From positions 1-64,000 of the IMG/VR virus record IMGVR_UViG_3300030329_005959: a stretch of DNA of 64,000 nt; one strand, written 5' to 3'. A model generated the notes under the pieces. That model was not told where the DNA came from. It saw only the letters and a list, made by a program, of their open reading frames with translations, and searched no databases. The translations under genes were made by a program, and so were the position numbers. Below are positions 1 through 64,000 of the stretch, piece by piece (positions within the stretch are counted from its first letter, which is position 1; each line of letters begins with the position of its first letter). The stretch comes from a virus.

Positions 1-292
1 CCCGCCATTCTACCGCCTTCTCAGCGGGGGTAGAACACCGCTCCCAGTGCGCCTCGTATGGGTCAGGCCCACCCGTGCTGGCATCGGTCAGCTCGGGATA
101 CGTCTCGACCGCCTCCTCACGGGAGGCGAAGCCGCTCACCATGCCAGCGACCTGCCGCTCCCCGATGGAGAGGGCAAGTTGCTCGCTCGCGGTGCCGCCC
201 ACGATCCACCGCTTCATGGTGTCCGACCGCTGGGCAGCGGTCACCACGTAGTAGTTGTCGGACGGGCGGGTCATGATGTCTGTCTCAGTCAT
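1..292 (-). CDS. Early-region hypothetical protein, partial (runs off the left edge)
   Basis: Read manually: ATG at 292, MTETDIMTRPSDNYYVVTAAQRSDTMKRWIVGG..., open to position 1. It sits 6 nt downstream of a TATACT box. Absent from the ORF track because there is no stop in the window. Confidence 0.75.
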   Translation of the reverse strand, partial: MTETDIMTRPSDNYYVVTAAQRSDTMKRWIVGGTASEQLALSIGERQVAGMVSGFASREEAVETYPELTDASTGGPDPYEAHWERCSTPAEKAVEWR

Positions 293-298
293 ATGTGT

Positions 299-326
299 AG
301 TATAGCAGGGTAGCGGCTAAACGCAA
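299..326 (-). promoter_or_regulatory. Sigma70-type early promoter, leaderless (copy 1)
   Basis: Minus strand TTGCGT-N16-TATACT-ACACAT-ATG, with extended -10 TG and an A-tract upstream. Confidence 0.8.
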
Positions 327-363
327 GCCCTAAATGCGTTTTTTATTCGTTTTTTTTACCCTC

Positions 364-440
364 GTAACTCATTGATTATCAACGACTTACGAAGGCGCGG
401 CGGGGCCGTCGCCGTAACTCGTTGACGCTTAACGAGTTAC
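364..440. repeat. Two copies of a 27-bp imperfect palindrome flanking a GC-rich hairpin
   Basis: GTAACTCATTGATTATCAACGACTTAC (364-390) and GTAACTCGTTGACGCTTAACGAGTTAC (414-440). The spacer contains GGCGCGGC...GCCGTCGCC. Confidence 0.8.
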
Positions 441-450
441 GACTTGACTG

Positions 451-550
451 AGGCTGTTAGATTCTGTTAGCGGCTGTTAGAGAGGCCGACGAGGACAACG
501 GCGATGATGAGGTAGGTCAGTTCGATCATATGTTAGAGTCTGTTAGAGAG
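451..550. repeat. 10-bp-phased (C)TGTTAG repeats
   Basis: aggctgttag/attctgttag/cggctgttag at 451-480; tgttagagtc/tgttagagag at 531-550. Confidence 0.75.
467..529 (-). CDS. Possible 20-aa hydrophobic micropeptide
   Basis: Manual translation MIELTYLIIAVVLVGLSNSR*. It directly follows the 543-683 ORF on the same strand. Confidence 0.4.
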   Translation of the reverse strand: MIELTYLIIAVVLVGLSNSR

Positions 551-683
551 TCGCCTTGGCTAGTCGCCTCTTGCGGTTCTTCTCATGCGTCCGCTGTAAC
601 CGAAGGGCTTTATTCTTGCGGTTGCGGCGTAGCTGCAAGCGGTGCTTGCGCTTCCCGTGTTGGATGGCTTGTGTCTTGGTCAT
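543..683 (-). CDS. 46-aa highly basic (Arg/Lys-rich) peptide
   Basis: Manual translation MTKTQAIQHGKRKHRLQLRRNRKNKALRLQRTHEKNRKRRLAKATL*. It starts 4 nt after the stop of 688-1038. Confidence 0.6.
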   Translation of the reverse strand: MTKTQAIQHGKRKHRLQLRRNRKNKALRLQRTHEKNRKRRLAKATL

Positions 684-687
684 AGTG

Positions 688-1038
688 TTAGAAGATGGTG
701 GGTTCCTTGGTGATGTCATTGTCTCTGGTCACCCAGCACTCATCACTCTTGAGCATGAGATCTGCCTTGACCAGTCTTACCTTGGTAGCAGTGGTGATGC
801 CAGTAGACTCTGCCATCCTGACCTCCTGCATACAGTTGAGCAGAACAGCGAAGATGCTTTCGGCGGTATCACGGAAGTGACGGATGTCACGCCTGTCTGC
901 TATAGCCTCCTCACAGAGATCAGAGAGAACGGAGCGAGCGTGATCGGGGAGCTTGATGATCCTTGCTGGGACCGCGCCACCCGTGCGCTTGGCCTTGAGC
1001 ATTTCGACAACGATGGAGTAGATGACTGCTGGTTTCAT
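688..1038 (-). CDS. Early-region hypothetical protein
   Basis: 116-aa ORF; ATG 9 nt downstream of a TATACT box. Confidence 0.75.
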   Translation of the reverse strand: MKPAVIYSIVVEMLKAKRTGGAVPARIIKLPDHARSVLSDLCEEAIADRRDIRHFRDTAESIFAVLLNCMQEVRMAESTGITTATKVRLVKADLMLKSDECWVTRDNDITKEPTIF

Positions 1039-1047
1039 AGTGGTAGT

Positions 1048-1075
1048 AGTATAGTTTATTGAGAGAGAGATGCAA
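1048..1075 (-). promoter_or_regulatory. Sigma70-type early promoter (copy 2)
   Basis: TTGCAT-N16-TATACT-ACTACCACT-ATG on the minus strand. Confidence 0.75.
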
Positions 1076-1193
1076 GTTCTTTTTTAAGTTTTTTTATTTC
1101 GTCCACAAGGTGTTGTGGCAGTTGACAGTTCCCTGCTGACCAGAGAAGTCTGCGAAGGCGTTTCCTTTTTGATTCTATGGATTCAGGCTTCAT
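1056..1193 (-). CDS. Small hypothetical protein (45 aa; probable true start within the 1056-1334 ORF)
   Basis: MKPESIESKRKRLRRLLW...; the ATG at 1193 overlaps the end of 1183-1377, consistent with coupling. Confidence 0.5.
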   Translation of the reverse strand: MKPESIESKRKRLRRLLWSAGNCQLPQHLVDEIKKLKKELASLSQ

Positions 1194-1377
1194 CGTTACA
1201 CTTGTGGCATACGCCATACTTGTCATGCTTGTCGCAGAACGCAACGGAATTGTTACGCAGGACATGGGAGGGAATGCGCTGCCTCTTGAACGCTTCCCAA
1301 TTCTCACGCCAGTTAGGGTCGGCGTGAGACTCAAAGAGAAAAAGTGAGGTCGTGGTGATTGGCTTTCCGAATGACAT
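1183..1377 (-). CDS. Small hypothetical protein with a CxxH...CxxC putative zinc site
   Basis: 64 aa, contains FCDKHDKYGVCHKC; ATG 6 nt after TATACT. Confidence 0.7.
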   Translation of the reverse strand: MSFGKPITTTSLFLFESHADPNWRENWEAFKRQRIPSHVLRNNSVAFCDKHDKYGVCHKCNDEA

Positions 1378-1383
1378 GAGAGT

Positions 1384-1411
1384 AGTATAGCAGAGATTGA
1401 GGGAAACGCAA
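1384..1411 (-). promoter_or_regulatory. Sigma70-type early promoter, leaderless (copy 3)
   Basis: TTGCGT-N16-TATACT-ACTCTC-ATG with extended -10 TG. Confidence 0.8.
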
Positions 1412-1420
1412 GGATTATTT

Positions 1421-1750
1421 TCAGTTTTTTCTCTCTTTTTTCACCCGCTCCTTGGCGGTTCTGATTGCCTCTTCACACGCTTTCGCGTAGGCTTCTCGGT
1501 TCTTCATTACCTCCGCGCTGCGGGGAGCGTTGATGGTGAAGCGAGCGACCCGCAACTCATGCTCTCTTCCCTCGGGAGAGGCAGAGTCAAGGATCGTGTC
1601 CACCCTGTTAAGGTCAACCCAATCCTCTCCACCGTCCTCATCCATGATCTGGACCTCGTTATTTTCGAGAGCCGTATCAGTTACCAATCCCCAAGTGTTA
1701 CCATCGAACACTACCTCGCTACCGTTGCAGATGCTTTCCTTAACTGTCAT
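1421..1750 (-). CDS. Early-region hypothetical protein (start re-assigned to MTVKES)
   Basis: The ORF track gives 1421-1807, but the ATG at 1750 lies 6 nt after TATACT as in the neighbouring genes. Confidence 0.75.
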   Translation of the reverse strand: MTVKESICNGSEVVFDGNTWGLVTDTALENNEVQIMDEDGGEDWVDLNRVDTILDSASPEGREHELRVARFTINAPRSAEVMKNREAYAKACEEAIRTAKERVKKERKN

Positions 1751-1756
1751 GCTAGT

Positions 1757-1784
1757 AGTATACCACAATCTCAGGAAACCGCAA
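1757..1784 (-). promoter_or_regulatory. Sigma70-type early promoter, leaderless (copy 4)
   Basis: TTGCGG-N16-TATACT-ACTAGC-ATG with extended -10 TG. Confidence 0.8.
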
Positions 1785-1985
1785 GAGAAAAAATGCATTT
1801 TTAACAATTTTATTTTCTAATTAAAAGCTTGACTAATTAACAAGACCCCCACCCATTTCTGAGAAATTTTAAGAGGTTTTCTGCGTTAATGTCGCGGGGG
1901 GAGCGTTTTCTCAATTTATCACCCCCATTTCTGTGGGGCGTGGGTGTTTTGGGGAGGTGGTTGTATTTATTGTTTAAAAAAAATA

Positions 1986-2165
1986 ATGGCAACATATAAT
2001 AAAAAAGTGCTGGACGTAATTACACGGTATGTTCCATTAGTGGCAGGAATAATGTATACGGTTGTGGGGGCGGCGTATATTATGAAGAAGGATTTTGGAT
2101 GGGGTGTGATATGGGTATCGTATGCGACTGCTAATTTTGGGTTAATGGTAGTGGGGAACCAGTGA
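1986..2165 (+). CDS. Small membrane protein (two hydrophobic segments)
   Basis: MATYNKK... YVPLVAGIMYTVVGAAY and FGWGVIWVSYATANFGLMVV. Confidence 0.6.
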   Translation: MATYNKKVLDVITRYVPLVAGIMYTVVGAAYIMKKDFGWGVIWVSYATANFGLMVVGNQ

Positions 2166-2185
2166 AACTGGTGTAATATGAGTAA

Positions 2186-3058
2186 ATGAGTCTCTCATAC
2201 TCCAACACCCCCGTTTACATTGGGGATATAAACACATCCAGTGTGAACACAGGTTTTGCGGTGGGTTCGATAGATTATATACCTGCTCTTAATTCTAATG
2301 TTACTTTGGGGGCGTCAGTAAACCCCAAAAGAAACTTGGGAGTTAATGTAGTAGAGAGCGACCAATTTAATTTCGACTCTGCTCTTGAAGCGACTATATC
2401 CATTGAGTCTTTAATCCAAAGAGACCTAAGCGAAGGGTTTGGGTTTTTGAGTGGGACTACAGAGGCGCAAGAAGCTTTTGTTCCTATACAGATAGGAGAG
2501 AATCTATATAAGAAATGCTACCCCACAGATGTTAGTATAAGTGTGGCTCCCTTTGTTCCCGCGACCATAAGAGCTAATTTTGTTTGTTTGGACCCCCCTA
2601 CTGGGACAACATTATCTGGAGACAGCAGAACTTTAGTTCAAACCACTGGGATACCAATTAGCGGAGATGACATTATTTATGGGCATACTTGCACTGTAAC
2701 TAACATGACGGAAGTGGTGGGTAGTGTCCAATCGCAAGTGGATTTTACGAGAAACTACGCCCGAACCCCCGTTTACAATCTAGGGTCAGTCAATGCCTCT
2801 AGTATGTTGTTGGATGGCGTAGAAGAAGAGTTGTCTATAACATCTACAGGATTGAGTAATTTTATTGATTTAAGCGGACAATTACTAGCTGGTTCGGTGG
2901 GTGTTAGTCTACAAGATAAAGACAGTCTCTTTGATAATGGGGCGTTAGTGGAAATAATGACGATGCCAGTAGGAGCAAGAGTGGTTAATCAAACTTATGG
3001 CGTTGCAGGTGGAGAGACTGTGCAAACAAGCGTAACATTAAAAAATATTAAACTGTAA
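2186..3058 (+). CDS. Tail-tube-fold structural protein (paralogue)
   Basis: Ser/Thr/Gly beta-rich. CYPTDVSISV and RTPVYNLGS match motifs in 16444-17568. GTGTAA lies 9 nt upstream of the ATG. Confidence 0.55.
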   Translation: MSLSYSNTPVYIGDINTSSVNTGFAVGSIDYIPALNSNVTLGASVNPKRNLGVNVVESDQFNFDSALEATISIESLIQRDLSEGFGFLSGTTEAQEAFVPIQIGENLYKKCYPTDVSISVAPFVPATIRANFVCLDPPTGTTLSGDSRTLVQTTGIPISGDDIIYGHTCTVTNMTEVVGSVQSQVDFTRNYARTPVYNLGSVNASSMLLDGVEEELSITSTGLSNFIDLSGQLLAGSVGVSLQDKDSLFDNGALVEIMTMPVGARVVNQTYGVAGGETVQTSVTLKNIKL

Positions 3059-3078
3059 TTTACGTGTAAATATAGATA

Positions 3079-3795
3079 ATGGCTCGCAAAGACCTGTCTA
3101 ATATTGAGTTGACTCCTCATTTTCACCACTCAGTCAAATTTAAAGAGAGAAAATTTAAGTTTACCGCTAAACAAAAGAGATTTCTTAGCATACTTTTAAA
3201 TTCTTCAGTTAAAATTCTTTTTGTGTCGGGGCCAGCAGGGTCCAGTAAAACCTACATGTCTCTTTATGGCTGTTTGCGCCTTTTGGCGGAAAATTCTGAA
3301 AAAGAGTTATTGTATGTAAGGAGTATAGCAGAAAGTGCGGATAAAGGATTGGGAAGCTTACCAGGGGATATAACAGATAAGTTTGATCCATTTTTAATGC
3401 CTTTGTATGATAAGTTGGATGAAATAATTTTCGAGGGCGATACAGCCTATTTGAAACAAGTTGGTCGCGTGTCTGCGGTTCCGATAAATTTCCTCCGAGG
3501 AGCTAACTGGAACAATAAGCTTATTGTTGCTGACGAAGCTCAGAATTTCACCTTTAAGGAACTGACTACGTTAATAACACGCATAGGAGAAGGAAGCAAG
3601 TTAATTATTTGCGGAGACTTCATGCAAAGTGACATTAACGGCAAAACAGGCTTTAGCGAAATGTTTGATTTGTTCTCTGATGATAGTTCTGTGGAGAATG
3701 GGATAAGCTCTTTTAAGTTTACTCGGAGTGATATCGTCCGTAGTAAGATTTTAAAATTTATTATTTCTAAATTAGAAACATATAAACCTGTGTAA
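3079..3795 (+). CDS. phoH: PhoH-family ATPase
   Basis: GPAGSSKT Walker A, LGSLPGDITDKFDPF, PINFLRG, IVADEAQN, LITRIGEGSKLIICGD, DIVRS. Confidence 0.93.
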   Translation: MARKDLSNIELTPHFHHSVKFKERKFKFTAKQKRFLSILLNSSVKILFVSGPAGSSKTYMSLYGCLRLLAENSEKELLYVRSIAESADKGLGSLPGDITDKFDPFLMPLYDKLDEIIFEGDTAYLKQVGRVSAVPINFLRGANWNNKLIVADEAQNFTFKELTTLITRIGEGSKLIICGDFMQSDINGKTGFSEMFDLFSDDSSVENGISSFKFTRSDIVRSKILKFIISKLETYKPV

Positions 3796-3803
3796 TATCA
3801 TAT

Positions 3804-3862
3804 GTATATAACCAAGAGCGAACGTCAACGCGACAGCGGCGAACAGCTTATATACTCACAGG
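3804..3862 (+). ncRNA. Candidate small structured RNA (extended hairpin)
   Basis: GTATATA...TATATAC closing stem, AGC/GCT and CGT/GCG helices, and a CGC-GACA-GCG apical hairpin. It lies just after a GTGTAA motif at 3790, in an intergenic gap. Confidence 0.4.
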
Positions 3863-3915
3863 ACTAAGATCTTGTTTATTTTAGAAAAAGCCCGAATTTA
3901 ATATATAAATATATA

Positions 3916-4254
3916 ATGAGCCATCTATTTTGTCATAGCTGCGGAAGCAAGCTTTCTTATAGTCATGCCAAACCAAATTTTTGCGGCAAGTGTGGACAGC
4001 AATTAAATATGAGTGCGACGGCTAATATCGCTGGCGCGAGATCTACCGTTGAAAAATCAGTGGTCATATCACAAGACGAAACAGATGCGGAGTCGGTTCC
4101 TCATATCGAGGATTTTCAGGTTGAATACAGCACCGAAAAAAAATCTGTCACATTAGGTTCATTGCTGGGAGAGCAACGCTCACCCGATAACGAAAAGAGG
4201 AGAAGAACTCTCTCAGTTGATGAATTTATTGATGAAAAGAAAAAAGAAGGGTGA
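3916..4254 (+). CDS. Zinc-ribbon protein
   Basis: N-terminal CHSCG...NFCGKCG. Confidence 0.8.
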   Translation: MSHLFCHSCGSKLSYSHAKPNFCGKCGQQLNMSATANIAGARSTVEKSVVISQDETDAESVPHIEDFQVEYSTEKKSVTLGSLLGEQRSPDNEKRRRTLSVDEFIDEKKKEG

Positions 4255-4936
4255 GTATACTTACGAGGATTTTTCGGACATCATAGACGCCGCTATAAAA
4301 AGGCAACAGTATAAATGGAGGCTAAATGCTGTTAAGTGGTTTGATTTTGAAGACGTATCTCAGATAATAAAATTACACATCGCCAAAAAATGGCACATGT
4401 GGGATCAAGAGCGTCCTTTAGAGCCGTGGATAGGTCGTATCATTTCTAATCAGATGCGAAACCTGATTAGGAATCATTATGGGAACTATGTAAAGCCTTG
4501 CACTAATTGCAAATTCTCGTTGGGGGATAAGTGTTCTGTGACAAGAACAGGAAGACAAGACTCCACATGCACTCTTTACGCTAAGTGGGAGAAGTCTAAA
4601 AAAGCAGGTTTAGAGCTTAAAACACCTTTATCGACCGAAGACTTCCCCAAAGAGGTCCAAGGTAGACCTTACGAAGATTTTGATTTTGATAGTTCTTTGA
4701 AAAAACTCAATATCCATATGGAGATTAGATTGAGTCAAGTTCACTACATTGCTTATCGCATGTTGTATTTCGAGGATAAAACAGAAGAAGATGTGGCTCG
4801 TTTTATGGGATACAAAATATCAGCACAAAAAAACAAGCTGGGGTATAGGCAAGTAAAGAATCTGAAGAAAAAGTTTCTGGAGATAGCTTTGGAAATCTTG
4901 AAAGACCAAGACATTATAGGAAATGGACCTGAGTGA
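4232..4936 (+). CDS. Phage RNA polymerase sigma factor (ECF/sigma70-like) with Cys4 insertion
   Basis: Region 2-like FDFEDVSQIIKLHIAKKWHMWDQERPLEPWIGRIISNQMRNLIR; region 4 HTH-like RMLYFEDKTEEDVARFMG; CTNC...C...C between them. Confidence 0.7.
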   Translation: MKRKKKGEYTYEDFSDIIDAAIKRQQYKWRLNAVKWFDFEDVSQIIKLHIAKKWHMWDQERPLEPWIGRIISNQMRNLIRNHYGNYVKPCTNCKFSLGDKCSVTRTGRQDSTCTLYAKWEKSKKAGLELKTPLSTEDFPKEVQGRPYEDFDFDSSLKKLNIHMEIRLSQVHYIAYRMLYFEDKTEEDVARFMGYKISAQKNKLGYRQVKNLKKKFLEIALEILKDQDIIGNGPE

Positions 4937-5972
4937 AAAACAAAAACAGTTTTTACGGGAAAACGCAGCTCGGGTTCCAAACTTAATTGATTTGACGAGA
5001 CAGTGTTTCGAAAGGGAGGACTTAGATGGTCGGTCCCGTGAAGGCAGGGCTGTTAGAAAATTTTTAGCCGATAACGCTATCGAATACCAGACGACAAACC
5101 GACCACCCGCCGAAGTGATAGAATTTACCGAGGAGCAAAGAGAATTTATACTAGACCAAGCGGAGAGCGGTTTGTCTTCATTGCATATCGCTAGGATTCT
5201 TTTTCCTGATCGTCAAATCAGACCGTTAAGTGCAGAGCAGAGAGCTGTGCTTGCGAAAATCCGCGAAGTAAACCCTGACATTTTGCCATCTCAAGATAGT
5301 GGAGCGCTCAATTCATACATTCCTCCGAAGGCTACCTCCCGAATCATCAAGAAAATCAATGATGCTACAGGAATTGGGTTAGAAGAATCTAAAATCAACA
5401 GACAAAAACAAATTTGTGTTGAGAAGTTGATGGTTAACCTATCGAATTCAAGATTTCTCAAAATTATTAATAATTACCTCAATGAAGAAGACAGGTTACT
5501 GTTTGAGCATGAGTTTATACGTTTGACATGGGATAAACCTGATTTAACAGCTGACGAAATTAATTTATATTTAAATGTTTGTAAGGAGGTAATTAATTTG
5601 GAGGTGGTGAGCGCCCACCTTAACAAGTTGAACGATATGTTCGATGTTGCTGACGAACAGGCGGAAATGTCTATACGTCTAGCAGAAATCATAAAAGCTA
5701 AGAGTTCGGAGTATCATCAATGCGAGACACGCATTGAAAACCTTACCAAGAAGCTTCAGGGTGATCGCGGGGAGAGAATGAAGAAGATGCAAAAAGAAAA
5801 CGCTTCGTTTCTTTCTATTGTCCAGCTTTTTCAAGAAGAGGAAGAAAGAAAGACAATGATAAGGATAGCAGAGATGCAAAAAGAAGCAGTCAAAGAAGAG
5901 GCCGAAAGATTAGAGGGGATGGCCGAGTGGAAAGCGAGAGTTTTAGGAATTGGTCAACAAGATGTCTTATGA
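4923..5972 (+). CDS. Helical hypothetical protein, possible terminase small subunit
   Basis: HTH-like segments and a C-terminal coiled coil; two genes upstream of TerL. The call is positional. Confidence 0.35.
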   Translation: MDLSEKQKQFLRENAARVPNLIDLTRQCFEREDLDGRSREGRAVRKFLADNAIEYQTTNRPPAEVIEFTEEQREFILDQAESGLSSLHIARILFPDRQIRPLSAEQRAVLAKIREVNPDILPSQDSGALNSYIPPKATSRIIKKINDATGIGLEESKINRQKQICVEKLMVNLSNSRFLKIINNYLNEEDRLLFEHEFIRLTWDKPDLTADEINLYLNVCKEVINLEVVSAHLNKLNDMFDVADEQAEMSIRLAEIIKAKSSEYHQCETRIENLTKKLQGDRGERMKKMQKENASFLSIVQLFQEEEERKTMIRIAEMQKEAVKEEAERLEGMAEWKARVLGIGQQDVL

Positions 5973-6972
5973 TTGTAAAGAGTGTGGGGATTCATTTGAT
6001 TCTTTAAGGAGTCTACATGCACACATAAAAAAACATGGTAAATACCTTGGGGATTACTATGTGGAGAATTATGCCAGAAAAGATAGGCTAACAGGAGAGC
6101 TTATTCCATTTAAGAAATACAAGCAGTATTTCGATAGTGAATTTATCAACAAACGGAACATGAGAAAATGGTGCTCTACAGCACCCGTTGAGGAGGCAAA
6201 AGAATTTATTACAAAAAGCTTAAAAGAAAAAATAGAAGCCAAAGGGCTTTCGGGTGGTCCCCCCGCCCTATACCTACAAACATCAAAGCTGCCCGACTTA
6301 GAGATATGCAAAGACGTTTTTGGTAGCTACCGCGAAGCTTGTAACCAATTTGGTATGTTGCCCATGCTAGGCAAGCAACTGCCAAATGAATTTAAAAAAG
6401 ATTACTCAGACACTCCTATTCTTATAGATACGAGAGAGCAAAAGCCTCTTCATTTTAGTAACTCTGAGATTTTGAAGTTGGATGTGGGGGATTACGCAGT
6501 GGGGGGAGATTTATATGACTATACATTCGTGGATAGGAAATCATACCAGGACTTCTGTGCTACTGTAACAAATGGTTATAATAGATTTGTAAAAGAGTTA
6601 GAAAGATGCAGAACAATGGGCTGCTTCTTATTTATAGTGGTGGAAACAGCATTTGGTGACATGTGGGGAGAAAATCACAGGGGTTACAAAAAGTTCAACC
6701 TAGATTATGTGTTTCATAGGATGCGTGAAATCCAAGCTGAGTATTCAGATTGTTCACAATTTGTATTTAGCGGGTCGCGAGAAAAGAGTGAAGAGATCAT
6801 CCCTAAAATTCTTGTTTTAGGCAAACAGTTATGGGAAGTGGACGTTCAATACTTCTGGAATAAACAACTTAAAAAAAATGGCTTGGAAAGAAGGAAAGCA
6901 AAAGCTCCACCGAGAGCACAAGGATATAAACCAACTAATTCTAGGCAAAGAGGGATATTTAGAGGAAACTGA
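5962..6972 (+). CDS. C2H2 zinc finger plus ERCC4 (XPF/Mus81) endonuclease
   Basis: CKECG...LHAHIKKH; ILIDTREQKP, LDVGDY, VDRKSYQDF, RFVKELER. Confidence 0.8.
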   Translation: MSYDCKECGDSFDSLRSLHAHIKKHGKYLGDYYVENYARKDRLTGELIPFKKYKQYFDSEFINKRNMRKWCSTAPVEEAKEFITKSLKEKIEAKGLSGGPPALYLQTSKLPDLEICKDVFGSYREACNQFGMLPMLGKQLPNEFKKDYSDTPILIDTREQKPLHFSNSEILKLDVGDYAVGGDLYDYTFVDRKSYQDFCATVTNGYNRFVKELERCRTMGCFLFIVVETAFGDMWGENHRGYKKFNLDYVFHRMREIQAEYSDCSQFVFSGSREKSEEIIPKILVLGKQLWEVDVQYFWNKQLKKNGLERRKAKAPPRAQGYKPTNSRQRGIFRGN

Positions 6973-8743
6973 AGCGAAAGTATTGCTTTATAAATTTCTA
7001 AAAGAAAATCCTTCATTTGCTTGTGAATTGTTTACTGGTGTTAAGTTATTCCCGTTTCAGCATATGGCTATTAAGGCTATGATGGAGTCCGACTACTTCT
7101 TGGGCATATGGAGTCGGGGGATGTCTAAAAGCTTCTCTACAGGCATTTTCGCGCTTCTAGACGCCATTCTAAATCAGGGGGTTCAGATAGGAATTTTGTC
7201 TAAGTCGTTTCGACAGTCTAAAATGATCTTCAAGAAAATTGAGGATATCTCAAAAAGCCCTAAAGCGACCTTCTTCTCTCAATGTATTACAAGAGTCTCT
7301 AAAATGAACGATGAGTGGATTATGGAGATCGGTCAAAGTAGTATACGAGCTTTGCCTTTGGGGGATGGTGAAAAACTCAGGGGGTTTCGTTTCCAGCGCA
7401 TGATTATTGATGAGTTGCTGCTGATGCCTGAAAAGATTTATAACGAGGTTATTATTCCTTTCTTATCTGTGGTGGAGAATCCTACTGAGCGCCAAGAGGT
7501 TTACGATCTAGAAACCCAGATGATTGAAAAGGGTAAAATGAAAGAGGAAGATAGAAGAAAGTGGCCGAACAACAAAATTATTGGCTTGTCATCTGCCTCA
7601 TACAAATTCGAATACCTTTATAAGATATATCAACAATATGAAAACCTCATTCTTAACGAAAACAAGCAGGATGGGGCGCATAGGACTATTATGCACTTTA
7701 GCTACGATTGTGCGCCCGAACAGCTCTATGACCAAAATCTAATTAGCCAGTCTAAAGCGACCATGAGCGACTCTCAGTTCGAAAGGGAATTTGGCGCTAT
7801 ATTTACAGACGACAGTTCAGGATATTTTAAAGTAAGTAAGATGGCAGCTTGCACAATACCAGACGGAGACGGTCAATGCGTCGAGGTGGTGGGCAACCCA
7901 AAAGATGAATATATTTTAGCTTTTGACCCCTCATGGTCTGAAAGCGAAAGTTCTGATGATTTTGCCATGCTGCTTATAAAGCTTAATAGGGACACAAGAA
8001 AGGGAACTGTTGTCCACAGTTATGCTTTATCAGGGGCTAATCTAAAAACCCATATAAAATATCTAGCCTACCTCTTAACCCACTTCAACATAGTAGCTAT
8101 TGTGGGTGATTACAATGGAGGAGTTCAATTTATAAACTCTTGCAATGAGAGTGATATATTTAAAAAAATAAATATTAAGCTGGGTGTTATAGAGGCGAAT
8201 TTAGATAAAGCTCAAGATTATGAAAAAGACCTTCGTAAGATAAAACACCAATATAACCAAAGCGAAAAAAACATTGTGTTTTTAAGGAAGCCTACTTCCG
8301 CGTGGATTAGAATAGCGAATGAGTCGTTACAATCTGCTTTCGATCATAAAAGAATATTTTTTGCAGGAGCCGCAATGAATGATGATTACAATATTCAGCG
8401 CAAAGCAAGGGTTCCTATTAAAGATTTAAAATTCCTTAGAAATGATCCTAACGAAAAGGGCGGGGCGGGGGCGCGAATGATTGATTTTGTGGAGCACCAG
8501 AAAGATATGATGGACTTAATAAAAGTCCAATGTGCTCTTATACAAATTACTACTTCTTTACAGGGAACACAAAGTTTTGATCTCCCCCCTAACTTGCGGA
8601 AACAAAAAGGTGCTGATAAGGCTAGAAAAGACTCCTACTCTGCCTTAGTTTTGGGGAATTGGGCGATGAATGTTTTTTATGATATGGAATCCGATGATGT
8701 GGGAAATGTGCAAACCACCTTTACTCCAATGTTCATTTCTTAA
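6878..8743 (+). CDS. terL: Terminase large subunit
   Basis: LFPFQ adenine motif, SRGMSKS Walker A, LRGFRFQRMIIDE Walker B, LSSA motif III, FEREFGAIF, YILAFDPS nuclease Asp, KDSYSAL. Confidence 0.9.
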   Translation: MAWKEGKQKLHREHKDINQLILGKEGYLEETEAKVLLYKFLKENPSFACELFTGVKLFPFQHMAIKAMMESDYFLGIWSRGMSKSFSTGIFALLDAILNQGVQIGILSKSFRQSKMIFKKIEDISKSPKATFFSQCITRVSKMNDEWIMEIGQSSIRALPLGDGEKLRGFRFQRMIIDELLLMPEKIYNEVIIPFLSVVENPTERQEVYDLETQMIEKGKMKEEDRRKWPNNKIIGLSSASYKFEYLYKIYQQYENLILNENKQDGAHRTIMHFSYDCAPEQLYDQNLISQSKATMSDSQFEREFGAIFTDDSSGYFKVSKMAACTIPDGDGQCVEVVGNPKDEYILAFDPSWSESESSDDFAMLLIKLNRDTRKGTVVHSYALSGANLKTHIKYLAYLLTHFNIVAIVGDYNGGVQFINSCNESDIFKKINIKLGVIEANLDKAQDYEKDLRKIKHQYNQSEKNIVFLRKPTSAWIRIANESLQSAFDHKRIFFAGAAMNDDYNIQRKARVPIKDLKFLRNDPNEKGGAGARMIDFVEHQKDMMDLIKVQCALIQITTSLQGTQSFDLPPNLRKQKGADKARKDSYSALVLGNWAMNVFYDMESDDVGNVQTTFTPMFIS

Positions 8744-8768
8744 CTTTTAAAAGTTGAAAGTTAACTTT
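8742..8768. promoter_or_regulatory. Two adjacent perfect palindromes upstream of the portal promoter motif
   Basis: AACTTTTAAAAGTT (8742-8755) and AAAGTTAACTTT (8757-8768), followed by GTGTAA at 8772. Confidence 0.5.
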
Positions 8769-8792
8769 GGGGTGTAATATGAACTACATTCC

Positions 8793-10766
8793 ATGTCTAA
8801 AAGAAAATATACCAAGCGTTCAGAATATTGGAAGCAATTTGACCCGAATGAGCATCCTTCCCTCCCTCCTAATTCGGAAGTCACACCCGAGCTTTTAGGG
8901 GAGCCCTTTTACACCTCGACGGCTTCCTTTGATTTTGTTTCAAACGCTAGGAGGCAAGCCCTTACCGATCAAAGCTATAAGGGTTCCCGAACTAATAGAG
9001 TAGCTTTTAACAATCCAAAAGATAGATTTTCTAGCATCAGGGTCGGGTTGCTGCCATATGAGTATGCCTCGGATGGAGTTACGGCTAGGGATGCTATCGA
9101 GTTATGTCAAAAAGCTTACGCTAATGTAGCTGTTTTTAGAAACGCTATAGATATAATGTCAGAATTCACCAACACTGACATCTATCTTGAGGGGGGTAGC
9201 CGTAAAAGTAGAGAGTTCTTTTACGAGTGGTTTAAAAGGATTAATCTTATTAGCCTTAAAGATCAATATTTTCGCGAATATTACAGAAGTGGAAACATTT
9301 TTCTTTATAGAATAGACGGGAAATTTAAAGCTCAAGATTATGCTAAGATTATAAATCAAGTAGGGGCGATAGGTGAGTCCACTAATAAAATTCCATTACG
9401 CTATGTTTTGCTTAATCCTTTTGATGTGGTAGCTAAAAGAGCTACGACTTTTAGTTATAGTGGAGCCTATCAGAAAGTTTTATCTGAATACGAAATAGCG
9501 AGGCTTGCGAGCCCACAAACGGATGAAGATTTGGCTATTTTCCAAGGATTAACACCAGAAACCCAAGAACAGATACAAGATGGGTCTTATTCGGGGAGGG
9601 GCATCCATATGGATTTAGATCCACAAAGGCTATCGTATTCGTTTTACAAGAAGCAAGATTACGAACCTTTTTCTATTCCTTTTGGCTTTCCCGTTTTAGA
9701 AGATATAAATGCCAAGCTGGAATTAAAGAAAATGGATCAGGCTATTACCCGCACGGTAGAAAATGTTATCTTGCTTATAACTATGGGTGCTGATCCAGAA
9801 AAAGGGGGAATCAATCCCAATAACATGGCGGCGATGCAAAACCTTTTCAAAAATGAGAGTGTGGGGCGCGTATTGGTTTCAGATTATACCACCAAGGCTG
9901 AGTTTATAATCCCCGAGCTAAACTTGGTTCTGGGACCAGAAAAATATCAAATACTTAATGACGATATTAAACAAGGCTTGCAAAACATTGTGGTGGGAGA
10001 AGAGAAGTTTAACTCCACTCAGGTAAAGGCACAAATCTTTATTGATCGTTTGCAAGAATCTCGTTATGGATTTTTAAATGATTTTCTTAATCGTGAAATA
10101 AAAAGAATAGCGAAAGAGCTGGGTTTAAGGTCTTGGCCAGAGGCTAAAATGAAAGATATTGACATGAGGGATGAAGTTCAGCTTATGAGAGCGTCTACTC
10201 GTTTAATGGAGCTGGGAATTATTACTCCTAAGCAGGGTATGGAAATGTTCCATAATGGTCGTTTTCCAGAGCCTGATGATCTCAACGATGCTCAAAAGGA
10301 CTTCTTGGAAGAGAGGGAACAAGGTTACTATAACCCTATAGTCGGGGGGGTTCCTGTGGTCGCTCCTGCTGGCGGTAGCGGGAATGGCCCCCGCAAAGAA
10401 GCAGGAAGGCCAGAGGGGACAACAGATATTCCGCTTGCGAACGCAAAGTATTCTAGAGCTAATATTCAAAAAACTATCTATGATATTGATAACTTGATCT
10501 TCGAAGGTAAAGCTAAATTAATTGAAAAATTAAAAGCAAAAGAATTAACAAGTGATCAAGAAGAAATGGTGAGTAGTCTGTGTGAATCTATTGTTTGCTC
10601 GCAGCCCAAAGAATATTGGGGAGAAACGCTGCAATCATGTGTAAAGGATTTTAACGAAATTGAGAATTTAGAAACTTTGAAGGAAGTTTTAAACATCTCT
10701 GCCGAACATAGCTTGGAAGCATATCCAGCAGCAATTTTATATCATAGCCATGAAAAAGAAGCTTAA
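8793..10766 (+). CDS. Portal protein
   Basis: 657 aa directly after TerL. AYANVAVFRNAIDIMSEF, YYRSGNIFLY and ELGIITPKQ are portal-like segments. Confidence 0.8.
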   Translation: MSKRKYTKRSEYWKQFDPNEHPSLPPNSEVTPELLGEPFYTSTASFDFVSNARRQALTDQSYKGSRTNRVAFNNPKDRFSSIRVGLLPYEYASDGVTARDAIELCQKAYANVAVFRNAIDIMSEFTNTDIYLEGGSRKSREFFYEWFKRINLISLKDQYFREYYRSGNIFLYRIDGKFKAQDYAKIINQVGAIGESTNKIPLRYVLLNPFDVVAKRATTFSYSGAYQKVLSEYEIARLASPQTDEDLAIFQGLTPETQEQIQDGSYSGRGIHMDLDPQRLSYSFYKKQDYEPFSIPFGFPVLEDINAKLELKKMDQAITRTVENVILLITMGADPEKGGINPNNMAAMQNLFKNESVGRVLVSDYTTKAEFIIPELNLVLGPEKYQILNDDIKQGLQNIVVGEEKFNSTQVKAQIFIDRLQESRYGFLNDFLNREIKRIAKELGLRSWPEAKMKDIDMRDEVQLMRASTRLMELGIITPKQGMEMFHNGRFPEPDDLNDAQKDFLEEREQGYYNPIVGGVPVVAPAGGSGNGPRKEAGRPEGTTDIPLANAKYSRANIQKTIYDIDNLIFEGKAKLIEKLKAKELTSDQEEMVSSLCESIVCSQPKEYWGETLQSCVKDFNEIENLETLKEVLNISAEHSLEAYPAAILYHSHEKEA

Positions 10767-11514
10767 ATCCAATTATTCAATTAACGAAGACTCAGTTGAA
10801 GTCTCTATAACTAAAGAAGCGGAGGCTGGTTACGGCAAGCCTTACCCCGAGCTTCAAGAGGAAAAGAGAGAAATTACCTTAGATCAAGACAAAAGAGATA
10901 AGCAAGAGTTGCATCATGAGACGTTGAAAGAAATGTTAAAACATCACGAAGATGCCGTAAAAAATGTTAAAGCTGAGATCGCTGCCCTCGAAAAAGACAT
11001 GAGGGAGGACAAAGGAGATATTCGCAGAGAGGCTGATGCTGCCGAAAAAACCAAGAAGCAGTGGGACAAAATTGATAAGAAAGAGCTAAAGCAAGACACT
11101 AAAAAGCAGAAAGAGGAGCATGAAGAGGACGCTATCGAGGATGACAAGAGCAAAATCAAAAAATTAAACAAAGGTAAGCCTTCCGAGAAAAAAGAAGCGG
11201 AAAAAAAAGCTCTCAAGAAAGACATCCAATACGATAAAAAGTCAAAAAAGAGCTATGCTCAGATGTTGATTGATATTGCTGCTGAAAGATTTGGCGGGAA
11301 AAAACGCAGCGCTTTAAAGGATAGTGATTTTCTTGATCCCAAGAGGCGCTCTTTTCCTGTGATGTCTGCTCAAGATGTGAAAGACGCTGTTAGTAGCTGG
11401 GGTCGTTATAAAGGCTCAATGACTTTTGATGAGTTTAAAGCTAAATTAATCCGTAGAGCCAAGAAAATTGGAGCCGAAAGCGCTCTTCCCAAGAGTTGGA
11501 CTAATAAAAAGTGA
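10750..11514 (+). CDS. Charged head-module protein
   Basis: Lys/Glu coiled coil followed by RSALKDSDFLDPKRRSFPV, a small domain type often seen in phage head modules. Confidence 0.55.
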   Translation: MKKKLKSNYSINEDSVEVSITKEAEAGYGKPYPELQEEKREITLDQDKRDKQELHHETLKEMLKHHEDAVKNVKAEIAALEKDMREDKGDIRREADAAEKTKKQWDKIDKKELKQDTKKQKEEHEEDAIEDDKSKIKKLNKGKPSEKKEAEKKALKKDIQYDKKSKKSYAQMLIDIAAERFGGKKRSALKDSDFLDPKRRSFPVMSAQDVKDAVSSWGRYKGSMTFDEFKAKLIRRAKKIGAESALPKSWTNKK

Positions 11515-11515
11515 C

Positions 11516-13006
11516 ATGGATTATAAATACACCACCACTTTTGAATCCCCCCTTTTGGCTTGCGAGATTAATGAATCTTCATTGATTTCCAAGGCGTCTT
11601 TAGAGACTTTAGCCCCGCTTGTTCCTTCTGATATTGATTACGAAAGTAATATAGATTTACTTGGAGTAGCCTTTAATGCGGCAGTAGTAAACAAATTTAA
11701 CAAAAACGGGGATGGTATGGACGCGGCTACAGCCGTGGAATATACAAATAACTTTATTCATAAACCCACCAATATCGAACACGACAAGAATAAGATCGTG
11801 GGTCATATCGCAGCTGCGGGTTATAGTGAATTTGGGTCTAATAAATTATTAAGCGCAGAACAAGCTAAAAAGACTACAGGGCCATTTAATATCGCTCTGG
11901 GTGCCGTTCTTTATAAAACAGTTAATGAAAATTTTACTACTCTCGTAGAAAAATCTCTCGATCCCAATGACGCTGCTTTTGAAAAGGTGTCCGCTAGTTG
12001 GGAAGTAGGTTTCAATAACTATGTTTTGGCGGTGGGAAGCGATATGTTGAGTGAGGCTAGAATCGTTTCCGATCCTGATGAAATTTTAGAATTACAAGGG
12101 TTTTTAAGGAGTTGTGGTGGTAATGGCACAACCGATGATGGGGAAAGTGTTCACAGGTTGATTGTTGGGGATATTTATCCCTTGGGTATTGCATATACTC
12201 TTAATCCTGCTGCCCAAGTAAAAGGTCTCTATAGTCAAATACCTAAAAAGTCCCATGTTTTTATAAATGATAAAAGGGATAAAATTTCACAAAATAATAA
12301 TTTAAATGTAAACAACGAAAAGAACTTTATCGACATGGAAATGGAAAAGACTCTGAACGAACTTAAAGAACTTCTAATTGAGAAGAAATTCTCTAAAGAA
12401 GCAGTCGCCTCAATGACTGATACTTTTGACCAAGCTATCCGAGAGCGGGATGAACAATACCGCAAGGATATTGAGGAACAAAGGCTCGCCAAAGAGGGCG
12501 TAACGAAGGAATACGAGGAACTGAAGTCCTCCGTTTCTGAGTTGGAAGAAAAACTTAATTCCGCTAATGAGCGGATTTTAGTTTTTGAAAAAGAAAAGAA
12601 AGCTGAAGAGGCGGTTGCATCTTTCAATGAGCGTATGGACAAGCTGGACGAAAAGTTTGAACTTGACGACGAAGATCGCGGGTTTCTTGCTACTGAGCTT
12701 AAGACTGTGGAAAGCGACGAGGATTATGAGTCCTTTGCGTCCAAATTAGAAGTTCTTTGGAAGCATAAGAACAAAGAGGTTCAAGCAGAGTTTGATGCTC
12801 AAATCCAAGCACGGATTGACGAAGAGGTCGCCAAGAGGGTTTCTACAGCTTCTACCGAAGAGGTGAAGATCGAAGAGGCCCTTGATAGCGCCGAGCAAAC
12901 TGACCCAGCTGTTTCTAATGCTAACGAAGCTGTGGCGTCAGAGAAATCTAGCTTCCGCGATAAATTTAAAGCCGCGTTTTCCCGCGACAATATTGAAATT
13001 TCTTAA
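11516..13006 (+). CDS. Prohead protease-scaffold fusion
   Basis: N-terminal FNKNGDG, KPTNIEH...IVGHI and SASWEVG protease-like motifs; long acidic coiled-coil C-terminus; between portal and capsid. Confidence 0.7.
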   Translation: MDYKYTTTFESPLLACEINESSLISKASLETLAPLVPSDIDYESNIDLLGVAFNAAVVNKFNKNGDGMDAATAVEYTNNFIHKPTNIEHDKNKIVGHIAAAGYSEFGSNKLLSAEQAKKTTGPFNIALGAVLYKTVNENFTTLVEKSLDPNDAAFEKVSASWEVGFNNYVLAVGSDMLSEARIVSDPDEILELQGFLRSCGGNGTTDDGESVHRLIVGDIYPLGIAYTLNPAAQVKGLYSQIPKKSHVFINDKRDKISQNNNLNVNNEKNFIDMEMEKTLNELKELLIEKKFSKEAVASMTDTFDQAIRERDEQYRKDIEEQRLAKEGVTKEYEELKSSVSELEEKLNSANERILVFEKEKKAEEAVASFNERMDKLDEKFELDDEDRGFLATELKTVESDEDYESFASKLEVLWKHKNKEVQAEFDAQIQARIDEEVAKRVSTASTEEVKIEEALDSAEQTDPAVSNANEAVASEKSSFRDKFKAAFSRDNIEIS

Positions 13007-13026
13007 AAAACTAAACACAAAACATT

Positions 13027-13668
13027 ATGTCTTTACGAATTCTACCATTCAGACAATATTCTGACCATGATGTCGTGAACCTTTATGCACTGGAAAGTGA
13101 TGACGTTCTCGATAGCACTACTGGATCAGGCGGCGGCGATGCTGGCGTCTTTGTGACAGTATCCGCAGGTAACTTCGATGATGATCCGATTACTTACCAA
13201 ACAAACGCTTATCTGGGTGACACCAGCTATCCGTTTCTTGGGACTACGGAGATGTATCCTCAAGCTAACCTGAAGGTGACGGGCGCTGGATCTGGAGTTA
13301 TCCCCTTGGGAATTACTCTCTTCCAGACTGCAAAAAATGACGAGAACGGCGAAAAGCTTCTCTATCATCCAACCAAGCAAACTGAGCTACAGGCGATGCT
13401 TCCAGGGCAAGCTGTTCCTATTGCGACTAAAGGAGTCTTTACTTTAAGCAAGGACGCTATCGCGGGAGAAGCTTTACACGCTGATTTGGGTCTCGGAAGC
13501 GGAATCAGGATTGCGGACGCAACTGCTGATGTCGGCCAAATTACTGGCTGTCTTCCCACTCATGATAACGCTTTTGGAACCGTTCTTGGAACGGGCAATC
13601 GCGCTAACGTTGGAATAACCACTGACCAGTTCTCTGGCGATTACATCGTCGTGAAGATTGATTGCTAA
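13027..13668 (+). CDS. Head decoration/cement protein
   Basis: Gly-rich beta protein immediately upstream of the major capsid gene. Confidence 0.55.
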   Translation: MSLRILPFRQYSDHDVVNLYALESDDVLDSTTGSGGGDAGVFVTVSAGNFDDDPITYQTNAYLGDTSYPFLGTTEMYPQANLKVTGAGSGVIPLGITLFQTAKNDENGEKLLYHPTKQTELQAMLPGQAVPIATKGVFTLSKDAIAGEALHADLGLGSGIRIADATADVGQITGCLPTHDNAFGTVLGTGNRANVGITTDQFSGDYIVVKIDC

Positions 13669-13688
13669 TTTGAAAGGACTTTATAATC

Positions 13689-14855
13689 ATGAAAATTACT
13701 TTAAAAAGAACTCCAGAACAAGTCGAGCTTGTAAAAGCTATGGCTTCGCGGAATCGCGCTGTTGCTTATGAAGCGCAGGTAGCTCTTGCTGAATTCATCG
13801 GACCAGTTTTGGCCGAGGTTCTCAATAATGCTCCTACCGTAAGCAACCTGTTCCAGTCTCTTCAGTTTGATGCTGATGACAACCCCAGCATTCCGCTGGA
13901 TCTCTACTACAACATCGCTGACGAAGATTACGTTAGGGTGTGGACTCAGAGCCACGCAGGGGGTCTCCCCAGTAACCAAGTATTGCCTACCGCTTCTGAA
14001 TTGAAGCTGGCTACTTACAGCCTTGATACTGCGGTCGATTTTGATCGTCGTTACGCTGCTAAGAGCCGCATGGACGTTGTGAGCAAGACTTTCACTCGGG
14101 TGGCACAAGAGATTCTTCTTAAGCAGGAGCGCACTTCCGCGACTCTTCTTATGACTTCTCTCCAAGGGGCAGCGATTAAAACTTCGCCTAACTTCGAACA
14201 GAAGCAGGTTTTCCGTGGAGCGCTTGCTGGGTCTCTCCTTCTTGACGATATTAACAATCTGTTTACTCTTGGTAAGCGTATCAACAGTTCGTGGATTGCA
14301 GGAACTGCCACTACTCGCACTAGGGGGATTACCGATCTGATCGTTTCTCCTGAGATTGTGGGAAGTATCCGCGCTATGGCTTACAATCCTGTCAACACCC
14401 GTGGTGGTGATGGTGCGGGAGCCGCAGGAGATGCTACAACTGCTAATCCTATCGCAGCTACTGATGAGCTTCGCAACTCAATCTTCAACAATGCAGGTTT
14501 GACTAGCTTCATGGGTCTTAACATCTTGGAATATCAGGAGATGGGGCAGGGCCAGAAGTTCAACACTATTTTCGACACGGCGGCAGGTGGCACTACTTGG
14601 GACACCTTTGGTGACGCTGCTGGTGCTGGTGCTGCTGCTTTCAACGGTGATAACGAGGAAATCGTTGTTGGTGTTGATCGCAGTCGCGATTCACTTATCC
14701 GCGCCGTTGCTACGGACGCTGAAAGCGGAAGCGAGTTCAACCTGATCGCTGATGATCAGTATAGCATCCGTCAGAACAAGATCGGCTACTTCGGCTCTGT
14801 CGAAGAGGGCCGTGTGGTTCTCGATAACCGTGTTCTTATGGGAGTTATTTGCTAA
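13689..14855 (+). CDS. Major capsid protein
   Basis: 388 aa, after protease and decoration genes, followed by a strong terminator. ITDLIVSPE and FMGLNILE resemble HK97-fold segments. Confidence 0.8.
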   Translation: MKITLKRTPEQVELVKAMASRNRAVAYEAQVALAEFIGPVLAEVLNNAPTVSNLFQSLQFDADDNPSIPLDLYYNIADEDYVRVWTQSHAGGLPSNQVLPTASELKLATYSLDTAVDFDRRYAAKSRMDVVSKTFTRVAQEILLKQERTSATLLMTSLQGAAIKTSPNFEQKQVFRGALAGSLLLDDINNLFTLGKRINSSWIAGTATTRTRGITDLIVSPEIVGSIRAMAYNPVNTRGGDGAGAAGDATTANPIAATDELRNSIFNNAGLTSFMGLNILEYQEMGQGQKFNTIFDTAAGGTTWDTFGDAAGAGAAAFNGDNEEIVVGVDRSRDSLIRAVATDAESGSEFNLIADDQYSIRQNKIGYFGSVEEGRVVLDNRVLMGVIC

Positions 14856-14875
14856 TCAAAACCCTATATAAATTT

Positions 14876-14906
14876 AAAGCCGCTCTTTCGGGAGCGGCTT
14901 TTTTTT
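14876..14906 (+). terminator. Rho-independent terminator after the capsid gene
   Basis: AAAGCCGCTC-tttcgg-GAGCGGCTTT followed by a T-run. Confidence 0.9.
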
Positions 14907-14939
14907 GTGCAATTTTTGCTATAAGTGTATATAATAGAT

Positions 14940-15386
14940 ATGGCTAAGAAGAAAGCAGCTAAGAAAAAAGCCCCCTTTAAAGAGGTAACCACAGGTCAAG
15001 AACAGCCTGTTAAAAAGGGACTTATTGAGGAATTGGAAGAGCTTAAGGAGAAGGGGGAGACGAGCACCGCCCGATATCAAGAACTATTGAAAGAGGTGGA
15101 AGTTATTTTCGGCACAGGTGAAACCAATACGTTTGGGACTAATGATATAAACGTCCTTAAAGAAAGGCTTAATAAAATGAGCAAAGCTGATCTTCAAGAG
15201 TTCTCTAGGAAGGTGGGAGTAAATCCCTATTATGACAGGGGGATTGTCTTAGATAATATTATTAAAGAATTTAATCGTTATCAAAGTCGTGGTAATATTC
15301 ACACAGCCCCCCAAGCTGTTCCTGCTTTAGAATTAGATCCTGATAATCCAAAGCATAAAGATCTTCTAGATTGGTTAAATAGCTAA
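14940..15386 (+). CDS. Hypothetical protein
   Basis: MAKKKAAKK...; ATG 9 nt after GTGTAT. Confidence 0.7.
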   Translation: MAKKKAAKKKAPFKEVTTGQEQPVKKGLIEELEELKEKGETSTARYQELLKEVEVIFGTGETNTFGTNDINVLKERLNKMSKADLQEFSRKVGVNPYYDRGIVLDNIIKEFNRYQSRGNIHTAPQAVPALELDPDNPKHKDLLDWLNS

Positions 15387-15405
15387 ATAGTGTGTAATAC
15401 ATTAT

Positions 15406-15900
15406 ATGGCCACCGTATTAGAAGATCTCGCTTCAGGAATTGTAGTCACCGAATTTGACGGAGATACAGGTATAGCAACTGTGGCTAATGTTAGTGGCTG
15501 GCTTTACGAAAACCTCGGCCAAGTTAACACTTATTTATATACTGATTTTAGCGGAGCTGGCGCTAGTGGCACTTATGGCGCAATGGATATAGAGGCTCAA
15601 AATGTCCTCAAAGAACTCTACCTTTGTAATTACTATAATAAGCAAGCGAGAAACGCCCTCAGAGGCATCGCGACCTCTACGGTTAGTGGAGATAACATTT
15701 TGTCTTTAAAGGACGGAGAAAGCTCTGTGACGTTCGTTAACCGCAATGAGGTGTCGAAGGTCTACAGGGGGCTCGCAAGCGATTGTATGGAGAAGGTGAC
15801 GCGATTAGCGGCTCAATACAATATCTATCAGGCGCAGCCGCGCCAGCTAGGAGGTATAGACGCAAGCGGGTATGCAACAAGTTATCCTAATCCCTATTAA
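15406..15900 (+). CDS. Putative head-tail adaptor
   Basis: Helical N-terminus, then ILSLKDGESSVTF beta hairpin typical of adaptor proteins; follows the capsid gene. Confidence 0.55.
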   Translation: MATVLEDLASGIVVTEFDGDTGIATVANVSGWLYENLGQVNTYLYTDFSGAGASGTYGAMDIEAQNVLKELYLCNYYNKQARNALRGIATSTVSGDNILSLKDGESSVTFVNRNEVSKVYRGLASDCMEKVTRLAAQYNIYQAQPRQLGGIDASGYATSYPNPY

Positions 15901-15905
15901 AGTGA

Positions 15906-16139
15906 TTAGAGAGAGTCTTGGATAGCTTTTTTATTCTTAAGATATTCAGCGCGAAGAGCTTTTTCGTTTTTGGGAGAAGCTTTCCTGTCAGCGACGAATT
16001 TCTTTTTTAACTCTCCAAGGGTGAGAGGAGCAGCAGCCTTAGGTTGAGGGGTTTCCTTTTTAGGAGCGGGGGCCTCTTTTTTAGGCTCTTTTTTAGGCTC
16101 GTTTTTTTTAGCGCGAGTAGTCTTTTTAGAAGAAGGCAT
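15906..16139 (-). CDS. Small Lys/Pro-rich basic protein
   Basis: KKNEPKKEPKKEAPAPKKETP repeats. Confidence 0.65.
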   Translation of the reverse strand: MPSSKKTTRAKKNEPKKEPKKEAPAPKKETPQPKAAAPLTLGELKKKFVADRKASPKNEKALRAEYLKNKKAIQDSL

Positions 16140-16141
16140 GA

Positions 16142-16432
16142 TTAAAAGTGGTTTGGTGCTTCATCAAAAATAGCCCCTATAAGAATCCCTACATCAGAGG
16201 TATATTCGATCCCAAAATGAGCGGCGGCTTCTTTCATGAAGTTTGGGTTTTCAAAATGTTTATTAACGTGGAAATATACCTCTTCAAGATTAGTCCATGG
16301 GGGAGTCCAAGAGGAAGATGGTGCCGTGACAGAGGCTTTCTCTGCCACGACTTTTTTCTTCGGAGATTCTTCTTTCTTAGGAGATTCTTCTTTTTTGCTA
16401 GGCTTACCCCAGCTGTGATGTTTAGAACTCAT
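16142..16432 (-). CDS. Small protein with SPKK repeats
   Basis: KKEESPKKEESPKKK, encoded by an 18-bp direct repeat near 16361-16396. Confidence 0.65.
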   Translation of the reverse strand: MSSKHHSWGKPSKKEESPKKEESPKKKVVAEKASVTAPSSSWTPPWTNLEEVYFHVNKHFENPNFMKEAAAHFGIEYTSDVGILIGAIFDEAPNHF

Positions 16433-16443
16433 GAAAAGTTATC

Positions 16444-17568
16444 TTAGTTTGTTAGTGGAGGATCAAAAACTTTACCAGTTCCAGCGCCACTAAGGTATAC
16501 TCCGTCATCAAGATCTTCAGGACCACCGATTTGAGTGGAAAATGTAAGGTCAACAGACTTATTAGCTCCTATGCTAGAACTCCAGCTTTCGCTTTCAACC
16601 AAAGCTCCTGAGAAGCCCCAGATTAACGCATCAGCGCCATTTTCGTCTTTCATGGTGATCGTCACATTCCGTTCGGCAGCGTTCAGTTGACTCGCAAGGT
16701 TAACTGCGTCAGTTTCGTTCATAAGAGCACTGACACTAAGAGTGGAAACCACGGGGAAATCCACAGTTCGTGCAAATGCGAAGGTGCTTCCTAAGCGATC
16801 CAGAGGAGTTCTGGAAAGAGGAATCGAAATAGTCGCACTTTGAACGTGGATTCCTGTAGTCGCACTAAGATCAGAAATAGTTTCGCCGTCGAATCCAGTA
16901 AGATCTAAGGTAATATCTCCTGGGCGCAATGCCTTAATTGTTTGGCCTGAGGCGTCCGATTTTCCATCAGGCAAGGTAACATTGTTGGAGGTAAACTCCG
17001 ATCCGTCCGATTGGTTAACAGCTGGGCTTTTGATTGCGTTACCCACCGAAGAGCGAACGTTAGCACCTTCCATGGAAACAGAGGCGGTCGGAAGTGATCC
17101 TACAGATAGATCAATAGAATAGTCAGTAAGATAACAATTACCGATACCGATAACTTTATCTAAGTGGTCAAAACTTTCTAACTTGTTTAAGTCTACTCCA
17201 GCAGGAGTTGTGGCGACGTAAACATTCACTCCAGATCCTTCACTAAGGTGGCCTGAGGCGAAGTTACCTTGCGGCTGGGTCGCAAGATCCCCAGTCCCTG
17301 TCTCAACGAAGAAGTCTAAAGCTCTTTCATTGAAGCCATCCGTAAGGTAATATGAAAAATCAACATTAACTGTCGGTGGTTCAAGAACCAAGGAATCAAT
17401 ACGGGCGAGTTCGCCGTATTGGTTTACGTCTTGACGGTTGATCGTATAACTGTAGTTAGCACTTTGTATGCGCGTCAGTTGTTCATGATCGCCCGATCCT
17501 GTGTCTGAGGCGTCCCTACTCACATACAGACCCTCTGATTGGTAAATTACTCTATTTCTGCTGGCCAT
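16444..17568 (-). CDS. Major tail tube protein (internally duplicated)
   Basis: Two related halves (RIQSANYSYTINRQDVNQYG and HVQSATISIPLSRTPLDRLG); follows the neck genes. Confidence 0.7.
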   Translation of the reverse strand: MASRNRVIYQSEGLYVSRDASDTGSGDHEQLTRIQSANYSYTINRQDVNQYGELARIDSLVLEPPTVNVDFSYYLTDGFNERALDFFVETGTGDLATQPQGNFASGHLSEGSGVNVYVATTPAGVDLNKLESFDHLDKVIGIGNCYLTDYSIDLSVGSLPTASVSMEGANVRSSVGNAIKSPAVNQSDGSEFTSNNVTLPDGKSDASGQTIKALRPGDITLDLTGFDGETISDLSATTGIHVQSATISIPLSRTPLDRLGSTFAFARTVDFPVVSTLSVSALMNETDAVNLASQLNAAERNVTITMKDENGADALIWGFSGALVESESWSSSIGANKSVDLTFSTQIGGPEDLDDGVYLSGAGTGKVFDPPLTN

Positions 17569-17617
17569 GATAAAAGATTCTTTCCTTTGTTTACAGTTTT
17601 ATTATTAAAATGTGAAA

Positions 17618-18454
17618 TTACTCAAAGCGATACCTGTATTTTACGATATCAAAATCAATAAATCCTATATATAGCTCGTTGGCTAATAACTTTCTGGTTC
17701 TGTCAGTTAATTTCGAAGTCGTCACTTTATTAATTATAAATTTATTGGTTCCAGTATAGCCTGTGTAGGAATATTCCCCATCTTTTAGGTCTCCGAGTTC
17801 CGTAATAGGATAACCACTCATAGGAATATCCGTTAAAGTTTCGTCAACCGAATCCATAAAAATAGACAACACTCCATCCAATTGGTATGTGTCTTCTGCA
17901 AGAATTACCGCGTTGGCGCTAATATTAGTGCTTTGCAGCCCACCCAAAGCAAGAGGGCTGTTTTGTCCGACCGTGGTAGAAAGGAAGATCGCGGGGACTA
18001 CATCGTCATAGGGTTCAATATAAGTTTCTGGTCCTGATGGCAAGCGAGAGTTGACTGTGTATTTGTTTTCTACGATTAAATCGTCTTCAGTGTCATTGGT
18101 GAGATAAACACTAAAATCCTTAACCGCGAACTCTCCTGTAACCGTAGAATCGGTAGCGCCTCCCGATATTAGCGCTCTACCATTGTCAAAATCAAAAACA
18201 ACTCCACTAGGTCTCCCCAAAGAATTCCCATCTATGTAAACGCCTGTAGGGATAGTCGCTCCTGTGATAGAGGAGTCTGTGACCCATTGCTTATAAGGGC
18301 TTCCGTATGCCACATAAGCGCTGTCGAGTCGGGGGTCAGAATAATAATAAAAACTTCCTGTTTTATTGCTATACGCCTCTCCTTTTTTTAATAAAAAATT
18401 ATCAAACCAAAGGAAAAACGAAGTGGTTACTTTGTGCTGGAATTGCTCAATCAT
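17618..18454 (-). CDS. Putative tail terminator/neck protein
   Basis: Position between neck gene and tail tube; VVPAIFL and IGFIDFDI beta motifs. Confidence 0.45.
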   Translation of the reverse strand: MIEQFQHKVTTSFFLWFDNFLLKKGEAYSNKTGSFYYYSDPRLDSAYVAYGSPYKQWVTDSSITGATIPTGVYIDGNSLGRPSGVVFDFDNGRALISGGATDSTVTGEFAVKDFSVYLTNDTEDDLIVENKYTVNSRLPSGPETYIEPYDDVVPAIFLSTTVGQNSPLALGGLQSTNISANAVILAEDTYQLDGVLSIFMDSVDETLTDIPMSGYPITELGDLKDGEYSYTGYTGTNKFIINKVTTSKLTDRTRKLLANELYIGFIDFDIVKYRYRFE

Positions 18455-19038
18455 TTTAGTTCTTCAAACTTTTTTTTGTATTTGCGTAGAAACGCAGAGA
18501 TGTAAGGGGTGTTTTGAAATTTACCGCCCCTCACCTTTACACTGGTTTGAATAGCCGCGCCTGATCTGCCCTTATTTTTTCTCAACAAGTGACCTAAACC
18601 TGAAAGTCCGATCTCAATCCCTTGTGCCCAACTCCGTCCTGTCGCCCAAGGAAGAGGGGTTATAGCAAAAATATCTTCGGGGAGAGGTAAATTAACTTTA
18701 AAGTTCACCCCCAAGCTTGTGGTGGGGTTTTTTATGTCTGATCCATATTCCAGCCTTAGGCTTTCGAGAAGGGTTAAAATAGGGGTTATTGGGTCAGACC
18801 CTTGATCAAAACCAATAAAAGCAAAGAGATTGCTTACTCCTCCGAGGGTTCCGCTAATGTTGGTGCCTCCAGCTCCCGCCATAATTTCTTGTGTTACGGG
18901 GTGAGCCAGAAACTCACTTATCATTTCTTGCTTAATTTCTTTAAATTTTTTTCTAGCCTCTTTCTCTAGCCCTTTTCTGGTTAGTTTGGGGGTTTGGCGT
19001 TGAAGAGCTAAAACAACATCTGGTTCTAAAAAGGCCAT
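18451..19038 (-). CDS. Putative neck/tail completion protein
   Basis: Position; WAQGIEIG and basic C-terminal FQNTPYISAFL resemble HK97 gp10-type proteins. Confidence 0.45.
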   Translation of the reverse strand: MAFLEPDVVLALQRQTPKLTRKGLEKEARKKFKEIKQEMISEFLAHPVTQEIMAGAGGTNISGTLGGVSNLFAFIGFDQGSDPITPILTLLESLRLEYGSDIKNPTTSLGVNFKVNLPLPEDIFAITPLPWATGRSWAQGIEIGLSGLGHLLRKNKGRSGAAIQTSVKVRGGKFQNTPYISAFLRKYKKKFEELK

Positions 19039-19040
19039 TT

Positions 19041-19508
19041 TTAACTTACAGGGCTGAGAACGAAGGTGTAAAATTGATTAGAGGTAAACCCGCGTGGTTT
19101 TCCATCGCTTTCAATAATAAATTTTGTGCCGTCAAATTCAACCCTACGCGATTCGTTTAGGTAATCATACGCGGCTTCTTTAACTACAATTCTTACAGTG
19201 CCGTCAGGGACAACCACTTTGTTTTGAGTCCCTGCTTGTTCTGAGGGTCCGTCATCAGTAAGGTAAGAAGTATCCATGTTGTCATAGTAGATTCTCGCTT
19301 CAAAAGTCTGCGAGACAGTGGTATACTCTACGGGGCTATTAGATCCTGTATTGGTTCTTTTGTATAAGGAATTCCAAGAGTCGCTAGAAGCGATGAGGGT
19401 CTTTTTGGCCGTTTTGTATACAGTAATAGTTCTAGCGAAAGTGGTGTGGAGCGTATCCGCCAAATTCTGAACTTTTGCAATTTGGTCTGCTGATAAAAAT
19501 CCTGCCAT
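19041..19508 (-). CDS. Putative head closure protein
   Basis: Small beta protein with RVEFDGTKFII; first gene of the inverted block, GTGTAA 8 nt upstream. Confidence 0.5.
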   Translation of the reverse strand: MAGFLSADQIAKVQNLADTLHTTFARTITVYKTAKKTLIASSDSWNSLYKRTNTGSNSPVEYTTVSQTFEARIYYDNMDTSYLTDDGPSEQAGTQNKVVVPDGTVRIVVKEAAYDYLNESRRVEFDGTKFIIESDGKPRGFTSNQFYTFVLSPVS

Positions 19509-19553
19509 ATTGATTTTTACACTTTTATTTATATAATAAGATAGGTTTAAGGT

Positions 19554-19841
19554 ATGGACGCTAAAAAAAATTTGCTTAAGACCTCTAATACTGAGGTTTC
19601 TAGGATCTATAAAACAATGTTAATAATGTTGGAAGACATGAAAATGGATCATGATTTCCATTATGCTAAACTATATGAACAAATCCCAAAGGAATATCAC
19701 CCCGTGATTGACACGGCTAACCACTTTACCCCAGAAAAGGTAAATTGGGTCCGAAAAAGAATTTTAGATGTAGGCAACGAATCAATTAGAAATATTAATT
19801 CTTGTTTAGATAATTATACTGTAAGATTTGTTTTTAACTAA
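19554..19841 (+). CDS. Hypothetical protein
   Basis: 95-aa ORF divergent from 19508; TATAAT upstream. Confidence 0.7.
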   Translation: MDAKKNLLKTSNTEVSRIYKTMLIMLEDMKMDHDFHYAKLYEQIPKEYHPVIDTANHFTPEKVNWVRKRILDVGNESIRNINSCLDNYTVRFVFN

Positions 19842-19852
19842 GGAATAAGGAT

Positions 19853-20608
19853 ATGGAATTTAAAGAATTATACGCATTTACCGTCGATGAGGAAAGGGAG
19901 GTGGAAAAAAGCCACACTCGCAAAAATAAGAAAACGGGAGAAGAAACCACTGTGACCAAAAAAGTCAAGGAGGCTACTCCTGTCCAAGTTCGTTTGAAAC
20001 GCCCGTCTCGGAGGGAATTAGAAGACGCGGAGCTGGAATATTCTGTTGAAATGAGTCGTTGTGTTAAGCGGGGTATTTTGACAAAAGCGATGCTATACAA
20101 AAAATATAGCGATACGGGTGGGGTATGGAGCGAAGACGACGCCAAAGATTATGGTAAACTCTATAAAGAAATTTTTGACATCCAAAATGAATATGCTCGG
20201 TTGGAGACGGTAGACAAAAAAACCGAAAAACAAAAGAAGAAAATAGAGGATCTTAAGGAAAAATTAGCTTCTGCAAGGAGAAAAATTGTAGATGCGGAAT
20301 CAGCAATGCAATCTCTATTCGATCACACTGCTGATGTAAAAGCTCAAAATCGTCTTTTGCTCTGGTATACTTTAATGTTAACGCATATTCAGAAAGAGGA
20401 AGACGAAGATCCTGTTCCTTATTTTAAGGGTGATGATTTTGATCAAAAAGTGGAAGACTACTACTTAAAAGAAGACGCCTCTGATGACTTTTATCTTGCT
20501 GTGGTTAAAAAGGTCACCACCATTTTAGCTTTTTGGTTCTTTAACCAAGCCTCCACACCTGATGAGTTTAACAATCTCATTGAACAGGTGGAAAAAGGTG
20601 AGCTTTGA
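19853..20608 (+). CDS. Putative tail assembly chaperone
   Basis: VRLKRPSRRELEDAE motif; two genes before the tape measure gene. Confidence 0.5.
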   Translation: MEFKELYAFTVDEEREVEKSHTRKNKKTGEETTVTKKVKEATPVQVRLKRPSRRELEDAELEYSVEMSRCVKRGILTKAMLYKKYSDTGGVWSEDDAKDYGKLYKEIFDIQNEYARLETVDKKTEKQKKKIEDLKEKLASARRKIVDAESAMQSLFDHTADVKAQNRLLLWYTLMLTHIQKEEDEDPVPYFKGDDFDQKVEDYYLKEDASDDFYLAVVKKVTTILAFWFFNQASTPDEFNNLIEQVEKGEL

Positions 20609-21588
20609 AAGATGAATTCTATATTTCTTTAGTAGGAGAGGCTTTCGATGGATATAGCGAAATTCTTTTAGATGATAAACCTGCTTATATTAAGCATGTG
20701 AGTCTTCAAGATCAAAGACATCTGCATAAGTATTACGAAAAATATAAAACACTAGCTTTATCTAAAGGATTAGAGACAGAAAAAGAAAGAACGGCTTATG
20801 TTATAGAAGAGGGAATTTGGACTCAAGAAGACGATTTTAAAATATCTTCTCTAGAGCTTGAGATAGAAAATCTTAAAAAAACCCAAACTCAGCTTCCGCT
20901 TCCTTCACAGCGCGAAGAAATGGGGAATACTATTGCTGAAAGATCCGCTGAGTTGGCTGAATTGACAAAGGATAGAAGAGAAGTGATAGGCAAAACTGCG
21001 GAAGAATACGCCATGTCAAGAAGCGGGGATGAAGTTTTAAGATTTTTATTGTTTAAAGACAAAAAATTAACTGAAAATTTATACACAGAAAAGGAGTTCG
21101 GGGAGCTAGAGGCGTGGGAGGTAGCTAAAATTAATTTGTTTCAAAGCCAAATAGGTGAACGTTTTTCTGATGCAAAAATTCAAGAAGCGGTATTGAGGCC
21201 GTTTTTTAGCATGTATTTATCTTTATGCGAAAACGTAGGGGCTTTTTACAGCAAGCCTATTACCGCTTTGAGTATCTATCAATTGCGAGTGGTTCTTTTT
21301 GGTAGAATGTTTTTTAATATTTTCCAAAACACCGACGATATTCCTGATAATATCAAACAAGACCCCGAAAAACTTCTAGCTTTCTCAGAAAGCCAGAACA
21401 ATAAAGACAAGAGAAAAACGGGGATAAGGGAAGACGCTGATGCATCTATGGTTTTTGGGGCAACAGCAGAAGATATGAAAACCTTGGATGCTCCACAAGG
21501 TAACGAAGAATTATCCGCAGAAGCCGAGAAGCATGGAGGTCAGCTGAATATGGAACAAATGATGAGATTAGCTGGGCATGATGTGTAA
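20605..21588 (+). CDS. Putative tail assembly chaperone 2
   Basis: Helical protein directly before the tape measure gene; TTG start overlaps the upstream TGA. Confidence 0.5.
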   Translation: MKDEFYISLVGEAFDGYSEILLDDKPAYIKHVSLQDQRHLHKYYEKYKTLALSKGLETEKERTAYVIEEGIWTQEDDFKISSLELEIENLKKTQTQLPLPSQREEMGNTIAERSAELAELTKDRREVIGKTAEEYAMSRSGDEVLRFLLFKDKKLTENLYTEKEFGELEAWEVAKINLFQSQIGERFSDAKIQEAVLRPFFSMYLSLCENVGAFYSKPITALSIYQLRVVLFGRMFFNIFQNTDDIPDNIKQDPEKLLAFSESQNNKDKRKTGIREDADASMVFGATAEDMKTLDAPQGNEELSAEAEKHGGQLNMEQMMRLAGHDV

Positions 21589-21621
21589 ATCTTTGTGTAA
21601 ACAATACAAAGGTTTACGGTT

Positions 21622-24600
21622 ATGCCATTAAGAGTTCCAGCAGTAGTAACAGGATTAGAGGCCAGCATTGAAGCTCAAGCCAAAAAAGCGGGTCGGAATC
21701 TTAAGTTAAATTTAGGCACTAGCGCCAAAAGCATCGAAGGTTTATCTCAACCTTTGGGACGCATTACTGGAAAGGCAGACCAGTTTACCAAGTCAATGGA
21801 AGCGGCCAACGCAAGGGTGTTGGCTTTCGGTGCTTCTGTGGGCGTCCTGTCCGCTGTCACCCAAGGCTTTAAAGAATTGGTAACTACTACCATTCAAGTA
21901 GAGAAACAACTAGCGAGTATTAACAGCATCTTAAGAGTAAGTAATGAGCAACTGGCTGGCTTTAAAAAAACAATTTTTGCAGTAGCGAGAGACACCGAGC
22001 AATCATTTGATACGGTTGCTACGGCGGCATTAGAATTAAGCCGCCAAGGATTAAAGGCTGAAGAGGTCGTAAAGAGATTAAATGATGCTATGATATTAAG
22101 CCGTTTATCGGGACTTGGAGCATCTGAAGCGGTGGCTGGTTTAACTGCGGCTATTAACTCTTTTGGTAAAGATACGACAACAAGCACGGAGGTGTTAAAC
22201 AAACTCTCTGCCGCATCTATTAAGGCCGCTGTTTCCGAAAGAGACCTAATTGAAGGTATTAAGCGATCAGGTTCGGTAGCAATTCAGGCGGGTGTGAGTC
22301 TGGACGAATTGGTCGGCGTAATTAGTGCAGTCCAAGAGAAAACTGCGCGGGGTGGAGCTGTTATCGGTAACTCGTTTAAAACTATTTTTACTCGTATTCA
22401 GAGTCTTGACAAACTTAAGACTATGCAAGATCTGGGGGTTCAAGTAACAGATGCCTCGGGAGCCGTATTAAGTGGAACTAAACTCATACAAAACTTAGCG
22501 AGGACTATAGAAACGCTGCCCGATGCTAAAAAGCTGCAAATAGCAGAGAATTTGGTGGGTAAATTTCAAATTGCTCCCTTCTTGGCTATCCTTGATGATT
22601 ATAATTCCAAAACATCTAAGGCTATTGAAATAACAGATGTAGCCGCGAATGCGACAAATGAAGCTTACACACGAAATGTGGCTTTAAACAAAACACTGTC
22701 GGCGGCTATTAATGAGGCTAATGTAAATCTTAAAGAGTTAGCCGAGACTCTTGGCAGCATTGGAATTACTGACAGTTTAAAAGGTGTTTTGGGTTTCTTT
22801 AATACCTTAGTAACAAATATTAAAGAGCTTTTAGAAGGAGAGGGTATTGGCTCAGATTTTGCCAAAGGAATTGTTAAAGGTATCGGCGGGGTGTTGGCTG
22901 GACCTGGGCTTGCTATTTTTGGGGCTATTATAGCCAAGTTAACTATTGATTTGGTAAAATTTGGAACGGGATCTTTAAAGACTTTCTTCGGGCTAAACAA
23001 GGCCGCAAAAGAACAAGCTACCCTTCAAGGGCAAATAGCATCAACCCTTTTAGGCAACAAAGGTATACAACAGCAAATTTTAGCTATTGAAAATAGCACA
23101 CTAAGCACCGAACAAAAACGGGCCGCTCAAATTAAATTCTTTACAACCGCTTTAAATGAGCAGTTGGGAGTAATGAGCAAAATGCAAGGTATTGCGTCTC
23201 GGATAGCTCCTGGGGTAGCAGCGGGGACCAGACGGCGGGGGAGGGCGGCAGGAGGATATATTCCTAATTTTAGCGCGAGCGGAAGTTATGGAAGTGAAAG
23301 CTCCGACATAAAGCGCGGTGTGGGAGGCGCTCCTTCTTCTGCGCGTCCCGTGGTTATACCAAACTTTAATTTTGGGGGTGGTAGGCGTGGGGCCATGGTA
23401 GCCAATAGCAGTGAATATATTGTTCCTAACTTCGCTGGGGGTAGTGGGTCGGCTATTTTTAATCAAAATATGGTGGCTTCGATGGGTTTGCCAACTGGGG
23501 CTAGAAAGATCAGAGCGGCCAGAGGGTATATTCCTAATTTTGTTGATGCAGATTTTCAGGGGACAGGATATAGCGAACAACAACTAGCAAACGCTAATCT
23601 TCTCATGGAAGGAAAAGATGGGAAAACTTTAAAGAACAGAAGCGACATTGCAAGAATAGCTAAAGGAGTAAGAAATCCAAAAGCAGCAGGTATAGCGGAG
23701 GGAGTTTTGAAGAAGTTAAAAGTAGCGGAGAAATTACCACTTCCACATATAAACAGGGGAGGGGGACTATATGGGATGTTGGTTAATGAGCCTGTAGGCA
23801 CTCCCATGACAAAAATGTTTGTGGGCGAAACTAAAAGGGGGGTATCTGCTAGTAAAAGTAAAACGCCGAATAGTAAAGCAATAGTCGATGTTCCTATTTT
23901 TGGTGTTAACCCATCGAAAGTAAAAGGAAAAACTAATGCACAGTTAGTGGACGAGTTGACTGAGCAGCTCCTTACAGAATCTTTAGATTTTGCTAGAATG
24001 GCTGGAGGGGGAGTGATCCCTAAAAAGGGGGTAAGGGCTAAAGATATTGAAAACAGCCTGAACGAAGGATCTGCGCGATCTGCGGCTGGCTCTGTTTTCG
24101 AGAGCGGATTAGCTGCTCTTCTTGATGCTGAAGCTTTTAAAGATTTCAAGGGAAGGGCTGCGACCTCTTTAATGGATTTTAAGACCGATCAAATTAAAAA
24201 TATTAAAAATGCTCCACTTTTTGATATCCCCAAGAGCAAAGCTAAAAAAGGATTAGAAGCTAAGGGGGGAGCTGGGGATTCTTTAATTGGTTCTACGGCA
24301 GAGAAAATATATAAAATTTTATTTAAAGGTAAAGAGGCGTTTACTTCAAAAAAGGGGAGTGCTGCTTCTGGCTATATCCCCAATTTCGCTGGTGCTTTAG
24401 AAGCCGCCGTAGCCAGAGAAAACGCTGCTGGTCTTCCCATCAGCCAAATTAGAATAAACCAAAGCGGCAAACTCCGCAATGCTGGCAACCCTATGGGGCT
24501 TGCTGTTACCAATACCAGAGATGAGCCTACTGGTGCCGTTCCGAATTTTGCTATTATATCCCCAGAAGCAAGAAAAGAGCATATGGCGAGAGACTCTAAC

Positions 24601-27600
24601 ACGAAAGCTCTAGACAGCAGCACGGAAGAAATAAAGAAAAACAAAAAAGCCCAAAGAGACTTGCTCGGTCCAATTTTCGCCGTTCAAGCTGGTTTAAGTT
24701 TTTTAAGTGCAGCTACCTCTGAAGCCGAAGGCGGGGTAGGAAGATTTACAAACCGTATAACTGAGGCTTTTTCTGGGGCTACTACCGCTGCTTTTGCTGG
24801 GGTAGCCATTAGTGATTTCGGAGAGTCCTTAAAAGAAGAAGGGGGCAAATTAGGCGAAGCGTTTGGTGGAGCGCTCGGCAAGATCGGAATGTGGGGCGCT
24901 GCTATAGGAGCGGGGGTTGCTATCTGGAAAGGGGCGGTCCAAGTATTTGAAGACGTTACAGGAATTACCGATAAAAGCAAAGATGCTCTTGATATATTAG
25001 CGGAGGCAACTAACCAAGCATCGCGCTCTATGGAGGAGCTTAACGTTGCTCAACAAAGACGATTGAAGCTAGAAACTGAAAACCTTATACCACAAAGGTC
25101 GGGGTTTTTTAGCAGACTAGGTGGGCCAAACCTAGCGGAAATGGCAACTGGGCTAAAAGGAGATCCAGATTTTGGAAATGTGCCTATACGCACACAATCA
25201 CCGCAAAAAAGATTTCAGGACAGATTCGTCACTACTAGTGGTTCTTGGGGTAAGAAGTTCGAAGAGCTTGAGTTCAAAGGGACTCAGACTCAGGATATAA
25301 TGAGGTCAGCTATGGAGTTTGGACTTCTACAAGGATTGAGTCCAAGGTTTTTAAGAGGGGAAAGAAGGAGGTTAGGTTTTCAACAAACATTTACCCCCTT
25401 CGCAGGAGGAGGGATTGACGACGATAAGTGGAACACGGGTCCACTTTTGGGGCGACAAACAGGACCAAATGCGAGGGTCATGACCAGCACATCTGTTGTT
25501 CCAGCTGGAGAAAGACTTGAATTTGCTATTGATATAGACGAAGCAAAGGCGTTCGCAGAGTTTATGCAAAGCGCTGGGGTAGGCAGAATAACGTCGGAGA
25601 TAAAAGAGGTTTTAAAAGATATAGATTTAAGACCCGAAGGTGGTATTGTTGATCCTAGAGCAATTGGTATTAGACGTTCAGATGAGTTCTGGGAGGACAT
25701 GCTGAAGATGAGTGACGAGGACCAAGCAAAAGTGGAAGCAAAACTGGGGCTAGGACAAGGATTGGCGGTAGAAACTCTTAAAGAAGTAGAGAAGAGGCTT
25801 AACTTAGAGGGTAAAATAGACCTAGAATATGTTAAACAATTAATTAGTCAGAAAGCACTAAACGACGAAAAAAAACGCGGAACCCAAAACGAAGAAGGAT
25901 TTAATAAAATACAACAAATTCGTGCAGAACAAGGAAAAGCGCTTATAAAGTTGGCTGTAGCAAGAAAAGAAGCAGAGCTAACTAATACAGACGCCCTTAA
26001 AAGTCAATTAAAAATAGCAGGTATTTTGGGGGACAAAACAACTGAAGAGTTAAGAATTATCAAAGAAACTATAGCTTTAAGGGACTTAGATAAAGAGCTT
26101 ATAAAAGAAAGACTTAATGTTTTAAACGAAGCGGCAGACTCATTGGAAGGAATAGCGATAGACGAAGAAAAAGTAAAGGATGTCGTAGCTTCGATTGTAG
26201 AGCTGTCAAAAGAAGATCTTATAACTAAGGATAGAGCTGTAGAGATTTTAAGAGAAACGCTGGATATAAATACCCTTACTGAAGACGGTATGGAGGCCCA
26301 GCTTACCAAAATTCTTAAACTAAATGCGGAAAAATTAAAGGGTTTAGGATTAGACAAAGAAGCTTTGCAGGTGCTTTTAGAGTCTGAGTTTGCCGCTGAA
26401 AGGAGAAATCAAGCGATTTTAAATGCAAACCAGCAGCTATCTAATTTAGCTGCGAGAGAAAAATTCGGTGTAGATCTTACCCAAACTCAAAACCTTAATG
26501 CTTTAAGGGCTACCCAAACGAACCTCACAAGAGAAAAAGAGGCTGGAATAACTACTCCCGAAAGAAGAGACGAGGTAGAACGACAACTAAGAAGAATTAG
26601 AACTCAAATTTTGCGAGGCGAAAGAACACAGCGCGAGGCTGGCTTTTTAGAGCAAGCGCGGGGCCTTTCGAGAGCTAAAGGAGTAGGATTGGCTGGTGCT
26701 GTTCAGGGAGATAATTTAAGAGCACAACTAGAAGGAGCGGGTGATTTTGATGCGGCTATTAGCTTTCTTCGCATGTTTAAGGAGTCGCTTCCTGATAATG
26801 CAGAAGGGAATGCTCTTAGAAAACAAATAGATGATCTAGATAGAAAGGTAAAACTAGAAAGACTAAATAGCGATGCGACAATTAAAACGGCTGAAGCAGA
26901 AGAACAACTAATAACAGAGAGGGTTAAAGCTTTTAATGAATTAGAAAAACAAATTATTCAATTACAAAGACAAGGAGGTTTGGGACTTCGGTTTGCAGAG
27001 CCCTCGAAAATTAGGGCGGCGAGAAGGAGGCAGGAAGCAGTTGATGAAACTAGAGAGGGTGGCAGGTTTGAAGGATTAAGGCCCGATGTCGCAATATCAG
27101 TAAGCGACCGACAAAGAAGCGTTTTCCAAAGGTTAAGTGAAAGGGCAGAGTTTGATCCTTTAACACAATACGACACTCTTGCCACTAATATTGAAAACGC
27201 GGCTATAAACTTTAAAGATACGATCTCCGATGCGATGGTTGATGCCATAATTCAAGGAGGAAGCTTAAAAGACATTCTCACCAGCGCTGCTACTGAGTTT
27301 TTCACCACCATGTCAAAAGCGTTCATGCGTAGCGCTGTGGATCAAATTGTTGGATCAGGATTAGGCGCTTTTGCTGATCAGAAGAATAGCGGCGGTCTTA
27401 TTACAGGAGGATCGGGCAAGAAAGATGATGTTCCCACATTGCTTACGGGTGGTGAATTTGTGATTAGAAAAGGTTCTGTGCTGAGATATGGAAGGGATTT
27501 CTTAGAGGATCTTAATGCTGGGCGCGTTCCCCAAATGCAAAGAGGGGGTTACTTTACCGCCCCAGGAACTTTTGGACAGGGCGCAATCACAGGAAAGGAA

Positions 27601-28710
27601 AATCTTTTAAGGTATACGACACAATCTCATACAGGGTCTCAATTTGATAAGGTTATGGGCGGGTCTGGTTTTGCCTCAGTAGCGCTAGGACCGCAAAGTG
27701 CCCAAATGACCATGTTTGCTAGACGGACAAGTCCACAGTTCCAGACAGAACAAGAGTCGAAAAGAGAATCTCTTAATCTTTATCTTCGTCAGCTTAATTA
27801 TGAAGAAGAGTTAAGAAGACAAGAAGAGGAGCGGAAGAGGGCTTTAAAGGGAGCTATTTTGTCGGCGGTTGTGTCGGTGGGCATGAATCAATTTGCCACG
27901 GGCTTCGGTGAGTCAATGAAAGCTGGCCAAGGATTTGGAAAATCATTGGGGGCTGGCTTTACTGGCTTTGAGCAAGGTGGGGAAAGGTTCGGAGGGTTGC
28001 TTAATTTCAATCCTAGCACAGAGGCTCTTCCTTCCACGCGAGAGGGATTTAAACCCGCAAAATACAAAAACTTGGGTCAATTCTGGAGCGGCACTGGCGT
28101 TGGAGGTGGCACTGGCGTTGGCGGTGGCGGTTTCGGTAGTTCTTTTATACAGGGTATTCAAAACGTCACACAACAAGGCGTTAGGGCAATAGAAGGAGCT
28201 ACAACAGCAGCTCTTGAGATGTTGGGCTTTACAGATGTCGCTGGAAACCCTGGAGTTCTTCCTCCAAAGAGAGCATTCAAAGGTTTTTGGAAATGGGGGC
28301 CAAGAGGAAGTAATAACTTTGTAAGGGACATGGCCACTGGTGGATATATCTCTCCCGCTGCTGGAATAGATACAGTCCCCATCAATGCCACGGGGGGAGA
28401 ATTTATGATGAACGCTGCTGCTACCCAACGCATCGGGCGTGGGAATCTCGCTGCGCTTAATTCGGGAGGAGGTCAAGAGGGAGGAGGCGACGAGGCGATA
28501 GTCTCTAGACTTGACGAGCTTATTGCTGTGACTAATGGAAGCGGAGAAACCATTATTAACATCACTATTAATTCTGACGGAACCGAAACTCAAACCCAAC
28601 AAGGAAACGGAGAAGAAGAGCAGCGTAATTTGGCTGGAAGAATCAGAGATGTGGTGAGACAAACAATTGAAGAAGAAAAAAGATTGGGAGGTTCATTAAG
28701 AAGGGTTTAA
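21622..28710 (+). CDS. Tail tape measure protein
   Basis: 2362 aa. TP901-like N-terminal core (VIGNSFKTIFTRIQ), long coiled coils, C-terminal GGxI...DDVP/DTVP...GEF motifs. Confidence 0.9.
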   Translation: MPLRVPAVVTGLEASIEAQAKKAGRNLKLNLGTSAKSIEGLSQPLGRITGKADQFTKSMEAANARVLAFGASVGVLSAVTQGFKELVTTTIQVEKQLASINSILRVSNEQLAGFKKTIFAVARDTEQSFDTVATAALELSRQGLKAEEVVKRLNDAMILSRLSGLGASEAVAGLTAAINSFGKDTTTSTEVLNKLSAASIKAAVSERDLIEGIKRSGSVAIQAGVSLDELVGVISAVQEKTARGGAVIGNSFKTIFTRIQSLDKLKTMQDLGVQVTDASGAVLSGTKLIQNLARTIETLPDAKKLQIAENLVGKFQIAPFLAILDDYNSKTSKAIEITDVAANATNEAYTRNVALNKTLSAAINEANVNLKELAETLGSIGITDSLKGVLGFFNTLVTNIKELLEGEGIGSDFAKGIVKGIGGVLAGPGLAIFGAIIAKLTIDLVKFGTGSLKTFFGLNKAAKEQATLQGQIASTLLGNKGIQQQILAIENSTLSTEQKRAAQIKFFTTALNEQLGVMSKMQGIASRIAPGVAAGTRRRGRAAGGYIPNFSASGSYGSESSDIKRGVGGAPSSARPVVIPNFNFGGGRRGAMVANSSEYIVPNFAGGSGSAIFNQNMVASMGLPTGARKIRAARGYIPNFVDADFQGTGYSEQQLANANLLMEGKDGKTLKNRSDIARIAKGVRNPKAAGIAEGVLKKLKVAEKLPLPHINRGGGLYGMLVNEPVGTPMTKMFVGETKRGVSASKSKTPNSKAIVDVPIFGVNPSKVKGKTNAQLVDELTEQLLTESLDFARMAGGGVIPKKGVRAKDIENSLNEGSARSAAGSVFESGLAALLDAEAFKDFKGRAATSLMDFKTDQIKNIKNAPLFDIPKSKAKKGLEAKGGAGDSLIGSTAEKIYKILFKGKEAFTSKKGSAASGYIPNFAGALEAAVARENAAGLPISQIRINQSGKLRNAGNPMGLAVTNTRDEPTGAVPNFAIISPEARKEHMARDSNTKALDSSTEEIKKNKKAQRDLLGPIFAVQAGLSFLSAATSEAEGGVGRFTNRITEAFSGATTAAFAGVAISDFGESLKEEGGKLGEAFGGALGKIGMWGAAIGAGVAIWKGAVQVFEDVTGITDKSKDALDILAEATNQASRSMEELNVAQQRRLKLETENLIPQRSGFFSRLGGPNLAEMATGLKGDPDFGNVPIRTQSPQKRFQDRFVTTSGSWGKKFEELEFKGTQTQDIMRSAMEFGLLQGLSPRFLRGERRRLGFQQTFTPFAGGGIDDDKWNTGPLLGRQTGPNARVMTSTSVVPAGERLEFAIDIDEAKAFAEFMQSAGVGRITSEIKEVLKDIDLRPEGGIVDPRAIGIRRSDEFWEDMLKMSDEDQAKVEAKLGLGQGLAVETLKEVEKRLNLEGKIDLEYVKQLISQKALNDEKKRGTQNEEGFNKIQQIRAEQGKALIKLAVARKEAELTNTDALKSQLKIAGILGDKTTEELRIIKETIALRDLDKELIKERLNVLNEAADSLEGIAIDEEKVKDVVASIVELSKEDLITKDRAVEILRETLDINTLTEDGMEAQLTKILKLNAEKLKGLGLDKEALQVLLESEFAAERRNQAILNANQQLSNLAAREKFGVDLTQTQNLNALRATQTNLTREKEAGITTPERRDEVERQLRRIRTQILRGERTQREAGFLEQARGLSRAKGVGLAGAVQGDNLRAQLEGAGDFDAAISFLRMFKESLPDNAEGNALRKQIDDLDRKVKLERLNSDATIKTAEAEEQLITERVKAFNELEKQIIQLQRQGGLGLRFAEPSKIRAARRRQEAVDETREGGRFEGLRPDVAISVSDRQRSVFQRLSERAEFDPLTQYDTLATNIENAAINFKDTISDAMVDAIIQGGSLKDILTSAATEFFTTMSKAFMRSAVDQIVGSGLGAFADQKNSGGLITGGSGKKDDVPTLLTGGEFVIRKGSVLRYGRDFLEDLNAGRVPQMQRGGYFTAPGTFGQGAITGKENLLRYTTQSHTGSQFDKVMGGSGFASVALGPQSAQMTMFARRTSPQFQTEQESKRESLNLYLRQLNYEEELRRQEEERKRALKGAILSAVVSVGMNQFATGFGESMKAGQGFGKSLGAGFTGFEQGGERFGGLLNFNPSTEALPSTREGFKPAKYKNLGQFWSGTGVGGGTGVGGGGFGSSFIQGIQNVTQQGVRAIEGATTAALEMLGFTDVAGNPGVLPPKRAFKGFWKWGPRGSNNFVRDMATGGYISPAAGIDTVPINATGGEFMMNAAATQRIGRGNLAALNSGGGQEGGGDEAIVSRLDELIAVTNGSGETIINITINSDGTETQTQQGNGEEEQRNLAGRIRDVVRQTIEEEKRLGGSLRRV

Positions 28711-28713
28711 AAA

Positions 28714-29520
28714 GTGTTTGAAACAAAACTAAATTATGATTCCCATTTTTTTGTAGATGGGGAAGAAATATCGGGAGTTGATGCGATAGATATTGGTTAT
28801 CAAAATTCCGCCAATACAACCAATCCTCTTGGTTATCATGCGGGAGTTGTAACGGTGGGAGGAGCCACCCAACAAACCTTATCTGTTTCTAGATCTTTAA
28901 TTTCCAGCACACCCTTAGAGGAGGTAGCGGCTGGACAAAGAATGTCAGGAAGCTTAAATTATGGAGGAGAATCTTATGGATTTGACAATGGTTATATCGT
29001 AGATGTTTCTGTTAATTGTGCCGTAGGTGCCATCCCCAAAACAAATTATAATTTTATTATTTATGATGAGCTAAAAACAGGAGTAGACGCTTCTGGAAGC
29101 GCGACTAGCTCTATACATATACCAAGTCAAGGATCTATTTCTATTACGTGTGATGGTTCAAGCACCAATAGGGTATTAGGATTTGATTATAGAACCGAAG
29201 TTCCGATAGCTCCATATTATACAATTGGTTCAGAAATACCCGCTGGAGTTAAGTATGTGGGACCAACGAAGTATACGGCATCCGTTCAGTTAGAAGTAGA
29301 TGATATTTTTCCTGAAAGCGGATACACATTTTTGACTTCTGGCAAGGACGGCAGAGGCGGAAAGTTCTCTAGCAGCAGTGTTAGCTTAACCGTAGCTGGA
29401 AGAGATGGAACAAGTATACAAACTTATGGCATACCCTCTGCGGTTCTAGTCGGAGAACAGCTCAATGCAACTGCTGATGGATCTTTGAGATTAACTTTAA
29501 ATTATATAGGACATCTATAA
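28714..29520 (+). CDS. Tail-tube-fold protein (tail tip/initiator paralogue)
   Basis: GYIVDVSVNCAVGAIP and APYYTIGS match tube motifs; directly after the tape measure gene. Confidence 0.55.
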   Translation: MFETKLNYDSHFFVDGEEISGVDAIDIGYQNSANTTNPLGYHAGVVTVGGATQQTLSVSRSLISSTPLEEVAAGQRMSGSLNYGGESYGFDNGYIVDVSVNCAVGAIPKTNYNFIIYDELKTGVDASGSATSSIHIPSQGSISITCDGSSTNRVLGFDYRTEVPIAPYYTIGSEIPAGVKYVGPTKYTASVQLEVDDIFPESGYTFLTSGKDGRGGKFSSSSVSLTVAGRDGTSIQTYGIPSAVLVGEQLNATADGSLRLTLNYIGHL

Positions 29521-30473
29521 TGGGAGAAAGCTTATTCTATAACAGAGATGAAAACTTCTCAGGAATAACAGTTCCAAGCGAGCTGTCGGGGATGAATTTT
29601 ACCCCTGTTTATGGCTCTCTGGTTACCTTTTCTTCTACCAACCATAAATATAATACTGATGATTTTTATTATAATTTAATACCAATGTCAGTAGATAGTT
29701 TAACGGCTCGGTTTGATGTTAGGTATGATGTTAATGAAAGCGGAGCACAAAAACTAGGAGCTTTTTTTGAAAGTAAAGAGGGTTTTGATCCTTTGGAATT
29801 TACTCCTGATAATTCGGGCATTTATAAAACCGTTTCAGGATATTGTGATAATTATGCTGTTAACTTTATAAACAACCAACACTTTGAAGTGGCGGCTAGC
29901 GTTAATGTTGATCGCGCCCCTACATTGTTAAATTGGTCGGGTGGTAATTTTTCTAATGTTCCATTTCAAGATTGGGTTCCATCTACAAACTTTAAAAAAT
30001 ATGATGTGGTTTATACTGGTATAAGCACAAACAAATTAAACAACTTTTATTATTGCACTGGTGACCACTTCGCCTCCCATAAGACTAGTCCCACAGGTGC
30101 CCATTCCATGTGGTCTCAGAAATTTTTCTTTGAACCAGATGTTGGAGTAAAAAATGATGTTAAAATTAAAGCGGATATCTTACAATATAAAAATTCTTTT
30201 ACAGAGCGTTTGAAAACTAATGACAATATATCGACATTTGATATGTCATATACTTATACCAATATTACAGACCACCAACTAAAGTGTATGTTACATTTTC
30301 TCGAAAGAAAAGGTGGCTACCGACGATTTGAACATCAAATCCCTTCTGTTTATAATAGACCCAAGGTTTATTACTGCCCTACATGGACTCATACATGGAA
30401 TTCTTTTAATTCTAATAATTTAACGGTTGATCTTATCGAAGATCCACTAGGCGTAATCCCAACAGGAACATAA
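29520..30473 (+). CDS. Distal/minor tail protein with a central carbohydrate-binding-like insert
   Basis: Two repeated units (FFESKEGFDPLEF / FLERKGGYRRFE) of lambda gpM type. WVPSTNFKKYDVVY...YYCTGDH resembles a CBM5/12-like module. Confidence 0.5.
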   Translation: MGESLFYNRDENFSGITVPSELSGMNFTPVYGSLVTFSSTNHKYNTDDFYYNLIPMSVDSLTARFDVRYDVNESGAQKLGAFFESKEGFDPLEFTPDNSGIYKTVSGYCDNYAVNFINNQHFEVAASVNVDRAPTLLNWSGGNFSNVPFQDWVPSTNFKKYDVVYTGISTNKLNNFYYCTGDHFASHKTSPTGAHSMWSQKFFFEPDVGVKNDVKIKADILQYKNSFTERLKTNDNISTFDMSYTYTNITDHQLKCMLHFLERKGGYRRFEHQIPSVYNRPKVYYCPTWTHTWNSFNSNNLTVDLIEDPLGVIPTGT

Positions 30474-30474
30474 A

Positions 30475-31569
30475 ATGGCTAAAAATATTTTAAGAAGTAA
30501 CAATGCCGCCGTTCTAATAGGAAACGGAACGGGTTTTTCTACTTCAGACTTAGGTGTCGAATTATATAGGCTTGTTCAGGATTTTGATTATTCAATTCAA
30601 CTTCCTCGCCAAGAGTCAAAAGAATTGGGGAGTCAAGATTTTGTTTTTAGAGGGTTAATGCAACAGCCTGATGTGTCGTTAAATTTTTCATATATTCCAG
30701 AACCTGCTCTAGCTAATGAGCAGTTATCTCATTTTCTAGACAATACCGCGACTTCTACTTTTGTTAACATGTTTTCTGGTCAGGAAAACTTTAACAATAA
30801 TTTTTATGTAATATCTGCCCCAAGTGGAAATCAAAACGCAATTGACTCGTTATCTTTCGATGAAGATTTTTTTGATCTTAGTGGTTTTGATTGTATTGCT
30901 TTTGGGAATTGCTTTCCTCAGTCTTACGGCATAAGTTATGGGGTAGGAACTCTCCCGATGGTTTCTGCTGGTTATATTTGTTCAAATGCGGTATTTGAAA
31001 ACCTAACGGGAGAATCTATGTTGATGCCATCTATCAACCTTACGGGAGGAAACAACGACAATGTGGGAAGATGTTTATTCCAAATAGACCCAGCGTATGG
31101 AACTGATCCAGCAAACTGCCCCATCGTTAATCCCACCAACACGGGGAGCAGCATTGTTTTGCAAAATTTAGAAGTGGGTGGGCAAAACCTGTCTGGAGTT
31201 CACTTTGTCCAATCTTTAGATATGTCTGTAGAACTCCCAAGGATTTCTAGTTATGGGTTGGGTAATGACTTTGCTTATAACAGAAAAGCCCAGTTCCCAG
31301 CCCGAGGATCTTTCAACGTATCTTCCTTGGTTTCAGGAATGGACAGCGGAATAATGACGGGGCTTTTAAACCAAACAGAAGATATAAATTATAGCTTTGA
31401 ACTAGCTTTGGAAGTGAGCGGTTACAAAATGATTTATCAGATTGAAGACGCCAAATTAAATTCTTACAATTATGCGATGACAGTAAACAATATGATGTCT
31501 TTTAGTGCGGGTTTTGGTTTTGAGGTAACTGAAACAAAAGGGCTAAAAATGAGTGGGACTCTTTATTAA
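30475..31569 (+). CDS. Tail-tube paralogue
   Basis: VQDFDYSIQLPRQ...PDVSLNFSY, FGNCFPQSYGISYGVGTLP and HFVQSLDMSVELPR align with 16444-17568. Confidence 0.65.
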   Translation: MAKNILRSNNAAVLIGNGTGFSTSDLGVELYRLVQDFDYSIQLPRQESKELGSQDFVFRGLMQQPDVSLNFSYIPEPALANEQLSHFLDNTATSTFVNMFSGQENFNNNFYVISAPSGNQNAIDSLSFDEDFFDLSGFDCIAFGNCFPQSYGISYGVGTLPMVSAGYICSNAVFENLTGESMLMPSINLTGGNNDNVGRCLFQIDPAYGTDPANCPIVNPTNTGSSIVLQNLEVGGQNLSGVHFVQSLDMSVELPRISSYGLGNDFAYNRKAQFPARGSFNVSSLVSGMDSGIMTGLLNQTEDINYSFELALEVSGYKMIYQIEDAKLNSYNYAMTVNNMMSFSAGFGFEVTETKGLKMSGTLY

Positions 31570-31952
31570 TCGTAGTCAATTTTAACGTTCTTGCTTTCGT
31601 AACCCTTTTCTTTAATTCTGTTAGGGTGTTCTGCTCCTCCCCTCTCTTTGGCATAATTGTTGTAGAATTTTTCCTTAACAGGGTCTTCTCCCCCTCTTTT
31701 TTCTGCTCGTTTATGACTTAGTTCTTGAGAGAGATCCATCATATCTCCCACTGTCCCTTTTTTGTTATAGGTCGCGTCTATAAACTGTTGGCTGCTAAAA
31801 GGATCTATCGAATTATCAATGGAGGCGTTGGGAGAAAGAAAAACTCTCTTCCACTTCACGCCGTCCTCTGAATAAATGTGTTTATCATTCATCCCTTGCA
31901 ATACCTCGCGGTATTCTTCTTTGTCGGGATGTTTGTAAACATAGATCGGCAT
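31566..31952 (-). CDS. FmdB-like protein (degenerate zinc ribbon)
   Basis: MPIYVYKHP...WKRVFLSP pattern of the FmdB family, but the Cys ligands are absent. Confidence 0.55.
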   Translation of the reverse strand: MPIYVYKHPDKEEYREVLQGMNDKHIYSEDGVKWKRVFLSPNASIDNSIDPFSSQQFIDATYNKKGTVGDMMDLSQELSHKRAEKRGGEDPVKEKFYNNYAKERGGAEHPNRIKEKGYESKNVKIDYD

Positions 31953-32278
31953 TATGTTTCAATAGGAATAACTTTTCCTTCAGAGACTTCTTTTTTCGGC
32001 ATCGTAATAGTCAGCAATCCATTTTCCAATTTAGAAAAAATACACTCTTCGGCAACGTCTTTTGTTAAATGTATTTTAAATTTTTTACGACGTTTCTTAT
32101 TTTCGGCACAAACACTTAAAGCTCCGTTGAGAGAGGTAAGTTTAATTTCTTTTTTAGAAAACCCAGCCAGCTCCAATTCTGCTGTATACACATCTCCCAT
32201 GTCTGCCACAGATACATCTGAAGCTAATGTAAAGGGATAGGTAGGGTTTTCAAATAGTTTTTCGAATAAAGGATTCAT
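31952..32278 (-). CDS. Small heat-shock protein (Hsp20)
   Basis: ELELAGFSKKEIKL, LSVCAE, SKLENGLLTITMPKK alpha-crystallin motifs. Confidence 0.9.
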   Translation of the reverse strand: MNPLFEKLFENPTYPFTLASDVSVADMGDVYTAELELAGFSKKEIKLTSLNGALSVCAENKKRRKKFKIHLTKDVAEECIFSKLENGLLTITMPKKEVSEGKVIPIET

Positions 32279-32289
32279 GGTTATTTAAT

Positions 32290-32306
32290 AGCAAACGTTA
32301 TACCAA
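32290..32306 (-). promoter_or_regulatory. Sigma54-type (-24/-12) promoter of hsp20
   Basis: Minus strand TTGGTATAACGTTTGCT = GG-N10-GC, 12 nt before the ATG. Confidence 0.6.
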
Positions 32307-32315
32307 GGCTAAATT

Positions 32316-33389
32316 TTAGAAAATAGCCTTTAAAATAGCATCTACGGTTTTAGCGTAGGTCATTTCTTCCGCTAACTTTTGTCCCTCTGAGTTAACTTGT
32401 CCCACTTTTTCTTCCGCGTTTTCCATAGCAGAAATGGCTTCGTCTTCGGTCCAAGTGTAGAAAGTTCCCTTATTAAACGGAGATTGTTCATTAAAGAACA
32501 GTCCGTCAATTACGGGCATTTCTCCTGAGGGCTCGATTAAGATTGAATTTTTTTCATTAGCCCAGTCTTTATGTGAGGTGGCATTTAATACAATGCTCCA
32601 CTTGCCCAAGCAGGTAGCGTTGAAGGCGGGTAGATTCCATCCTTCTCCTCCTGACAGACCAGTTAAATCAATATCAATTGCGTTTAAAAGCTCATTAACC
32701 TCGCTATTTTTTTCCAAGGGGGGAATTATATTAATATTATTAAAATGTTTTCCCTCTAAGGTTTGAGCTATCATTCCTTGCATTTGCTCTGGCTTAAAAA
32801 ACGGGTTATTTATACAGCAAGAGAGCTGGTATTTGTTGTTGTTCCCATATTTTTTAAGCCAAGTCTTAATGATCTTCTGGGTGTGTTTTCTATTTTCATA
32901 TTTCCCCATTAACCCAAAATGGATGACATCCGTAAGATAATCTTTTTTGGTGGGATAAAAATCTTCATCTAGACCCAAAGGAATGGCTTTTGTATTTGTG
33001 GCTCCCTTAGAATCAAAATGTTTTTTAGCTTCTGTAGAGCTGAAAAAGGTTGTATCTTGATGAGAACATAAGGCCATCTCCGTTTTCGTTGGCTGATTAC
33101 ATTCGTAGAAAGTGAAAAGATGTTGATCTTTTGTTTTTCTATTTTCACTTCCATTCAAGTGCCACAATCTTAAGCATGGAATTTCTGCTTTTAGAAAATC
33201 CCATCTCCGATTAATGCCCGTTTCTATATATTTTTTAAGTTCTTCAGAAACATCAAAAGCGCTAAGATCGACATCTCCCGTAGGGAAGATGCCTATCTCA
33301 ACGTTTAGCTTATATAATTCCCTAAGAAAATTATAAGAAACGTTTCCAAAGCTTAATCTATTAAGCGGGATTTCTAAAAGAAGCTTCAT
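32316..33389 (-). CDS. GT-B (GT4-like) glycosyltransferase
   Basis: IPLGLDEDFYP, GKYENRKHT, LSGGEGWNLPAF. Confidence 0.85.
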   Translation of the reverse strand: MKLLLEIPLNRLSFGNVSYNFLRELYKLNVEIGIFPTGDVDLSAFDVSEELKKYIETGINRRWDFLKAEIPCLRLWHLNGSENRKTKDQHLFTFYECNQPTKTEMALCSHQDTTFFSSTEAKKHFDSKGATNTKAIPLGLDEDFYPTKKDYLTDVIHFGLMGKYENRKHTQKIIKTWLKKYGNNNKYQLSCCINNPFFKPEQMQGMIAQTLEGKHFNNINIIPPLEKNSEVNELLNAIDIDLTGLSGGEGWNLPAFNATCLGKWSIVLNATSHKDWANEKNSILIEPSGEMPVIDGLFFNEQSPFNKGTFYTWTEDEAISAMENAEEKVGQVNSEGQKLAEEMTYAKTVDAILKAIF

Positions 33390-33754
33390 TAAAAGGGAAC
33401 AAGATCTTCAGATTCCTCAGATTTTTCGCTTTCGGAGTCAGAGTCTGACTTCTTGCCAGAACTTAAAAACTGGAGATCCTTTCCGCGAATATAATATTTA
33501 CTAAAGGTCTTTCCATCCTTCTCCCAAGAAGACATGCAAAGTTCGCCTTGAACCATAAATTCGCGCCCCTTTGTGAGATATTGTTCCGCGATTTCTGCCG
33601 TCTTATTCCAAAACTCTACGTCGATAAAACATTTGGTTTTGGCGTTGGCTGTAGAGATCCCAACTCTCAGATTGGCTACCTTGTTGCCTGTATCAGTGGT
33701 TCGGACTTCGGGGTCTTTTACCAGATATGCTGCGGCTGTAATTGAATTAAACAT
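33389..33754 (-). CDS. ssb: Single-stranded DNA-binding protein
   Basis: LVKDPEVRTT, FIDVEFWNKTAE, LTKGREFMVQGEL, acidic tail ending DLVPF. Confidence 0.93.
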   Translation of the reverse strand: MFNSITAAAYLVKDPEVRTTDTGNKVANLRVGISTANAKTKCFIDVEFWNKTAEIAEQYLTKGREFMVQGELCMSSWEKDGKTFSKYYIRGKDLQFLSSGKKSDSDSESEKSEESEDLVPF

Positions 33755-34328
33755 AATTTCCTTCTTTTTTTACTTTGTTAATGAACCTGTTGTGGATATT
33801 TATACATCCTTGAATACTCATGTCAAGATCTTCTGCAATTTTTCTCCACGGAGTGAGTTTATTATTATCCACCCCATATCTTAAGTCAATTATTTTTTTG
33901 ACCCTTGCGTCCTTTTCTCTTTTTAGACATTTTTTAAACAAAATAAAAGCCTCTTCTTTATTTATTTCCCCTACAAAGCTCTCACACGAAGGCTCTATAT
34001 AGTTAGAAGCTCCGTCGATAAAAACCTCCCTGTTTTTTTTCTTCTTGTTAAGAATATTTAAACATTTCCATTTTGTCTGATTAGCTAAATGAGTGGAGAA
34101 TTTAGTATTTCTGTTAGGGTCGTAATTTAAAGCAGCAGAATAAATCGTAGAATCCTTTTCGCCCACTAATTGTTTTTTATCCACTGAACATTGAGGGTGA
34201 GACATAAACTGATTTACCATCGTGTGAAAAATGCCTGAGTGCCTGTCTATAATTTCTAGGAGGCTGTCCTCGTCGTTTGTTTTTTGGATATTAGAGATTA
34301 AAGTGTAGTCGCTTTGCACTGCACTCAT
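33747..34328 (-). CDS. Phage sigma70-family sigma factor (second)
   Basis: IYSAALNYDPNRNTKFSTH (region 2.2-2.3); IIDLRYG...TPWRKIAEDLDMS (region 4 HTH). Start re-assigned to MSAVQSD. Confidence 0.85.
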   Translation of the reverse strand: MSAVQSDYTLISNIQKTNDEDSLLEIIDRHSGIFHTMVNQFMSHPQCSVDKKQLVGEKDSTIYSAALNYDPNRNTKFSTHLANQTKWKCLNILNKKKKNREVFIDGASNYIEPSCESFVGEINKEEAFILFKKCLKREKDARVKKIIDLRYGVDNNKLTPWRKIAEDLDMSIQGCINIHNRFINKVKKEGNYV

Positions 34329-34568
34329 CTTACGGCCTGACTTGTCTTTTTCCAAAAGAATTCTCTGATTATTTATAATATATTTACAAAAACGTTTTAC
34401 ATAAAGAATAACGTTATCCTTTACTATTACGTTAAAGGATTAAGAATCGTTTTAGAACCGTTTCACGGTAATTGTAACGTGAAGTCTGATTCTGTCAACT
34501 AAAATTTTTCGGAAATTTCTTGATTGACGGTGGACACTGTGTTCCCCTAAGTGTAAATTCATTTGACC

Positions 34569-35543
34569 ATGATTTTTGAAGAACAAATATCCAGAAAGCC
34601 CGATCACTATCCTTGGGCACAAGAGTTTATTGAGGCAATGCATACTGGGTTTTGGACCGACAAAGAATTCAGTTTTAGCAGTGATATACAGGACTTTAAT
34701 GTCAATTTAGACGAAAATGAACGGGAGATGATTATTCGAACTCTGTCCGCGATTGGTCAAATTGAAGTAGCTGTAAAAAAATTCTGGAGCAAGCTTGGAG
34801 ATAACCTACCCCACCCCAGTTTAACCGATCTCGGCTATGTCATGGCTAACGTGGAAGTGATTCACAATAATGCTTACGAAAGACTCCTACAGATTCTGGG
34901 CCTAGAGGATATTTTCGAAGAAAATTTAAAGTTGGATTTTATCGAGGGTCGCGTCAATTATCTGAGGAAGTATACCCACAGGTTTTATAAAGATTCAAAG
35001 AAACAATATGTTTATGCTCTTATTTTGTTTACTTTGTTTGTGGAGAATGTCTCCTTATTTAGTCAGTTTTATGTAATCAATTGGTTTAACCGATATAGAA
35101 ACGTTCTTAAGGATACTGGTCAGCAAGTTAAATATACACGAAACGAAGAAAATATTCATGCTCTTGCAGGAATCAAGATCATCAACACCATCCGAAGTGA
35201 ACACCCAGAACTTTTTGATGAAGAATTAGAACAAAGAATAACCACTGAAGCTAAGGCTGCTTTTTTAGCAGAAAGCAACATTGTAGACTGGATGGTAAAT
35301 GGATTTAATGAAAAAGGACTCAGCGCCGAGATATTAAAAGAGTTTATTAAAAATAGAATAAATGATTCTCTGGAAAAAATCGGCTTTTCTACAGCGTTTG
35401 ATGTTGACACTTCAGTGTTGGAGGATACAATGTGGTTCGAAGAGGAATTGATTGGCAACAATGCCACAGATTTCTTTCACTCTCGTCCCGTAGAGTATTC
35501 TAAAAATTCTCAAACATTCGATGCTGACGACCTTTTTGAATGA
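34569..35543 (+). CDS. nrdB: Ribonucleotide reductase class Ia beta subunit
   Basis: FWTDKE, EVIHNNAY (radical Tyr), ENVSLFSQF, NEENIH, DFFHSRPVEYSK. Confidence 0.95.
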   Translation: MIFEEQISRKPDHYPWAQEFIEAMHTGFWTDKEFSFSSDIQDFNVNLDENEREMIIRTLSAIGQIEVAVKKFWSKLGDNLPHPSLTDLGYVMANVEVIHNNAYERLLQILGLEDIFEENLKLDFIEGRVNYLRKYTHRFYKDSKKQYVYALILFTLFVENVSLFSQFYVINWFNRYRNVLKDTGQQVKYTRNEENIHALAGIKIINTIRSEHPELFDEELEQRITTEAKAAFLAESNIVDWMVNGFNEKGLSAEILKEFIKNRINDSLEKIGFSTAFDVDTSVLEDTMWFEEELIGNNATDFFHSRPVEYSKNSQTFDADDLFE

Positions 35544-37186
35544 AAAGATATAAGTGGCTCAACAAAGACTCTCGCGATTTTTTAAAGAGAGGATATCTTA
35601 AAGAGGGGGAATCGGCAGAACAGCGAGGCCACGACATTGCTGTAGCCGCAGAAAAACTACTTAAAATTAAGGGCTTTTCTGAAAAATTCGAAGAATATTT
35701 GTTTAGGGGATTTTATTCCTTAGCTAGTCCAGTCTGGGCTAATTTTGGAAGAGAGAGAGGTCTTCCTATTTCCTGTAATGGAGTCTTTATTGAAGATAGA
35801 ATGGACGCGATCCTCGACAAACAAGCCGAGGTGGGGATGCAAACAAAACACGGTTCTGGCACATCTGGATATTTTGGTGAATTAAGATCAAGAGGAGCAG
35901 ATATCTCAGCAGGGGGGACATCTAGCGGCCCCGTCCATTTTATGGAGCTTTTTGATAAGGTTTCTTCTGTTGTTTCTCAAAGCAATGTTAGAAGGGGTTC
36001 TTTTGCCGCATATTTACCTGTAGAGCACCCCGACATTAGCGAGTTCTTAAGAATACGGAGCGAAGGAAATCCAATACAAGAAATGTCTTTTGCTGTTTGC
36101 ATCACAGACGAATGGATGCGATCCATGATAGAAGGAGACAGAAAAAAACGATCAATATGGGCATCTATTATAAGAAAAAGATTTGAAACAGGCTATCCTT
36201 ATATTTTCTTTACAGATACAGCAAACAAAGAGGCCCCAAAACCATATAAAGACAAAAAACTTAAAATTAGTGCATCTAATCTCTGTAGCGAAATATTTCT
36301 ACACTCTTCAGAAGACGAGTCTTTTGTTTGCTGTTTATCTTCCCTAAACCTTCTTATGTGGGATGATATTGTAAAGACAGACGCTATAGAGACCCTTGTT
36401 TATTTTCTTGATGCTGTGATGGAGGAATATATTTTAAAAACAAAAAATATTCCTTTTATGGAAGCATCTCACAACTTTGCAAAAAGACAAAGAGCTTTAG
36501 GAGTCGGGGTTTTAGGCTGGCATTCTTTTTTGCAATCTAAAATGATTCCATTTGAAGGCATGGAGGCCAAGTTTTTAAACACTGAAATTCATAAGACTAT
36601 AAGAGAGAAGGCAGATAACGCCACCGAAGAATTAGCTGTGTTACTCGGAGAACCCACGCACCTTGAGGGGTATGGGAGGAGAAATATGACTACAATGGCA
36701 ATTGCTCCCACGACTTCTAGCTCTTTTATATTAGGCCAAGTGTCCCCATCAATAGAGCCTCTTAACAGTAATTATTTTACAAAGGATTTAGCTAAGGGTA
36801 AATTTACTTACAAAAACCCATATCTAGAAGAACTTTTGGAAGATAAAAAGAAAAATACACAAACCACTTGGAAGTCAATTCTCAGCAAAGGTGGTTCTGT
36901 TCAACACTTAGATTTTTTAACTAATGAAGAAAAAGATGTATTTAAAACCTTTGGCGAGACATCTCAAAAGGAGATCGTCATCCAAGCTTCTCAGCGACAA
37001 AAGTTTATAGATCAAGGCCAAAGTCTTAATTTGATGATTTCTCCCAAATGTCCTCCCAAACAAGCCAGCGAACTTCTTATTTTTGGATGGGAGCAGGGAA
37101 TTAAGAGCTTTTACTACCAGCGTAGCGCCAACCCGAGCCAAGAACTAGCTCGCTCTATTTTAAATTGTTCGTCGTGTGAAGGGTAG
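35540..37186 (+). CDS. nrdA: Ribonucleotide reductase class Ia alpha subunit (short, no ATP cone)
   Basis: LPISC, RRGSFAAYL, SNLCSEI, VCCLSSLNL, AIAPTTSSS, IDQGQSLN, KSFYY, C-terminal CSSCEG. Confidence 0.95.
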   Translation: MKRYKWLNKDSRDFLKRGYLKEGESAEQRGHDIAVAAEKLLKIKGFSEKFEEYLFRGFYSLASPVWANFGRERGLPISCNGVFIEDRMDAILDKQAEVGMQTKHGSGTSGYFGELRSRGADISAGGTSSGPVHFMELFDKVSSVVSQSNVRRGSFAAYLPVEHPDISEFLRIRSEGNPIQEMSFAVCITDEWMRSMIEGDRKKRSIWASIIRKRFETGYPYIFFTDTANKEAPKPYKDKKLKISASNLCSEIFLHSSEDESFVCCLSSLNLLMWDDIVKTDAIETLVYFLDAVMEEYILKTKNIPFMEASHNFAKRQRALGVGVLGWHSFLQSKMIPFEGMEAKFLNTEIHKTIREKADNATEELAVLLGEPTHLEGYGRRNMTTMAIAPTTSSSFILGQVSPSIEPLNSNYFTKDLAKGKFTYKNPYLEELLEDKKKNTQTTWKSILSKGGSVQHLDFLTNEEKDVFKTFGETSQKEIVIQASQRQKFIDQGQSLNLMISPKCPPKQASELLIFGWEQGIKSFYYQRSANPSQELARSILNCSSCEG

Positions 37187-37202
37187 GTGTAAATTTAATA
37201 AT

Positions 37203-37619
37203 ATGAAATCTAGCTTTTCAGAAAAAATTTATACCTGCCTTGTAGCTAAGGTTATAAAATATAATGAAGAGCAAAAATCTCCTATTACGGTTGATCAATT
37301 AATCAGGGTATATAAAAGAGGAGAAAAAACCTCTAGAGTTTTCTTTTCTTTCGACAAAAGCACCGCGCAGTGGGCTATGGCCCGAGTAAATATGTTTTTG
37401 CGTCTTAGCTCAGACCGCCGCGTATGTGACTCTTACCGATTCCAAGACTTAGACATATCTAAAGGCATAGACCGAACCTATCATCAAGAGGAAGCGGAAC
37501 CTTTCTGGAAGTTTTCTGAGTTAGATTTTACCATGGCTCGTTCTGATTTGCTATTGGCTCATATCACCGACAAAGAGGCAGAAAATACGTTTTTCCCTCC
37601 CGTTCTTGAAGAAGATTAG
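37203..37619 (+). CDS. Hypothetical protein
   Basis: LIRVYKRG...QWAMARVNMFLR; ATG 10 nt after GTGTAA. Confidence 0.65.
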   Translation: MKSSFSEKIYTCLVAKVIKYNEEQKSPITVDQLIRVYKRGEKTSRVFFSFDKSTAQWAMARVNMFLRLSSDRRVCDSYRFQDLDISKGIDRTYHQEEAEPFWKFSELDFTMARSDLLLAHITDKEAENTFFPPVLEED

Positions 37620-37638
37620 TTTTCGGTTATAATCACCG

Positions 37639-39276
37639 ATGTCTAGTAAAAAGATCTCTGTGTGCGCTTTATGGCGCGATAGCGAATCCCATATTAATAG
37701 AACTTTAAATCAATTTGAAGATTTAGAAGAGTTGGATTTTGATTTTGAATATTATTTTTATGAAAATGACTCTAAAGATAATACTTCTACTTTGCTCCAA
37801 GCGTGGCTTAAGGACAGAGAGGGCATATTAAAAACTGAGACTTTGGGTGCTACAAAATTTGGCAGCACTCATGATCTGGAACGTATGCAGCTTCTGTCTG
37901 ACTGTAGAAACAAATGCAAAGATTTACTGTGTGATACTGAATCAGAATATACACTACTTGTTGATTCGGATATTATTTTTAATAAAGAAAATTTATTAGC
38001 CCATTTTGAGACCATCAAATCACTGGATGATTGTGTTATGTTAACTCCTAATGTGAGACAAAACATACCTGATCTTATCCAACATAATTCGCAAGATTCT
38101 TATTACGACATTTTACCTTTCTGGGACAGCGAAAAGAAAAATGCTTTAGGCTGGTCAAATTGCCCCTTCAGGAATGGCATCGACATTATGAATTGGAACC
38201 TTGGTAAACCCATTAAATGTTTTTCAGCCTTTGGTGGCTTCGCTTTAATAAAGACAGAGGTTCTTAAAAAAATCAATTGGTCTACAATAGGGGCTAGCGA
38301 GCATGTTAATTTTTGCCAAGAAATTAATGATTACGGCTCTATTTATATTGATCCCAAAAATAAAGTTTATGCCGAAGTAGAATTAGATTATTTACATTTA
38401 GAGGCTTTTAAAGAGACTGCTGTGGATAGGAGCAGGAAACCAATAACAATTGATCATGAAATTTTTACGAGTCAGAACTATAAAAAATTAAACTCTATAA
38501 AAAACCCAAAGGAGAAATCTAAGTATATTAAAGATTTGTTTTTGGAAAAAACAACCACCCAAACTGAAAAGCTTAAATTTCTTAAAAATTGTTTTCAAGG
38601 AGAAAAGGCTGTCCTAGTCTCCTGCGGCCCCTCTATTACTGAGCAAGATGAAGAAAAATTAAAATCCATCTTGGAAACCCGATTAGTTCTATCAATTAAA
38701 CAAAGCTTTGATCTTTTCTCCGAATATGTGGACATCCACTTCTATAATTGTGCTAACTATAAAAAATATGATTATTCTATACATAAGCCAATTGTATTTG
38801 AGGCTTCTACGGTTTATGGAAAGCTAGGGGAGTGTGATTTACTCTTTAAAATACCACAAGGAATGGATTATGATAACTCTTTATGTTCTCACAAAGACTT
38901 GGATTCTTGGACTTTAGAAAAGCAACCTTTTGAGAGGTGCTATGGCCCAGGAATCGAGTATGAAATAGTGTTATTTGCTGTAGAACATTTAGGCATATCC
39001 GAGTTAGTTACAATAGGTTGGGACAATAAACTTATAAACAACGGTGACGCTGATAGACAACATTTTTACGATAAAAACACAGGTTCGAACGAACAATGGA
39101 TTCAGGCGAACAAGGTTTCTAGCTCAGAGTTTTCTGTTAGCAAACTAAGCACAGAAGAAGAAATGACATCTGGCTTTATAATGGATTTTTATAATTGGCT
39201 TAAATCTAAAGGATGCGAGTTAAAAATAGTTTCTGAAATCAGCCCCGCTCCAAACGAAATTAAAACAACCTTATGA
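37639..39276 (+). CDS. Fusion: GT-A glycosyltransferase plus Maf/DUF115-like (sialyltransferase-fold) domain
   Basis: N-half: YENDSKDNT, LSDCRNK, LVDSD (DxD), SAFGGFAL, SEHVNFC. C-half: LKNCFQGEKAVLVSCGPSI, HLGISELVTIGWD, HFY. Confidence 0.7.
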   Translation: MSSKKISVCALWRDSESHINRTLNQFEDLEELDFDFEYYFYENDSKDNTSTLLQAWLKDREGILKTETLGATKFGSTHDLERMQLLSDCRNKCKDLLCDTESEYTLLVDSDIIFNKENLLAHFETIKSLDDCVMLTPNVRQNIPDLIQHNSQDSYYDILPFWDSEKKNALGWSNCPFRNGIDIMNWNLGKPIKCFSAFGGFALIKTEVLKKINWSTIGASEHVNFCQEINDYGSIYIDPKNKVYAEVELDYLHLEAFKETAVDRSRKPITIDHEIFTSQNYKKLNSIKNPKEKSKYIKDLFLEKTTTQTEKLKFLKNCFQGEKAVLVSCGPSITEQDEEKLKSILETRLVLSIKQSFDLFSEYVDIHFYNCANYKKYDYSIHKPIVFEASTVYGKLGECDLLFKIPQGMDYDNSLCSHKDLDSWTLEKQPFERCYGPGIEYEIVLFAVEHLGISELVTIGWDNKLINNGDADRQHFYDKNTGSNEQWIQANKVSSSEFSVSKLSTEEEMTSGFIMDFYNWLKSKGCELKIVSEISPAPNEIKTTL

Positions 39277-40295
39277 AGACTTTTTTCAAAAACAAAAAAG
39301 TGTTAGTAACTGGAGGAACAGGCTCTCTCGGACAAAAACTTGTAGAAAGATTGCAGTCTTATGATGCTTTACCTATAGTTTACAGCAGAGATGAAGGCAA
39401 ACAGGCTCTCAACTTTAAAAACAATAACAACTTAATCAAAATTATTGGGGATGTGAGAGATTTTGACAAACTTAATACATCTCTCAAAATTCACAAACCC
39501 GATTTTATTATACATGCTGCGGCCTTAAAGAGAATTGATGATATGGAGTTTTATCCTGATGAATGTGTCAAAACAAATGTATCAGGATCGGAAAACGTGG
39601 CGAGAGCCGCCCTGCAAAACGAGATTCAGAAATGTATATTAGTATCCACCGATAAAGCCTGTAAGCCAATTAATGTTTATGGGTCTTCTAAATTTTTAGC
39701 GGAAAGATTTTTTACTAACTATGATTACAATTCGGATACGACAATCTTTTCGTCAGTTAGATATGGAAATGTGATTGCCTCCCGAGGTTCTTTTATACCA
39801 CTATGGGTTGATGCCATACAAAAAAACGAGAGTATAAAAATTACATCTACTGAATGCACCAGATTTCTGTTCACCTTAAAAGATTCTGTAGATACAGTTT
39901 TAAGCTCACTCCAAAACAGTGTGGGAGGGGAGGTATTTGTTCCCCAGATCAACTCTTATACACTTCCTGTTTGCGTTAAAGCTCTTGAATATTTGTTTGA
40001 TAAAAAAGCCAAGACTCACATTATCGGACTGAGACCTGGAGAAAAGCTGCACGAAGATATGTTAGCTGAAACAGAACTTCCGTTTACTTATAAGGTCGAG
40101 GACCATGATTTTTTGCAATTATTTAATGAAGAGCCTACCGAGCGTGTTGATTTATTGCAAATAAGACCCCAATATACCAAAAAAACATATCAAACTTTTT
40201 CGAAATATGAGGGTCCGCACTTCAACTCAGAACTTTGGGTTAAGGAGGATGTCGAAGAATTATCACGATTGATTGAGTCAGGCTTAAAATGTTAA
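39273..40295 (+). CDS. pseB: UDP-GlcNAc 4,6-dehydratase (PseB/FlaA1 family)
   Basis: TGGTGSLG, YSRDEGKQ, HAAALK, STDKACKPINVYGSSK, VRYGNVIASRGS, GLRPGEKLHE. Confidence 0.88.
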   Translation: MKTFFKNKKVLVTGGTGSLGQKLVERLQSYDALPIVYSRDEGKQALNFKNNNNLIKIIGDVRDFDKLNTSLKIHKPDFIIHAAALKRIDDMEFYPDECVKTNVSGSENVARAALQNEIQKCILVSTDKACKPINVYGSSKFLAERFFTNYDYNSDTTIFSSVRYGNVIASRGSFIPLWVDAIQKNESIKITSTECTRFLFTLKDSVDTVLSSLQNSVGGEVFVPQINSYTLPVCVKALEYLFDKKAKTHIIGLRPGEKLHEDMLAETELPFTYKVEDHDFLQLFNEEPTERVDLLQIRPQYTKKTYQTFSKYEGPHFNSELWVKEDVEELSRLIESGLKC

Positions 40296-41545
40296 CATCA
40301 GAAGAAATATTATGGCAAAACGCCATTAGACTAATGCCGCGAGGGACGCAAACAATGAGTAAGTGTCCCGATCAGTTTGTAGAGGGGGTCTATCCCAAGT
40401 TCGCTAAAAAATCTAAAGGAGCTTATATCCAAGCTCTAGACAACAAGTGGTATTTGGACTACATGTGTGGGTTGGGTCCAATTATTTTAGGCTTTAATCA
40501 CAAGAAAACAAACAAGGCTATATCCAACCAACTCAAAAAAGGAATTATTCATTCTCTCCCTACGCTGTTGGAGCAAGAACTGGCTGCTTTAATATGTGAT
40601 AGTGTTCCGTGTGCGGAGCAGGTTAGATTTGCTAAAAATGGAACTGATGTAGATCTCGCTGCGGTGCGAATAGCCCGTTCATACACTGGTAGAGAACATA
40701 TTGTTAAGTGTGGATATCATGGATGGGGAGACTGGCACGGCATCACTCTTCGTCCCCACGGCATACCTAAGTGTCTAGAAGAATGTGTTTCTGAGTTTGA
40801 ATACAACAACCTCGCCAGTTTAGAGAGCGAACTTTCTAAGCGCCCTGTGGCGGGGGTAATAATGGAAGCTCAAGCTCTGACAAAACCACAAGAAGGCTTC
40901 TTGCAGGGGGTTAAGGACTTATGTAGGAAGCATGGAGCGGTGTTGATATTTGATGAAGTAGTCACAGGGTTTCGTTGGGCACTGGGGGGCGCTCAAGAAC
41001 ATTATGGAGTCACTCCTGACTTATGTTGTTTAGGGAAAGGAATGGCTAACGGAATGCCTCTTAGTGCCATCGCTGGAAAAAAAGAATATATGCAAGAACT
41101 TAATCATGCATTTTTTTCTATGACTTTTGGAGGAGAATGTTTATCTTTAGCCGCGTCTATAGAAACAATAAAAGAGCTTAAAAATAAAAACTATAAACAT
41201 ATTTGGGATCTAGGAAACAAGCTGGACAAAGGAATAAAAGAAGCCGCCAAAAAGCACGGGTTAGAAATTAATTTTAGTGGAAGCGCCCCTCGACACAATC
41301 TATCATTTAGCGACAAATACGATGATCCTCAAGGCATGAAAGCTCTTTTTTATCAAGAAATGTTCAGAGAGGGTGTTCTTTTCCCTAATGTCATTTATAT
41401 ACAATTTTCTCACACTTTGAAAGACATAGAAAAAACTATAACAGCAGCAGACAAATCTTTTTCTTTTCTGAAAAAAAATCTCAATAAAATAGATTTAGTT
41501 TTGAGAGGAAAAAGGAGCATTAACATTTTTAGAAAAAACACTTAA
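40289..41545 (+). CDS. Class III PLP aminotransferase (GSA-aminomutase-like)
   Basis: YLDYMCGLGPIILG, VRFAKNGTD, GYHGW, LIFDEVVTGFR, PDLCCLGKGMANGMP. Confidence 0.9.
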   Translation: MLTSEEILWQNAIRLMPRGTQTMSKCPDQFVEGVYPKFAKKSKGAYIQALDNKWYLDYMCGLGPIILGFNHKKTNKAISNQLKKGIIHSLPTLLEQELAALICDSVPCAEQVRFAKNGTDVDLAAVRIARSYTGREHIVKCGYHGWGDWHGITLRPHGIPKCLEECVSEFEYNNLASLESELSKRPVAGVIMEAQALTKPQEGFLQGVKDLCRKHGAVLIFDEVVTGFRWALGGAQEHYGVTPDLCCLGKGMANGMPLSAIAGKKEYMQELNHAFFSMTFGGECLSLAASIETIKELKNKNYKHIWDLGNKLDKGIKEAAKKHGLEINFSGSAPRHNLSFSDKYDDPQGMKALFYQEMFREGVLFPNVIYIQFSHTLKDIEKTITAADKSFSFLKKNLNKIDLVLRGKRSINIFRKNT

Positions 41546-42486
41546 TGAAAGAAAAAATTAAAGAAATAGAACAGGCTCTTGATGCCCTTTTGCTCGATCA
41601 AGAAAACAGAGTAGATAGGTTTGATGCAAATTACATTGATGACTTTCACTTTATTCTGAAAGAAACCCATTCAATTAAAAAAACCGAAGACGAACACAAC
41701 GACAGTTTCAACAAACTTAAAAAGCTCGTTGGTGGGAATTCAAAATCTGTTAAAGAACTAGGCGAAACTATAAAAACCATAGAAGGATTAAACATATCTA
41801 AATATAAGCCAAAGGAATCTGACTCATCTACTAAATCTGAGCATAAGTATGATCAAACTTCTAGTTGGGACTCAGCTAAAGACCTCAAAGTTAATGACCA
41901 AAATAAAGATAAACTTAATCAACTTCAGGTCGATTATTCGGTTCTTAGTCATGCTAATCAAAAAGTCGCCCCTTCAGTTTTTTGGAGGCGCGACGGTTTA
42001 ACTGATGAAAAAAACCAGCTATTTAAGGATTTTTGTGCTGGAAAAAAAGTCCTATGCATAGGGCCAAGATGGGCCGAAGAGGTTTCATATATATCTAACA
42101 CCTTTAAGTGTGAAGCTCTTGGGTTAGATCTTTTTTCGAATAACAAAGATCTAGTAAAAGTCGGTGATATGCACGATATGCCTTTTGAGGATAACACCTT
42201 CGATGTAGTATATCAAAAGAACACTTTTAACAAATCTTACGACATTAGAAAATGTTTAGACGAGTGCGTGAGGGTTTTAGTCAATGGTGGCGTTATAATT
42301 TCTGACGAACTATTAGGATATAATATTGGAGTCAATGAAATTGCCCGAACGAGTATAAACAGGAATTCTTGGTATACCTCCTATCTTGATAAAACAGTAG
42401 ATGAGATTTTGTGTGACAAAGAAGTGTCCATAAACGCAAGCTGGGTGGATCTTGTTGGACTATATGCTGTTAAAATAAAAAAATAG
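41545..42486 (+). CDS. Class I SAM-dependent methyltransferase with N-terminal extension
   Basis: KVLCIGPR, GLDL, GDMHDMPFEDNTFDVV, ECVRVLVNGG. Confidence 0.85.
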   Translation: MKEKIKEIEQALDALLLDQENRVDRFDANYIDDFHFILKETHSIKKTEDEHNDSFNKLKKLVGGNSKSVKELGETIKTIEGLNISKYKPKESDSSTKSEHKYDQTSSWDSAKDLKVNDQNKDKLNQLQVDYSVLSHANQKVAPSVFWRRDGLTDEKNQLFKDFCAGKKVLCIGPRWAEEVSYISNTFKCEALGLDLFSNNKDLVKVGDMHDMPFEDNTFDVVYQKNTFNKSYDIRKCLDECVRVLVNGGVIISDELLGYNIGVNEIARTSINRNSWYTSYLDKTVDEILCDKEVSINASWVDLVGLYAVKIKK

Positions 42487-42488
42487 CT

Positions 42489-43178
42489 ATGAAGTCTATA
42501 GAAAACACTCTTTTTTTTATTCAAGCGAGGACTCAATCGACAAGAGTGCCTAACAAAATGTTAAGGCCGTTTGCTGATTCGAACTTATTTGAAATAGCTG
42601 TTAAAAAACTACTCAAGTCAGAGGTCATACCTAAAGATAATTTTTATTTATCTATAATGGATGAGGAGTTGATTAAAATAGCAGAAAAGTATAATGTAAA
42701 CTATTTTACGAGAAGCGAAGAGTCTACTCAAGAACCAGTTACTTTACCGAAAGTGTTTGAGTGGCACGACAAGCTACCGTTTACACACTATGTGAATGTA
42801 AACGCTTGCAATCCACTTCTTAAAATAGAAACCATAGACAGTTTTATCCAAAAATTTTTACAAACCAAATCAAGGGGACTGTTTGGTGTCTTTGAGAAAA
42901 AAACTTTTCTTTTTGGGTGTAATCACTCAATGTTAAATGAGTTTTATGGAGGCGAAAGACATTTATCCACACTGGAAACCAAGTTTGTGGAGACCTGTTA
43001 TGAGGCAGCTCATTCTTTGTATGCTGGTTGCGTAGAAGATATCAAAAAGCACATTTATATGGGCTCATTTACTAGCGAAAATGATCCTGAGTTCTTTATT
43101 CTTGATGAAAAAGAGTGTCTAGACATTGATTGGCCTTGGCAATTTGAAATGGCGGAAAAACTTTATTCAAATTCATGA
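42489..43178 (+). CDS. CMP-nonulosonate synthetase (NeuA/PseF-like cytidylyltransferase)
   Basis: IQARTQSTRVPNKMLRPF, NACNPLL, CLDIDWPWQF. Confidence 0.85.
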   Translation: MKSIENTLFFIQARTQSTRVPNKMLRPFADSNLFEIAVKKLLKSEVIPKDNFYLSIMDEELIKIAEKYNVNYFTRSEESTQEPVTLPKVFEWHDKLPFTHYVNVNACNPLLKIETIDSFIQKFLQTKSRGLFGVFEKKTFLFGCNHSMLNEFYGGERHLSTLETKFVETCYEAAHSLYAGCVEDIKKHIYMGSFTSENDPEFFILDEKECLDIDWPWQFEMAEKLYSNS

Positions 43179-43984
43179 AAGCAGTAATAATTGGTGGAGG
43201 CTCCATTGGTCAGCGACATGCGGGGAACTTAAAAGGTTTGGGTGTTAATACTAGAATTGTAGATATTGATGAAATAGAAACCATAGACTCTATCTTAAAT
43301 AATGGCTTTGATTTTGGTTTGGTTTGCTCACCGAATCTATATCATATAGAACATTGCACAAAATTAGCGGAATATAACATTCCAACCTTCTGTGAAAAAC
43401 CTTTTTATTCTGACGTTGACGGAGTGGCTTCTCTTTTAAAAACTGTTGAAGAAAAAAAATTAATCACAATGGTAGCGGCGAACTTAAGATTCGCGGACGA
43501 GGTGAAATCTATTGATTCTACAGCTAGCTATATTAATGTCCACTTTGGCTATGACCTAAAAAAATGGAGACCAGATTCGGACCACTTGCTTTCTTATAGT
43601 GCCAATAAAGCTTTAGGTGGAGGCATTCTCCTAGACGCTATACACGAACTAGATTACCTTTATTTTAAATTTGGTAAAATACAAGACATTTTTTATAACA
43701 AAAGCAAGTTAACAAATATCACAAATGATACCGAAGATTTGGTTGTCGGGCGCATTTATTTCGAAAGCGGAACTATAGCTGATTTTTCTCTTAACTATCT
43801 CTCGGAGGATTATCAAAGATATTACGATATTTTAGAGGACGGCGTTTTAAAAAGAAAAAACATAAATATCAGCAACCAGATGTATATAGACGAAATGACT
43901 TATTTTATTGATTGCGTGGTATCAAATACCCAAGGTATGAATAGTTTTAATGAGGCAAACACACTGTTAACTACAATTATTTAA
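43175..43984 (+). CDS. Gfo/Idh/MocA NAD-dependent oxidoreductase
   Basis: IIGGGSIGQRH, CSPNLYH, FCEKP, GGGILLDAIHELDY. Confidence 0.9.
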   Translation: MKAVIIGGGSIGQRHAGNLKGLGVNTRIVDIDEIETIDSILNNGFDFGLVCSPNLYHIEHCTKLAEYNIPTFCEKPFYSDVDGVASLLKTVEEKKLITMVAANLRFADEVKSIDSTASYINVHFGYDLKKWRPDSDHLLSYSANKALGGGILLDAIHELDYLYFKFGKIQDIFYNKSKLTNITNDTEDLVVGRIYFESGTIADFSLNYLSEDYQRYYDILEDGVLKRKNINISNQMYIDEMTYFIDCVVSNTQGMNSFNEANTLLTTII

Positions 43985-44809
43985 ATGGAAAATTGGGTCG
44001 AAAATAAAAAAGTGCATGATGCAGAATGGGGTATGCTCTATGCTTATTGTATGGCTAATGCTGCCAAATATACCAACATAAAAGAAGAGTGGGCGAATTT
44101 ATTCAGTTTTGAAATGGGGCACCCCCTTACCTTGAGATATATTTCAGAAGGTAAGCATAAGATTAACGGGAAGGAAGGATATTTTAAAAGCAAAAATAAA
44201 CATCTGCAAAACAGAATTGATAAATATATCACCCCAACGACTGATGCTATACTAGACTTAGGCGCTGGCTGGGGAAGGCACAGCATTCAGTTGGCCTTTA
44301 ATAATCCCGATTACAATATAATCTCGGGCGAACTATCAGATACAGGGAAGGCTATCCTAGAATATTTTATCGAAAAATATGATTTGTCTATCACAATCGT
44401 TGATTTTAATTGGCATGACCATAAATCTATAATTGATTTTTTGTCTCAGCAGTTTAGCTACGACGAAGGCAAAACTTGGTCTAACTTTAAAGAGATAATT
44501 ATTTTTACTAGCAATGCTATAGAGCAGATACCCAACATTAAGTTGGAATTCTTTACAGATTTATTGAGTTTGCCTATTAAAAAAATTAGCGCTATTCACA
44601 TCGAGCCTGTGAAGTTTCAATATGATAATGCTGATTTTCCCTTCTCCGAGGAAAATGCTCATTACAACCGAAACCTTAAAACGGTATTAGATAGTTTAGT
44701 ATCTTTGGGTCTTATTAAGATCAAAGATGTGATACCGCTCTATTGGGGGCACAGTTTAAATATAGCATCACAAAACAACACTCTAATAGAATGGGTAAAA
44801 CTTTTATAA
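43985..44809 (+). CDS. SAM-dependent methyltransferase-like protein
   Basis: ILDLGAGWGR motif I; FTSNAIEQIP, HIEP. Confidence 0.75.
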   Translation: MENWVENKKVHDAEWGMLYAYCMANAAKYTNIKEEWANLFSFEMGHPLTLRYISEGKHKINGKEGYFKSKNKHLQNRIDKYITPTTDAILDLGAGWGRHSIQLAFNNPDYNIISGELSDTGKAILEYFIEKYDLSITIVDFNWHDHKSIIDFLSQQFSYDEGKTWSNFKEIIIFTSNAIEQIPNIKLEFFTDLLSLPIKKISAIHIEPVKFQYDNADFPFSEENAHYNRNLKTVLDSLVSLGLIKIKDVIPLYWGHSLNIASQNNTLIEWVKLL

Positions 44810-45786
44810 TAGCTGAAGCAGGGGCAAATCACAATAGAAATTTTGACCAAGCGCTTTCTTTAATAGATGTAGCAAAAGAATCAGGGGCAACTGCGGTAAA
44901 GTTCCAAACTTATTCTTCAGAAACCCTCTATGCAGCAAGCACCCCAGATTTTGCGGGTTACAAAAACATAAGCAAACTAATAAAAGATATAGAGCTTCCC
45001 AGATCTTGGCAAAAAGATCTGAAGGATTACTGTGATGAGAGTGGGATTGAGTTTATGTCTACGCCTTTTGACGAGAAAGCTGTAGAAGAGCTTGTTGATT
45101 TAGGGGTTAAAAGACTTAAAATCTCAGGCTTTGAATCTACAGATCCTCGCTTTGTAAAATTAGTGGCGTCTACGGGTTTGCCAATTATAATGAGCATTGG
45201 AATAGGGTTTGACCTTAAATACGTAGAGTCTTTTTTAGAAATTTTTTCAGCGTATAACAATCACCTAACATTACTACACTGTAACAACGCTTACCCCACC
45301 CCCATGCAAGATGCAAACCTGCGGCAGATGGGGGTTTTATCGACGTATAAAGGTGTTGACGCAGTAGGTTTTTCTGACCATACAATTTCGACCCTAACCC
45401 CTTCTTGGGCGGTTGCTTTAGGAGCAACTGTTATTGAAAAACATTTTACTATAAGCCGCAAACTACGAGGACCAGACCACCCTTTTGCTCTTGAGCCTCT
45501 TGAACTTAAAGAAATGGTGGACAACATCCACTTGGCTGAACTAGCAATTAAAAACAAAGGTTCTGGCTTTACAAAATCTGAGAGGCCGTTTTCTAAAGCA
45601 ATGAGATCGGTGGTCTCTCTAGGGTCTATAAAAAAAGGAGAGGTTTTAACAGTTACTAACACTACTACCAAAAGGCCGTTTTTGGAGAATTCGGTTCCTG
45701 CATTTGATTATTTTAAGGTATTAGGTAAAATAGTTACAGAAGATATAGAAGACGACCAAATCTTAAACAAAAATCAAATCAAATGA
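44791..45786 (+). CDS. Nonulosonic acid synthase (NeuB/PseI family) with C-terminal SAF domain
   Basis: FIIAEAGANHN, AVKFQTY, FMSTPFD, LLHCNNAYPT, GFSDHT, IEKHFT, GPDHPFALEP, MRSVV...KRP. Confidence 0.93.
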   Translation: MGKTFIIAEAGANHNRNFDQALSLIDVAKESGATAVKFQTYSSETLYAASTPDFAGYKNISKLIKDIELPRSWQKDLKDYCDESGIEFMSTPFDEKAVEELVDLGVKRLKISGFESTDPRFVKLVASTGLPIIMSIGIGFDLKYVESFLEIFSAYNNHLTLLHCNNAYPTPMQDANLRQMGVLSTYKGVDAVGFSDHTISTLTPSWAVALGATVIEKHFTISRKLRGPDHPFALEPLELKEMVDNIHLAELAIKNKGSGFTKSERPFSKAMRSVVSLGSIKKGEVLTVTNTTTKRPFLENSVPAFDYFKVLGKIVTEDIEDDQILNKNQIK

Positions 45787-46610
45787 GCGACTTACAAAAA
45801 AGAATTGTAGAAGAATTAAAAGAAGACGGGATTTCTATCACTCATGTAGACGAATTATTTGGAGATACCTCTCGAAACTATTTTTCTAATTCTTTGTTGT
45901 ATTTTAATGAATTTCTATCCTCTCCACACATTAAAGAAAGATGTGATAGGATATCTTCAGGAAATCCCATCCAAGACAAGAATAAATGGTTTGAGGTAAC
46001 GGTTTATGAGTATTTGAACAGGGGCCTGAGTCTGGATGACGGAGATGTAATAAGAATGAACTTGTCTCCCGAAATTCTTTCTATCGCGGAAGCTTTTTAC
46101 GGGACTCTCCCTAAAGTTAGGAACATTCTTACTTGGGTTCACCCACAAAACCCCTCTACATCAGAAATTGGATCGCAGCGTTGGCACCGAGACAAAGAAG
46201 ATGAATCCATTTTAAAAGTTTTTATTTTATTTTCTGAAGTTGGCCCTAAAAACGGTCCCACGCAATTTATCAAGAAGTCGCAAGCGGGTGGAAAATATCA
46301 AGATATTTCATCTTTAGGAGGCGACGGATATGGGGGGTTAAACTATGAAATTCCAGAGGGAGAGCTTGTCTCTTGTGAGGGGACGGTAGGGACAATAATT
46401 TTTATGAACAACAATGGGGTTCATAAAGGAGGGTTGGTAAAAGACGGTATCAGAAGCCTAACTCACGCTTGTTTTCTAAAGCCTACAGCTCCCTTTCTCA
46501 ATAATGGAGTGTTGCCCTGTTTTGAATATGATTCCCAAGTTAATCTTTTAGACAGAGAGGGTGAGTCCTATCAAAATTTAAGCGATACCCAAAAATTTGT
46601 TCTCTCATGA
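45783..46610 (+). CDS. 2-oxoglutarate/Fe(II) dioxygenase (PhyH-like)
   Basis: SQRWHRD (HxD), NGPTQFI, GVHKGG (distal His), R-S/L. Confidence 0.8.
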   Translation: MSDLQKRIVEELKEDGISITHVDELFGDTSRNYFSNSLLYFNEFLSSPHIKERCDRISSGNPIQDKNKWFEVTVYEYLNRGLSLDDGDVIRMNLSPEILSIAEAFYGTLPKVRNILTWVHPQNPSTSEIGSQRWHRDKEDESILKVFILFSEVGPKNGPTQFIKKSQAGGKYQDISSLGGDGYGGLNYEIPEGELVSCEGTVGTIIFMNNNGVHKGGLVKDGIRSLTHACFLKPTAPFLNNGVLPCFEYDSQVNLLDREGESYQNLSDTQKFVLS

Positions 46611-47269
46611 CCGCTTTGGTAATATCGCAAGATAGACCTTGGACTCGCCAACTAATTAATAGTCTGGATAACGAGGAACATGAGATTTTTTATTCTTCTT
46701 TAATATCTCAGGAGTTAATTGAAAATATCGGCCCTGATTGGATATTTTTCTTTCACTGGTCCGAAATTGTTCCTAAAACTATATACAAAAATTATAAGTG
46801 TTGCGTAATCCACACTGGCAATTTACCTAAGGCGAGAGGAGGAAGTCCTCTGCAAAATCAAATATTAGAGGGCGTGACCGACACCCAAGTAAATATTATT
46901 GAAATGTCAGGTGAGATAGATGCTGGCGGGATATATTGCTCTGCTCCTATTTCTTTACAAGGGAGTATTACTGATATATGGCTTTCAATAGCTGATGTAA
47001 CCTCTAATTTAATAAACTTTTGTATGTCTGCAAACCCGAAAGCGGCTCCACAAAGGGGGAAGTCCCAAACATATAAACGCATTAAAAATAATAGTGTTAA
47101 CTTTAATATTGAAAAGCCACTTTCCTTCGTTTATGATCAGATTAGAATGGTGGATGATGATTTTTATCCTAAATGCCATTTGGACATCAATGGTTTTAGG
47201 TTAGAGTTTAGCAGGGCAAAACTGAAAACAGATAAAATTTTAGCCGATGTTACAATTACCAAAAAATAG
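46607..47269 (+). CDS. Formyltransferase (sugar N-formyltransferase type)
   Basis: IHTGNLPKARGGSPLQNQI, IDAGGI, YDQIRMVD...YP. Confidence 0.85.
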   Translation: MTALVISQDRPWTRQLINSLDNEEHEIFYSSLISQELIENIGPDWIFFFHWSEIVPKTIYKNYKCCVIHTGNLPKARGGSPLQNQILEGVTDTQVNIIEMSGEIDAGGIYCSAPISLQGSITDIWLSIADVTSNLINFCMSANPKAAPQRGKSQTYKRIKNNSVNFNIEKPLSFVYDQIRMVDDDFYPKCHLDINGFRLEFSRAKLKTDKILADVTITKK

Positions 47270-47912
47270 CGACATATTAATTTTAGCTGCTCATCCCGAT
47301 GATGAAACATTAGGGTGTGGCGCTACTGCGGCTAAACTCTCAGAGGAAGGTCACAATATCCACTTAATGACATTCACTGACGGGGTTGATGCCAGAGACG
47401 AAAAAGGAAAGGAAAACAGAAACAACAGGCTGGGCCGTATCTCCGAGATACTAGGAATTAATTCGTTTAATCATGGAGATTTTCCCGATAACAGCATGGA
47501 CGTTGTTCCCTTGTTAAAACTTTGCAAATACATAGAAAATCACTGTCCTTTTGCACCTGATTTAATTTTTACCCACCACCCCGATTGTCTTAATATAGAT
47601 CATGAAATGGTTTACCGAGCCACTTTAACCGCCTTTAGGCCGCAGTTTGGGTTAAGACAAACAATTTTGTCTTATTTTGTCCCGTCTTCAACCGATTACA
47701 ATCCTCAGGCTAACTTTAACGGGAATGTCTATGTTGACATCAAAGGCTATGTGGATAAAAAGCTAAAAGCGTTATCGGTTTATGACGAAGAGATGAGAGA
47801 ACACCCTCACAGCAGAAGCTACACTAATGTAAAAAATTTGTCTTCTACATGGGGAAGCGAAGTCGGCTTAGAGTCTGCTGAGAAATTTCAACTAATAAGA
47901 TCTGTTTCTTAA
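47247..47912 (+). CDS. PIG-L/LmbE de-N-acetylase
   Basis: AAHPDDETLGCG, IFTHH...NIDH, HPHSRS, AEKF. Confidence 0.9.
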   Translation: MLQLPKNSDILILAAHPDDETLGCGATAAKLSEEGHNIHLMTFTDGVDARDEKGKENRNNRLGRISEILGINSFNHGDFPDNSMDVVPLLKLCKYIENHCPFAPDLIFTHHPDCLNIDHEMVYRATLTAFRPQFGLRQTILSYFVPSSTDYNPQANFNGNVYVDIKGYVDKKLKALSVYDEEMREHPHSRSYTNVKNLSSTWGSEVGLESAEKFQLIRSVS

Positions 47913-47913
47913 A

Positions 47914-48444
47914 ATGATAGAAGGCAAGAAAGTAAATTTAACTAAAGTTGACAGAGAGAATATCGAACAACTTAGGGAATGGAGAAACAACCCGTTGTTG
48001 AGAAAATATTTTAGAGAACACCGAGAGATCAACAAAGATAATCAATCTTGTTGGTATGAAAGCAAGGTGTTGGGAGATCCTAATCAATATAACTTTGAAA
48101 TAAGGGCCAACAAAAACTCTGAACTAATCGGGCATTGCGGCCTTTATTATATTAATTGGATTAGCAGGACTGCTGAGTTTGGCATTTATATTGGAGATAG
48201 AGCCTATAGAAATGGAGGTTATGGTTCGGACACCCTTAGAACTTTAATTGGTTATGGATTTAAAGATTTAAATTTAAATAGAATTTGGTGCGAAGTTTAC
48301 GACAACAATAAATCCATTGAAGTATATAAGCATATTGGCTTTAAATACGAGGGCACATTAAGACAAAACTATTACAACGAAGGCCGCTATTGGGATGCTC
48401 ATGTTCTCGGTATGCTGAAAAGTGAATATGAATCAATCTCTTAA
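47914..48444 (+). CDS. GNAT N-acetyltransferase (PseH/RimJ-like)
   Basis: LREWRNNP, AEFGIYIG, YRNGGYGS, NKSIEVYKHIGFKYEG. Confidence 0.85.
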   Translation: MIEGKKVNLTKVDRENIEQLREWRNNPLLRKYFREHREINKDNQSCWYESKVLGDPNQYNFEIRANKNSELIGHCGLYYINWISRTAEFGIYIGDRAYRNGGYGSDTLRTLIGYGFKDLNLNRIWCEVYDNNKSIEVYKHIGFKYEGTLRQNYYNEGRYWDAHVLGMLKSEYESIS

Positions 48445-49195
48445 AGACAGCAAAGTATTAATTGTAGGGACTTCCAGTTCGGTAGCCCAATACGATAAAA
48501 AATTCCTCCAAGAAAAACGAGAAAACGGATATAAGATATTATCTTATTCTGGCAACTCTCTTATTTATTTATACGACATTGGATTTAAGCCTGATTTTTT
48601 CATTTTTTTCGACCCTTTTGCCTATACTATTGGAATAGGAAATATGGGGGAGCGATGCAAAGATTGGCTAAAGGAAACGACATATATAGGGTATGAAAAC
48701 AGCTCCTTTGAGTCTTTGTTGGCTACTAATAAATTCTTAAACGGAAGCGAAAGTTTTGGATTCACTGATTTTTTAAGAAACGACTCTTTGGTTAACCTCT
48801 ATAAAGACAATCCTCCTTCAGAAATCTTTAAAGAGTGTTTGTGTGAAAATCCCACAACCGTAAATTTTGATCAGATAGAAAATTTAAACTTGTCAGACAG
48901 GCTTTACATGATAAGAAACTATGGTAATGAATTAGACAAATTTACCTATTATCTTCTGCCAGTAATTTTTAATTTCTTCAAAAACCTTTCGACTTTAGAG
49001 TGTTTGGGTTTTGGGACATTTGGGTTCGACCGATACAGGGGAACATCAGGGTCTTATTCCGAATATGTAAGAGCATATGATCAAATCTTACCTCATTTGA
49101 ATAATGTCAAAATAAACCAAAATGTTGACATTAAATTAGAGGATGATAGTTATTTCAAAAAAGTCGAAACTCTCTTTTCTAAAGATATTTCATGA
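48428..49195 (+). CDS. Possible sialyltransferase-fold (GT42/GT29/Maf-like) protein
   Basis: KVLIVGTSSS, KPDFFIFFDP and LECLGF echo the GNGPS / PD / GFD pattern of that fold. Weak match. Confidence 0.4.
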   Translation: MNQSLKDSKVLIVGTSSSVAQYDKKFLQEKRENGYKILSYSGNSLIYLYDIGFKPDFFIFFDPFAYTIGIGNMGERCKDWLKETTYIGYENSSFESLLATNKFLNGSESFGFTDFLRNDSLVNLYKDNPPSEIFKECLCENPTTVNFDQIENLNLSDRLYMIRNYGNELDKFTYYLLPVIFNFFKNLSTLECLGFGTFGFDRYRGTSGSYSEYVRAYDQILPHLNNVKINQNVDIKLEDDSYFKKVETLFSKDIS

Positions 49196-50238
49196 AAAAA
49201 ATAATTATAACAGGGGTGACAGGTCAAGATGGTAGCCATATGGCAGACTATTTACTCCAGAATACAGAGCACACCGTCATTGGTGGAGTAAGAAGGTTAA
49301 GTGTTGAAAACCACAAGAACATCAAGCATTTAGAAAAAAACCCTCGTTTTTATCTTATTGATTTAGATGTAACGGATGCTCATAACACTGATAATGTAAT
49401 TTCTAGGGAAAAACCCGATTATTTTATTAATTTTGCTGCGAATTCTTTTGTGGGCAGCAGTTGGGATATGCCTGTAAATCACATGCAGACTAATTGCATG
49501 GCGGTTCTCTACCAGTTAGAAGCGCTTCGAAAGCATACCCCTCACTGCCGTTATTACAACGCAGGTAGCTCTGAGGAGTTTGGGAACGTTGTGACGACTC
49601 CGCAAGCAGAAGATCATCCCTTGCGCCCCAGAAGCCCATATGGAGCCTCTAAATGCGCTGCCCGACATTTGGTAAAAGTTTACCGAGACTCTTACAAACT
49701 TTACGCGGTTCAGGGTTGGTTATTTAATCACGAAGGTGTTCGCAGAGGGGAAGAATTTGTTACTAGGAAGATCACAAAAAATGTCGCCAAAATTTTAGCA
49801 CAATATGAAACGGGCAAAGTTGTGGTCCCGATGCAATTAGGCAATTTAGACGCGAAGAGGGACTGGAGCGATGCGGAAGATTTTATTAGAGGCGTCTGGT
49901 TGATGTTAAATCAAGATAGAGAAAACCCGAAGGACTACGTTCTTTCCTCTAATGAAACACACACTATAAGAGAATTTATTGAGGAAGCTTTTAATTTTGT
50001 AGGTTTCCACAGAAACGCTTGTGAATGGAAAGGGGAAGGTCTTGAAGAAAAATACATGCACGGTCGAGATTGTTTTGTGGAAATTAATTCAGATTTTTAT
50101 AGGCCAGCAGAGGTTGACTTGCTTTTGGGCGACTCAACAAAAGCGCGTGATGAGCTTGGGTGGAAACCAAAAACCACATTTATCCAGCTTATCAAAAAAA
50201 TGGTTGACAAGGATGTGGCGTCAGTTATTACTGGGTAG
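49192..50238 (+). CDS. gmd: GDP-mannose 4,6-dehydratase
   Basis: ITGVTGQDGS, AANSFV, SSEEFG, PRSPYGASK, LFNHE, FVTRKIT, LGNLDAKRDW, RPAEVDLLLGD. Confidence 0.95.
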   Translation: MKKIIITGVTGQDGSHMADYLLQNTEHTVIGGVRRLSVENHKNIKHLEKNPRFYLIDLDVTDAHNTDNVISREKPDYFINFAANSFVGSSWDMPVNHMQTNCMAVLYQLEALRKHTPHCRYYNAGSSEEFGNVVTTPQAEDHPLRPRSPYGASKCAARHLVKVYRDSYKLYAVQGWLFNHEGVRRGEEFVTRKITKNVAKILAQYETGKVVVPMQLGNLDAKRDWSDAEDFIRGVWLMLNQDRENPKDYVLSSNETHTIREFIEEAFNFVGFHRNACEWKGEGLEEKYMHGRDCFVEINSDFYRPAEVDLLLGDSTKARDELGWKPKTTFIQLIKKMVDKDVASVITG

Positions 50239-50585
50239 TGCCGAAGTCTAAAGGCCCGAATAAACGGGATATCATTTTTCGTCTTATAGAAGTTCCCGAC
50301 AAAGGGAGGCGACCATTTTTCGCGAGGGAAATGAAGTTGCTTAACGATCTTTGTGATCGCTATTCTTTGGAGTTTATGAATATTGTAAACTTTGGGAAAA
50401 AGTTTGATTCTCTGGCTTATCTTGTTAGCCCGAAACTTAAGAACTCTCTTGATGAAAAGTTTAGAGCCTTCAATTTTAAGGTTGATTTATCCAAGTATGA
50501 AACCTATGATATAGGGGAAAAAATAGGTGACGATGCGGTCATTTCACAAACCCCCAAAACAGTAAAAGATTTTTTAGATGAGTAA
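50238..50585 (+). CDS. Hypothetical protein
   Basis: 115-aa ORF coupled between gmd and recA. Confidence 0.7.
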   Translation: MPKSKGPNKRDIIFRLIEVPDKGRRPFFAREMKLLNDLCDRYSLEFMNIVNFGKKFDSLAYLVSPKLKNSLDEKFRAFNFKVDLSKYETYDIGEKIGDDAVISQTPKTVKDFLDE

Positions 50586-51690
50586 AGAGATTCAACCACA
50601 AGAACTTCTTGGCAATTATTTGAAAGCGCACAAGGAAGATCACTATAATTTCGAAGATAGCATAGATTATAAAATCTCCAGCGGCTCTCTTCAATTTGAC
50701 ATGCATCTGGAGGGTGGCTTTGGGCCTGGGTTGCATCGTTTCACAGGAGTCAACGAAGGCGGCAAAACTTCAGAGTCTTTACAGGTTATGAAAAACTTTC
50801 TTAAGGGACTCCCCAAATCACGGGGGCTATATGTAAAAGCGGAAGGACGATTAGGGCCAGAGGTTCAAAAGCGCTCTGGTGTTAAGTTTGTTTTTTCTCC
50901 TGAAGAGTGGGTAGACGGAACTTGTTTTGTTTTTGAAAGCAATATTTATGAAACAGTAATGGGACTAATACGACAACTCATTACTAATAACGAGGACAAG
51001 GTTAAATATTGTTTTATTTTAGATTCTGTGGACGGTTTAATCCGCAAAGATGACCTAGACAAAAACTTCGAAGAGAGCACTAAAGTCGCTGGGGGTGCGG
51101 TTGTTGCCTCTAATTTCTGCAAAAAAACGAGCACCGCTCTGGGCAAGCGAGGGCACATGGCTATCTTCATTAGTCAAGTCCGTGCGGACATTAAACTCGA
51201 CCCTTATTCCAAGGCTCCTGTTCGCCAAACCACAGCTACAGGGGGGAACGCTCTCTTGCATTTTGCGAACAACATTTTAGAGTTCGAACCTCGCTTTAAA
51301 GGAGATTTAATTTTGAAAAACCCTTCCGTCAAAACAATGGATGCGAAGAAGAATCCAATTATTGGACACCATGCCAAGGTTACTATTAAAAAATCCGCTC
51401 ACGAAAACACCAACACAACCCTTTCTTATCCTATTCGTTATGGGCGCATAGACGGCAACTCAATATGGGTGGAGAAGGAAATCGTAGATCTCCTCTATGC
51501 GTGGGAATTTGTGGAAAAGAAAGGCGCGTGGATTAAGCCTAGCGATGACTTTAAAGAGTTAGTTGACTCCAAAGGATTTGGTTTTCCTGATAAAATTCAG
51601 GGCGATAACAATCTCTTTAAAACTATAGAAGATAACAAAGAATTGTCTGCATTTCTAATAGACTATTTCAAGGAACAGATAAATGCATGA
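50578..51690 (+). CDS. RecA/UvsX-like recombinase
   Basis: ISSGSLQFD, GVNEGGKT Walker A, FILDSV Walker B, IFISQVR, TGGNALLHFA, KKGAW. Confidence 0.9.
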   Translation: MSKEIQPQELLGNYLKAHKEDHYNFEDSIDYKISSGSLQFDMHLEGGFGPGLHRFTGVNEGGKTSESLQVMKNFLKGLPKSRGLYVKAEGRLGPEVQKRSGVKFVFSPEEWVDGTCFVFESNIYETVMGLIRQLITNNEDKVKYCFILDSVDGLIRKDDLDKNFEESTKVAGGAVVASNFCKKTSTALGKRGHMAIFISQVRADIKLDPYSKAPVRQTTATGGNALLHFANNILEFEPRFKGDLILKNPSVKTMDAKKNPIIGHHAKVTIKKSAHENTNTTLSYPIRYGRIDGNSIWVEKEIVDLLYAWEFVEKKGAWIKPSDDFKELVDSKGFGFPDKIQGDNNLFKTIEDNKELSAFLIDYFKEQINA

Positions 51691-52094
51691 AGTTTATTGA
51701 CTCATATGGCAAACAGAGAAATCTAAAGAACGCAAAGAAGTATTTAATAGATTGGGACAAGCCTAGCCGCAGCAAGTTCCAAACCCAAGTTAAAAGGTTT
51801 CTAAGAAGGTATTGGAAGAATGATATTGTGTTCGAAGAGTTTAGGGTCGTAGGCACTCGCCTTACCTTAGACTTTTATAATGCCAATAAAAAGATAGCAG
51901 TTGAAGTTCAAGGGGCACAGCACACAAAATTTGTTAAGTTTTTCCATAAAAATCGTTTCAAGTATAGAGAGCAACTCAAAAGGGATGAAAAAAAGCTCGA
52001 CTTTTGTAAAGCTAATGATATAAAGTTGGCAGAAGTTTATCCACAGGACAAAATAGTAGCCTCATTATTTAAAAAACAGGATATTTATTTATGA
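51687..52094 (+). CDS. PD-(D/E)XK endonuclease (DUF559/Vsr-like)
   Basis: LDFY...KIAVEVQGAQH...RDEKK. Confidence 0.8.
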   Translation: MKFIDSYGKQRNLKNAKKYLIDWDKPSRSKFQTQVKRFLRRYWKNDIVFEEFRVVGTRLTLDFYNANKKIAVEVQGAQHTKFVKFFHKNRFKYREQLKRDEKKLDFCKANDIKLAEVYPQDKIVASLFKKQDIYL

Positions 52095-52324
52095 ATTTAG
52101 AAGAAAATGACGAATTCTCTATCCCGTCTGAGATGGTAGAAAAAATTTACGAGCTGTCAGGGGGCGTGGATAAATATAAAGGTGTGATATTGGCGGTTTC
52201 TTCTGAAAATGGCAAACCTTTAATATATTGTAAATTTGATTGTGGGATGACTGAGTTTGCTTTGACTAAAGCTCTTGAAAACCACTTTACATCCCCTCTT
52301 GAAAGAAGGGAAGAAGACCGATGA
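52091..52324 (+). CDS. Hypothetical protein
   Basis: 77-aa ORF with ATGA overlaps on both sides. Confidence 0.7.
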   Translation: MNLEENDEFSIPSEMVEKIYELSGGVDKYKGVILAVSSENGKPLIYCKFDCGMTEFALTKALENHFTSPLERREEDR

Positions 52325-53838
52325 TTTATAACTTTGAACTAGAAAAGCAGCTATTGGCGGGTTTGATTAAAGAGCCTGACACTTTAGCAGAAATATCCAA
52401 TTTTATTGGCACTTCTGATTTTTACTCCAAGCAAAGCTCTTTGCACTCAGCCATTTTCAGGATTGTTAAACAAGCTATAGATGCAGGAGACGAGGTAGAC
52501 GAAGTTATTATAGCTCAAAGGGTTAACGACGTAGGGTTGTCATTCGAAGATAATTTAAACCCCTCGGATTATATTAAATCCTTAGCTCTCAGAAAAGTCC
52601 CCAAAGGCAACACCCTCAAAACAGCTAAGGAATTAAAAAAATATTCAATTAGGCGTGAAATCTTGGATTCTTCTCAAGATATCGCCAAAAAGATGAAAAA
52701 CATGGCTCCTGAGGCGTCCTATAGAGCCATTATAGAAGCCGCTGATTCCGCATACAATTCCCGCATTAACCTCTACGAGATGGGCAATGACACGCCTGAA
52801 AATATTTATGAGGAAATGGAGGCTCTTATAGAAGAGCGCGGCAACAATCCCGTTACAGAGTTCGGGATGATGGGTCCGCACCCTAAAGTCAACGAAATTT
52901 ACGGCTCATTGCTCCGCGCAGGAAATATTACCGTTATAGTAGCCAGATCGGGAGTTGGTAAAACAAATTTCTGCATGGATTACAGCACGAAGGTGAGTCT
53001 TAAGTATGATGTCCCAGTTTTGCATTTTGATAACGGCGAGATGAGCAAAGAAGAGCTTATTATGCGCCAGTGCGCTGCCCTTTCAGGGGTTTCCATGCAT
53101 CTACTGGAGAGTGGTAAATGGAGGCAAGCTGGCGAGAAAGTGGTAGATAAAGTCCGCTCGGTTTGGCCAGTGGTTAAAAACTTAAAATTTTATTATTATA
53201 ATGTGGGAGGAATGGACGTAGACTCTATGGTCAACACTCTTAAAAGATTTTATTATTCCAAGGTAGGTCGAGGCAAATCAATGGTATTTTCCTTTGATTA
53301 CATTAAAACCACCTCAGAAAATATCGCCAACAAGTCAGAGTGGCAGGTAGTGGGGGAGATGGTGGACAAGTTTAAGAAGTGTGTGCAGAAGGAAATTCTT
53401 CATGACGGTAATCCCGTTATTCCTATGATCACTTCTGTCCAGTCCAACAGATACGGCATCACCAATAACAGAAACTCTCAAAACATTGTAGATGACGAGT
53501 CTATTGTTTCTCTTTCAGATCGCATTACCCAATTCTGTTCCCACATGTTTATTTTGCGGAACAAGACCACTGATGAGATAGAGACTGAAGGGGGTAGATT
53601 TGGCACTCATAAGCTGATTAACGTCAAATCTCGACATTTAGGAAGTGATATTGCTGGTGCTATTGAACCAGTTAGGATTGGAGACGCGCTGCGTAAAAAT
53701 TCTATAAACTTAGAATTTAATAACTTTAATATCGCGGAAAGGGGAGACTTGAGAGATATCGCTAGAATGCTAGATGGCGAAGAAGATTTAGATGGTGATG
53801 GAGTCCAACAAACAATCCCAGATTTCGATGAGTTCTGA
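52321..53838 (+). CDS. dnaB: Replicative DNA helicase
   Basis: ELEKQLLAGLI, DFY...H..IF, ARSGVGKT, FDNGEMS, FDYIK, VQSNR, KSRH. Confidence 0.9.
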   Translation: MIYNFELEKQLLAGLIKEPDTLAEISNFIGTSDFYSKQSSLHSAIFRIVKQAIDAGDEVDEVIIAQRVNDVGLSFEDNLNPSDYIKSLALRKVPKGNTLKTAKELKKYSIRREILDSSQDIAKKMKNMAPEASYRAIIEAADSAYNSRINLYEMGNDTPENIYEEMEALIEERGNNPVTEFGMMGPHPKVNEIYGSLLRAGNITVIVARSGVGKTNFCMDYSTKVSLKYDVPVLHFDNGEMSKEELIMRQCAALSGVSMHLLESGKWRQAGEKVVDKVRSVWPVVKNLKFYYYNVGGMDVDSMVNTLKRFYYSKVGRGKSMVFSFDYIKTTSENIANKSEWQVVGEMVDKFKKCVQKEILHDGNPVIPMITSVQSNRYGITNNRNSQNIVDDESIVSLSDRITQFCSHMFILRNKTTDEIETEGGRFGTHKLINVKSRHLGSDIAGAIEPVRIGDALRKNSINLEFNNFNIAERGDLRDIARMLDGEEDLDGDGVQQTIPDFDEF

Positions 53839-54862
53839 AGACTTCCAAGGTGTTTTGGAGTCGATAGGATACAATCTAATTGACTGCGGGGACCATTGGA
53901 GAACACAAGCTCTATATCGAGATGGCGACAACAAAACTGCTGTAAAAATTTATAAGAATACAGGAGTATGGATGGACTTTGTAGAGAACAAAGGGTCGAT
54001 GCCTTTTGAAGCATTGATCCGCTTAACAGTCAAAGACGACAAACAAGTAAAAGAGATCATTGGTGACACCAAACTAGAAACCTCTACGCTTTACTCCCCT
54101 AAAGAAACAATAGAAATGGAAAAAATTTACCCCCCATCTTCCTTAGACCGACTTTTCCCAAATTATCATTTTTATGAGAAAAGGGGTATTTCTAAGCAGA
54201 CACAGCAAGCCTTCCAAGCTGGCTTGGCTGGGGTGGGTAAAATGTATAGAAGGATGGTTTTTCCTGTTTTCAACGAACACGATCAGATAATTGGCTTTTC
54301 TGGCAGGAAAGTGGACTCAAATAACGATTACCCCAAGTGGAAACACATCGGGAGGCGCAACAACTGGGTTTATCCCGCTTACAATAAAAAGACAGGTGTA
54401 GACGAAGAAATAACAGCCCAAGAGCAAGTGGTTCTAGTAGAAAGCATAGGAGATGCAATGGCATTATATGAACAAGGTATTAAAAACGTTTTGGTTATTT
54501 TTGGTCTCTCTGTTAACAATAATATCGTTAACTATCTTAGTGGTAAGCCTATTAATCATATTTTTATTTCGACTAACAATGACGCGGCTAGTCAAGAAAA
54601 TAGGGGCTTTATTGCGGCCATCAAAAGCTTCATAAAGCTTTCTAAGTATTTCGACCTAGACAGGTTGACTGTAAAATTCCCCCCGAAACCCTATAATGAT
54701 TTTGGTGACGCTCATTTGTCGGAATACGACCTTACTGCTTGGCTTGGCAAAGACATAGATAAAGCTGCACAACTAGATTACATCTTAGAGTTTGTTAGAA
54801 ACAACCCATCTTGCTTCACTAAGAAAGAAATAAAAACATCCTTAATACTTAGTGATGCCTGA
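53828..54862 (+). CDS. DNA primase (TOPRIM, Cys-less N-terminal domain)
   Basis: RRMVFPVFN...IIGFSGR, PKWKH, LVESIGDAMAL, NDFGD. Confidence 0.85.
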   Translation: MSSEDFQGVLESIGYNLIDCGDHWRTQALYRDGDNKTAVKIYKNTGVWMDFVENKGSMPFEALIRLTVKDDKQVKEIIGDTKLETSTLYSPKETIEMEKIYPPSSLDRLFPNYHFYEKRGISKQTQQAFQAGLAGVGKMYRRMVFPVFNEHDQIIGFSGRKVDSNNDYPKWKHIGRRNNWVYPAYNKKTGVDEEITAQEQVVLVESIGDAMALYEQGIKNVLVIFGLSVNNNIVNYLSGKPINHIFISTNNDAASQENRGFIAAIKSFIKLSKYFDLDRLTVKFPPKPYNDFGDAHLSEYDLTAWLGKDIDKAAQLDYILEFVRNNPSCFTKKEIKTSLILSDA

Positions 54863-55880
54863 ACTCCAAACGCCGTTATCTGCTAGTAGAATAAAAACGG
54901 CGCAGTCGTGTTCGTGGCTCTATTGGTGCAAGTATAAGTTAAAGCTGCCCGATAAAAGCAATGATGGAGCCCGAAGAGGCTCCATTTGCCATTTAGTTTT
55001 TGAAGTGCTTGGGGCAAAGGGAAGGAAGAAATATTATAATAAAATAATAAAAAGTCAAGATGTTTTTGCTGTCCCTTCGATAGAGCGATTAATTCTTAAA
55101 CATGCTACTAGAGAGGGTATAGATGACCCTGAGAATGTAGAGCTAATGAAAGACATGATCTTCAATGGTCTTTCGTATGATTTTTTTGGCTGTGATCTAG
55201 GAAAGCCCACAGAGGAATACTCAGAGAAGGATTTTGATATCATAAAAAATGATGGCAATATAAAATACAAAATAAGAGGCTTTATAGATAAGTTATTTTT
55301 GTATAAAAAAAAGAAATTTGCTATCATACGAGACTTCAAGACGAGCAAAGAAGTTTTTAAAGGTAAAGACCAAACCGACAACCTGCAAGACCTTATGTAT
55401 AGCCTTGCGGTTAAAAACCTGTTCCCCGAGTATTCTGAGAGAGTTAGCGAATTTCTCTTCCTTAAGTTCGACCTAGACCCCGATGCAGCAAAATCAGGTG
55501 TTGTCCGCATGAAGGCCCTTGACGAGAACGAGCTAGAGGGTTTTGAAATGCAGTTATCTGAAATACAAAAATATTTAGACAACTTTTCTGAAAAAGATGC
55601 CAAGAAAAACTATGCCGCTCATCAAGGTTTTCCCAAAGACAACTCCTTTAGCGGAAAACTTCTATGTGGATTTGCGACAAAGAAAGGAGAACTAAAGTTG
55701 GATGGCAGTCCCAAATGGCATTGCCCCATGAAGTTTGATTTCTTTTATTATCAAGTCACAAATTCAGAAGGAAAATTTGTGGCCTCATATTTTGAAGATG
55801 AGTTTTCCGAGGACTTGGTGCCTGAGGATTGCAGCTACGAAATGATGTATTATCAGGGTTGTCCCGCACATTCTTCTTGA
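54855..55880 (+). CDS. Cas4/AddB-like PD-(D/E)XK exonuclease
   Basis: LSASRIKTAQSC, GSICHLVFE, GFIDKL, IRDFKTSK, QDLMY, C-terminal Cys cluster. Confidence 0.85.
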   Translation: MPELQTPLSASRIKTAQSCSWLYWCKYKLKLPDKSNDGARRGSICHLVFEVLGAKGRKKYYNKIIKSQDVFAVPSIERLILKHATREGIDDPENVELMKDMIFNGLSYDFFGCDLGKPTEEYSEKDFDIIKNDGNIKYKIRGFIDKLFLYKKKKFAIIRDFKTSKEVFKGKDQTDNLQDLMYSLAVKNLFPEYSERVSEFLFLKFDLDPDAAKSGVVRMKALDENELEGFEMQLSEIQKYLDNFSEKDAKKNYAAHQGFPKDNSFSGKLLCGFATKKGELKLDGSPKWHCPMKFDFFYYQVTNSEGKFVASYFEDEFSEDLVPEDCSYEMMYYQGCPAHSS

Positions 55881-55911
55881 CCTTTCAAGGAAAAGGTCCA
55901 ATATACAGGAG

Positions 55912-56649
55912 ATGACTCCAGTATTCAAGTCAACCTACTCTATAGGGAAGAGCATTCTAACTCTCGATAAGGAAGAGACAGAGGGCGGTCCAGATAGTAT
56001 AATTGAAATATGCAAAGAAAACTCCATCAAGTCTCTTGTTCTTGTGGAAGATTCAATGACAGGATTTGTTACTGCCCACAATCGCTGCAAAGAGGCTGGT
56101 ATTGATCTAGTCTTCGGCTTGAGAATTACCTGCTGCAATGATACTTATGAAGACGATGATTCTGATCACAAGATTATAATTTTTGCTAAGAACGATGAGG
56201 GTTGCCGTTTACTCTACCGAATTTATTCATACGCTTACACAGGACAAAACGGTAAAGTAGATTTTGGGTTTCTGTTCGGTATTTGGGACGACAATATTGA
56301 ATTAGTTATTCCTTTTTATGATTCTTTTATATATAATAATAACTTTCACTTTAAAAAGTGTGTCCCCGATTTTTCCACAATACTCCCGACTTTTTGGCTG
56401 GAAGCGAACGACTTACCCTTCGATGGCTTGTTAGCTGAGAAGGTATTAAAGTTTGCCCAAGGAATGATGAGGCCAGTTAAGCGGGTAAAAACTATTCTAT
56501 ATAAAAACAGAGACGATGCTGAAGCTCTTCAAACTTACAAGATTCTCTGTAACCGAAATTTTGGCCGAGCCGCCTCTTTAAGTAGTCCTAACCTTAATCA
56601 CTTCGGCAGTAAGGAGTTCTGCCTTGAATCTTATTTGCAATATGAATGA
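55912..56649 (+). CDS. Stand-alone PHP domain of DNA polymerase III alpha (metal ligands degenerate)
   Basis: FKSTYSIGKS, LVLVEDSMTG, IDLVFGLR, IIFAKNDEGCRLL. Confidence 0.8.
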   Translation: MTPVFKSTYSIGKSILTLDKEETEGGPDSIIEICKENSIKSLVLVEDSMTGFVTAHNRCKEAGIDLVFGLRITCCNDTYEDDDSDHKIIIFAKNDEGCRLLYRIYSYAYTGQNGKVDFGFLFGIWDDNIELVIPFYDSFIYNNNFHFKKCVPDFSTILPTFWLEANDLPFDGLLAEKVLKFAQGMMRPVKRVKTILYKNRDDAEALQTYKILCNRNFGRAASLSSPNLNHFGSKEFCLESYLQYE

Positions 56650-57274
56650 GTCATTACTTAGATTTAACAAAAAGCAAAGATATCTTGTTTTTGACACTGA
56701 GACGGAGGGGCTGAATTTAGTTACCTCTAGGCCGTGGCAAATCGCTTGGTTGGTAGTGGAGGGAGATACAATTCTTTCCCGTCATGACAAGTTTATAGAT
56801 TGGCCTGACTTAAACGTTTCTGAAGGTGCAGCCAAAGTCACAGGCTTTTCTCGCAAAGAGTATGAAAAGAAAGCTGAAGCTCCCGACCAAGTGTGGTGCC
56901 AATTTTCTGCCCAACTTTATAATGAAGACAACTTAGTTATCGGGCAAAACCTTTTAGGTTTTGATGTTTACATAATTAATGTGTGGCGCAAATTGATGGG
57001 TATGCAAAGTGATTACTCTTTTGTAAACCGAATCATAGATACTAAATCCTTGGCGACAGCTATTGCTAAACAAATCCCCGTAGAGAAGCAGAACTTTCTA
57101 CCTTGGCAGTATAGGTTGCTGAACTACAGAGAAAGAGGCTTAAAAACCTCTCAAGCCACCCTTCTAAAAAAATACAGCATCCCCCACGATCCGAAGAGGC
57201 TCCACGATGCCCTTTATGATATTGAAATGAATTTTAAAGTTTTTCGTAAGCAACTTTTTGAGCTGGAGATATGA
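56642..57274 (+). CDS. DEDDh 3'-5' exonuclease (epsilon-like proofreader)
   Basis: VFDTETEG, GQNLLGFD, IIDT, HDALYD. Confidence 0.9.
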   Translation: MNESLLRFNKKQRYLVFDTETEGLNLVTSRPWQIAWLVVEGDTILSRHDKFIDWPDLNVSEGAAKVTGFSRKEYEKKAEAPDQVWCQFSAQLYNEDNLVIGQNLLGFDVYIINVWRKLMGMQSDYSFVNRIIDTKSLATAIAKQIPVEKQNFLPWQYRLLNYRERGLKTSQATLLKKYSIPHDPKRLHDALYDIEMNFKVFRKQLFELEI

Positions 57275-59826
57275 ATTCCACTAAATATACAGGCTATAAA
57301 ACCCCCTTTCCTGTAGGGGTTAAGCTGCCAAAAATCAAAATCGAAAAAAAATATTACGAAGAAGTCTCTTGCGTAGACCTGGAAGATAACTTCCAATTCC
57401 TTAGAAAGCTGTGTTTTAAAAAGGTCAAAGAAAAAGGTATAGACCAACAGGACAATGCTCAAATCTATTATGACCGTATTAAAGAAGAGTTGGCGATCTT
57501 CCAAGACTTAGGGTTTGTTGATTATATTCTTCTGAACTGGGACATCCTTAACTATTGCAAGGAAAACGATATCCCCACGGGTGCGGGTCGCGGCAGTGCG
57601 GCGGGGTCTCTAGTTTTGTATGTTATAGGAGTCACTAACATTGACCCTATCGAGCATGATTTATTTTTTGAGCGCTTTGTGTCTAAGAGCAGAGCCAAAA
57701 AGATAGAACATGAAGGTGAAACTTATTTAGACGGCAGCTTGCTCGCTGATGTAGATAATGACATCTCTTATGATCGACGCGCCGAGGTCATTAAATATAT
57801 TGAGAAAAAATTCGAAGGGCGAACTTCCAAGATTCTCACTTTAAACACTTTAAGCAGTAAGCTCTGCATGAAAGAGTGTGGTAAAATAGTTGAAGAATTA
57901 AGCGAGGGAGAGGTGAACCAAATCAGTGATACAATTCCCAAACACTTTGGGATAGTCGCCAAGCTAGACACAGCCTATGAGGAAAGTGAGACTTTTAAGG
58001 CTTATGCTGATAAATACCCCAAAGTCTTTAGGATAGCGCAGAAGCTCCAAGGACTAAACAAAAATACAGGGGTTCACCCTTCAGGTATTTGCATTTCTTA
58101 TTATGATTTAGATGATATCATGCCGTTACAAACCACTAATGACGGGGCGTTGGTTTCTGGTTATGACATGAATGATGTGGCTAGCCTAAGCGTTAAGTTT
58201 GATATCCTTGGTTTAAGGACTTTATCTGTAGTTCATGATGTCTGTAAGCAAATAGGGATAGATGCCTCTGAGATCGACCCCCATCACCATTCCATCTATG
58301 CAGCCTTGTCTTGTCTGCGGTCTCCGCAAGGGCTTTTTCAGATCGAAGCAGACACTAACTTCAAGGTATGCCAACAAATAGCTCCACGCGATCTTGAGCA
58401 ACTTTCTGCGGTGGTCGCTATTGCTAGACCTGGGGCACTAGACTTTAAGGATAGATATGCAGAATATGCGCGAACAGGTGAATCTCAGTCGGTTCATGAA
58501 TTTTTTGATGACATTCTTAGTTATACGGGTGGCATCCCCTTGTATCAGGAGCAGTTAATGAAAATGGCTGTTAAAGTAGGATTCAGTCTGGATGAATCCG
58601 AGCAGCTTCGACGCATCGTGGGCAAGAAAAAGGTGGATCAAATGCCAGCGTGGAAAGCGAAGATCGAAGAGAAGATAGAAAAGAATAATCTCGATCCAGC
58701 CATCGGAGACGTTTTATGGAGCGTGGCAGAAGACTCTGCTAATTACTCTTTTAACAAATCTCACTCTATTAGTTACGCTTATCTTGCAGCTTGCACGGTG
58801 TATCTTAAATTTAACTACCCCAAGGAGTTCTTTTTAAGTCTTTTAAAATACACTAAATATGAGCCTAATTCTCATGAAGAGATAGCTAAAATTACCCAAG
58901 AATTAGGTAATTTTGGCATAAAGCTTTTACCTCCCGATCTTAATAAGTCTGATATTGATTTTAAGATTGAAGAAGACAACATAAGATATGGCCTTAATTC
59001 TATCAAAGGCGTTTCCACCAAGGTTTTGGAGTCTTTATTAGAATTTAGAGAGGACTCGTTTGCTAACAAGTATGAAGTATTTTTATCCGCGAAGCAAGCT
59101 GGGTTAAACATAGGGACTCTCTCTGCCTTAATACAAGCAGGACTTCTTGATTCATTTGTTTCTAGCAATCGGTGTCGATTAGTTTTAGAGGCTCAAACTT
59201 TTAACATTCTTACTGACCGAGAGAAGAGAAACCTGATTGCGTTAGGCCCTAAATACGACTACGACATTATCACAGCCATTCATGAGGCTAGGAAAGAGGA
59301 GATGGTGGGCGATGACAACCGCCAAATGTTTACAGAGAAGCGTTTCGGGACATTCCGCAAAAAATTTAATCCATATAAAGAAATATATGAGATGAATTCA
59401 AAACACATCAAATATGCTAATTGGTATTTTGAAGAGAAACTTCTGGGCTATAGCTACTCTCACAACATAAGGCAGGTTTTTAGTTACGAAGATGATTTTC
59501 ACTCATCTGCGGTCGTGAGAGATTTACCTGATAGAGCAAACGTTAAGTTTGTGGGTATTCTGACTGACATTATCCGCAGGACTAGTAGAAATGGCAACAA
59601 ATATGCCCGTCTGGACTTGCAAGACGAAGCGGGAAAAGTAGATGGTTTATTTCTTGACAGTCAACGCGCACCGCGCCTCACTAATTATCTAGATTCTGGT
59701 AAGAAATTACCCAAAAAAGGGGAAATTATGATAATTTATGGCTCAAAGGGTGATGATGTTGTTTTTGTTGACAAACTCTTTCCATTAAAGGATAAAATCT
59801 ACATGAAGTTATCTGAACTTAAATAG
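57271..59826 (+). CDS. dnaE: DNA polymerase III alpha core (lacks PHP)
   Basis: GFVDYIL, GAGRGSAAGSLV, FFERF, ADVDND, GVHPSG, KFDILGL, YQEQLM, YSFNKSHS, C-terminal OB fold. Confidence 0.95.
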   Translation: MNSTKYTGYKTPFPVGVKLPKIKIEKKYYEEVSCVDLEDNFQFLRKLCFKKVKEKGIDQQDNAQIYYDRIKEELAIFQDLGFVDYILLNWDILNYCKENDIPTGAGRGSAAGSLVLYVIGVTNIDPIEHDLFFERFVSKSRAKKIEHEGETYLDGSLLADVDNDISYDRRAEVIKYIEKKFEGRTSKILTLNTLSSKLCMKECGKIVEELSEGEVNQISDTIPKHFGIVAKLDTAYEESETFKAYADKYPKVFRIAQKLQGLNKNTGVHPSGICISYYDLDDIMPLQTTNDGALVSGYDMNDVASLSVKFDILGLRTLSVVHDVCKQIGIDASEIDPHHHSIYAALSCLRSPQGLFQIEADTNFKVCQQIAPRDLEQLSAVVAIARPGALDFKDRYAEYARTGESQSVHEFFDDILSYTGGIPLYQEQLMKMAVKVGFSLDESEQLRRIVGKKKVDQMPAWKAKIEEKIEKNNLDPAIGDVLWSVAEDSANYSFNKSHSISYAYLAACTVYLKFNYPKEFFLSLLKYTKYEPNSHEEIAKITQELGNFGIKLLPPDLNKSDIDFKIEEDNIRYGLNSIKGVSTKVLESLLEFREDSFANKYEVFLSAKQAGLNIGTLSALIQAGLLDSFVSSNRCRLVLEAQTFNILTDREKRNLIALGPKYDYDIITAIHEARKEEMVGDDNRQMFTEKRFGTFRKKFNPYKEIYEMNSKHIKYANWYFEEKLLGYSYSHNIRQVFSYEDDFHSSAVVRDLPDRANVKFVGILTDIIRRTSRNGNKYARLDLQDEAGKVDGLFLDSQRAPRLTNYLDSGKKLPKKGEIMIIYGSKGDDVVFVDKLFPLKDKIYMKLSELK

Positions 59827-59837
59827 TGTAATTAATT

Positions 59838-62267
59838 ATGATGGGTCTAACTGATTTCAATTTAACACCAAAAGCAAAAAAAGGGTTAAAAGACGCCAAA
59901 AAATTCGCAGAAGCCAACGGACACGCGCTTGTAACTACCGAGCACCTAATTTACGGGTGCTTAGTTAATTTATCAGATAGCTGTGCCTTAAAACTTAAAG
60001 GATATGGGGTTCCTCTTGAACAAAAGGAATTTGTTAAAATCTTCAAAGATTACGCCTCTAAAAATACAAAGATTTTTGAATCTACAAAGGGGCAAGGAGG
60101 CTGGCACGAAGATGTTAACGAAGTAATTCTTTTCGCCAAAGAGTTTTCCGACCAGTTTGACAGTTACTTTATTGGTGTTGAGCACATTTTGTATGTGATT
60201 TTAGACATGGAAGGCCCGTTTATCGCGCATTTGCGGGAAAACGCCATTGATCCCCTTCACGCAAAAGATGTAATAGAAACTCATGTTTTAGAAAGTAGCA
60301 TCCCCCCCACAGACCAAATAAAAAATATTTTACAGATTCAGGGTAAAAGAAATTTTTCCCTCCAAGAAGAGGAGCAGCGCCCCGTAAGCCACTTAAGCAA
60401 GTATTGCATCAATCTTAATGAACGCTTTCTAGATAAACAATCCTCTAAAATTTCAGGTAGAGACGATGAGACTAACGAACTAATAGAAATCCTCTCCAAA
60501 AAAAATAAAAGTAACGCTATTTTGGTCGGGGAGGCTGGAGTCGGTAAAACTGCGATTGTGGAGGGGTTAGCCCAACGTATAGTTTCCCAAACGGTGCCTC
60601 CCCACATGTCCCTAATGCAAATCTGTGGGGTTGATATCAGCGCTATGGTTGCTGGCACTAAATACAGGGGAGAGTTTGAGGAGAGATTCAAGTCCCTTAT
60701 CTCAGAAGCAGAAAAAGAACCTAATATAATTTTATTTTTTGACGAAATACACACAATCATCGGAGCGGGTAATTCGGAAGGGGCCGTAGACGCATCTAAT
60801 ATGTTAAAACCTGCTTTAGCAAGGGGCGACATAAAATGCATAGGCGCTACTACCTCCCAAGAGTATAAGAAGTTTTTTGAGAAGGATACAGCCATGAAAA
60901 GAAGGTTTGACAAAATCGTGGTGGAGGAACCTTCCAAAGCAGATACTAAAAAAATAGTAATGGAGGCTCTTCCTTTTTATGAGGATTTTCACCACGTTGA
61001 TTACAAAGAAGAAGATATCGACACCATCCTAGATCTGGCTGAAAAATTTTTAAGCAATAAAAGGTTTCCCGATAAAGCTTTTGATTTAGTGGATCAAATC
61101 GGAGCGAGGACTAGAATCAAGTATGTCCCCGTTTCCTCTCAAATGGCTTCTGCGAGGAAAAAATTCTGTGACTTCTTAGTCAAGAACGGGGAGGACAAAG
61201 AATTAAATGAGGAACAATTTACCGTTCTCTTAAAAGATTACCTGCAAGAACTCGCGGCGAGCGGGAAACCAAAAGGACGTAAGCAAAAAATACGACAGAA
61301 GGATATAATCGCTGTCTTTACTGAAAAAACAGGCTTGTCGCCCAAGACTATTGCTAAAAACAATTCAGCGTTTATCAATTTCCCCAAACACATGAATAGT
61401 GAGATATTTGGTCAAGAAGAGAATATCGAGACCATCCATAATGCTTTGTCTTGCGCTAAAGCGGGGCTGAATGACCCCCAGAAACCACTTTCTAACTTTT
61501 TGTTTATAGGGGGCACCAGTGTAGGTAAAACTTTCACTGCTAAGAAAATAGCTAAATATTTTTATGGCAATGAAAAGTCCTTTTTACAACTTAACATGAG
61601 CGAATACCAAGATAAAACAGCTATCTCTAAGCTTATAGGAGCCAACGCAGGTTATGTGGGTTACGAGGACGGAGGACTTTTGACAGAGTTTGTTCGTAAT
61701 AACCCCAACTGTGTCGTTCTATTTGATGAGGTGGAAAAATGCGACCCTAAAATCTTGGACTTATTACTACATATTTTGGATGAAGGTTATGCCACAGACA
61801 ACTTAAATAGAGAAATTGATTTTCGAAGAACAGTTATTGTTATGACCTCTAATATTGGTCACAGCGAAAAATCTAAACGAAGTATGGGATTCGTTCCTAC
61901 CCAAGAAACAGACTCGGACATTTACAAAAAATCTCTAGAAAAGCATTTGCGTCCTGAATTACTAGCCCGATTAGACGAAATACTTTTCTTTAACGAGTTA
62001 AATGATAGCCACCTTCTTAAGATTATTAACCAAGAACTTAAGCATATTGCGACTCGTCTCTTAGATAGAGGTATCGAACTAAGCTATAACTCCAGTGTAA
62101 AAAAACTTATTTTTAATAAAGCGAAAAGGAAAAACAGTCATGCTAGGCAGATTAAAAACCTAGTTAAAAGCACTATTCAAGTTCCTCTGTCTGAGTTTAT
62201 TGTAAAAAATCGCAAAATAGAGAAAATTTCTCTTAAAGTAGTTGACAAATCGCTAGCATTTATATAA
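59838..62267 (+). CDS. ClpA/ClpC-type Hsp100 AAA+ ATPase
   Basis: Two Clp-N repeats (EHL/EHI), GEAGVGKT, AGTKYRGEFEER, FFDEIH, RFPDKAFDL, GGTSVGKT, SKLIGA.GYVGY, LFDEVEK, MTSN, SMGF loop, RPELLARLD. Confidence 0.93.
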   Translation: MMGLTDFNLTPKAKKGLKDAKKFAEANGHALVTTEHLIYGCLVNLSDSCALKLKGYGVPLEQKEFVKIFKDYASKNTKIFESTKGQGGWHEDVNEVILFAKEFSDQFDSYFIGVEHILYVILDMEGPFIAHLRENAIDPLHAKDVIETHVLESSIPPTDQIKNILQIQGKRNFSLQEEEQRPVSHLSKYCINLNERFLDKQSSKISGRDDETNELIEILSKKNKSNAILVGEAGVGKTAIVEGLAQRIVSQTVPPHMSLMQICGVDISAMVAGTKYRGEFEERFKSLISEAEKEPNIILFFDEIHTIIGAGNSEGAVDASNMLKPALARGDIKCIGATTSQEYKKFFEKDTAMKRRFDKIVVEEPSKADTKKIVMEALPFYEDFHHVDYKEEDIDTILDLAEKFLSNKRFPDKAFDLVDQIGARTRIKYVPVSSQMASARKKFCDFLVKNGEDKELNEEQFTVLLKDYLQELAASGKPKGRKQKIRQKDIIAVFTEKTGLSPKTIAKNNSAFINFPKHMNSEIFGQEENIETIHNALSCAKAGLNDPQKPLSNFLFIGGTSVGKTFTAKKIAKYFYGNEKSFLQLNMSEYQDKTAISKLIGANAGYVGYEDGGLLTEFVRNNPNCVVLFDEVEKCDPKILDLLLHILDEGYATDNLNREIDFRRTVIVMTSNIGHSEKSKRSMGFVPTQETDSDIYKKSLEKHLRPELLARLDEILFFNELNDSHLLKIINQELKHIATRLLDRGIELSYNSSVKKLIFNKAKRKNSHARQIKNLVKSTIQVPLSEFIVKNRKIEKISLKVVDKSLAFI

Positions 62268-62270
62268 TAT
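62242..62270 (+). promoter_or_regulatory. Sigma70 promoter, near-leaderless
   Basis: TTGACA at 62242 and TATAATAT at 62263-62270; ATG at 62277. Confidence 0.65.
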
Positions 62271-62276
62271 ACCCAT

Positions 62277-62501
62277 ATGAAACGAGTAAACACTAGAGTC
62301 ATGAGAGCGATCCGCAACACCAAAGGTAGGTTTTTCGGTCTCTACACTTCGCAGGGTGAAACCTTGAATGCCCAGCTGTCAGGAGAAACCGATAACTACG
62401 TTAAGGTCTATGATCGCAATGCTCGCGAAGATCGCACTTTTGCTAAGACCAGCATTTGTGGGGTGCGTATCGCAGAACAAAATTTCGGCAAGGTATTTTA
62501 A
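62277..62501 (+). CDS. Small beta-barrel protein, possibly Sm/Hfq-like
   Basis: GLYTSQGETLNAQL...DNYVKV...FAKTSICGV parallels the Hfq Sm1/Sm2 pattern. Confidence 0.4.
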   Translation: MKRVNTRVMRAIRNTKGRFFGLYTSQGETLNAQLSGETDNYVKVYDRNAREDRTFAKTSICGVRIAEQNFGKVF

Positions 62502-62556
62502 CCTCTGTCATACCTTACCGATATAAGAAGAAGTTGTTGCATCCTTCTTCTAAGAG

Positions 62557-62588
62557 TCAACCCCCTTGAAAAAGGGGGTTGATTTATT
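62557..62588 (+). terminator. Hairpin terminator
   Basis: TCAACCCCCTT-GAAA-AAGGGGGTTGA followed by TTTATT. Confidence 0.75.
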
Positions 62589-62598
62589 ATTATAAGTA

Positions 62599-63663
62599 GT
62601 GAAACTCTCTTCTTTATTTAAAGACAAGGCTTATGCCTTTGCTCAGTCAGGCGACCCTGAAGACGATTGTAAGTTCGCTACAGCTCTTCTCAAAAAAACC
62701 AACCCTGAACTTAACATAAAACATCTCGCCCTGTGGTCAGTCACGGATTATTACGATGTTTTCATGATTTTAACTGCTAATCAAGAGCTTTTAAAATTAA
62801 AAATTTCTTTAAGTGATCCCGATCACGTTTTGGAAAAAGAAAGTGTTGTTTTAAGAAGAAGCCATTGTCCTGCTCTCCCTATTTTGGTGGATTACGGAAC
62901 AAGCAAAATAGGAGAAGAGGTTACTTATTTGTTGGCGCGTGTTCCTGCGGGAGAAAACGTGAGAAGTCAGGGCAGATCATGCTTAATAAATAATTTAGAT
63001 TTATTTCTTAAGAGTTATTGGGTGTTTGCTAAAAGCCACAACGTTAAACCCACTTATAAAAAAGTCATAACTTATTTTACAAAAAATTTAATACCTCAGA
63101 ATGTTTTAGGAAAAGAGTCTCTGGAGGCTTTAGAAGATTATACTGATTCTGATTTGTGCGAAAAATTTCTCTTAGATCTCCGTGCAGATATTCTATCTCG
63201 CTTTAAAGACATACAGAAAAAACTAAACAAAAAATGTCATGCGGCCTTGTCCCTTGATTCAATTTTTTATTATGGTGGGGGTTTTTATTTTGATGAACTG
63301 CATAATGTTTGTATGGGTCATCCTTATATAGACTTTTGTGATATGGTGATTGAATCAGGCAGTCCTCCCGAAAATGATATTTATTTATGGAAACAATTTT
63401 GTGACAGCGGCTCTTTCCCGCAGGACAGAGATCTGTATGATAAGATTTATCAACTATGCCTAAGAAAAAAGCTCGCTGATTTATTAATTTCATACATCAA
63501 AGAGGTTTATGTTTATGATTCTTTTCGATACGAAGAAATCTTCCATGTAGCTGATAGCTTTTCCCATGCCTATACTCGATTCCAAGAGATAGAATCTTTC
63601 TCAGAAAACAAAGATTTCATCATGAAAACGATTTGCGAGCCTATTTTTGGTGTAAAAGCATAG
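62599..63663 (+). CDS. APH/choline-kinase-fold protein, catalytic motif degenerate
   Basis: LKLKIS...EKESVVL...LPILVDYG...YLLARVPAG; CHAALSLDSI in place of HGDLxxxN; GHPYIDF. Confidence 0.55.
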   Translation: MKLSSLFKDKAYAFAQSGDPEDDCKFATALLKKTNPELNIKHLALWSVTDYYDVFMILTANQELLKLKISLSDPDHVLEKESVVLRRSHCPALPILVDYGTSKIGEEVTYLLARVPAGENVRSQGRSCLINNLDLFLKSYWVFAKSHNVKPTYKKVITYFTKNLIPQNVLGKESLEALEDYTDSDLCEKFLLDLRADILSRFKDIQKKLNKKCHAALSLDSIFYYGGGFYFDELHNVCMGHPYIDFCDMVIESGSPPENDIYLWKQFCDSGSFPQDRDLYDKIYQLCLRKKLADLLISYIKEVYVYDSFRYEEIFHVADSFSHAYTRFQEIESFSENKDFIMKTICEPIFGVKA

Positions 63664-63665
63664 GT

Positions 63666-63878
63666 ATGCCCCTCCCCTCTCCAAGAGACAAAGAGAAACG
63701 TTCTGACTTTATGAACAGATGTATGCTTGATCTTGCGGGTAAAGAGGAGTTTAAGGACAACAAACAAAGAGCCGCTGTCTGCTATTCTCAGTTTAAGAAA
63801 GGGGCCAGTAAAGCCTCTGCAATAGTTGACGATGATGATGAGACTTTTTATTGTTTTTTAAAGGAGCCAAACAAATAA
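63666..63878 (+). CDS. Small phage protein
   Basis: MPLPSP...DFMNRCM...QRAAVCYSQF; ATG 10 nt after GTGTAA. Confidence 0.7.
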   Translation: MPLPSPRDKEKRSDFMNRCMLDLAGKEEFKDNKQRAAVCYSQFKKGASKASAIVDDDDETFYCFLKEPNK

Positions 63879-63888
63879 CCAAAGAAAA

Positions 63889-64000
63889 ATGCCCGAAAAC
63901 AAAGAAACCAAATCAATTGACAGCAAGTTCTTAATCTCTTTAGGTATCGGGCTTGCTGTTCAAGCAGCGGGAATTGTATGGTGGGCTAGCAACTTACAAA
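63889..64000 (+). CDS. Membrane protein, partial (runs off the right edge)
   Basis: MPENKETKSIDSKFLISLGIGLAVQAAGIVWWASNLQ... Confidence 0.6.
   Translation, partial: MPENKETKSIDSKFLISLGIGLAVQAAGIVWWASNLQ

What the first reader, a model, noticed from the sequence alone, without database searches (positions are those of the whole stretch)
37639..50238. Phage-encoded pathway to build, tailor, activate and attach a nonulosonic (pseudaminic-like) acid
Seen: 14 co-oriented, overlapping or abutting genes between the nrd locus and recA. They encode a PseB-type dehydratase, an aminotransferase, a PseH-like GNAT, a NeuB/PseI synthase, a NeuA/PseF CMP-transferase, two methyltransferases, a 2OG-Fe oxygenase, a formyltransferase, a PIG-L deacetylase, an oxidoreductase, two candidate sialyltransferase-fold proteins and Gmd. 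Known: PseB-C-H-G-I-F converts UDP-GlcNAc to CMP-pseudaminic acid, which Maf proteins attach to flagellin; phages usually carry only scattered sugar genes. Inference: this phage makes its own heavily modified 9-carbon sugar and installs it on virion proteins (glycan shield or receptor mimic) or on the host surface (superinfection exclusion or grazing evasion).
Basis: partly seen in the sequence, partly recalled or inferred. Interest (0 to 1): 0.9.

Follow-up and report, generated by a model that had tools for sequence, protein, structure and literature searches.

The report
Phage-borne sialic-acid-like sugar glycosylation operon
An uncultured 104-kb marine phage carries a 14-gene operon that looks able to make, decorate, activate and attach a bacterial sialic-acid-like nine-carbon sugar; an unusual enzyme cassette stands where two textbook enzymes are missing, and nothing has been tested at the bench.

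Summary
Observation confirmed.

The record is a phage (IMG/VR, 104,265 bp, CheckV 94%). Contigs from several marine metagenome runs cross both junctions. Four related phages carry a cluster at the same site, so it is not a chimera.

The core is a PseB-like dehydratase, a NeuB-family synthase, a CMP-transferase and a PseH-like GNAT. Both "sialyltransferase-fold" proteins are Maf-like (5mu5: Z 11.1 and 9.8); g1 also has an N-terminal GT-A domain.

The pathway is not canonical. The whole genome has no PseC (DegT), PseG or NeuC.

In 46 related viral loci, DegT (34) and a class-III aminotransferase + MocA + own-type CMP-transferase cassette (12) never co-occur. They switched at least 5 times on the NeuB tree.

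The closest described relatives are Aeromonas group I flagellin glycosylation islands. These hold the same extra enzyme classes but keep PseC.

The sugar's stereochemistry and the acceptor are unknown; a virion protein is my guess, the host surface the rival.

This scan has noted phage nonulosonate + Maf systems before (47 notes, at least 44 genomes). I found no paper describing one.

Verdict: new variant of a known kind.

The parts
37639..39276 (+). g1, 545 aa: two-domain glycosyltransferase. N-terminal GT-A domain (aa 1-277) plus C-terminal Maf-like (MptE-like, PF01973) domain (aa 302-545).
   Evidence: AF2 model pLDDT 89. VIA-align: aa 1-250 vs Mnn9 3zf8 Z 19.1, COLGALT1 8zgc Z 18.5; aa 302-545 vs Maf 5mu5_A Z 11.1, rmsd 4.6, 190 aligned. 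PF01973 hits 38557-38715 directly, E 3.5e-4, below cut-off. 21 of 53 relatives hit PF01973, best 2.4e-8.
39273..40295 (+). g2, 340 aa: PseB/FnlA/CapE-type (inverting) UDP-GlcNAc 4,6-dehydratase.
   Evidence: Polysacc_synt_2 1.2e-77. TIGR03589 PseB 262.8 bits, best model but below its 407.75 cut-off. Best solved relative is H. pylori PseB 2gn4, 1.4e-60, ahead of FnlA, CapE and PglF.
40289..41545 (+). g3, 418 aa: class III (glutamate-1-semialdehyde-aminomutase-like) PLP aminotransferase, standing where PseC is expected.
   Evidence: Aminotran_3 1.1e-46. NF004856 332 bits, below its 486 cut-off. A G-K pair (K250) is invariant in 10 viral homologues; that it is the PLP lysine is my assumption. Solved relatives include sugar C-6' aminotransferases. 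Never co-occurs with DegT in 46 viral loci.
41545..42486 (+). g4, 313 aa: class I SAM methyltransferase with an N-terminal extension of about 100 aa.
   Evidence: Methyltransf_11 8.7e-12 at aa 189-252. Atlas features 0.96 and structure TM 0.55-0.59 to Methyltransf_11 clusters.
42489..43178 (+). g5, 229 aa: CMP-sugar synthetase (CTP_transf_3). Subtype that travels with g3 and g6.
   Evidence: PF02348 1.2e-13. Weak PseF 38.5 bits vs a 205.7 cut-off. 58-73% identical to the gene in class-III-type loci but 36-50% in DegT-type loci.
43175..43984 (+). g6, 269 aa: GFO/IDH/MocA NAD(P) oxidoreductase.
   Evidence: PF01408 3.8e-10 and PF22725 4.7e-08. Nearest solved chains are the sialic-acid oxidoreductases RgNanOx 6z3b (8.6e-7) and YjhC 6o15 (5.2e-5), both weak. 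Present in 12 of 12 class-III-type loci and 0 of 34 DegT-type loci.
43985..44809 (+). g7, 274 aa: class I SAM methyltransferase, divergent.
   Evidence: No Pfam hit above cut-off. Atlas features 0.98 and structure TM 0.75 to class I SAM methyltransferase clusters.
44743..45786 (+). g8, 347 aa (331 aa if it starts at ATG 44791): NeuB-family nonulosonate synthase with a SAF domain.
   Evidence: PF03102 6.3e-69 and SAF. TIGR03569 281.7 bits vs TIGR03586 PseI 247.3 bits, both below cut-off. PDB: SpsE 1.5e-48, PseI 1.5e-45, NeuB 1.5e-41; the SDHT and EKHFT motifs, which hold the metal-binding histidines in NeuB as I recall, are conserved.
45783..46610 (+). g9, 275 aa: PhyH-type Fe(II)/2-oxoglutarate oxygenase (tailoring).
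   Evidence: PF05721 3.7e-06, 27.8 bits, above the 22 cut-off. Homologues in 14 related loci.
46607..47269 (+). g10, 220 aa: short formyltransferase (Fmt-like).
   Evidence: Formyl_trans_C_2 1.1e-15 and Formyl_trans_N 7.1e-06. Always next to the PIG-L gene in the 8 loci that have it.
47247..47912 (+). g11, 221 aa: PIG-L family de-N-acetylase.
   Evidence: PF02585 2.6e-21. Homologues in 12 related loci.
47914..48444 (+). g12, 176 aa: PseH-like GNAT N-acetyltransferase.
   Evidence: Acetyltransf_3 2.5e-20. TIGR03585 PseH 82.5 bits is the best model, just below its 93.1 cut-off.
48422..49195 (+). g13, 257 aa (ATG at 48428 is possible): stand-alone 'mini-Maf', sialyltransferase-like fold.
   Evidence: AF2 pLDDT 95. 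VIA-align top hit is Maf 5mu5_A, Z 9.8, rmsd 3.8, 180 aligned, followed by ST3Gal 2wnf 7.4, MptE 8sd5 7.2, ST8SiaIII, ST6GALNAC2, ST6Gal1 and Cst 2p56. Foldseek top hit ST6GALNAC2+CMP, E 8.9e-4. 13 of 48 relatives hit PF01973.
49192..50238 (+). g14, 348 aa: GDP-mannose 4,6-dehydratase (Gmd).
   Evidence: PF16363 6.4e-104. TIGR01472 329.6 bits, below its 415 cut-off. Kept at the 3' end of the island in related phages L010, L014, L023, L025 and L029.

Best explanation
The 14 genes form one operon of soluble, cytoplasmic enzymes in a lytic-type marine phage.

Proposed course (inferred from family chemistry). [quoted passage not shown] The class III aminotransferase g3 aminates it, doing the job PseC does in 34 related phage clusters. 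The PseH-like GNAT g12 N-acylates it. The NeuB-family synthase g8 condenses the freed hexose with PEP to a 5,7-diamino-3,5,7,9-tetradeoxy-nonulosonic acid, probably of the pseudaminic series. g5 activates that acid with CTP.

Tailoring (inferred). PIG-L g11 plus formyltransferase g10 exchange an N-acetyl for an N-formyl group. Two methyltransferases (g4, g7) and a 2OG oxygenase (g9) add further groups. MocA g6 oxidises or epimerises a hydroxyl, possibly on the nonulosonate itself.

Transfer (inferred). Two Maf-like transferases (the g1 C-domain and g13) put the CMP-sugar on Ser/Thr of a protein. The GT-A domain of g1 may add a hexose derived from the Gmd (g14) product.

Shown here: gene content, predicted folds, conservation, cassette exchange and physical continuity. 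Inferred: every chemical step, the stereochemistry and the acceptor. My guess for the acceptor is a phage structural protein, because all the enzymes are cytoplasmic and no export machinery is present.
For: - Family and fold assignments exist for all 14 genes.
- The core order dehydratase - aminotransferase - NeuB - N-acyl slot - CMP-transferase recurs in 47 viral loci.
- The primary NeuB copies form one clade, SH-aLRT 99.
- DegT (34 loci) and g3-type aminotransferase (12 loci) never co-occur. The only locus with neither is truncated.
- At least 5 independent switches on the NeuB tree all go the opposite way.
- The window's NeuB groups (96) with DegT-type loci of the same phage lineage. One synthase lineage therefore works with either aminotransferase.
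- The slot after NeuB holds a GNAT, a formyltransferase, or formyltransferase + PIG-L. This fits alternative N-acyl groups.
- None of the 14 proteins has a convincing membrane helix. The one 19-residue window above 1.6 lies in NeuB, a soluble enzyme family. No Wzx/Wzy-type partner was seen among the Pfam assignments.
- Phage identity: TerL, nrdAB, UvsX, DnaB, primase and DnaE; CheckV 94%.
- L010, L014, L023 and L029 share nrdA, UvsX and DnaB at 65-78% identity and hold a cluster at the same site.
- Contigs of runs X1, X3 and X7 cross both junctions.
- One relative each of g3 and of the g1 C-domain carries a Tara Oceans name from the 0.1-0.22 um and <0.22 um fractions.
- Bacterial flagellin islands with the same extra enzyme classes exist.
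Against: - No UDP-sugar hydrolase (PseG) or hydrolysing 2-epimerase (NeuC/LegG) is found anywhere in the genome. One obligatory step has no enzyme.
- In bacteria, the distant homologues of g3 (31-35% identity) sit beside a CMP-transferase but mostly together with DegT and a PseG-like gene. The ancestral role of the class III enzyme is therefore probably accessory, not PseC-like.
- The sign test on the switches gives only p = 0.06.
- The role of MocA is unexplained if g3 simply replaces PseC.
- The synthase is closer to the NeuB/SpsE models than to PseI.
- All equivalog models score below their cut-offs.
- No clearly Ser/Thr-rich acceptor stands out; the maximum is 22% S+T, in a 1637-aa protein.
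- The cluster lies in the replication module, not among virion genes.
- There is no expression or chemical evidence.
Confidence: 0.6

Rival explanations
1. Same sugar, different target. The Maf-like enzymes glycosylate a host protein (flagellin, pilin or S-layer protein) or otherwise remodel the host surface during infection, for example to block superinfection or grazing. They do not glycosylate the virion.
For: All characterised Maf enzymes modify flagellin before export (PMC4065374, PMC7874193). The operon runs on into the replication genes, so it is probably expressed with them (my inference from gene order). A second block with GT1 and GT9-like genes lies at 64.8-69.1 kb; as I recall, the GT9 family acts on the LPS core.
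Against: g13 and the g1 C-domain align only to the central domain of the 632-residue Maf chain, residues 256-505. The phage has no flagellin gene. No flippase, polymerase or membrane protein is in the cluster. The host is unknown.
Confidence: 0.25
2. g3, g5 and g6 are a tailoring cassette that works on the finished or CMP-activated nonulosonate, as in Aeromonas group I islands: oxidise a hydroxyl, then transaminate it. On this reading the phage pathway is incomplete and relies on host PseC and PseG, or it makes a product aminated at another position.
For: In bacterial clusters the CMP-transferase lies directly upstream of the class III aminotransferase: L090 MocA-CMPt-AT3-PseG-like, also L114, L117 and L121. 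These usually also have DegT. The Aeromonas layout is pseB-pseC-reductase-pseF-class III AT-pseG. The nearest solved relatives of g6 oxidise C4 of a sialic acid. PseG is missing anyway.
Against: An accessory cassette should sometimes co-occur with DegT in phages, but it never does in 46 loci and 5 of 5 independent switches. Minimal class-III loci (L006, L016) would then lack any C4 aminotransferase. Carrying about 10 pathway genes while depending on the host for two is unparsimonious.
Confidence: 0.3
3. The product is not pseudaminic acid. It is another 5,7-diamino nonulosonate stereoisomer (legionaminic-like, an epimer made through MocA, or a new one).
For: g8 scores 281.7 bits on NeuB_NnaB vs 247.3 on PseI, and its best solved relative is SpsE. 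g8 shares a DH.FAL motif with SpsE but not with PseI or NeuB. The class-III cassette brings its own CMP-transferase subtype and a redox enzyme.
Against: The dehydratase is of the inverting PseB/FnlA/CapE type, not LegB or PglF. The acetyltransferase is PseH-like. No 2-epimerase of the NeuC/LegG kind is present; as I recall, the Leg and Neu routes need one.
Confidence: 0.35
4. The sugar is attached to phage DNA (base hypermodification). This would explain the position between nucleotide-metabolism and recombination genes.
For: Position next to nrdAB and UvsX. Virus-encoded transferases that glycosylate DNA are known (Pyle 2024, cited in PMC12619734).
Against: No thymidylate-synthase-type hydroxymethylase is found in the genome. 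The transferases have Maf-like and GT-A folds that match protein and glycan transferases. I know of no nonulosonate on DNA.
Confidence: 0.03
5. The island is cellular DNA joined to a phage contig by misassembly.
For: None found, beyond the genes being of bacterial type.
Against: A single 37.9-kb contig in X3 spans 34000-52000 with 0 differences. X1 and X7 (X7 is not flagged as a possible source) have contigs over 36790-39568 / 36790-37995 and 49216-50952 / 49225-50952 at even depth. Four related phages have the cluster at the same site. GC 0.35-0.39 matches the neighbouring sequence.
Confidence: 0.02

Closest known systems
Aeromonas group I polar flagellin glycosylation islands (pseB-pseC-[reductase]-pseF-[class III aminotransferase]-pseG-...-pseI with maf-1; PMC7874193)
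   Same: A PseB-like dehydratase, a CMP-transferase next to a class III aminotransferase, an oxidoreductase, a deacetylase, methyltransferases, a PseH-like GNAT, a NeuB-family synthase and a Maf-type transferase as the attaching enzyme. Subgroups ID and IE also lack a PseG orthologue.
   Different: Aeromonas keeps PseC beside the class III enzyme; the phage has none. The redox partner there is an aldo/keto reductase, here a MocA enzyme. The phage adds a formyltransferase, a PhyH oxygenase, Gmd and a GT-A fusion. The phage Maf-like proteins match only the central domain of the solved Maf chain. The carrier is a virus without flagellin. The function of the extra enzymes is unknown in Aeromonas too.
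Canonical CMP-pseudaminic acid pathway PseB/C/H/G/I/F of Helicobacter pylori and Campylobacter jejuni (established knowledge; NCBIfam TIGR03584-TIGR03590)
   Same: Best models or best solved relatives for g2 (PseB) and g12 (PseH). NeuB-family synthase and CTP_transf_3 activator. Same overall logic from UDP-GlcNAc, PEP and CTP.
   Different: PseC and PseG are absent. g8 and g5 are not PseI/PseF equivalogs by score. Five to six extra tailoring enzymes.
Maf flagellin nonulosonate transferases (Magnetospirillum magneticum Maf, PDB 5mu5; Aeromonas caviae Maf1, PMC4065374)
   Same: The central MptE-like / sialyltransferase-like domain: Z 11.1 for g1 aa 302-545 and Z 9.8 for g13. Relatives hit PF01973.
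   Different: Only residues 256-505 of the 632-residue chain are matched. g1 is fused to a GT-A domain instead. The two phage domains are not detectably related to each other by BLAST or hhalign. Pfam scores are below cut-off.
Virion O-glycosylation of mycobacteriophages by phage-encoded glycosyltransferases (Freeman et al. 2023, PMC10527164, seen here as a citation only)
   Same: Precedent that a phage can glycosylate its own capsid and tail proteins in the cytoplasm with its own transferases.
   Different: As I recall, those phages use host nucleotide sugars and ordinary hexoses. No sugar biosynthesis pathway, no nonulosonate and no Maf-type enzyme is described there.
Autonomous glycosylation of giant viruses (Megavirinae make bacterial-type amino sugars for their fibrils; PMC10117803, PMC9614988)
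   Same: A virus-encoded pathway starting with a UDP-GlcNAc 4,6-dehydratase/5-epimerase (Megavirus Mg534, 4tqg, is a solved relative of g2), plus virus-encoded transferases.
   Different: Eukaryotic viruses. Hexosamine products, not 9-carbon acids, in the papers found. No Maf.
Dehydrogenase + aminotransferase couples that aminate a sugar hydroxyl, e.g. KdnB/KdnA for Kdo8N in Shewanella (from memory, not checked here); RgNanOx/YjhC as MocA enzymes acting on sialic acid C4 (PMC7535918)
   Same: g6 + g3 have the composition of such a couple. The nearest solved relatives of g6 are RgNanOx and YjhC.
   Different: Similarity is weak (E 1e-6 to 5e-5, about 135 residues). No substrate is known for g6 or g3.

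Membership tests
CMP-pseudaminic acid pathway (PseBCHGIF) | PseB: inverting UDP-GlcNAc 4,6-dehydratase/5-epimerase | tested here: inconclusive
   g2: the PseB model is the best hit but scores 262.8 bits against a 407.75 cut-off. The best solved relative is H. pylori PseB, 1.4e-60, only slightly ahead of FnlA and CapE.
CMP-pseudaminic acid pathway (PseBCHGIF) | PseC: DegT/DnrJ-family C4 aminotransferase | tested here: not met
   No PF01041 match in the whole 104-kb genome at E <= 1. A class III aminotransferase sits in its place.
CMP-pseudaminic acid pathway (PseBCHGIF) | PseH: GNAT N-acetyltransferase | tested here: inconclusive
   g12: TIGR03585 is the best model, 82.5 bits against a 93.1 cut-off.
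CMP-pseudaminic acid pathway (PseBCHGIF) | PseG: UDP-sugar hydrolase (GT28-like) | tested here: not met
   No TIGR03590 match in the genome at E <= 1. No GT-B protein is in the cluster. Bacterial counterparts L090 and L114 do have a Glyco_tran_28_C gene after the class III aminotransferase.
CMP-pseudaminic acid pathway (PseBCHGIF) | PseI: pseudaminic acid synthase | tested here: inconclusive
   g8 is a NeuB-family member (232.5 bits against a 22.1 cut-off). It scores 247.3 on PseI (cut-off 340.25) and 281.7 on NeuB_NnaB (cut-off 399.65). No reference phylogeny could be built.
CMP-pseudaminic acid pathway (PseBCHGIF) | PseF: CMP-pseudaminic acid synthetase | tested here: inconclusive
   g5: CTP_transf_3 51.8 bits, above the 22.6 cut-off. 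PseF model only 38.5 bits against 205.7. No solved relative by sequence.
Legionaminic / neuraminic acid pathways | Hydrolysing UDP/GDP-sugar 2-epimerase (NeuC/LegG, Epimerase_2) | tested here: not met
   No PF02350 match in the genome at E <= 1. The LegB model is only a weak secondary hit for g2 and g14.
Maf (motility-associated factor) nonulosonate transferases | Central MptE-like (PF01973) catalytic domain | tested here: inconclusive
   Fold met: 5mu5_A Z 11.1 (g1 aa 302-545) and Z 9.8 (g13, top hit, followed by six sialyltransferase or MptE chains). Pfam is below cut-off on g1 (16.4 bits against 34.6) and absent on g13 itself. 21 of 53 and 13 of 48 relatives hit it.
Maf (motility-associated factor) nonulosonate transferases | Flanking N- and C-terminal domains of full-length Maf (about 630 aa) and a flagellin acceptor | tested here: not met
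   g13 is 257 aa. The g1 C-domain and g13 align only to chain residues 256-505. No flagellin gene is in the phage.
Aeromonas group I-type flagellin glycosylation island | CMP-transferase adjacent to a class III aminotransferase, plus an oxidoreductase, within a pse cluster served by a Maf transferase | tested here: met
   g3-g4-g5-g6. The cassette is conserved in 12 viral loci. Bacterial L090, L114, L117 and L121 show the same adjacency. The published layout is in PMC7874193.
Aeromonas group I-type flagellin glycosylation island | pseC present beside the class III aminotransferase; chromosomal location next to flagellar genes | tested here: not met
   No DegT in the genome. The cluster lies between phage nrdA and UvsX.

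The most novel reading that the evidence does not exclude
Marine phages run a PseC- and PseG-independent route to a nonulosonic acid. In this route the class III aminotransferase / MocA / dedicated CMP-transferase cassette makes a new stereoisomer or an extra-aminated 9-carbon sugar. Domain-stripped 'mini-Maf' enzymes, one fused to a GT-A domain, attach it to the phage's own virion proteins. That would be the first sialic-acid-like coat on a bacteriophage.
Probability: 0.3. Interest if true: 0.85.

Novelty: new variant of a known kind. Interest (0 to 1): 0.7.

Why it matters
- Nonulosonic acids are known as decorations of bacterial and archaeal surfaces. They matter for motility, immune evasion and phage recognition.
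- A phage that makes, tailors and transfers one itself would extend virus-encoded glycosylation to 9-carbon acids. So far it is known from giant viruses and, with ordinary sugars, from mycobacteriophages.
- It would also give a function to a gene set that is abundant in ocean metagenomes. The class III aminotransferase alone has thousands of close relatives.
- The DegT / class III exchange is a natural experiment. It makes the unknown role of the class III aminotransferase + oxidoreductase pair of Aeromonas-type flagellin islands directly testable.
- The mini-Maf proteins are small, soluble candidates for the minimal catalytic unit of a poorly understood transferase family.

Tried and rejected
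- Megablast of the cluster against 50,697 phage records found no match.
- tblastn of NeuB against the same records found only 3 weak hits, none of them a cultured phage. No isolate is available as a model.
- A single-sequence search of genome contigs with g3 found nothing. The alignment search found only relatives at 44% identity or less (mostly 30-38%), chiefly Thermoleophilia genes without any nonulosonate context.
- Assignment of NeuB to a Pse, Leg or Neu clade could not be done. No reference sequences of known function could be brought in. Model scores and PDB scores are nearly equidistant. The large NeuB phylogeny paper does not mention viruses.
- hhalign of the g13 family against the g1 family gave probability 0.1, and BLAST found no relation. 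The two Maf-like domains are linked only through fold and through PF01973 hits of their relatives.
- Foldseek of the full g1 model listed only GT-A-type (N-domain) matches among the rows shown. The C-domain match came from VIA-align.
- Search for an obvious Ser/Thr-rich acceptor: the maximum is 22% S+T, not decisive.
- An association between Gmd and the GT-A domain of g1 is seen only in 3 loci of one lineage. That is too few to argue from.
- No PseG candidate was identified. An MBL-fold gene between PseB and PseC in 8 relatives is a lead only.
- Host identification failed.
- Literature searches for a phage-encoded nonulosonate pathway with a Maf transferase found nothing. The only trace is 'pseI' in an abbreviation list of a marine phage review. 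This is absence in the held library, not proof of absence.

Full report
**1. What is there**

Between 37639 and 50238 the + strand carries 14 ORFs. They overlap by 1-23 nt, abut, or are 1-2 nt apart.
- The one 67-nt overlap disappears if the NeuB gene starts at ATG 44791 instead of TTG 44743.
- Upstream lie nrdB, nrdA and a 147-aa ORF. Downstream lie a 115-aa ORF, a UvsX/RecA-like recombinase, an HNH endonuclease, DnaB, primase, an exonuclease and a DnaE-type polymerase. TerL is at 6878-8743.
- The window is the first 64 kb of an IMG/VR virus record of 104,265 bp, rated 94% complete.
- GC in the cluster (0.35-0.39) matches its neighbours.

**2. Gene by gene**

| Gene | Assignment |
|---|---|
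| g1 | two-domain transferase (see section 3) |
| g2 | PseB/FnlA/CapE-type 4,6-dehydratase; best solved relative H. pylori PseB |
| g3 | class III, glutamate-semialdehyde-aminomutase-like aminotransferase |
| g4, g7 | class I SAM methyltransferases |
| g5 | CTP_transf_3 cytidylyltransferase |
| g6 | short GFO/IDH/MocA oxidoreductase |
| g8 | NeuB-family synthase with SAF domain; SDHT and EKHFT motifs conserved |
| g9 | PhyH-type 2OG-Fe oxygenase |
| g10 | short formyltransferase |
| g11 | PIG-L deacetylase |
| g12 | PseH-like GNAT |
| g13 | see section 3 |
| g14 | Gmd |

- All equivalog models score below their curated cut-offs. These are divergent members, not textbook orthologues.
- None of the 14 proteins has a convincing membrane helix.

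**3. The two transferases**

g1:
- Its relatives fall into three sets: full-length proteins, about 675-aa proteins that share only its C-terminal half, and about 310-aa CAP59/GT2-type proteins that share only its N-terminal half.
- 21 of 53 relatives hit PF01973, the Maf / MptE-like family.
- The AF2 model (pLDDT 89) has a GT-A domain (Mnn9 Z 19.1, COLGALT1 Z 18.5). Its C-terminal domain matches the Maf glycosyltransferase of Magnetospirillum (5mu5_A, Z 11.1).
- PF01973 also touches g1 directly, but below cut-off.

g13:
- It had no family hit itself, but 13 of 48 relatives hit PF01973.
- Its model (pLDDT 95) has Maf 5mu5_A as top match (Z 9.8). Mammalian and Campylobacter sialyltransferases and MptE follow.

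Both align only to the central domain of the 632-residue Maf chain.

**4. It is phage DNA, not a chimera**
- 47 other viral contigs hold a NeuB 50-67% identical to g8.
- Four of them (L010, L014, L023, L029) share nrdA, UvsX and DnaB at 65-78% identity. Each has a sugar cluster ending in Gmd just upstream of the x115-UvsX genes.
- In marine metagenome runs, one 37.9-kb contig covers 34000-52000 without a difference.
- Separate runs, one of them not flagged as a possible source, have contigs across both junctions at even depth.
- One relative each of g3 and of the g1 C-domain carries a Tara Oceans name from the 0.1-0.22 um and <0.22 um fractions.

**5. The pathway is modular and non-canonical**

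The shared order is dehydratase - aminotransferase - NeuB - N-acyl slot - CMP-transferase.
- The N-acyl slot holds a GNAT, a formyltransferase, or a formyltransferase + PIG-L pair. This suggests N-acetyl versus N-formyl variants and an acetyl-to-formyl exchange.
- The aminotransferase is DegT (PseC-type) in 34 loci and the class III enzyme in 12. It is never both. The only locus with neither is cut off.
- The class III gene always comes with the MocA gene and with its own CMP-transferase subtype: 58-73% identical to g5, against 36-50% in DegT loci.
- The primary NeuB copies form one clade. On it the two types interleave, with at least 5 switches.
- The window's NeuB sits with DegT-type relatives of its own phage lineage.
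- All 5 independent pairs go the opposite way. Five pairs give only p = 0.06.
- The whole genome has no DegT, no PseG and no NeuC-type epimerase.

**6. Bacterial counterparts**
- Distant g3 homologues (31-35% identity) occur in nonulosonate clusters of Dehalococcoidia, Omnitrophota, Rhodospirillales, Acidobacteria, Planctomycetes and CPR bacteria.
- The CMP-transferase lies directly upstream of them, and a PseG-like gene often lies downstream.
- There they mostly co-occur with DegT.
- This matches the published Aeromonas group I flagellin glycosylation islands: pseB-pseC-reductase-pseF-class III aminotransferase-pseG-...-pseI, with deacetylases, methyltransferases and Maf-1. Two subgroups lack PseG (PMC7874193).
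- The function of the reductase / class III pair is not known there either.
- The nearest solved relatives of g6 are RgNanOx and YjhC, which oxidise C4 of a sialic acid. The match is weak.

**7. How it most likely works**

I read the operon as a phage version of an Aeromonas-type pseudaminic-acid glycosylation island.
- It is trimmed of pseC and pseG and enriched in tailoring enzymes.
- Its product is handed to mini-Maf transferases that act on protein in the cytoplasm.
- The exclusivity with DegT argues that in phages the class III enzyme has taken over the C4 amination (about 60:40 against a pure tailoring role).
- The role of MocA, the missing UDP-release step, the stereochemistry and the acceptor are open.
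- Favouring a virion protein as acceptor: all enzymes are soluble, no export machinery is present, and the Maf-like proteins cover only the catalytic core of Maf.
- Not favouring it: the cluster lies in the replication module, and no strongly Ser/Thr-rich acceptor stands out.
- DNA glycosylation is unlikely, because the genome has no hydroxymethylase.

**8. Novelty**
- I found no paper on a phage-encoded nonulosonate pathway with a Maf-type transferase.
- The cultured phage records hold almost no NeuB homologue.
- This scan has already noted such systems 47 times in at least 44 genomes. It has also noted the class III / MocA layout in other phage genomes. The kind is therefore recurrent.
- New to this case are the quantified DegT / class III exchange, the GT-A-Maf fusion and the link to Aeromonas group I islands.

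Noticed in passing
L136:810-5065 (+), genome 64810-69065, just beyond the window's end: A second glycosylation block. It holds a 630-aa GT1 (GT-B) protein with a DUF4214 domain, a 380-aa GT9-like protein, a 258-aa unknown and a weak GNAT. It converges on a 326-aa ORF and a 1637-aa ORF on the minus strand (genome 70661-75574); the 1637-aa ORF has 22% Ser+Thr, the highest among the large ORFs. It may extend the glycan or mark the acceptor.
   Followed up: partly
L010, L023, L029, L026, L033, L041 and others (21 loci): Many DegT-type relatives carry a second, short NeuB paralogue (about 277 aa) that forms its own clade. It usually has a conserved 255-330-aa unknown ('u263') nearby and sometimes a second CMP-transferase. 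This looks like a second ulosonic-acid pathway in the same phage.
   Followed up: partly
L010 and 7 other loci: A 443-aa metallo-beta-lactamase-fold protein lies between the PseB-like and DegT genes in L010 and occurs in 7 further loci. It is a candidate non-homologous replacement for the missing UDP-sugar hydrolase PseG.
   Followed up: no
window 55912-59826: The DnaE-type polymerase appears split. A 245-aa ORF matches the N-terminal part of phrog_405 (profile positions 61-267) and the 851-aa ORF matches positions 325-1044. A 216-aa ORF lies between them.
   Followed up: no
window 51687-52094: An HNH / homing endonuclease gene lies between the UvsX-like recombinase and DnaB. It is conserved at that place in related phages (cluster c38).
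   Followed up: no
window 1-2000: GC is 0.51 in the first 2 kb against 0.35-0.45 in the rest of the window. This could be a genome end or foreign segment.
   Followed up: no
window 21622-28710: A giant 2362-aa ORF on the + strand lies among ORFs without PHROG matches. It may be a structural or injected protein.
   Followed up: no
L090:4879-6521: The bacterial (Dehalococcoidaceae) counterpart cluster holds a PylC-like ATP-grasp ligase and a HAD hydrolase between the PseG-like gene and the formyltransferase / PIG-L pair. This hints at aminoacyl decoration of the sugar.
   Followed up: no

Follow-up and report, generated by a model that had tools for sequence, protein, structure and literature searches.

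Nonulosonic acids (NulOs), among them the sialic, pseudaminic and legionaminic acids, decorate flagella, capsules and lipopolysaccharide, and all of the described routes to them that we know of use a DegT aminotransferase together with a PseG/NeuC-type hydrolase. Like the canonical pseudaminic acid (Pse) pathway of Campylobacter and Helicobacter (PseB-PseC-PseH-PseG-PseI-PseF), the phage studied here has a PseB-type dehydratase, a NeuB-family synthase, a PseH-like GNAT and a CMP-transferase, which are encoded in a single operon, but it has neither a DegT/PseC enzyme nor PseG. A class III aminotransferase and a reductase have already been noted in the Pse clusters of Aeromonas, Legionella and Vibrio, with their function unassigned (PMC7874193, PMC3694923, PMC7371886). 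Our literature search returned no paper that gives the class III aminotransferase of Pse clusters a function, and none on phage-encoded pseudaminic pathways.

The nonulosonic acid operon of the phage

The window, a stretch of 64,000 nucleotides, is part of a virus record of 104,265 bases (CheckV completeness, 94%) from an uncultured marine phage. A preliminary description of this DNA had proposed a non-canonical route without PseC or PseG, with a class III aminotransferase and a Gfo/Idh/MocA enzyme in their place. The open reading frames of 40289-43984 lie exactly where that description had put them (Table 1): the class III aminotransferase (AT3) comes after the PseB-type dehydratase, its start overlapping the dehydratase stop by 7 nt, and the Gfo/Idh/MocA enzyme (Gfo) comes after a divergent cytidylyltransferase (CMPt), with an overlap of 4 nt.

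Table 1 Features of the phage operon and its surroundings
Feature	Position	Strand	Profile match
u545, probable Maf-like NulO transferase	37639..39276	+	weak PF01973
PseB-like, divergent PseB-type UDP-GlcNAc 4,6-dehydratase	39273..40295	+	PF02719 (Polysacc_synt_2) 261 bits
AT3, class III PLP aminotransferase, NulO-cluster clade	40289..41545	+	PF00202 160 bits
SAM methyltransferase, accessory not core	41545..42486	+	PF08241 46 bits, residues 189-252
CMPt, divergent SpsF/KdsB-like cytidylyltransferase, presumed CMP-NulO synthetase	42489..43178	+	PF02348 (CTP_transf_3) 52 bits
Gfo, Gfo/Idh/MocA NAD(P) dehydrogenase, short form, 269 aa	43175..43984	+	PF01408 41 bits, PF22725 34 bits
NeuB-family nonulosonate synthase	44743..45786	+	PF03102 232 bits
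Formyltransferase and PIG-L deacetylase pair, accessory tailoring	46607..47912	+	
PseH-like GNAT N-acetyltransferase, sixth near-core gene	47914..48444	+	TIGR03585 82.5

The phage counterparts of PseB, PseI, PseF and PseH all score under the equivalog cut-offs: 263 bits against 408 for PseB (TIGR03589), 247 against 340 for PseI, 38.5 against 205.7 for PseF (TIGR03584), and the score in Table 1 against 93.1 for the GNAT. The PseB-like protein retains the catalytic motifs STDKA and YGxxK, which are of the FlaA1 type, and among PDB entries it is closest to H. pylori FlaA1/PseB (2gn4, 208 bits). CMPt is recognized only as a member of the broad CTP_transf_3 family and has no PDB match by sequence. 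The synthase scores higher on the NeuB/Leg-type model NeuB_NnaB (282, likewise under the cut-off of 400) than on PseI, and its PDB matches are, in order, SpsE, PseI and NeuB.

The absence of the canonical enzymes extends from the island to the entire record. No match to DegT (PF01041), PseG (TIGR03590) or Epimerase_2/NeuC (PF02350) was found in the 104,265 bases, and tblastn of the virus with verified PseC, PseG and NeuC seeds gave nothing meaningful even at E<=1. A search for a hidden hydrolase among the conserved viral open reading frames gave none; the additional families were GT2, GT4, a TagF-like protein of weak likeness (Glyphos_transf) and Maf-like transferases.

A class III aminotransferase distinct from HemL

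AT3 passes PF00202 well above the cut-off of 30.5, and its K250 aligns with the PLP lysine, which is invariant in 40 sequences. Its best named matches are models and structures of HemL, the glutamate-1-semialdehyde aminomutase (for example 3bs8, at 222 bits), with which it shares the class III fold and ~35% identity. AT3 might on this basis be read as an auxiliary gene for tetrapyrrole synthesis, unconnected with the sugar island. However, all HemL models score AT3 under their cut-offs (TIGR00713 hemL, 257 against 527; PRK06209, 332 against 486), and in a phylogenetic tree 42 HemL rows were split from 48 rows of AT3 from NulO clusters with 100% support. AT3 has QT[MF]SK where HemL has NSPVRAF, which we take to be the HemL substrate motif, and it is ~10 aa shorter in a loop that presumably corresponds to the HemL gating loop. 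Its genomic context is also different, as AT3 lies in an operon with overlapping genes and its family co-occurs with NeuB in all loci. We rejected the HemL identity, which has practically no chance of being right, on account of the separate clade and the missing motifs; judged by its sequence, AT3 is not HemL but a member of a separate clade tied to NulO clusters.

Within this clade the viral proteins form a group of their own, with at most ~48% identity to any cellular AT3 (46% near full length), and more than 120 metagenome protein clusters are 70-79% identical to the phage AT3. Viral and cellular AT3 have matching motifs, and the pocket shows no obvious change. A scan of genome contigs with the single AT3 protein gave no relative; a small alignment did find matches there, the alignment of 40 sequences being too diverse as a query. 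The predicted complex of AT3 and CMPt scored 0.00, a value that counts neither for nor against an interaction.

The aminotransferase unit in cells and viruses

Units of an oxidoreductase, CMPt and AT3 were found in ~20 cellular loci. Where PseB lies near the AT3 homologue, PseC is present in 18/18 cellular loci and PseG in 15/18. The genes are arranged as PseB-PseC-(aldo-keto reductase or Gfo)-CMPt-AT3-PseG-NeuB, with PseC at 554 and 472 bits and PseG at 267 and 214 bits, all above the curated cut-offs, and this arrangement recurs in ~15 loci spread over many phyla. The Aeromonas group I flagellin glycosylation islands, the L. pneumophila Sg6 O-antigen locus and the Vibrio nab cluster carry the same AT3 clade, and beside NeuB the same trio of oxidoreductase, SpsF-like protein and class III enzyme as the phage; their units adjoin PseC and mostly PseG, whereas the viral units never do. 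The phage has every element of the unit, a NulO-clade AT3 adjoining a CTP_transf_3 protein, an oxidoreductase and NeuB.

A thaumarchaeon, Nitrosotalea, has NeuC-AT3-Gfo-NeuB and CMPt with neither a dehydratase nor a DegT enzyme, so that no 4-keto intermediate is formed and the AT3/Gfo pair must create its own keto group there. Fusions are frequent as well: 50 of the best 150 AT3 homologue representatives are at least 499 aa long, and these 50 include CTP_transf_3 (28/50), Gfo (5/50) and GNAT (4/50) domains and one triple fusion of Gfo, CMPt and AT3. Because the family in cellular loci with PseB always lies beside a genuine PseC, and usually PseG, it probably did not arise as a substitute for them; these neighbors, together with the NeuC/NeuB cluster of the thaumarchaeon and the fusions, make the AT3/Gfo pair an add-on in cells. 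The statement that the two enzymes stand in the place of PseC and PseG therefore fails for cellular clusters.

By contrast, neither PseC nor PseG occurs in any of ~30 viral-type loci, which have the PseB-like protein, AT3, CMPt, Gfo and NeuB in common and in most cases the GNAT. PseG and NeuC are absent from all 19 related IMG/VR records. A DegT enzyme is missing from 17 of them, and the other two carry only a partial DegT-like open reading frame of 209 aa. Another 11 metagenome loci of the viral type likewise lack PseC and PseG. Since the viral loci are related by descent, these counts describe a pattern and are not independent trials. The co-occurrence of the two families with NeuB thus bears out the preliminary description for viruses, where PseC, PseG and NeuC are missing from the phage and all of the relatives examined, and contradicts it for cells, where PseC accompanies AT3 in every locus with PseB.

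Across 20 viral loci the PseB-like protein is present in 19, Gfo in 18 and the GNAT in 14; Gfo is kept in every complete locus. The class III and Gfo enzymes are thus part of a conserved viral core; turnover among the accessory genes is heavy. AT3 comes immediately after PseB in most viral loci, with overlapping stop and start codons; in cells this is the slot of PseC. The minimal viral cassette has a single aminotransferase and a single GNAT; in L007 and L010 the GNAT lies immediately 3' of NeuB. No gene of the cassette is as well conserved as AT3 (66-79% identity); PseB, CMPt and Gfo drop to ~30% between the two cassette types (Gfo, 27-30%). The second viral type of PseB lies close to enzymes annotated as inverting PseB. 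In L009 the PseB is cell-like; its matches were scattered over many phyla and offered no clue to a host. Megablast of the island against cultured phages gave no match, and no cultured phage had a similar NeuB or a close DnaE; the tblastn matches of AT3 in the cultured-phage collection proved to be bacterial HemL contaminants. A large clade of uncultured aquatic phages thus carries the unit with a dehydratase and a synthase and without PseC or PseG.

Possible routes to the phage sugar

The Gfo protein has the PF01408 Rossmann domain, the C-terminal domain PF22725 and the motifs GGGSIG and EKP, and its predicted structure (pLDDT 94) has a TM score of 0.8 to Gfo/Idh/MocA members. Viral Gfo proteins are ~60 aa shorter than their cellular counterparts. 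In Foldseek the phage protein came closest to GnnA, GenD2, inositol dehydrogenases and WlbA, with no GH109 entry among the matches listed, and a search of the ESM Atlas returned generic Gfo clusters only. As in the GnnA/GnnB, WlbA/WlbC and GenD2/GenS2 pairs, which convert a sugar hydroxyl into an amine, the phage has a Gfo-fold dehydrogenase adjoining a transaminase gene; in such pairs the aminotransferase is mostly of the DegT type, whereas that of the phage is class III. KdnB and KdnA, which make 8-amino-Kdo, apply the same logic of dehydrogenase and aminotransferase to an ulosonic acid.

The preliminary description had also suggested that Gfo might release UDP. It would then be an NAD-dependent UDP-sugar hydrolase in place of PseG/NeuC that, like GH109, GH4 or NanOx enzymes, acts by transient C3 oxidation, UDP elimination and addition of water. 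The chemistry of GH109 and NanOx is established, which makes such an activity feasible; all viral loci lack PseG and NeuC, and the sialic-acid enzymes RgNanOx (6z3b) and YjhC (6o15) are the best, if weak, PDB sequence matches (32 bits, E ~9e-7). By structure, however, NanOx and YjhC rank only 30-40, after plain dehydrogenases, and the closest structures are those of sugar dehydrogenases that partner aminotransferases. The same slot in cells holds either Gfo or an aldo-keto reductase, beside a true PseG, and the low identity of viral Gfo between cassette types is a further point against this role. We consider this function very unlikely.

What fits the comparative evidence best is another suggestion of the preliminary description, amination of a different carbon by AT3 and the oxidoreductase together: the Gfo+CMPt+AT3, Gfo+AT3 and CMPt+AT3 fusions and the NeuC/NeuB cluster all point that way. 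Our leading reading, to which we give a probability of about 45%, is that AT3 and Gfo are phage copies of an oxidoreductase-transaminase pair that tailors a finished NulO, with the host supplying the missing steps. Across bacteria and archaea, the pair would have been added, with an SpsF-like cytidylyltransferase, to otherwise complete NulO pathways. The dehydrogenase would act first, oxidizing a free hydroxyl either on the completed nine-carbon sugar or on its CMP ester, AT3 would convert the ketone to an amine, and both reactions might be coupled to CMP activation by CMPt. A complete Pse set leaves only the hexose C3 hydroxyl, which later provides the ring oxygen, and we therefore infer that an additional amination must follow condensation. 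The free hydroxyls of a pseudaminic-type sugar would be those at C4 and C8 alone, and C8 is our guess for the site of oxidation. Gfo would accordingly be no more than a dehydrogenase and would not release UDP, and the pair would not be a PseC/PseG substitute by origin; the phage would make the tailored sugar, while the host would perform the hexose C4 amination (the final C7; PseC) and the release of UDP (PseG). The Gfo fold, nearest to dehydrogenases that feed aminotransferases (GnnA, GenD2, WlbA), supports tailoring, as do the separate NulO-linked clade of AT3 and the cellular gene order; there are class III enzymes that aminate exocyclic sugar carbonyls (the C-6' aminotransferases; 7lld), and an 8-amino nonulosonic acid occurs in Flexibacter maritimus (PMC3210612). 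A paper on the Tenacibaculum O-antigen is too coarse to tie its aminotransferase and oxidoreductase genes to the AT3 family.

Against tailoring, the viral loci never have PseC or PseG, for all the turnover of their accessory genes, so host dependence must hold for every host. AT3 occupies the PseC slot in most of them, and one aminotransferase with one GNAT fits a diamino sugar made without PseC. Several simple cellular clusters, moreover, have two aminotransferases and only one detectable N-acyltransferase. These points lead to the alternative that the phage AT3 has taken over the step of PseC, aminating the keto group made by the PseB-like enzyme on the UDP-hexose, or as a 7-keto nonulosonate after condensation, before acetylation by the GNAT, in a self-contained route of six steps with UDP released by Gfo or a non-specific host activity. 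The six conserved genes map one-to-one onto the six canonical steps; PseC is absent from every viral-type locus and present in every cellular one with PseB; the overlap of PseB and AT3, the minimal cassette and the conservation of AT3 agree with this alternative, and the family plausibly accepts keto sugars already. However, we know of no class III enzyme that aminates an NDP-4-keto sugar, AT3 never occurs without PseC in cells with PseB, and viral and cellular AT3 share their motifs. Nor does a take-over explain the release of UDP, or why Gfo persists in every complete viral locus although the ketone would not require it. As a complete account it seems to us possible but doubtful. On the narrower question, take-over of the PseC step by the phage AT3 or provision of PseC and PseG by the host, we put the odds at roughly even.

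Both absences could also be explained by late chemistry on a CMP-sugar. NeuB would condense a common free N-acetylhexosamine and CMPt would activate the product, after which the PseB-like enzyme would dehydrate its side chain to a 7-keto-9-deoxy form, AT3 would aminate, the GNAT would acetylate and Gfo would epimerize a center, leaving no need for a UDP hydrolase or a DegT enzyme. Each of the six core genes has a part in this scheme; CMP-sugar substrates would be in keeping with the fusion of AT3 and Gfo to CMPt, and the PseB-like protein of the window is far under the PseB cut-off. Yet that protein has FlaA1-type motifs and finds its best matches in UDP-GlcNAc dehydratases, the second viral PseB type is near annotated inverting enzymes, and the scheme is without precedent, which makes it highly improbable. 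More broadly, a virus-specific CMP-NulO route of six enzymes, with class III amination and with UDP release achieved without PseG/NeuC, through Gfo or chemistry at the CMP stage, is tentative and in our judgment somewhat unlikely. Either outcome, reliance of a phage on host steps or real replacement of enzymes, would be new if true. The unit made up of an oxidoreductase, a cytidylyltransferase and a class III aminotransferase is widespread, and often fused, in bacterial and archaeal clusters. It points to a sugar derivative without an assigned pathway, possibly one that has a third amino group and resembles the F. maritimus 8-amino sugar.

Among the accessory genes, the methyltransferase was seen in a single one of the 19 IMG/VR loci, L002, as well as in the metagenome locus L100, and the formyltransferase and PIG-L deacetylase pair recurs in many loci, both cellular and viral. 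Of the additional conserved viral families, the phage genome has only the Maf-like domain, in u545, whose MptE-like/Maf match (PF01973, E 0.017) is weak, as is its match to GT2; the homologue of u545 in L001 matches PF01973 at E 4e-4.

The island and its missing genes

The window covers the initial 64 kb of an IMG/VR record that is 104,265 bases long and has an estimated completeness of 94%. The virus encodes a 2362-aa tape-measure protein, a large terminase, DnaE, DnaB and a RecA-like protein, along with ribonucleotide reductase and a Clp-like ATPase, and looks like a siphovirus; we found no close relatives of it among cultured phages. The reductase genes and the RecA-like gene enclose a series of genes that share one strand and in several cases overlap or abut; their order is u545 (an ORF weakly similar to Maf/MptE), a PseB-like dehydratase, the class III aminotransferase AT3, a methyltransferase, a divergent SpsF-like cytidylyltransferase (CMPt), a short Gfo/Idh/MocA dehydrogenase (Gfo), the ORF u274, NeuB, a PhyH-like dioxygenase, a formyltransferase, a PIG-L deacetylase, a PseH-like GNAT, the ORF u257 and a GDP-mannose dehydratase.

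ORFs and profile matches agreed with the coordinates and gene calls of the preliminary description for the AT3 and Gfo stretch. Its claim that PseC (a DegT aminotransferase) and the UDP-releasing enzymes PseG and NeuC are missing was borne out in the full record, where profile searches gave no match to DegT, PseG or Epimerase_2, and tblastn with verified PseC, PseG and NeuC seeds gave no meaningful match even at E ≤ 1. Neither PseG nor NeuC was found in any of the 19 related IMG/VR records, and 17 of these had no DegT. The other two contained only a DegT-like fragment, the same 209-aa ORF 7 kb downstream of AT3, whose match is confined to DegT profile positions 25-91 and in which an SF..K..KGG-like stretch is retained; this could be either a small DegT-like protein or what is left of a DegT.

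Features of the island and of related loci. Counts were made by ORF clustering over 20 viral loci (the window and 19 IMG/VR loci), which share descent, and are not independent
Feature	Location	Viral loci	Remark
u545	window 37639-39276		weak MptE-like/Maf (PF01973) match
PseB-like dehydratase	window 39273-40295	19/20	
AT3	window 40289-41545	20/20	
Methyltransferase-like genes (two)	window 41545-42486 and 43985-44809		
CMPt	window 42489-43178	17/20	
Gfo	window 43175-43984	18/20	269 aa
NeuB		17/20	
PhyH-like dioxygenase	window 45783-46610		
Formyltransferase and PIG-L pair	window 46607-47912		
GNAT		14/20	
u257	window 48422-49195		weak MptE-like/Maf (PF01973) match
GDP-mannose 4,6-dehydratase	window 49192-50238		TIGR01472, 330 bits (cut-off 415)
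Homologue of u545	L001:5957-7990		GT1-like part and MptE-like/Maf domain
NeuB (two)	L001:8964-9965 and 14735-15568		
CMPt (two)	L001:11833-12537 and 15568-16254		
Radical-SAM/SPASM or B12-binding radical-SAM enzymes	L009:6349-7467, L013:5540-7189		between PseB and CMPt
DegT-like fragment	L012:18531-19157		same in L019
678-aa protein	L023:4368-6404		beside the Nitrosotalea cluster

The viral cassette

The comparison set consisted of the 19 IMG/VR loci plus another 11 distinct loci of this type from metagenomes. Core genes missing from the counts were mostly at loci cut by contig ends, and the minimal cassette (loci L007 and L010) is PseB-AT3-CMPt-Gfo-NeuB-GNAT. Around it the accessory genes change freely: formyltransferase, PIG-L, methyltransferases, PhyH, radical-SAM enzymes and several glycosyltransferases. 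Metagenomes contain over 120 protein clusters that are 70-79% identical to AT3.

The cassettes fall into two types, with AT3 66-79% identical to that of the window; the second comprises L009, L011, L013, L014 and L105-L112. Between the types, PseB, CMPt and Gfo are about 30% identical, as against 50-70% for AT3, NeuB and GNAT, and this uneven identity would imply that parts of the cassette were exchanged around a conserved AT3. The radical-SAM genes present in some viral cassettes suggest more, unusual tailoring of the sugar.

AT3 and its partners in cells

We ruled out that AT3 is HemL, as every HemL model scored below its cut-off and AT3 belongs to a separate clade. In a 90-sequence tree built by a quick method, 42 HemL-type genes without sugar context were separated from a 48-member clade (100% support) consisting of viral AT3s, which were monophyletic on a long stem, and cellular AT3s from nonulosonate clusters. 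This clade has QT[MF]SK in place of the HemL motif NSPVRAF, and one loop, which we take to be the HemL gating loop, is about 10 residues shorter than in HemL. K250 of AT3, which aligns with the PLP lysine of HemL, is kept. Identity between viral AT3 and its closest cellular counterparts reaches about 48% at most (46% over a near full-length match).

Cellular loci with PseB near AT3 carried PseC in 18 of 18 cases and PseG in 15, usually in the order PseB-PseC-(aldo-keto reductase or Gfo)-CMPt-AT3-PseG-(GNAT or formyltransferase)-NeuB. This order was found in Janthinobacterium, Undibacterium, Colwellia, Endozoicomonas, Paenibacillus, Azonexus and others, and also in Acidobacteriota, Verrucomicrobiota and Coriobacteriia. 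At two loci curated models confirmed both PseC (554 and 472 bits, cut-off 423) and PseG (267 and 214 bits, cut-off 154). In most of these clusters no cytidylyltransferase other than CMPt was detected within about 10 kb, and CMPt is not a PseF orthologue there. In Nitrosotalea the genes are NeuC-AT3-Gfo-NeuB plus CMPt, with dehydratase and DegT both absent; since its NeuC pathway lacks a 4-keto intermediate, the AT3/Gfo pair must make its own ketone there. Near this cluster are a sulfotransferase gene and a gene for a 678-aa protein that matches TagF-like and capsule-synthesis families and, weakly, Epimerase_2.

Among the 150 best AT3 representatives at 50% clustering, 50 are at least 499 aa long. 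These long homologues have CTP_transf_3 in 28 cases, Gfo/Idh/MocA in five and GNAT in four; NeuB, a kinase, a phosphatase, a sulfotransferase and an NDP-sugar dehydratase-like domain each turned up in single cases. Gfo, CMPt and AT3 are all joined in one triple fusion protein. We infer that AT3 and CMPt work together with the oxidoreductase as a single functional unit, which in cells supplements a complete pathway. A class III aminotransferase and reductase have been noted, without assigned function, in Pse clusters of Aeromonas (PMC7874193) and Legionella pneumophila Sg6 (PMC3694923), as has an AKR-SpsF fusion in Vibrio (PMC7371886).

Possible routes to the phage sugar

When the Pse pathway is complete, C3 has the sole remaining hydroxyl of the hexose, and this becomes the ring oxygen, so that any extra amination would have to follow condensation, at C4 or C8 of the condensed sugar, which fits the link to CMP activation. 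This reading has precedents in the 8-amino nonulosonic acid of Flexibacter maritimus (PMC3210612), in the class III aminotransferases that act at C-6' in aminoglycoside pathways, and in Gfo-fold dehydrogenases that supply aminotransferases with substrate. In structure, the nearest matches to the predicted Gfo (pLDDT 94) are GnnA, GenD2, inositol dehydrogenases and WlbA. In an alignment, viral Gfo lacks about 60 residues near the C-terminus relative to Gfo of cellular clusters.

Because the catalytic motifs of the FlaA1 type are preserved in the PseB-like protein, the phage probably makes a UDP-4-keto sugar; this has to undergo amination or reduction and to lose its UDP. Our preferred reading, at a probability of roughly 0.45, is that the phage depends on host steps and tailors the sugar. 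The preliminary description had put AT3 and Gfo in the place of the missing enzymes. A take-over of PseC's step by AT3 would suit the complete absence of PseC from about 30 viral loci, the position of AT3 directly after PseB with overlapping codons, and a minimal cassette with one aminotransferase and one GNAT. We consider it somewhat less likely than host dependence. Against it, cellular AT3 always stands alongside PseC where PseB is present, viral AT3 has the same motifs as cellular AT3, Gfo is kept in all complete viral loci, and UDP release would be left without a candidate enzyme. Assigning that release to Gfo, for which the sole basis is weak sequence similarity to NanOx and YjhC, is highly improbable, since in cells an aldo-keto reductase interchanges with Gfo beside a true PseG. 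A putative late-stage route on the CMP-sugar would account for both absences, of PseC and of a UDP-releasing enzyme, and seems to us the least probable of these routes.

Whatever its route, the finished sugar probably carries many modifications; the formyltransferase/PIG-L pair could exchange N-acetyl for N-formyl. Attachment of the sugar is probably phage-encoded as well, through putative Maf-like proteins, PF01973 being a family of flagellin nonulosonate transferases. The dehydratase at the end of the island hints at a second, deoxyhexose branch, and the doubled NeuB and CMPt genes on the single viral contig L001 may serve two distinct nine-carbon sugars.
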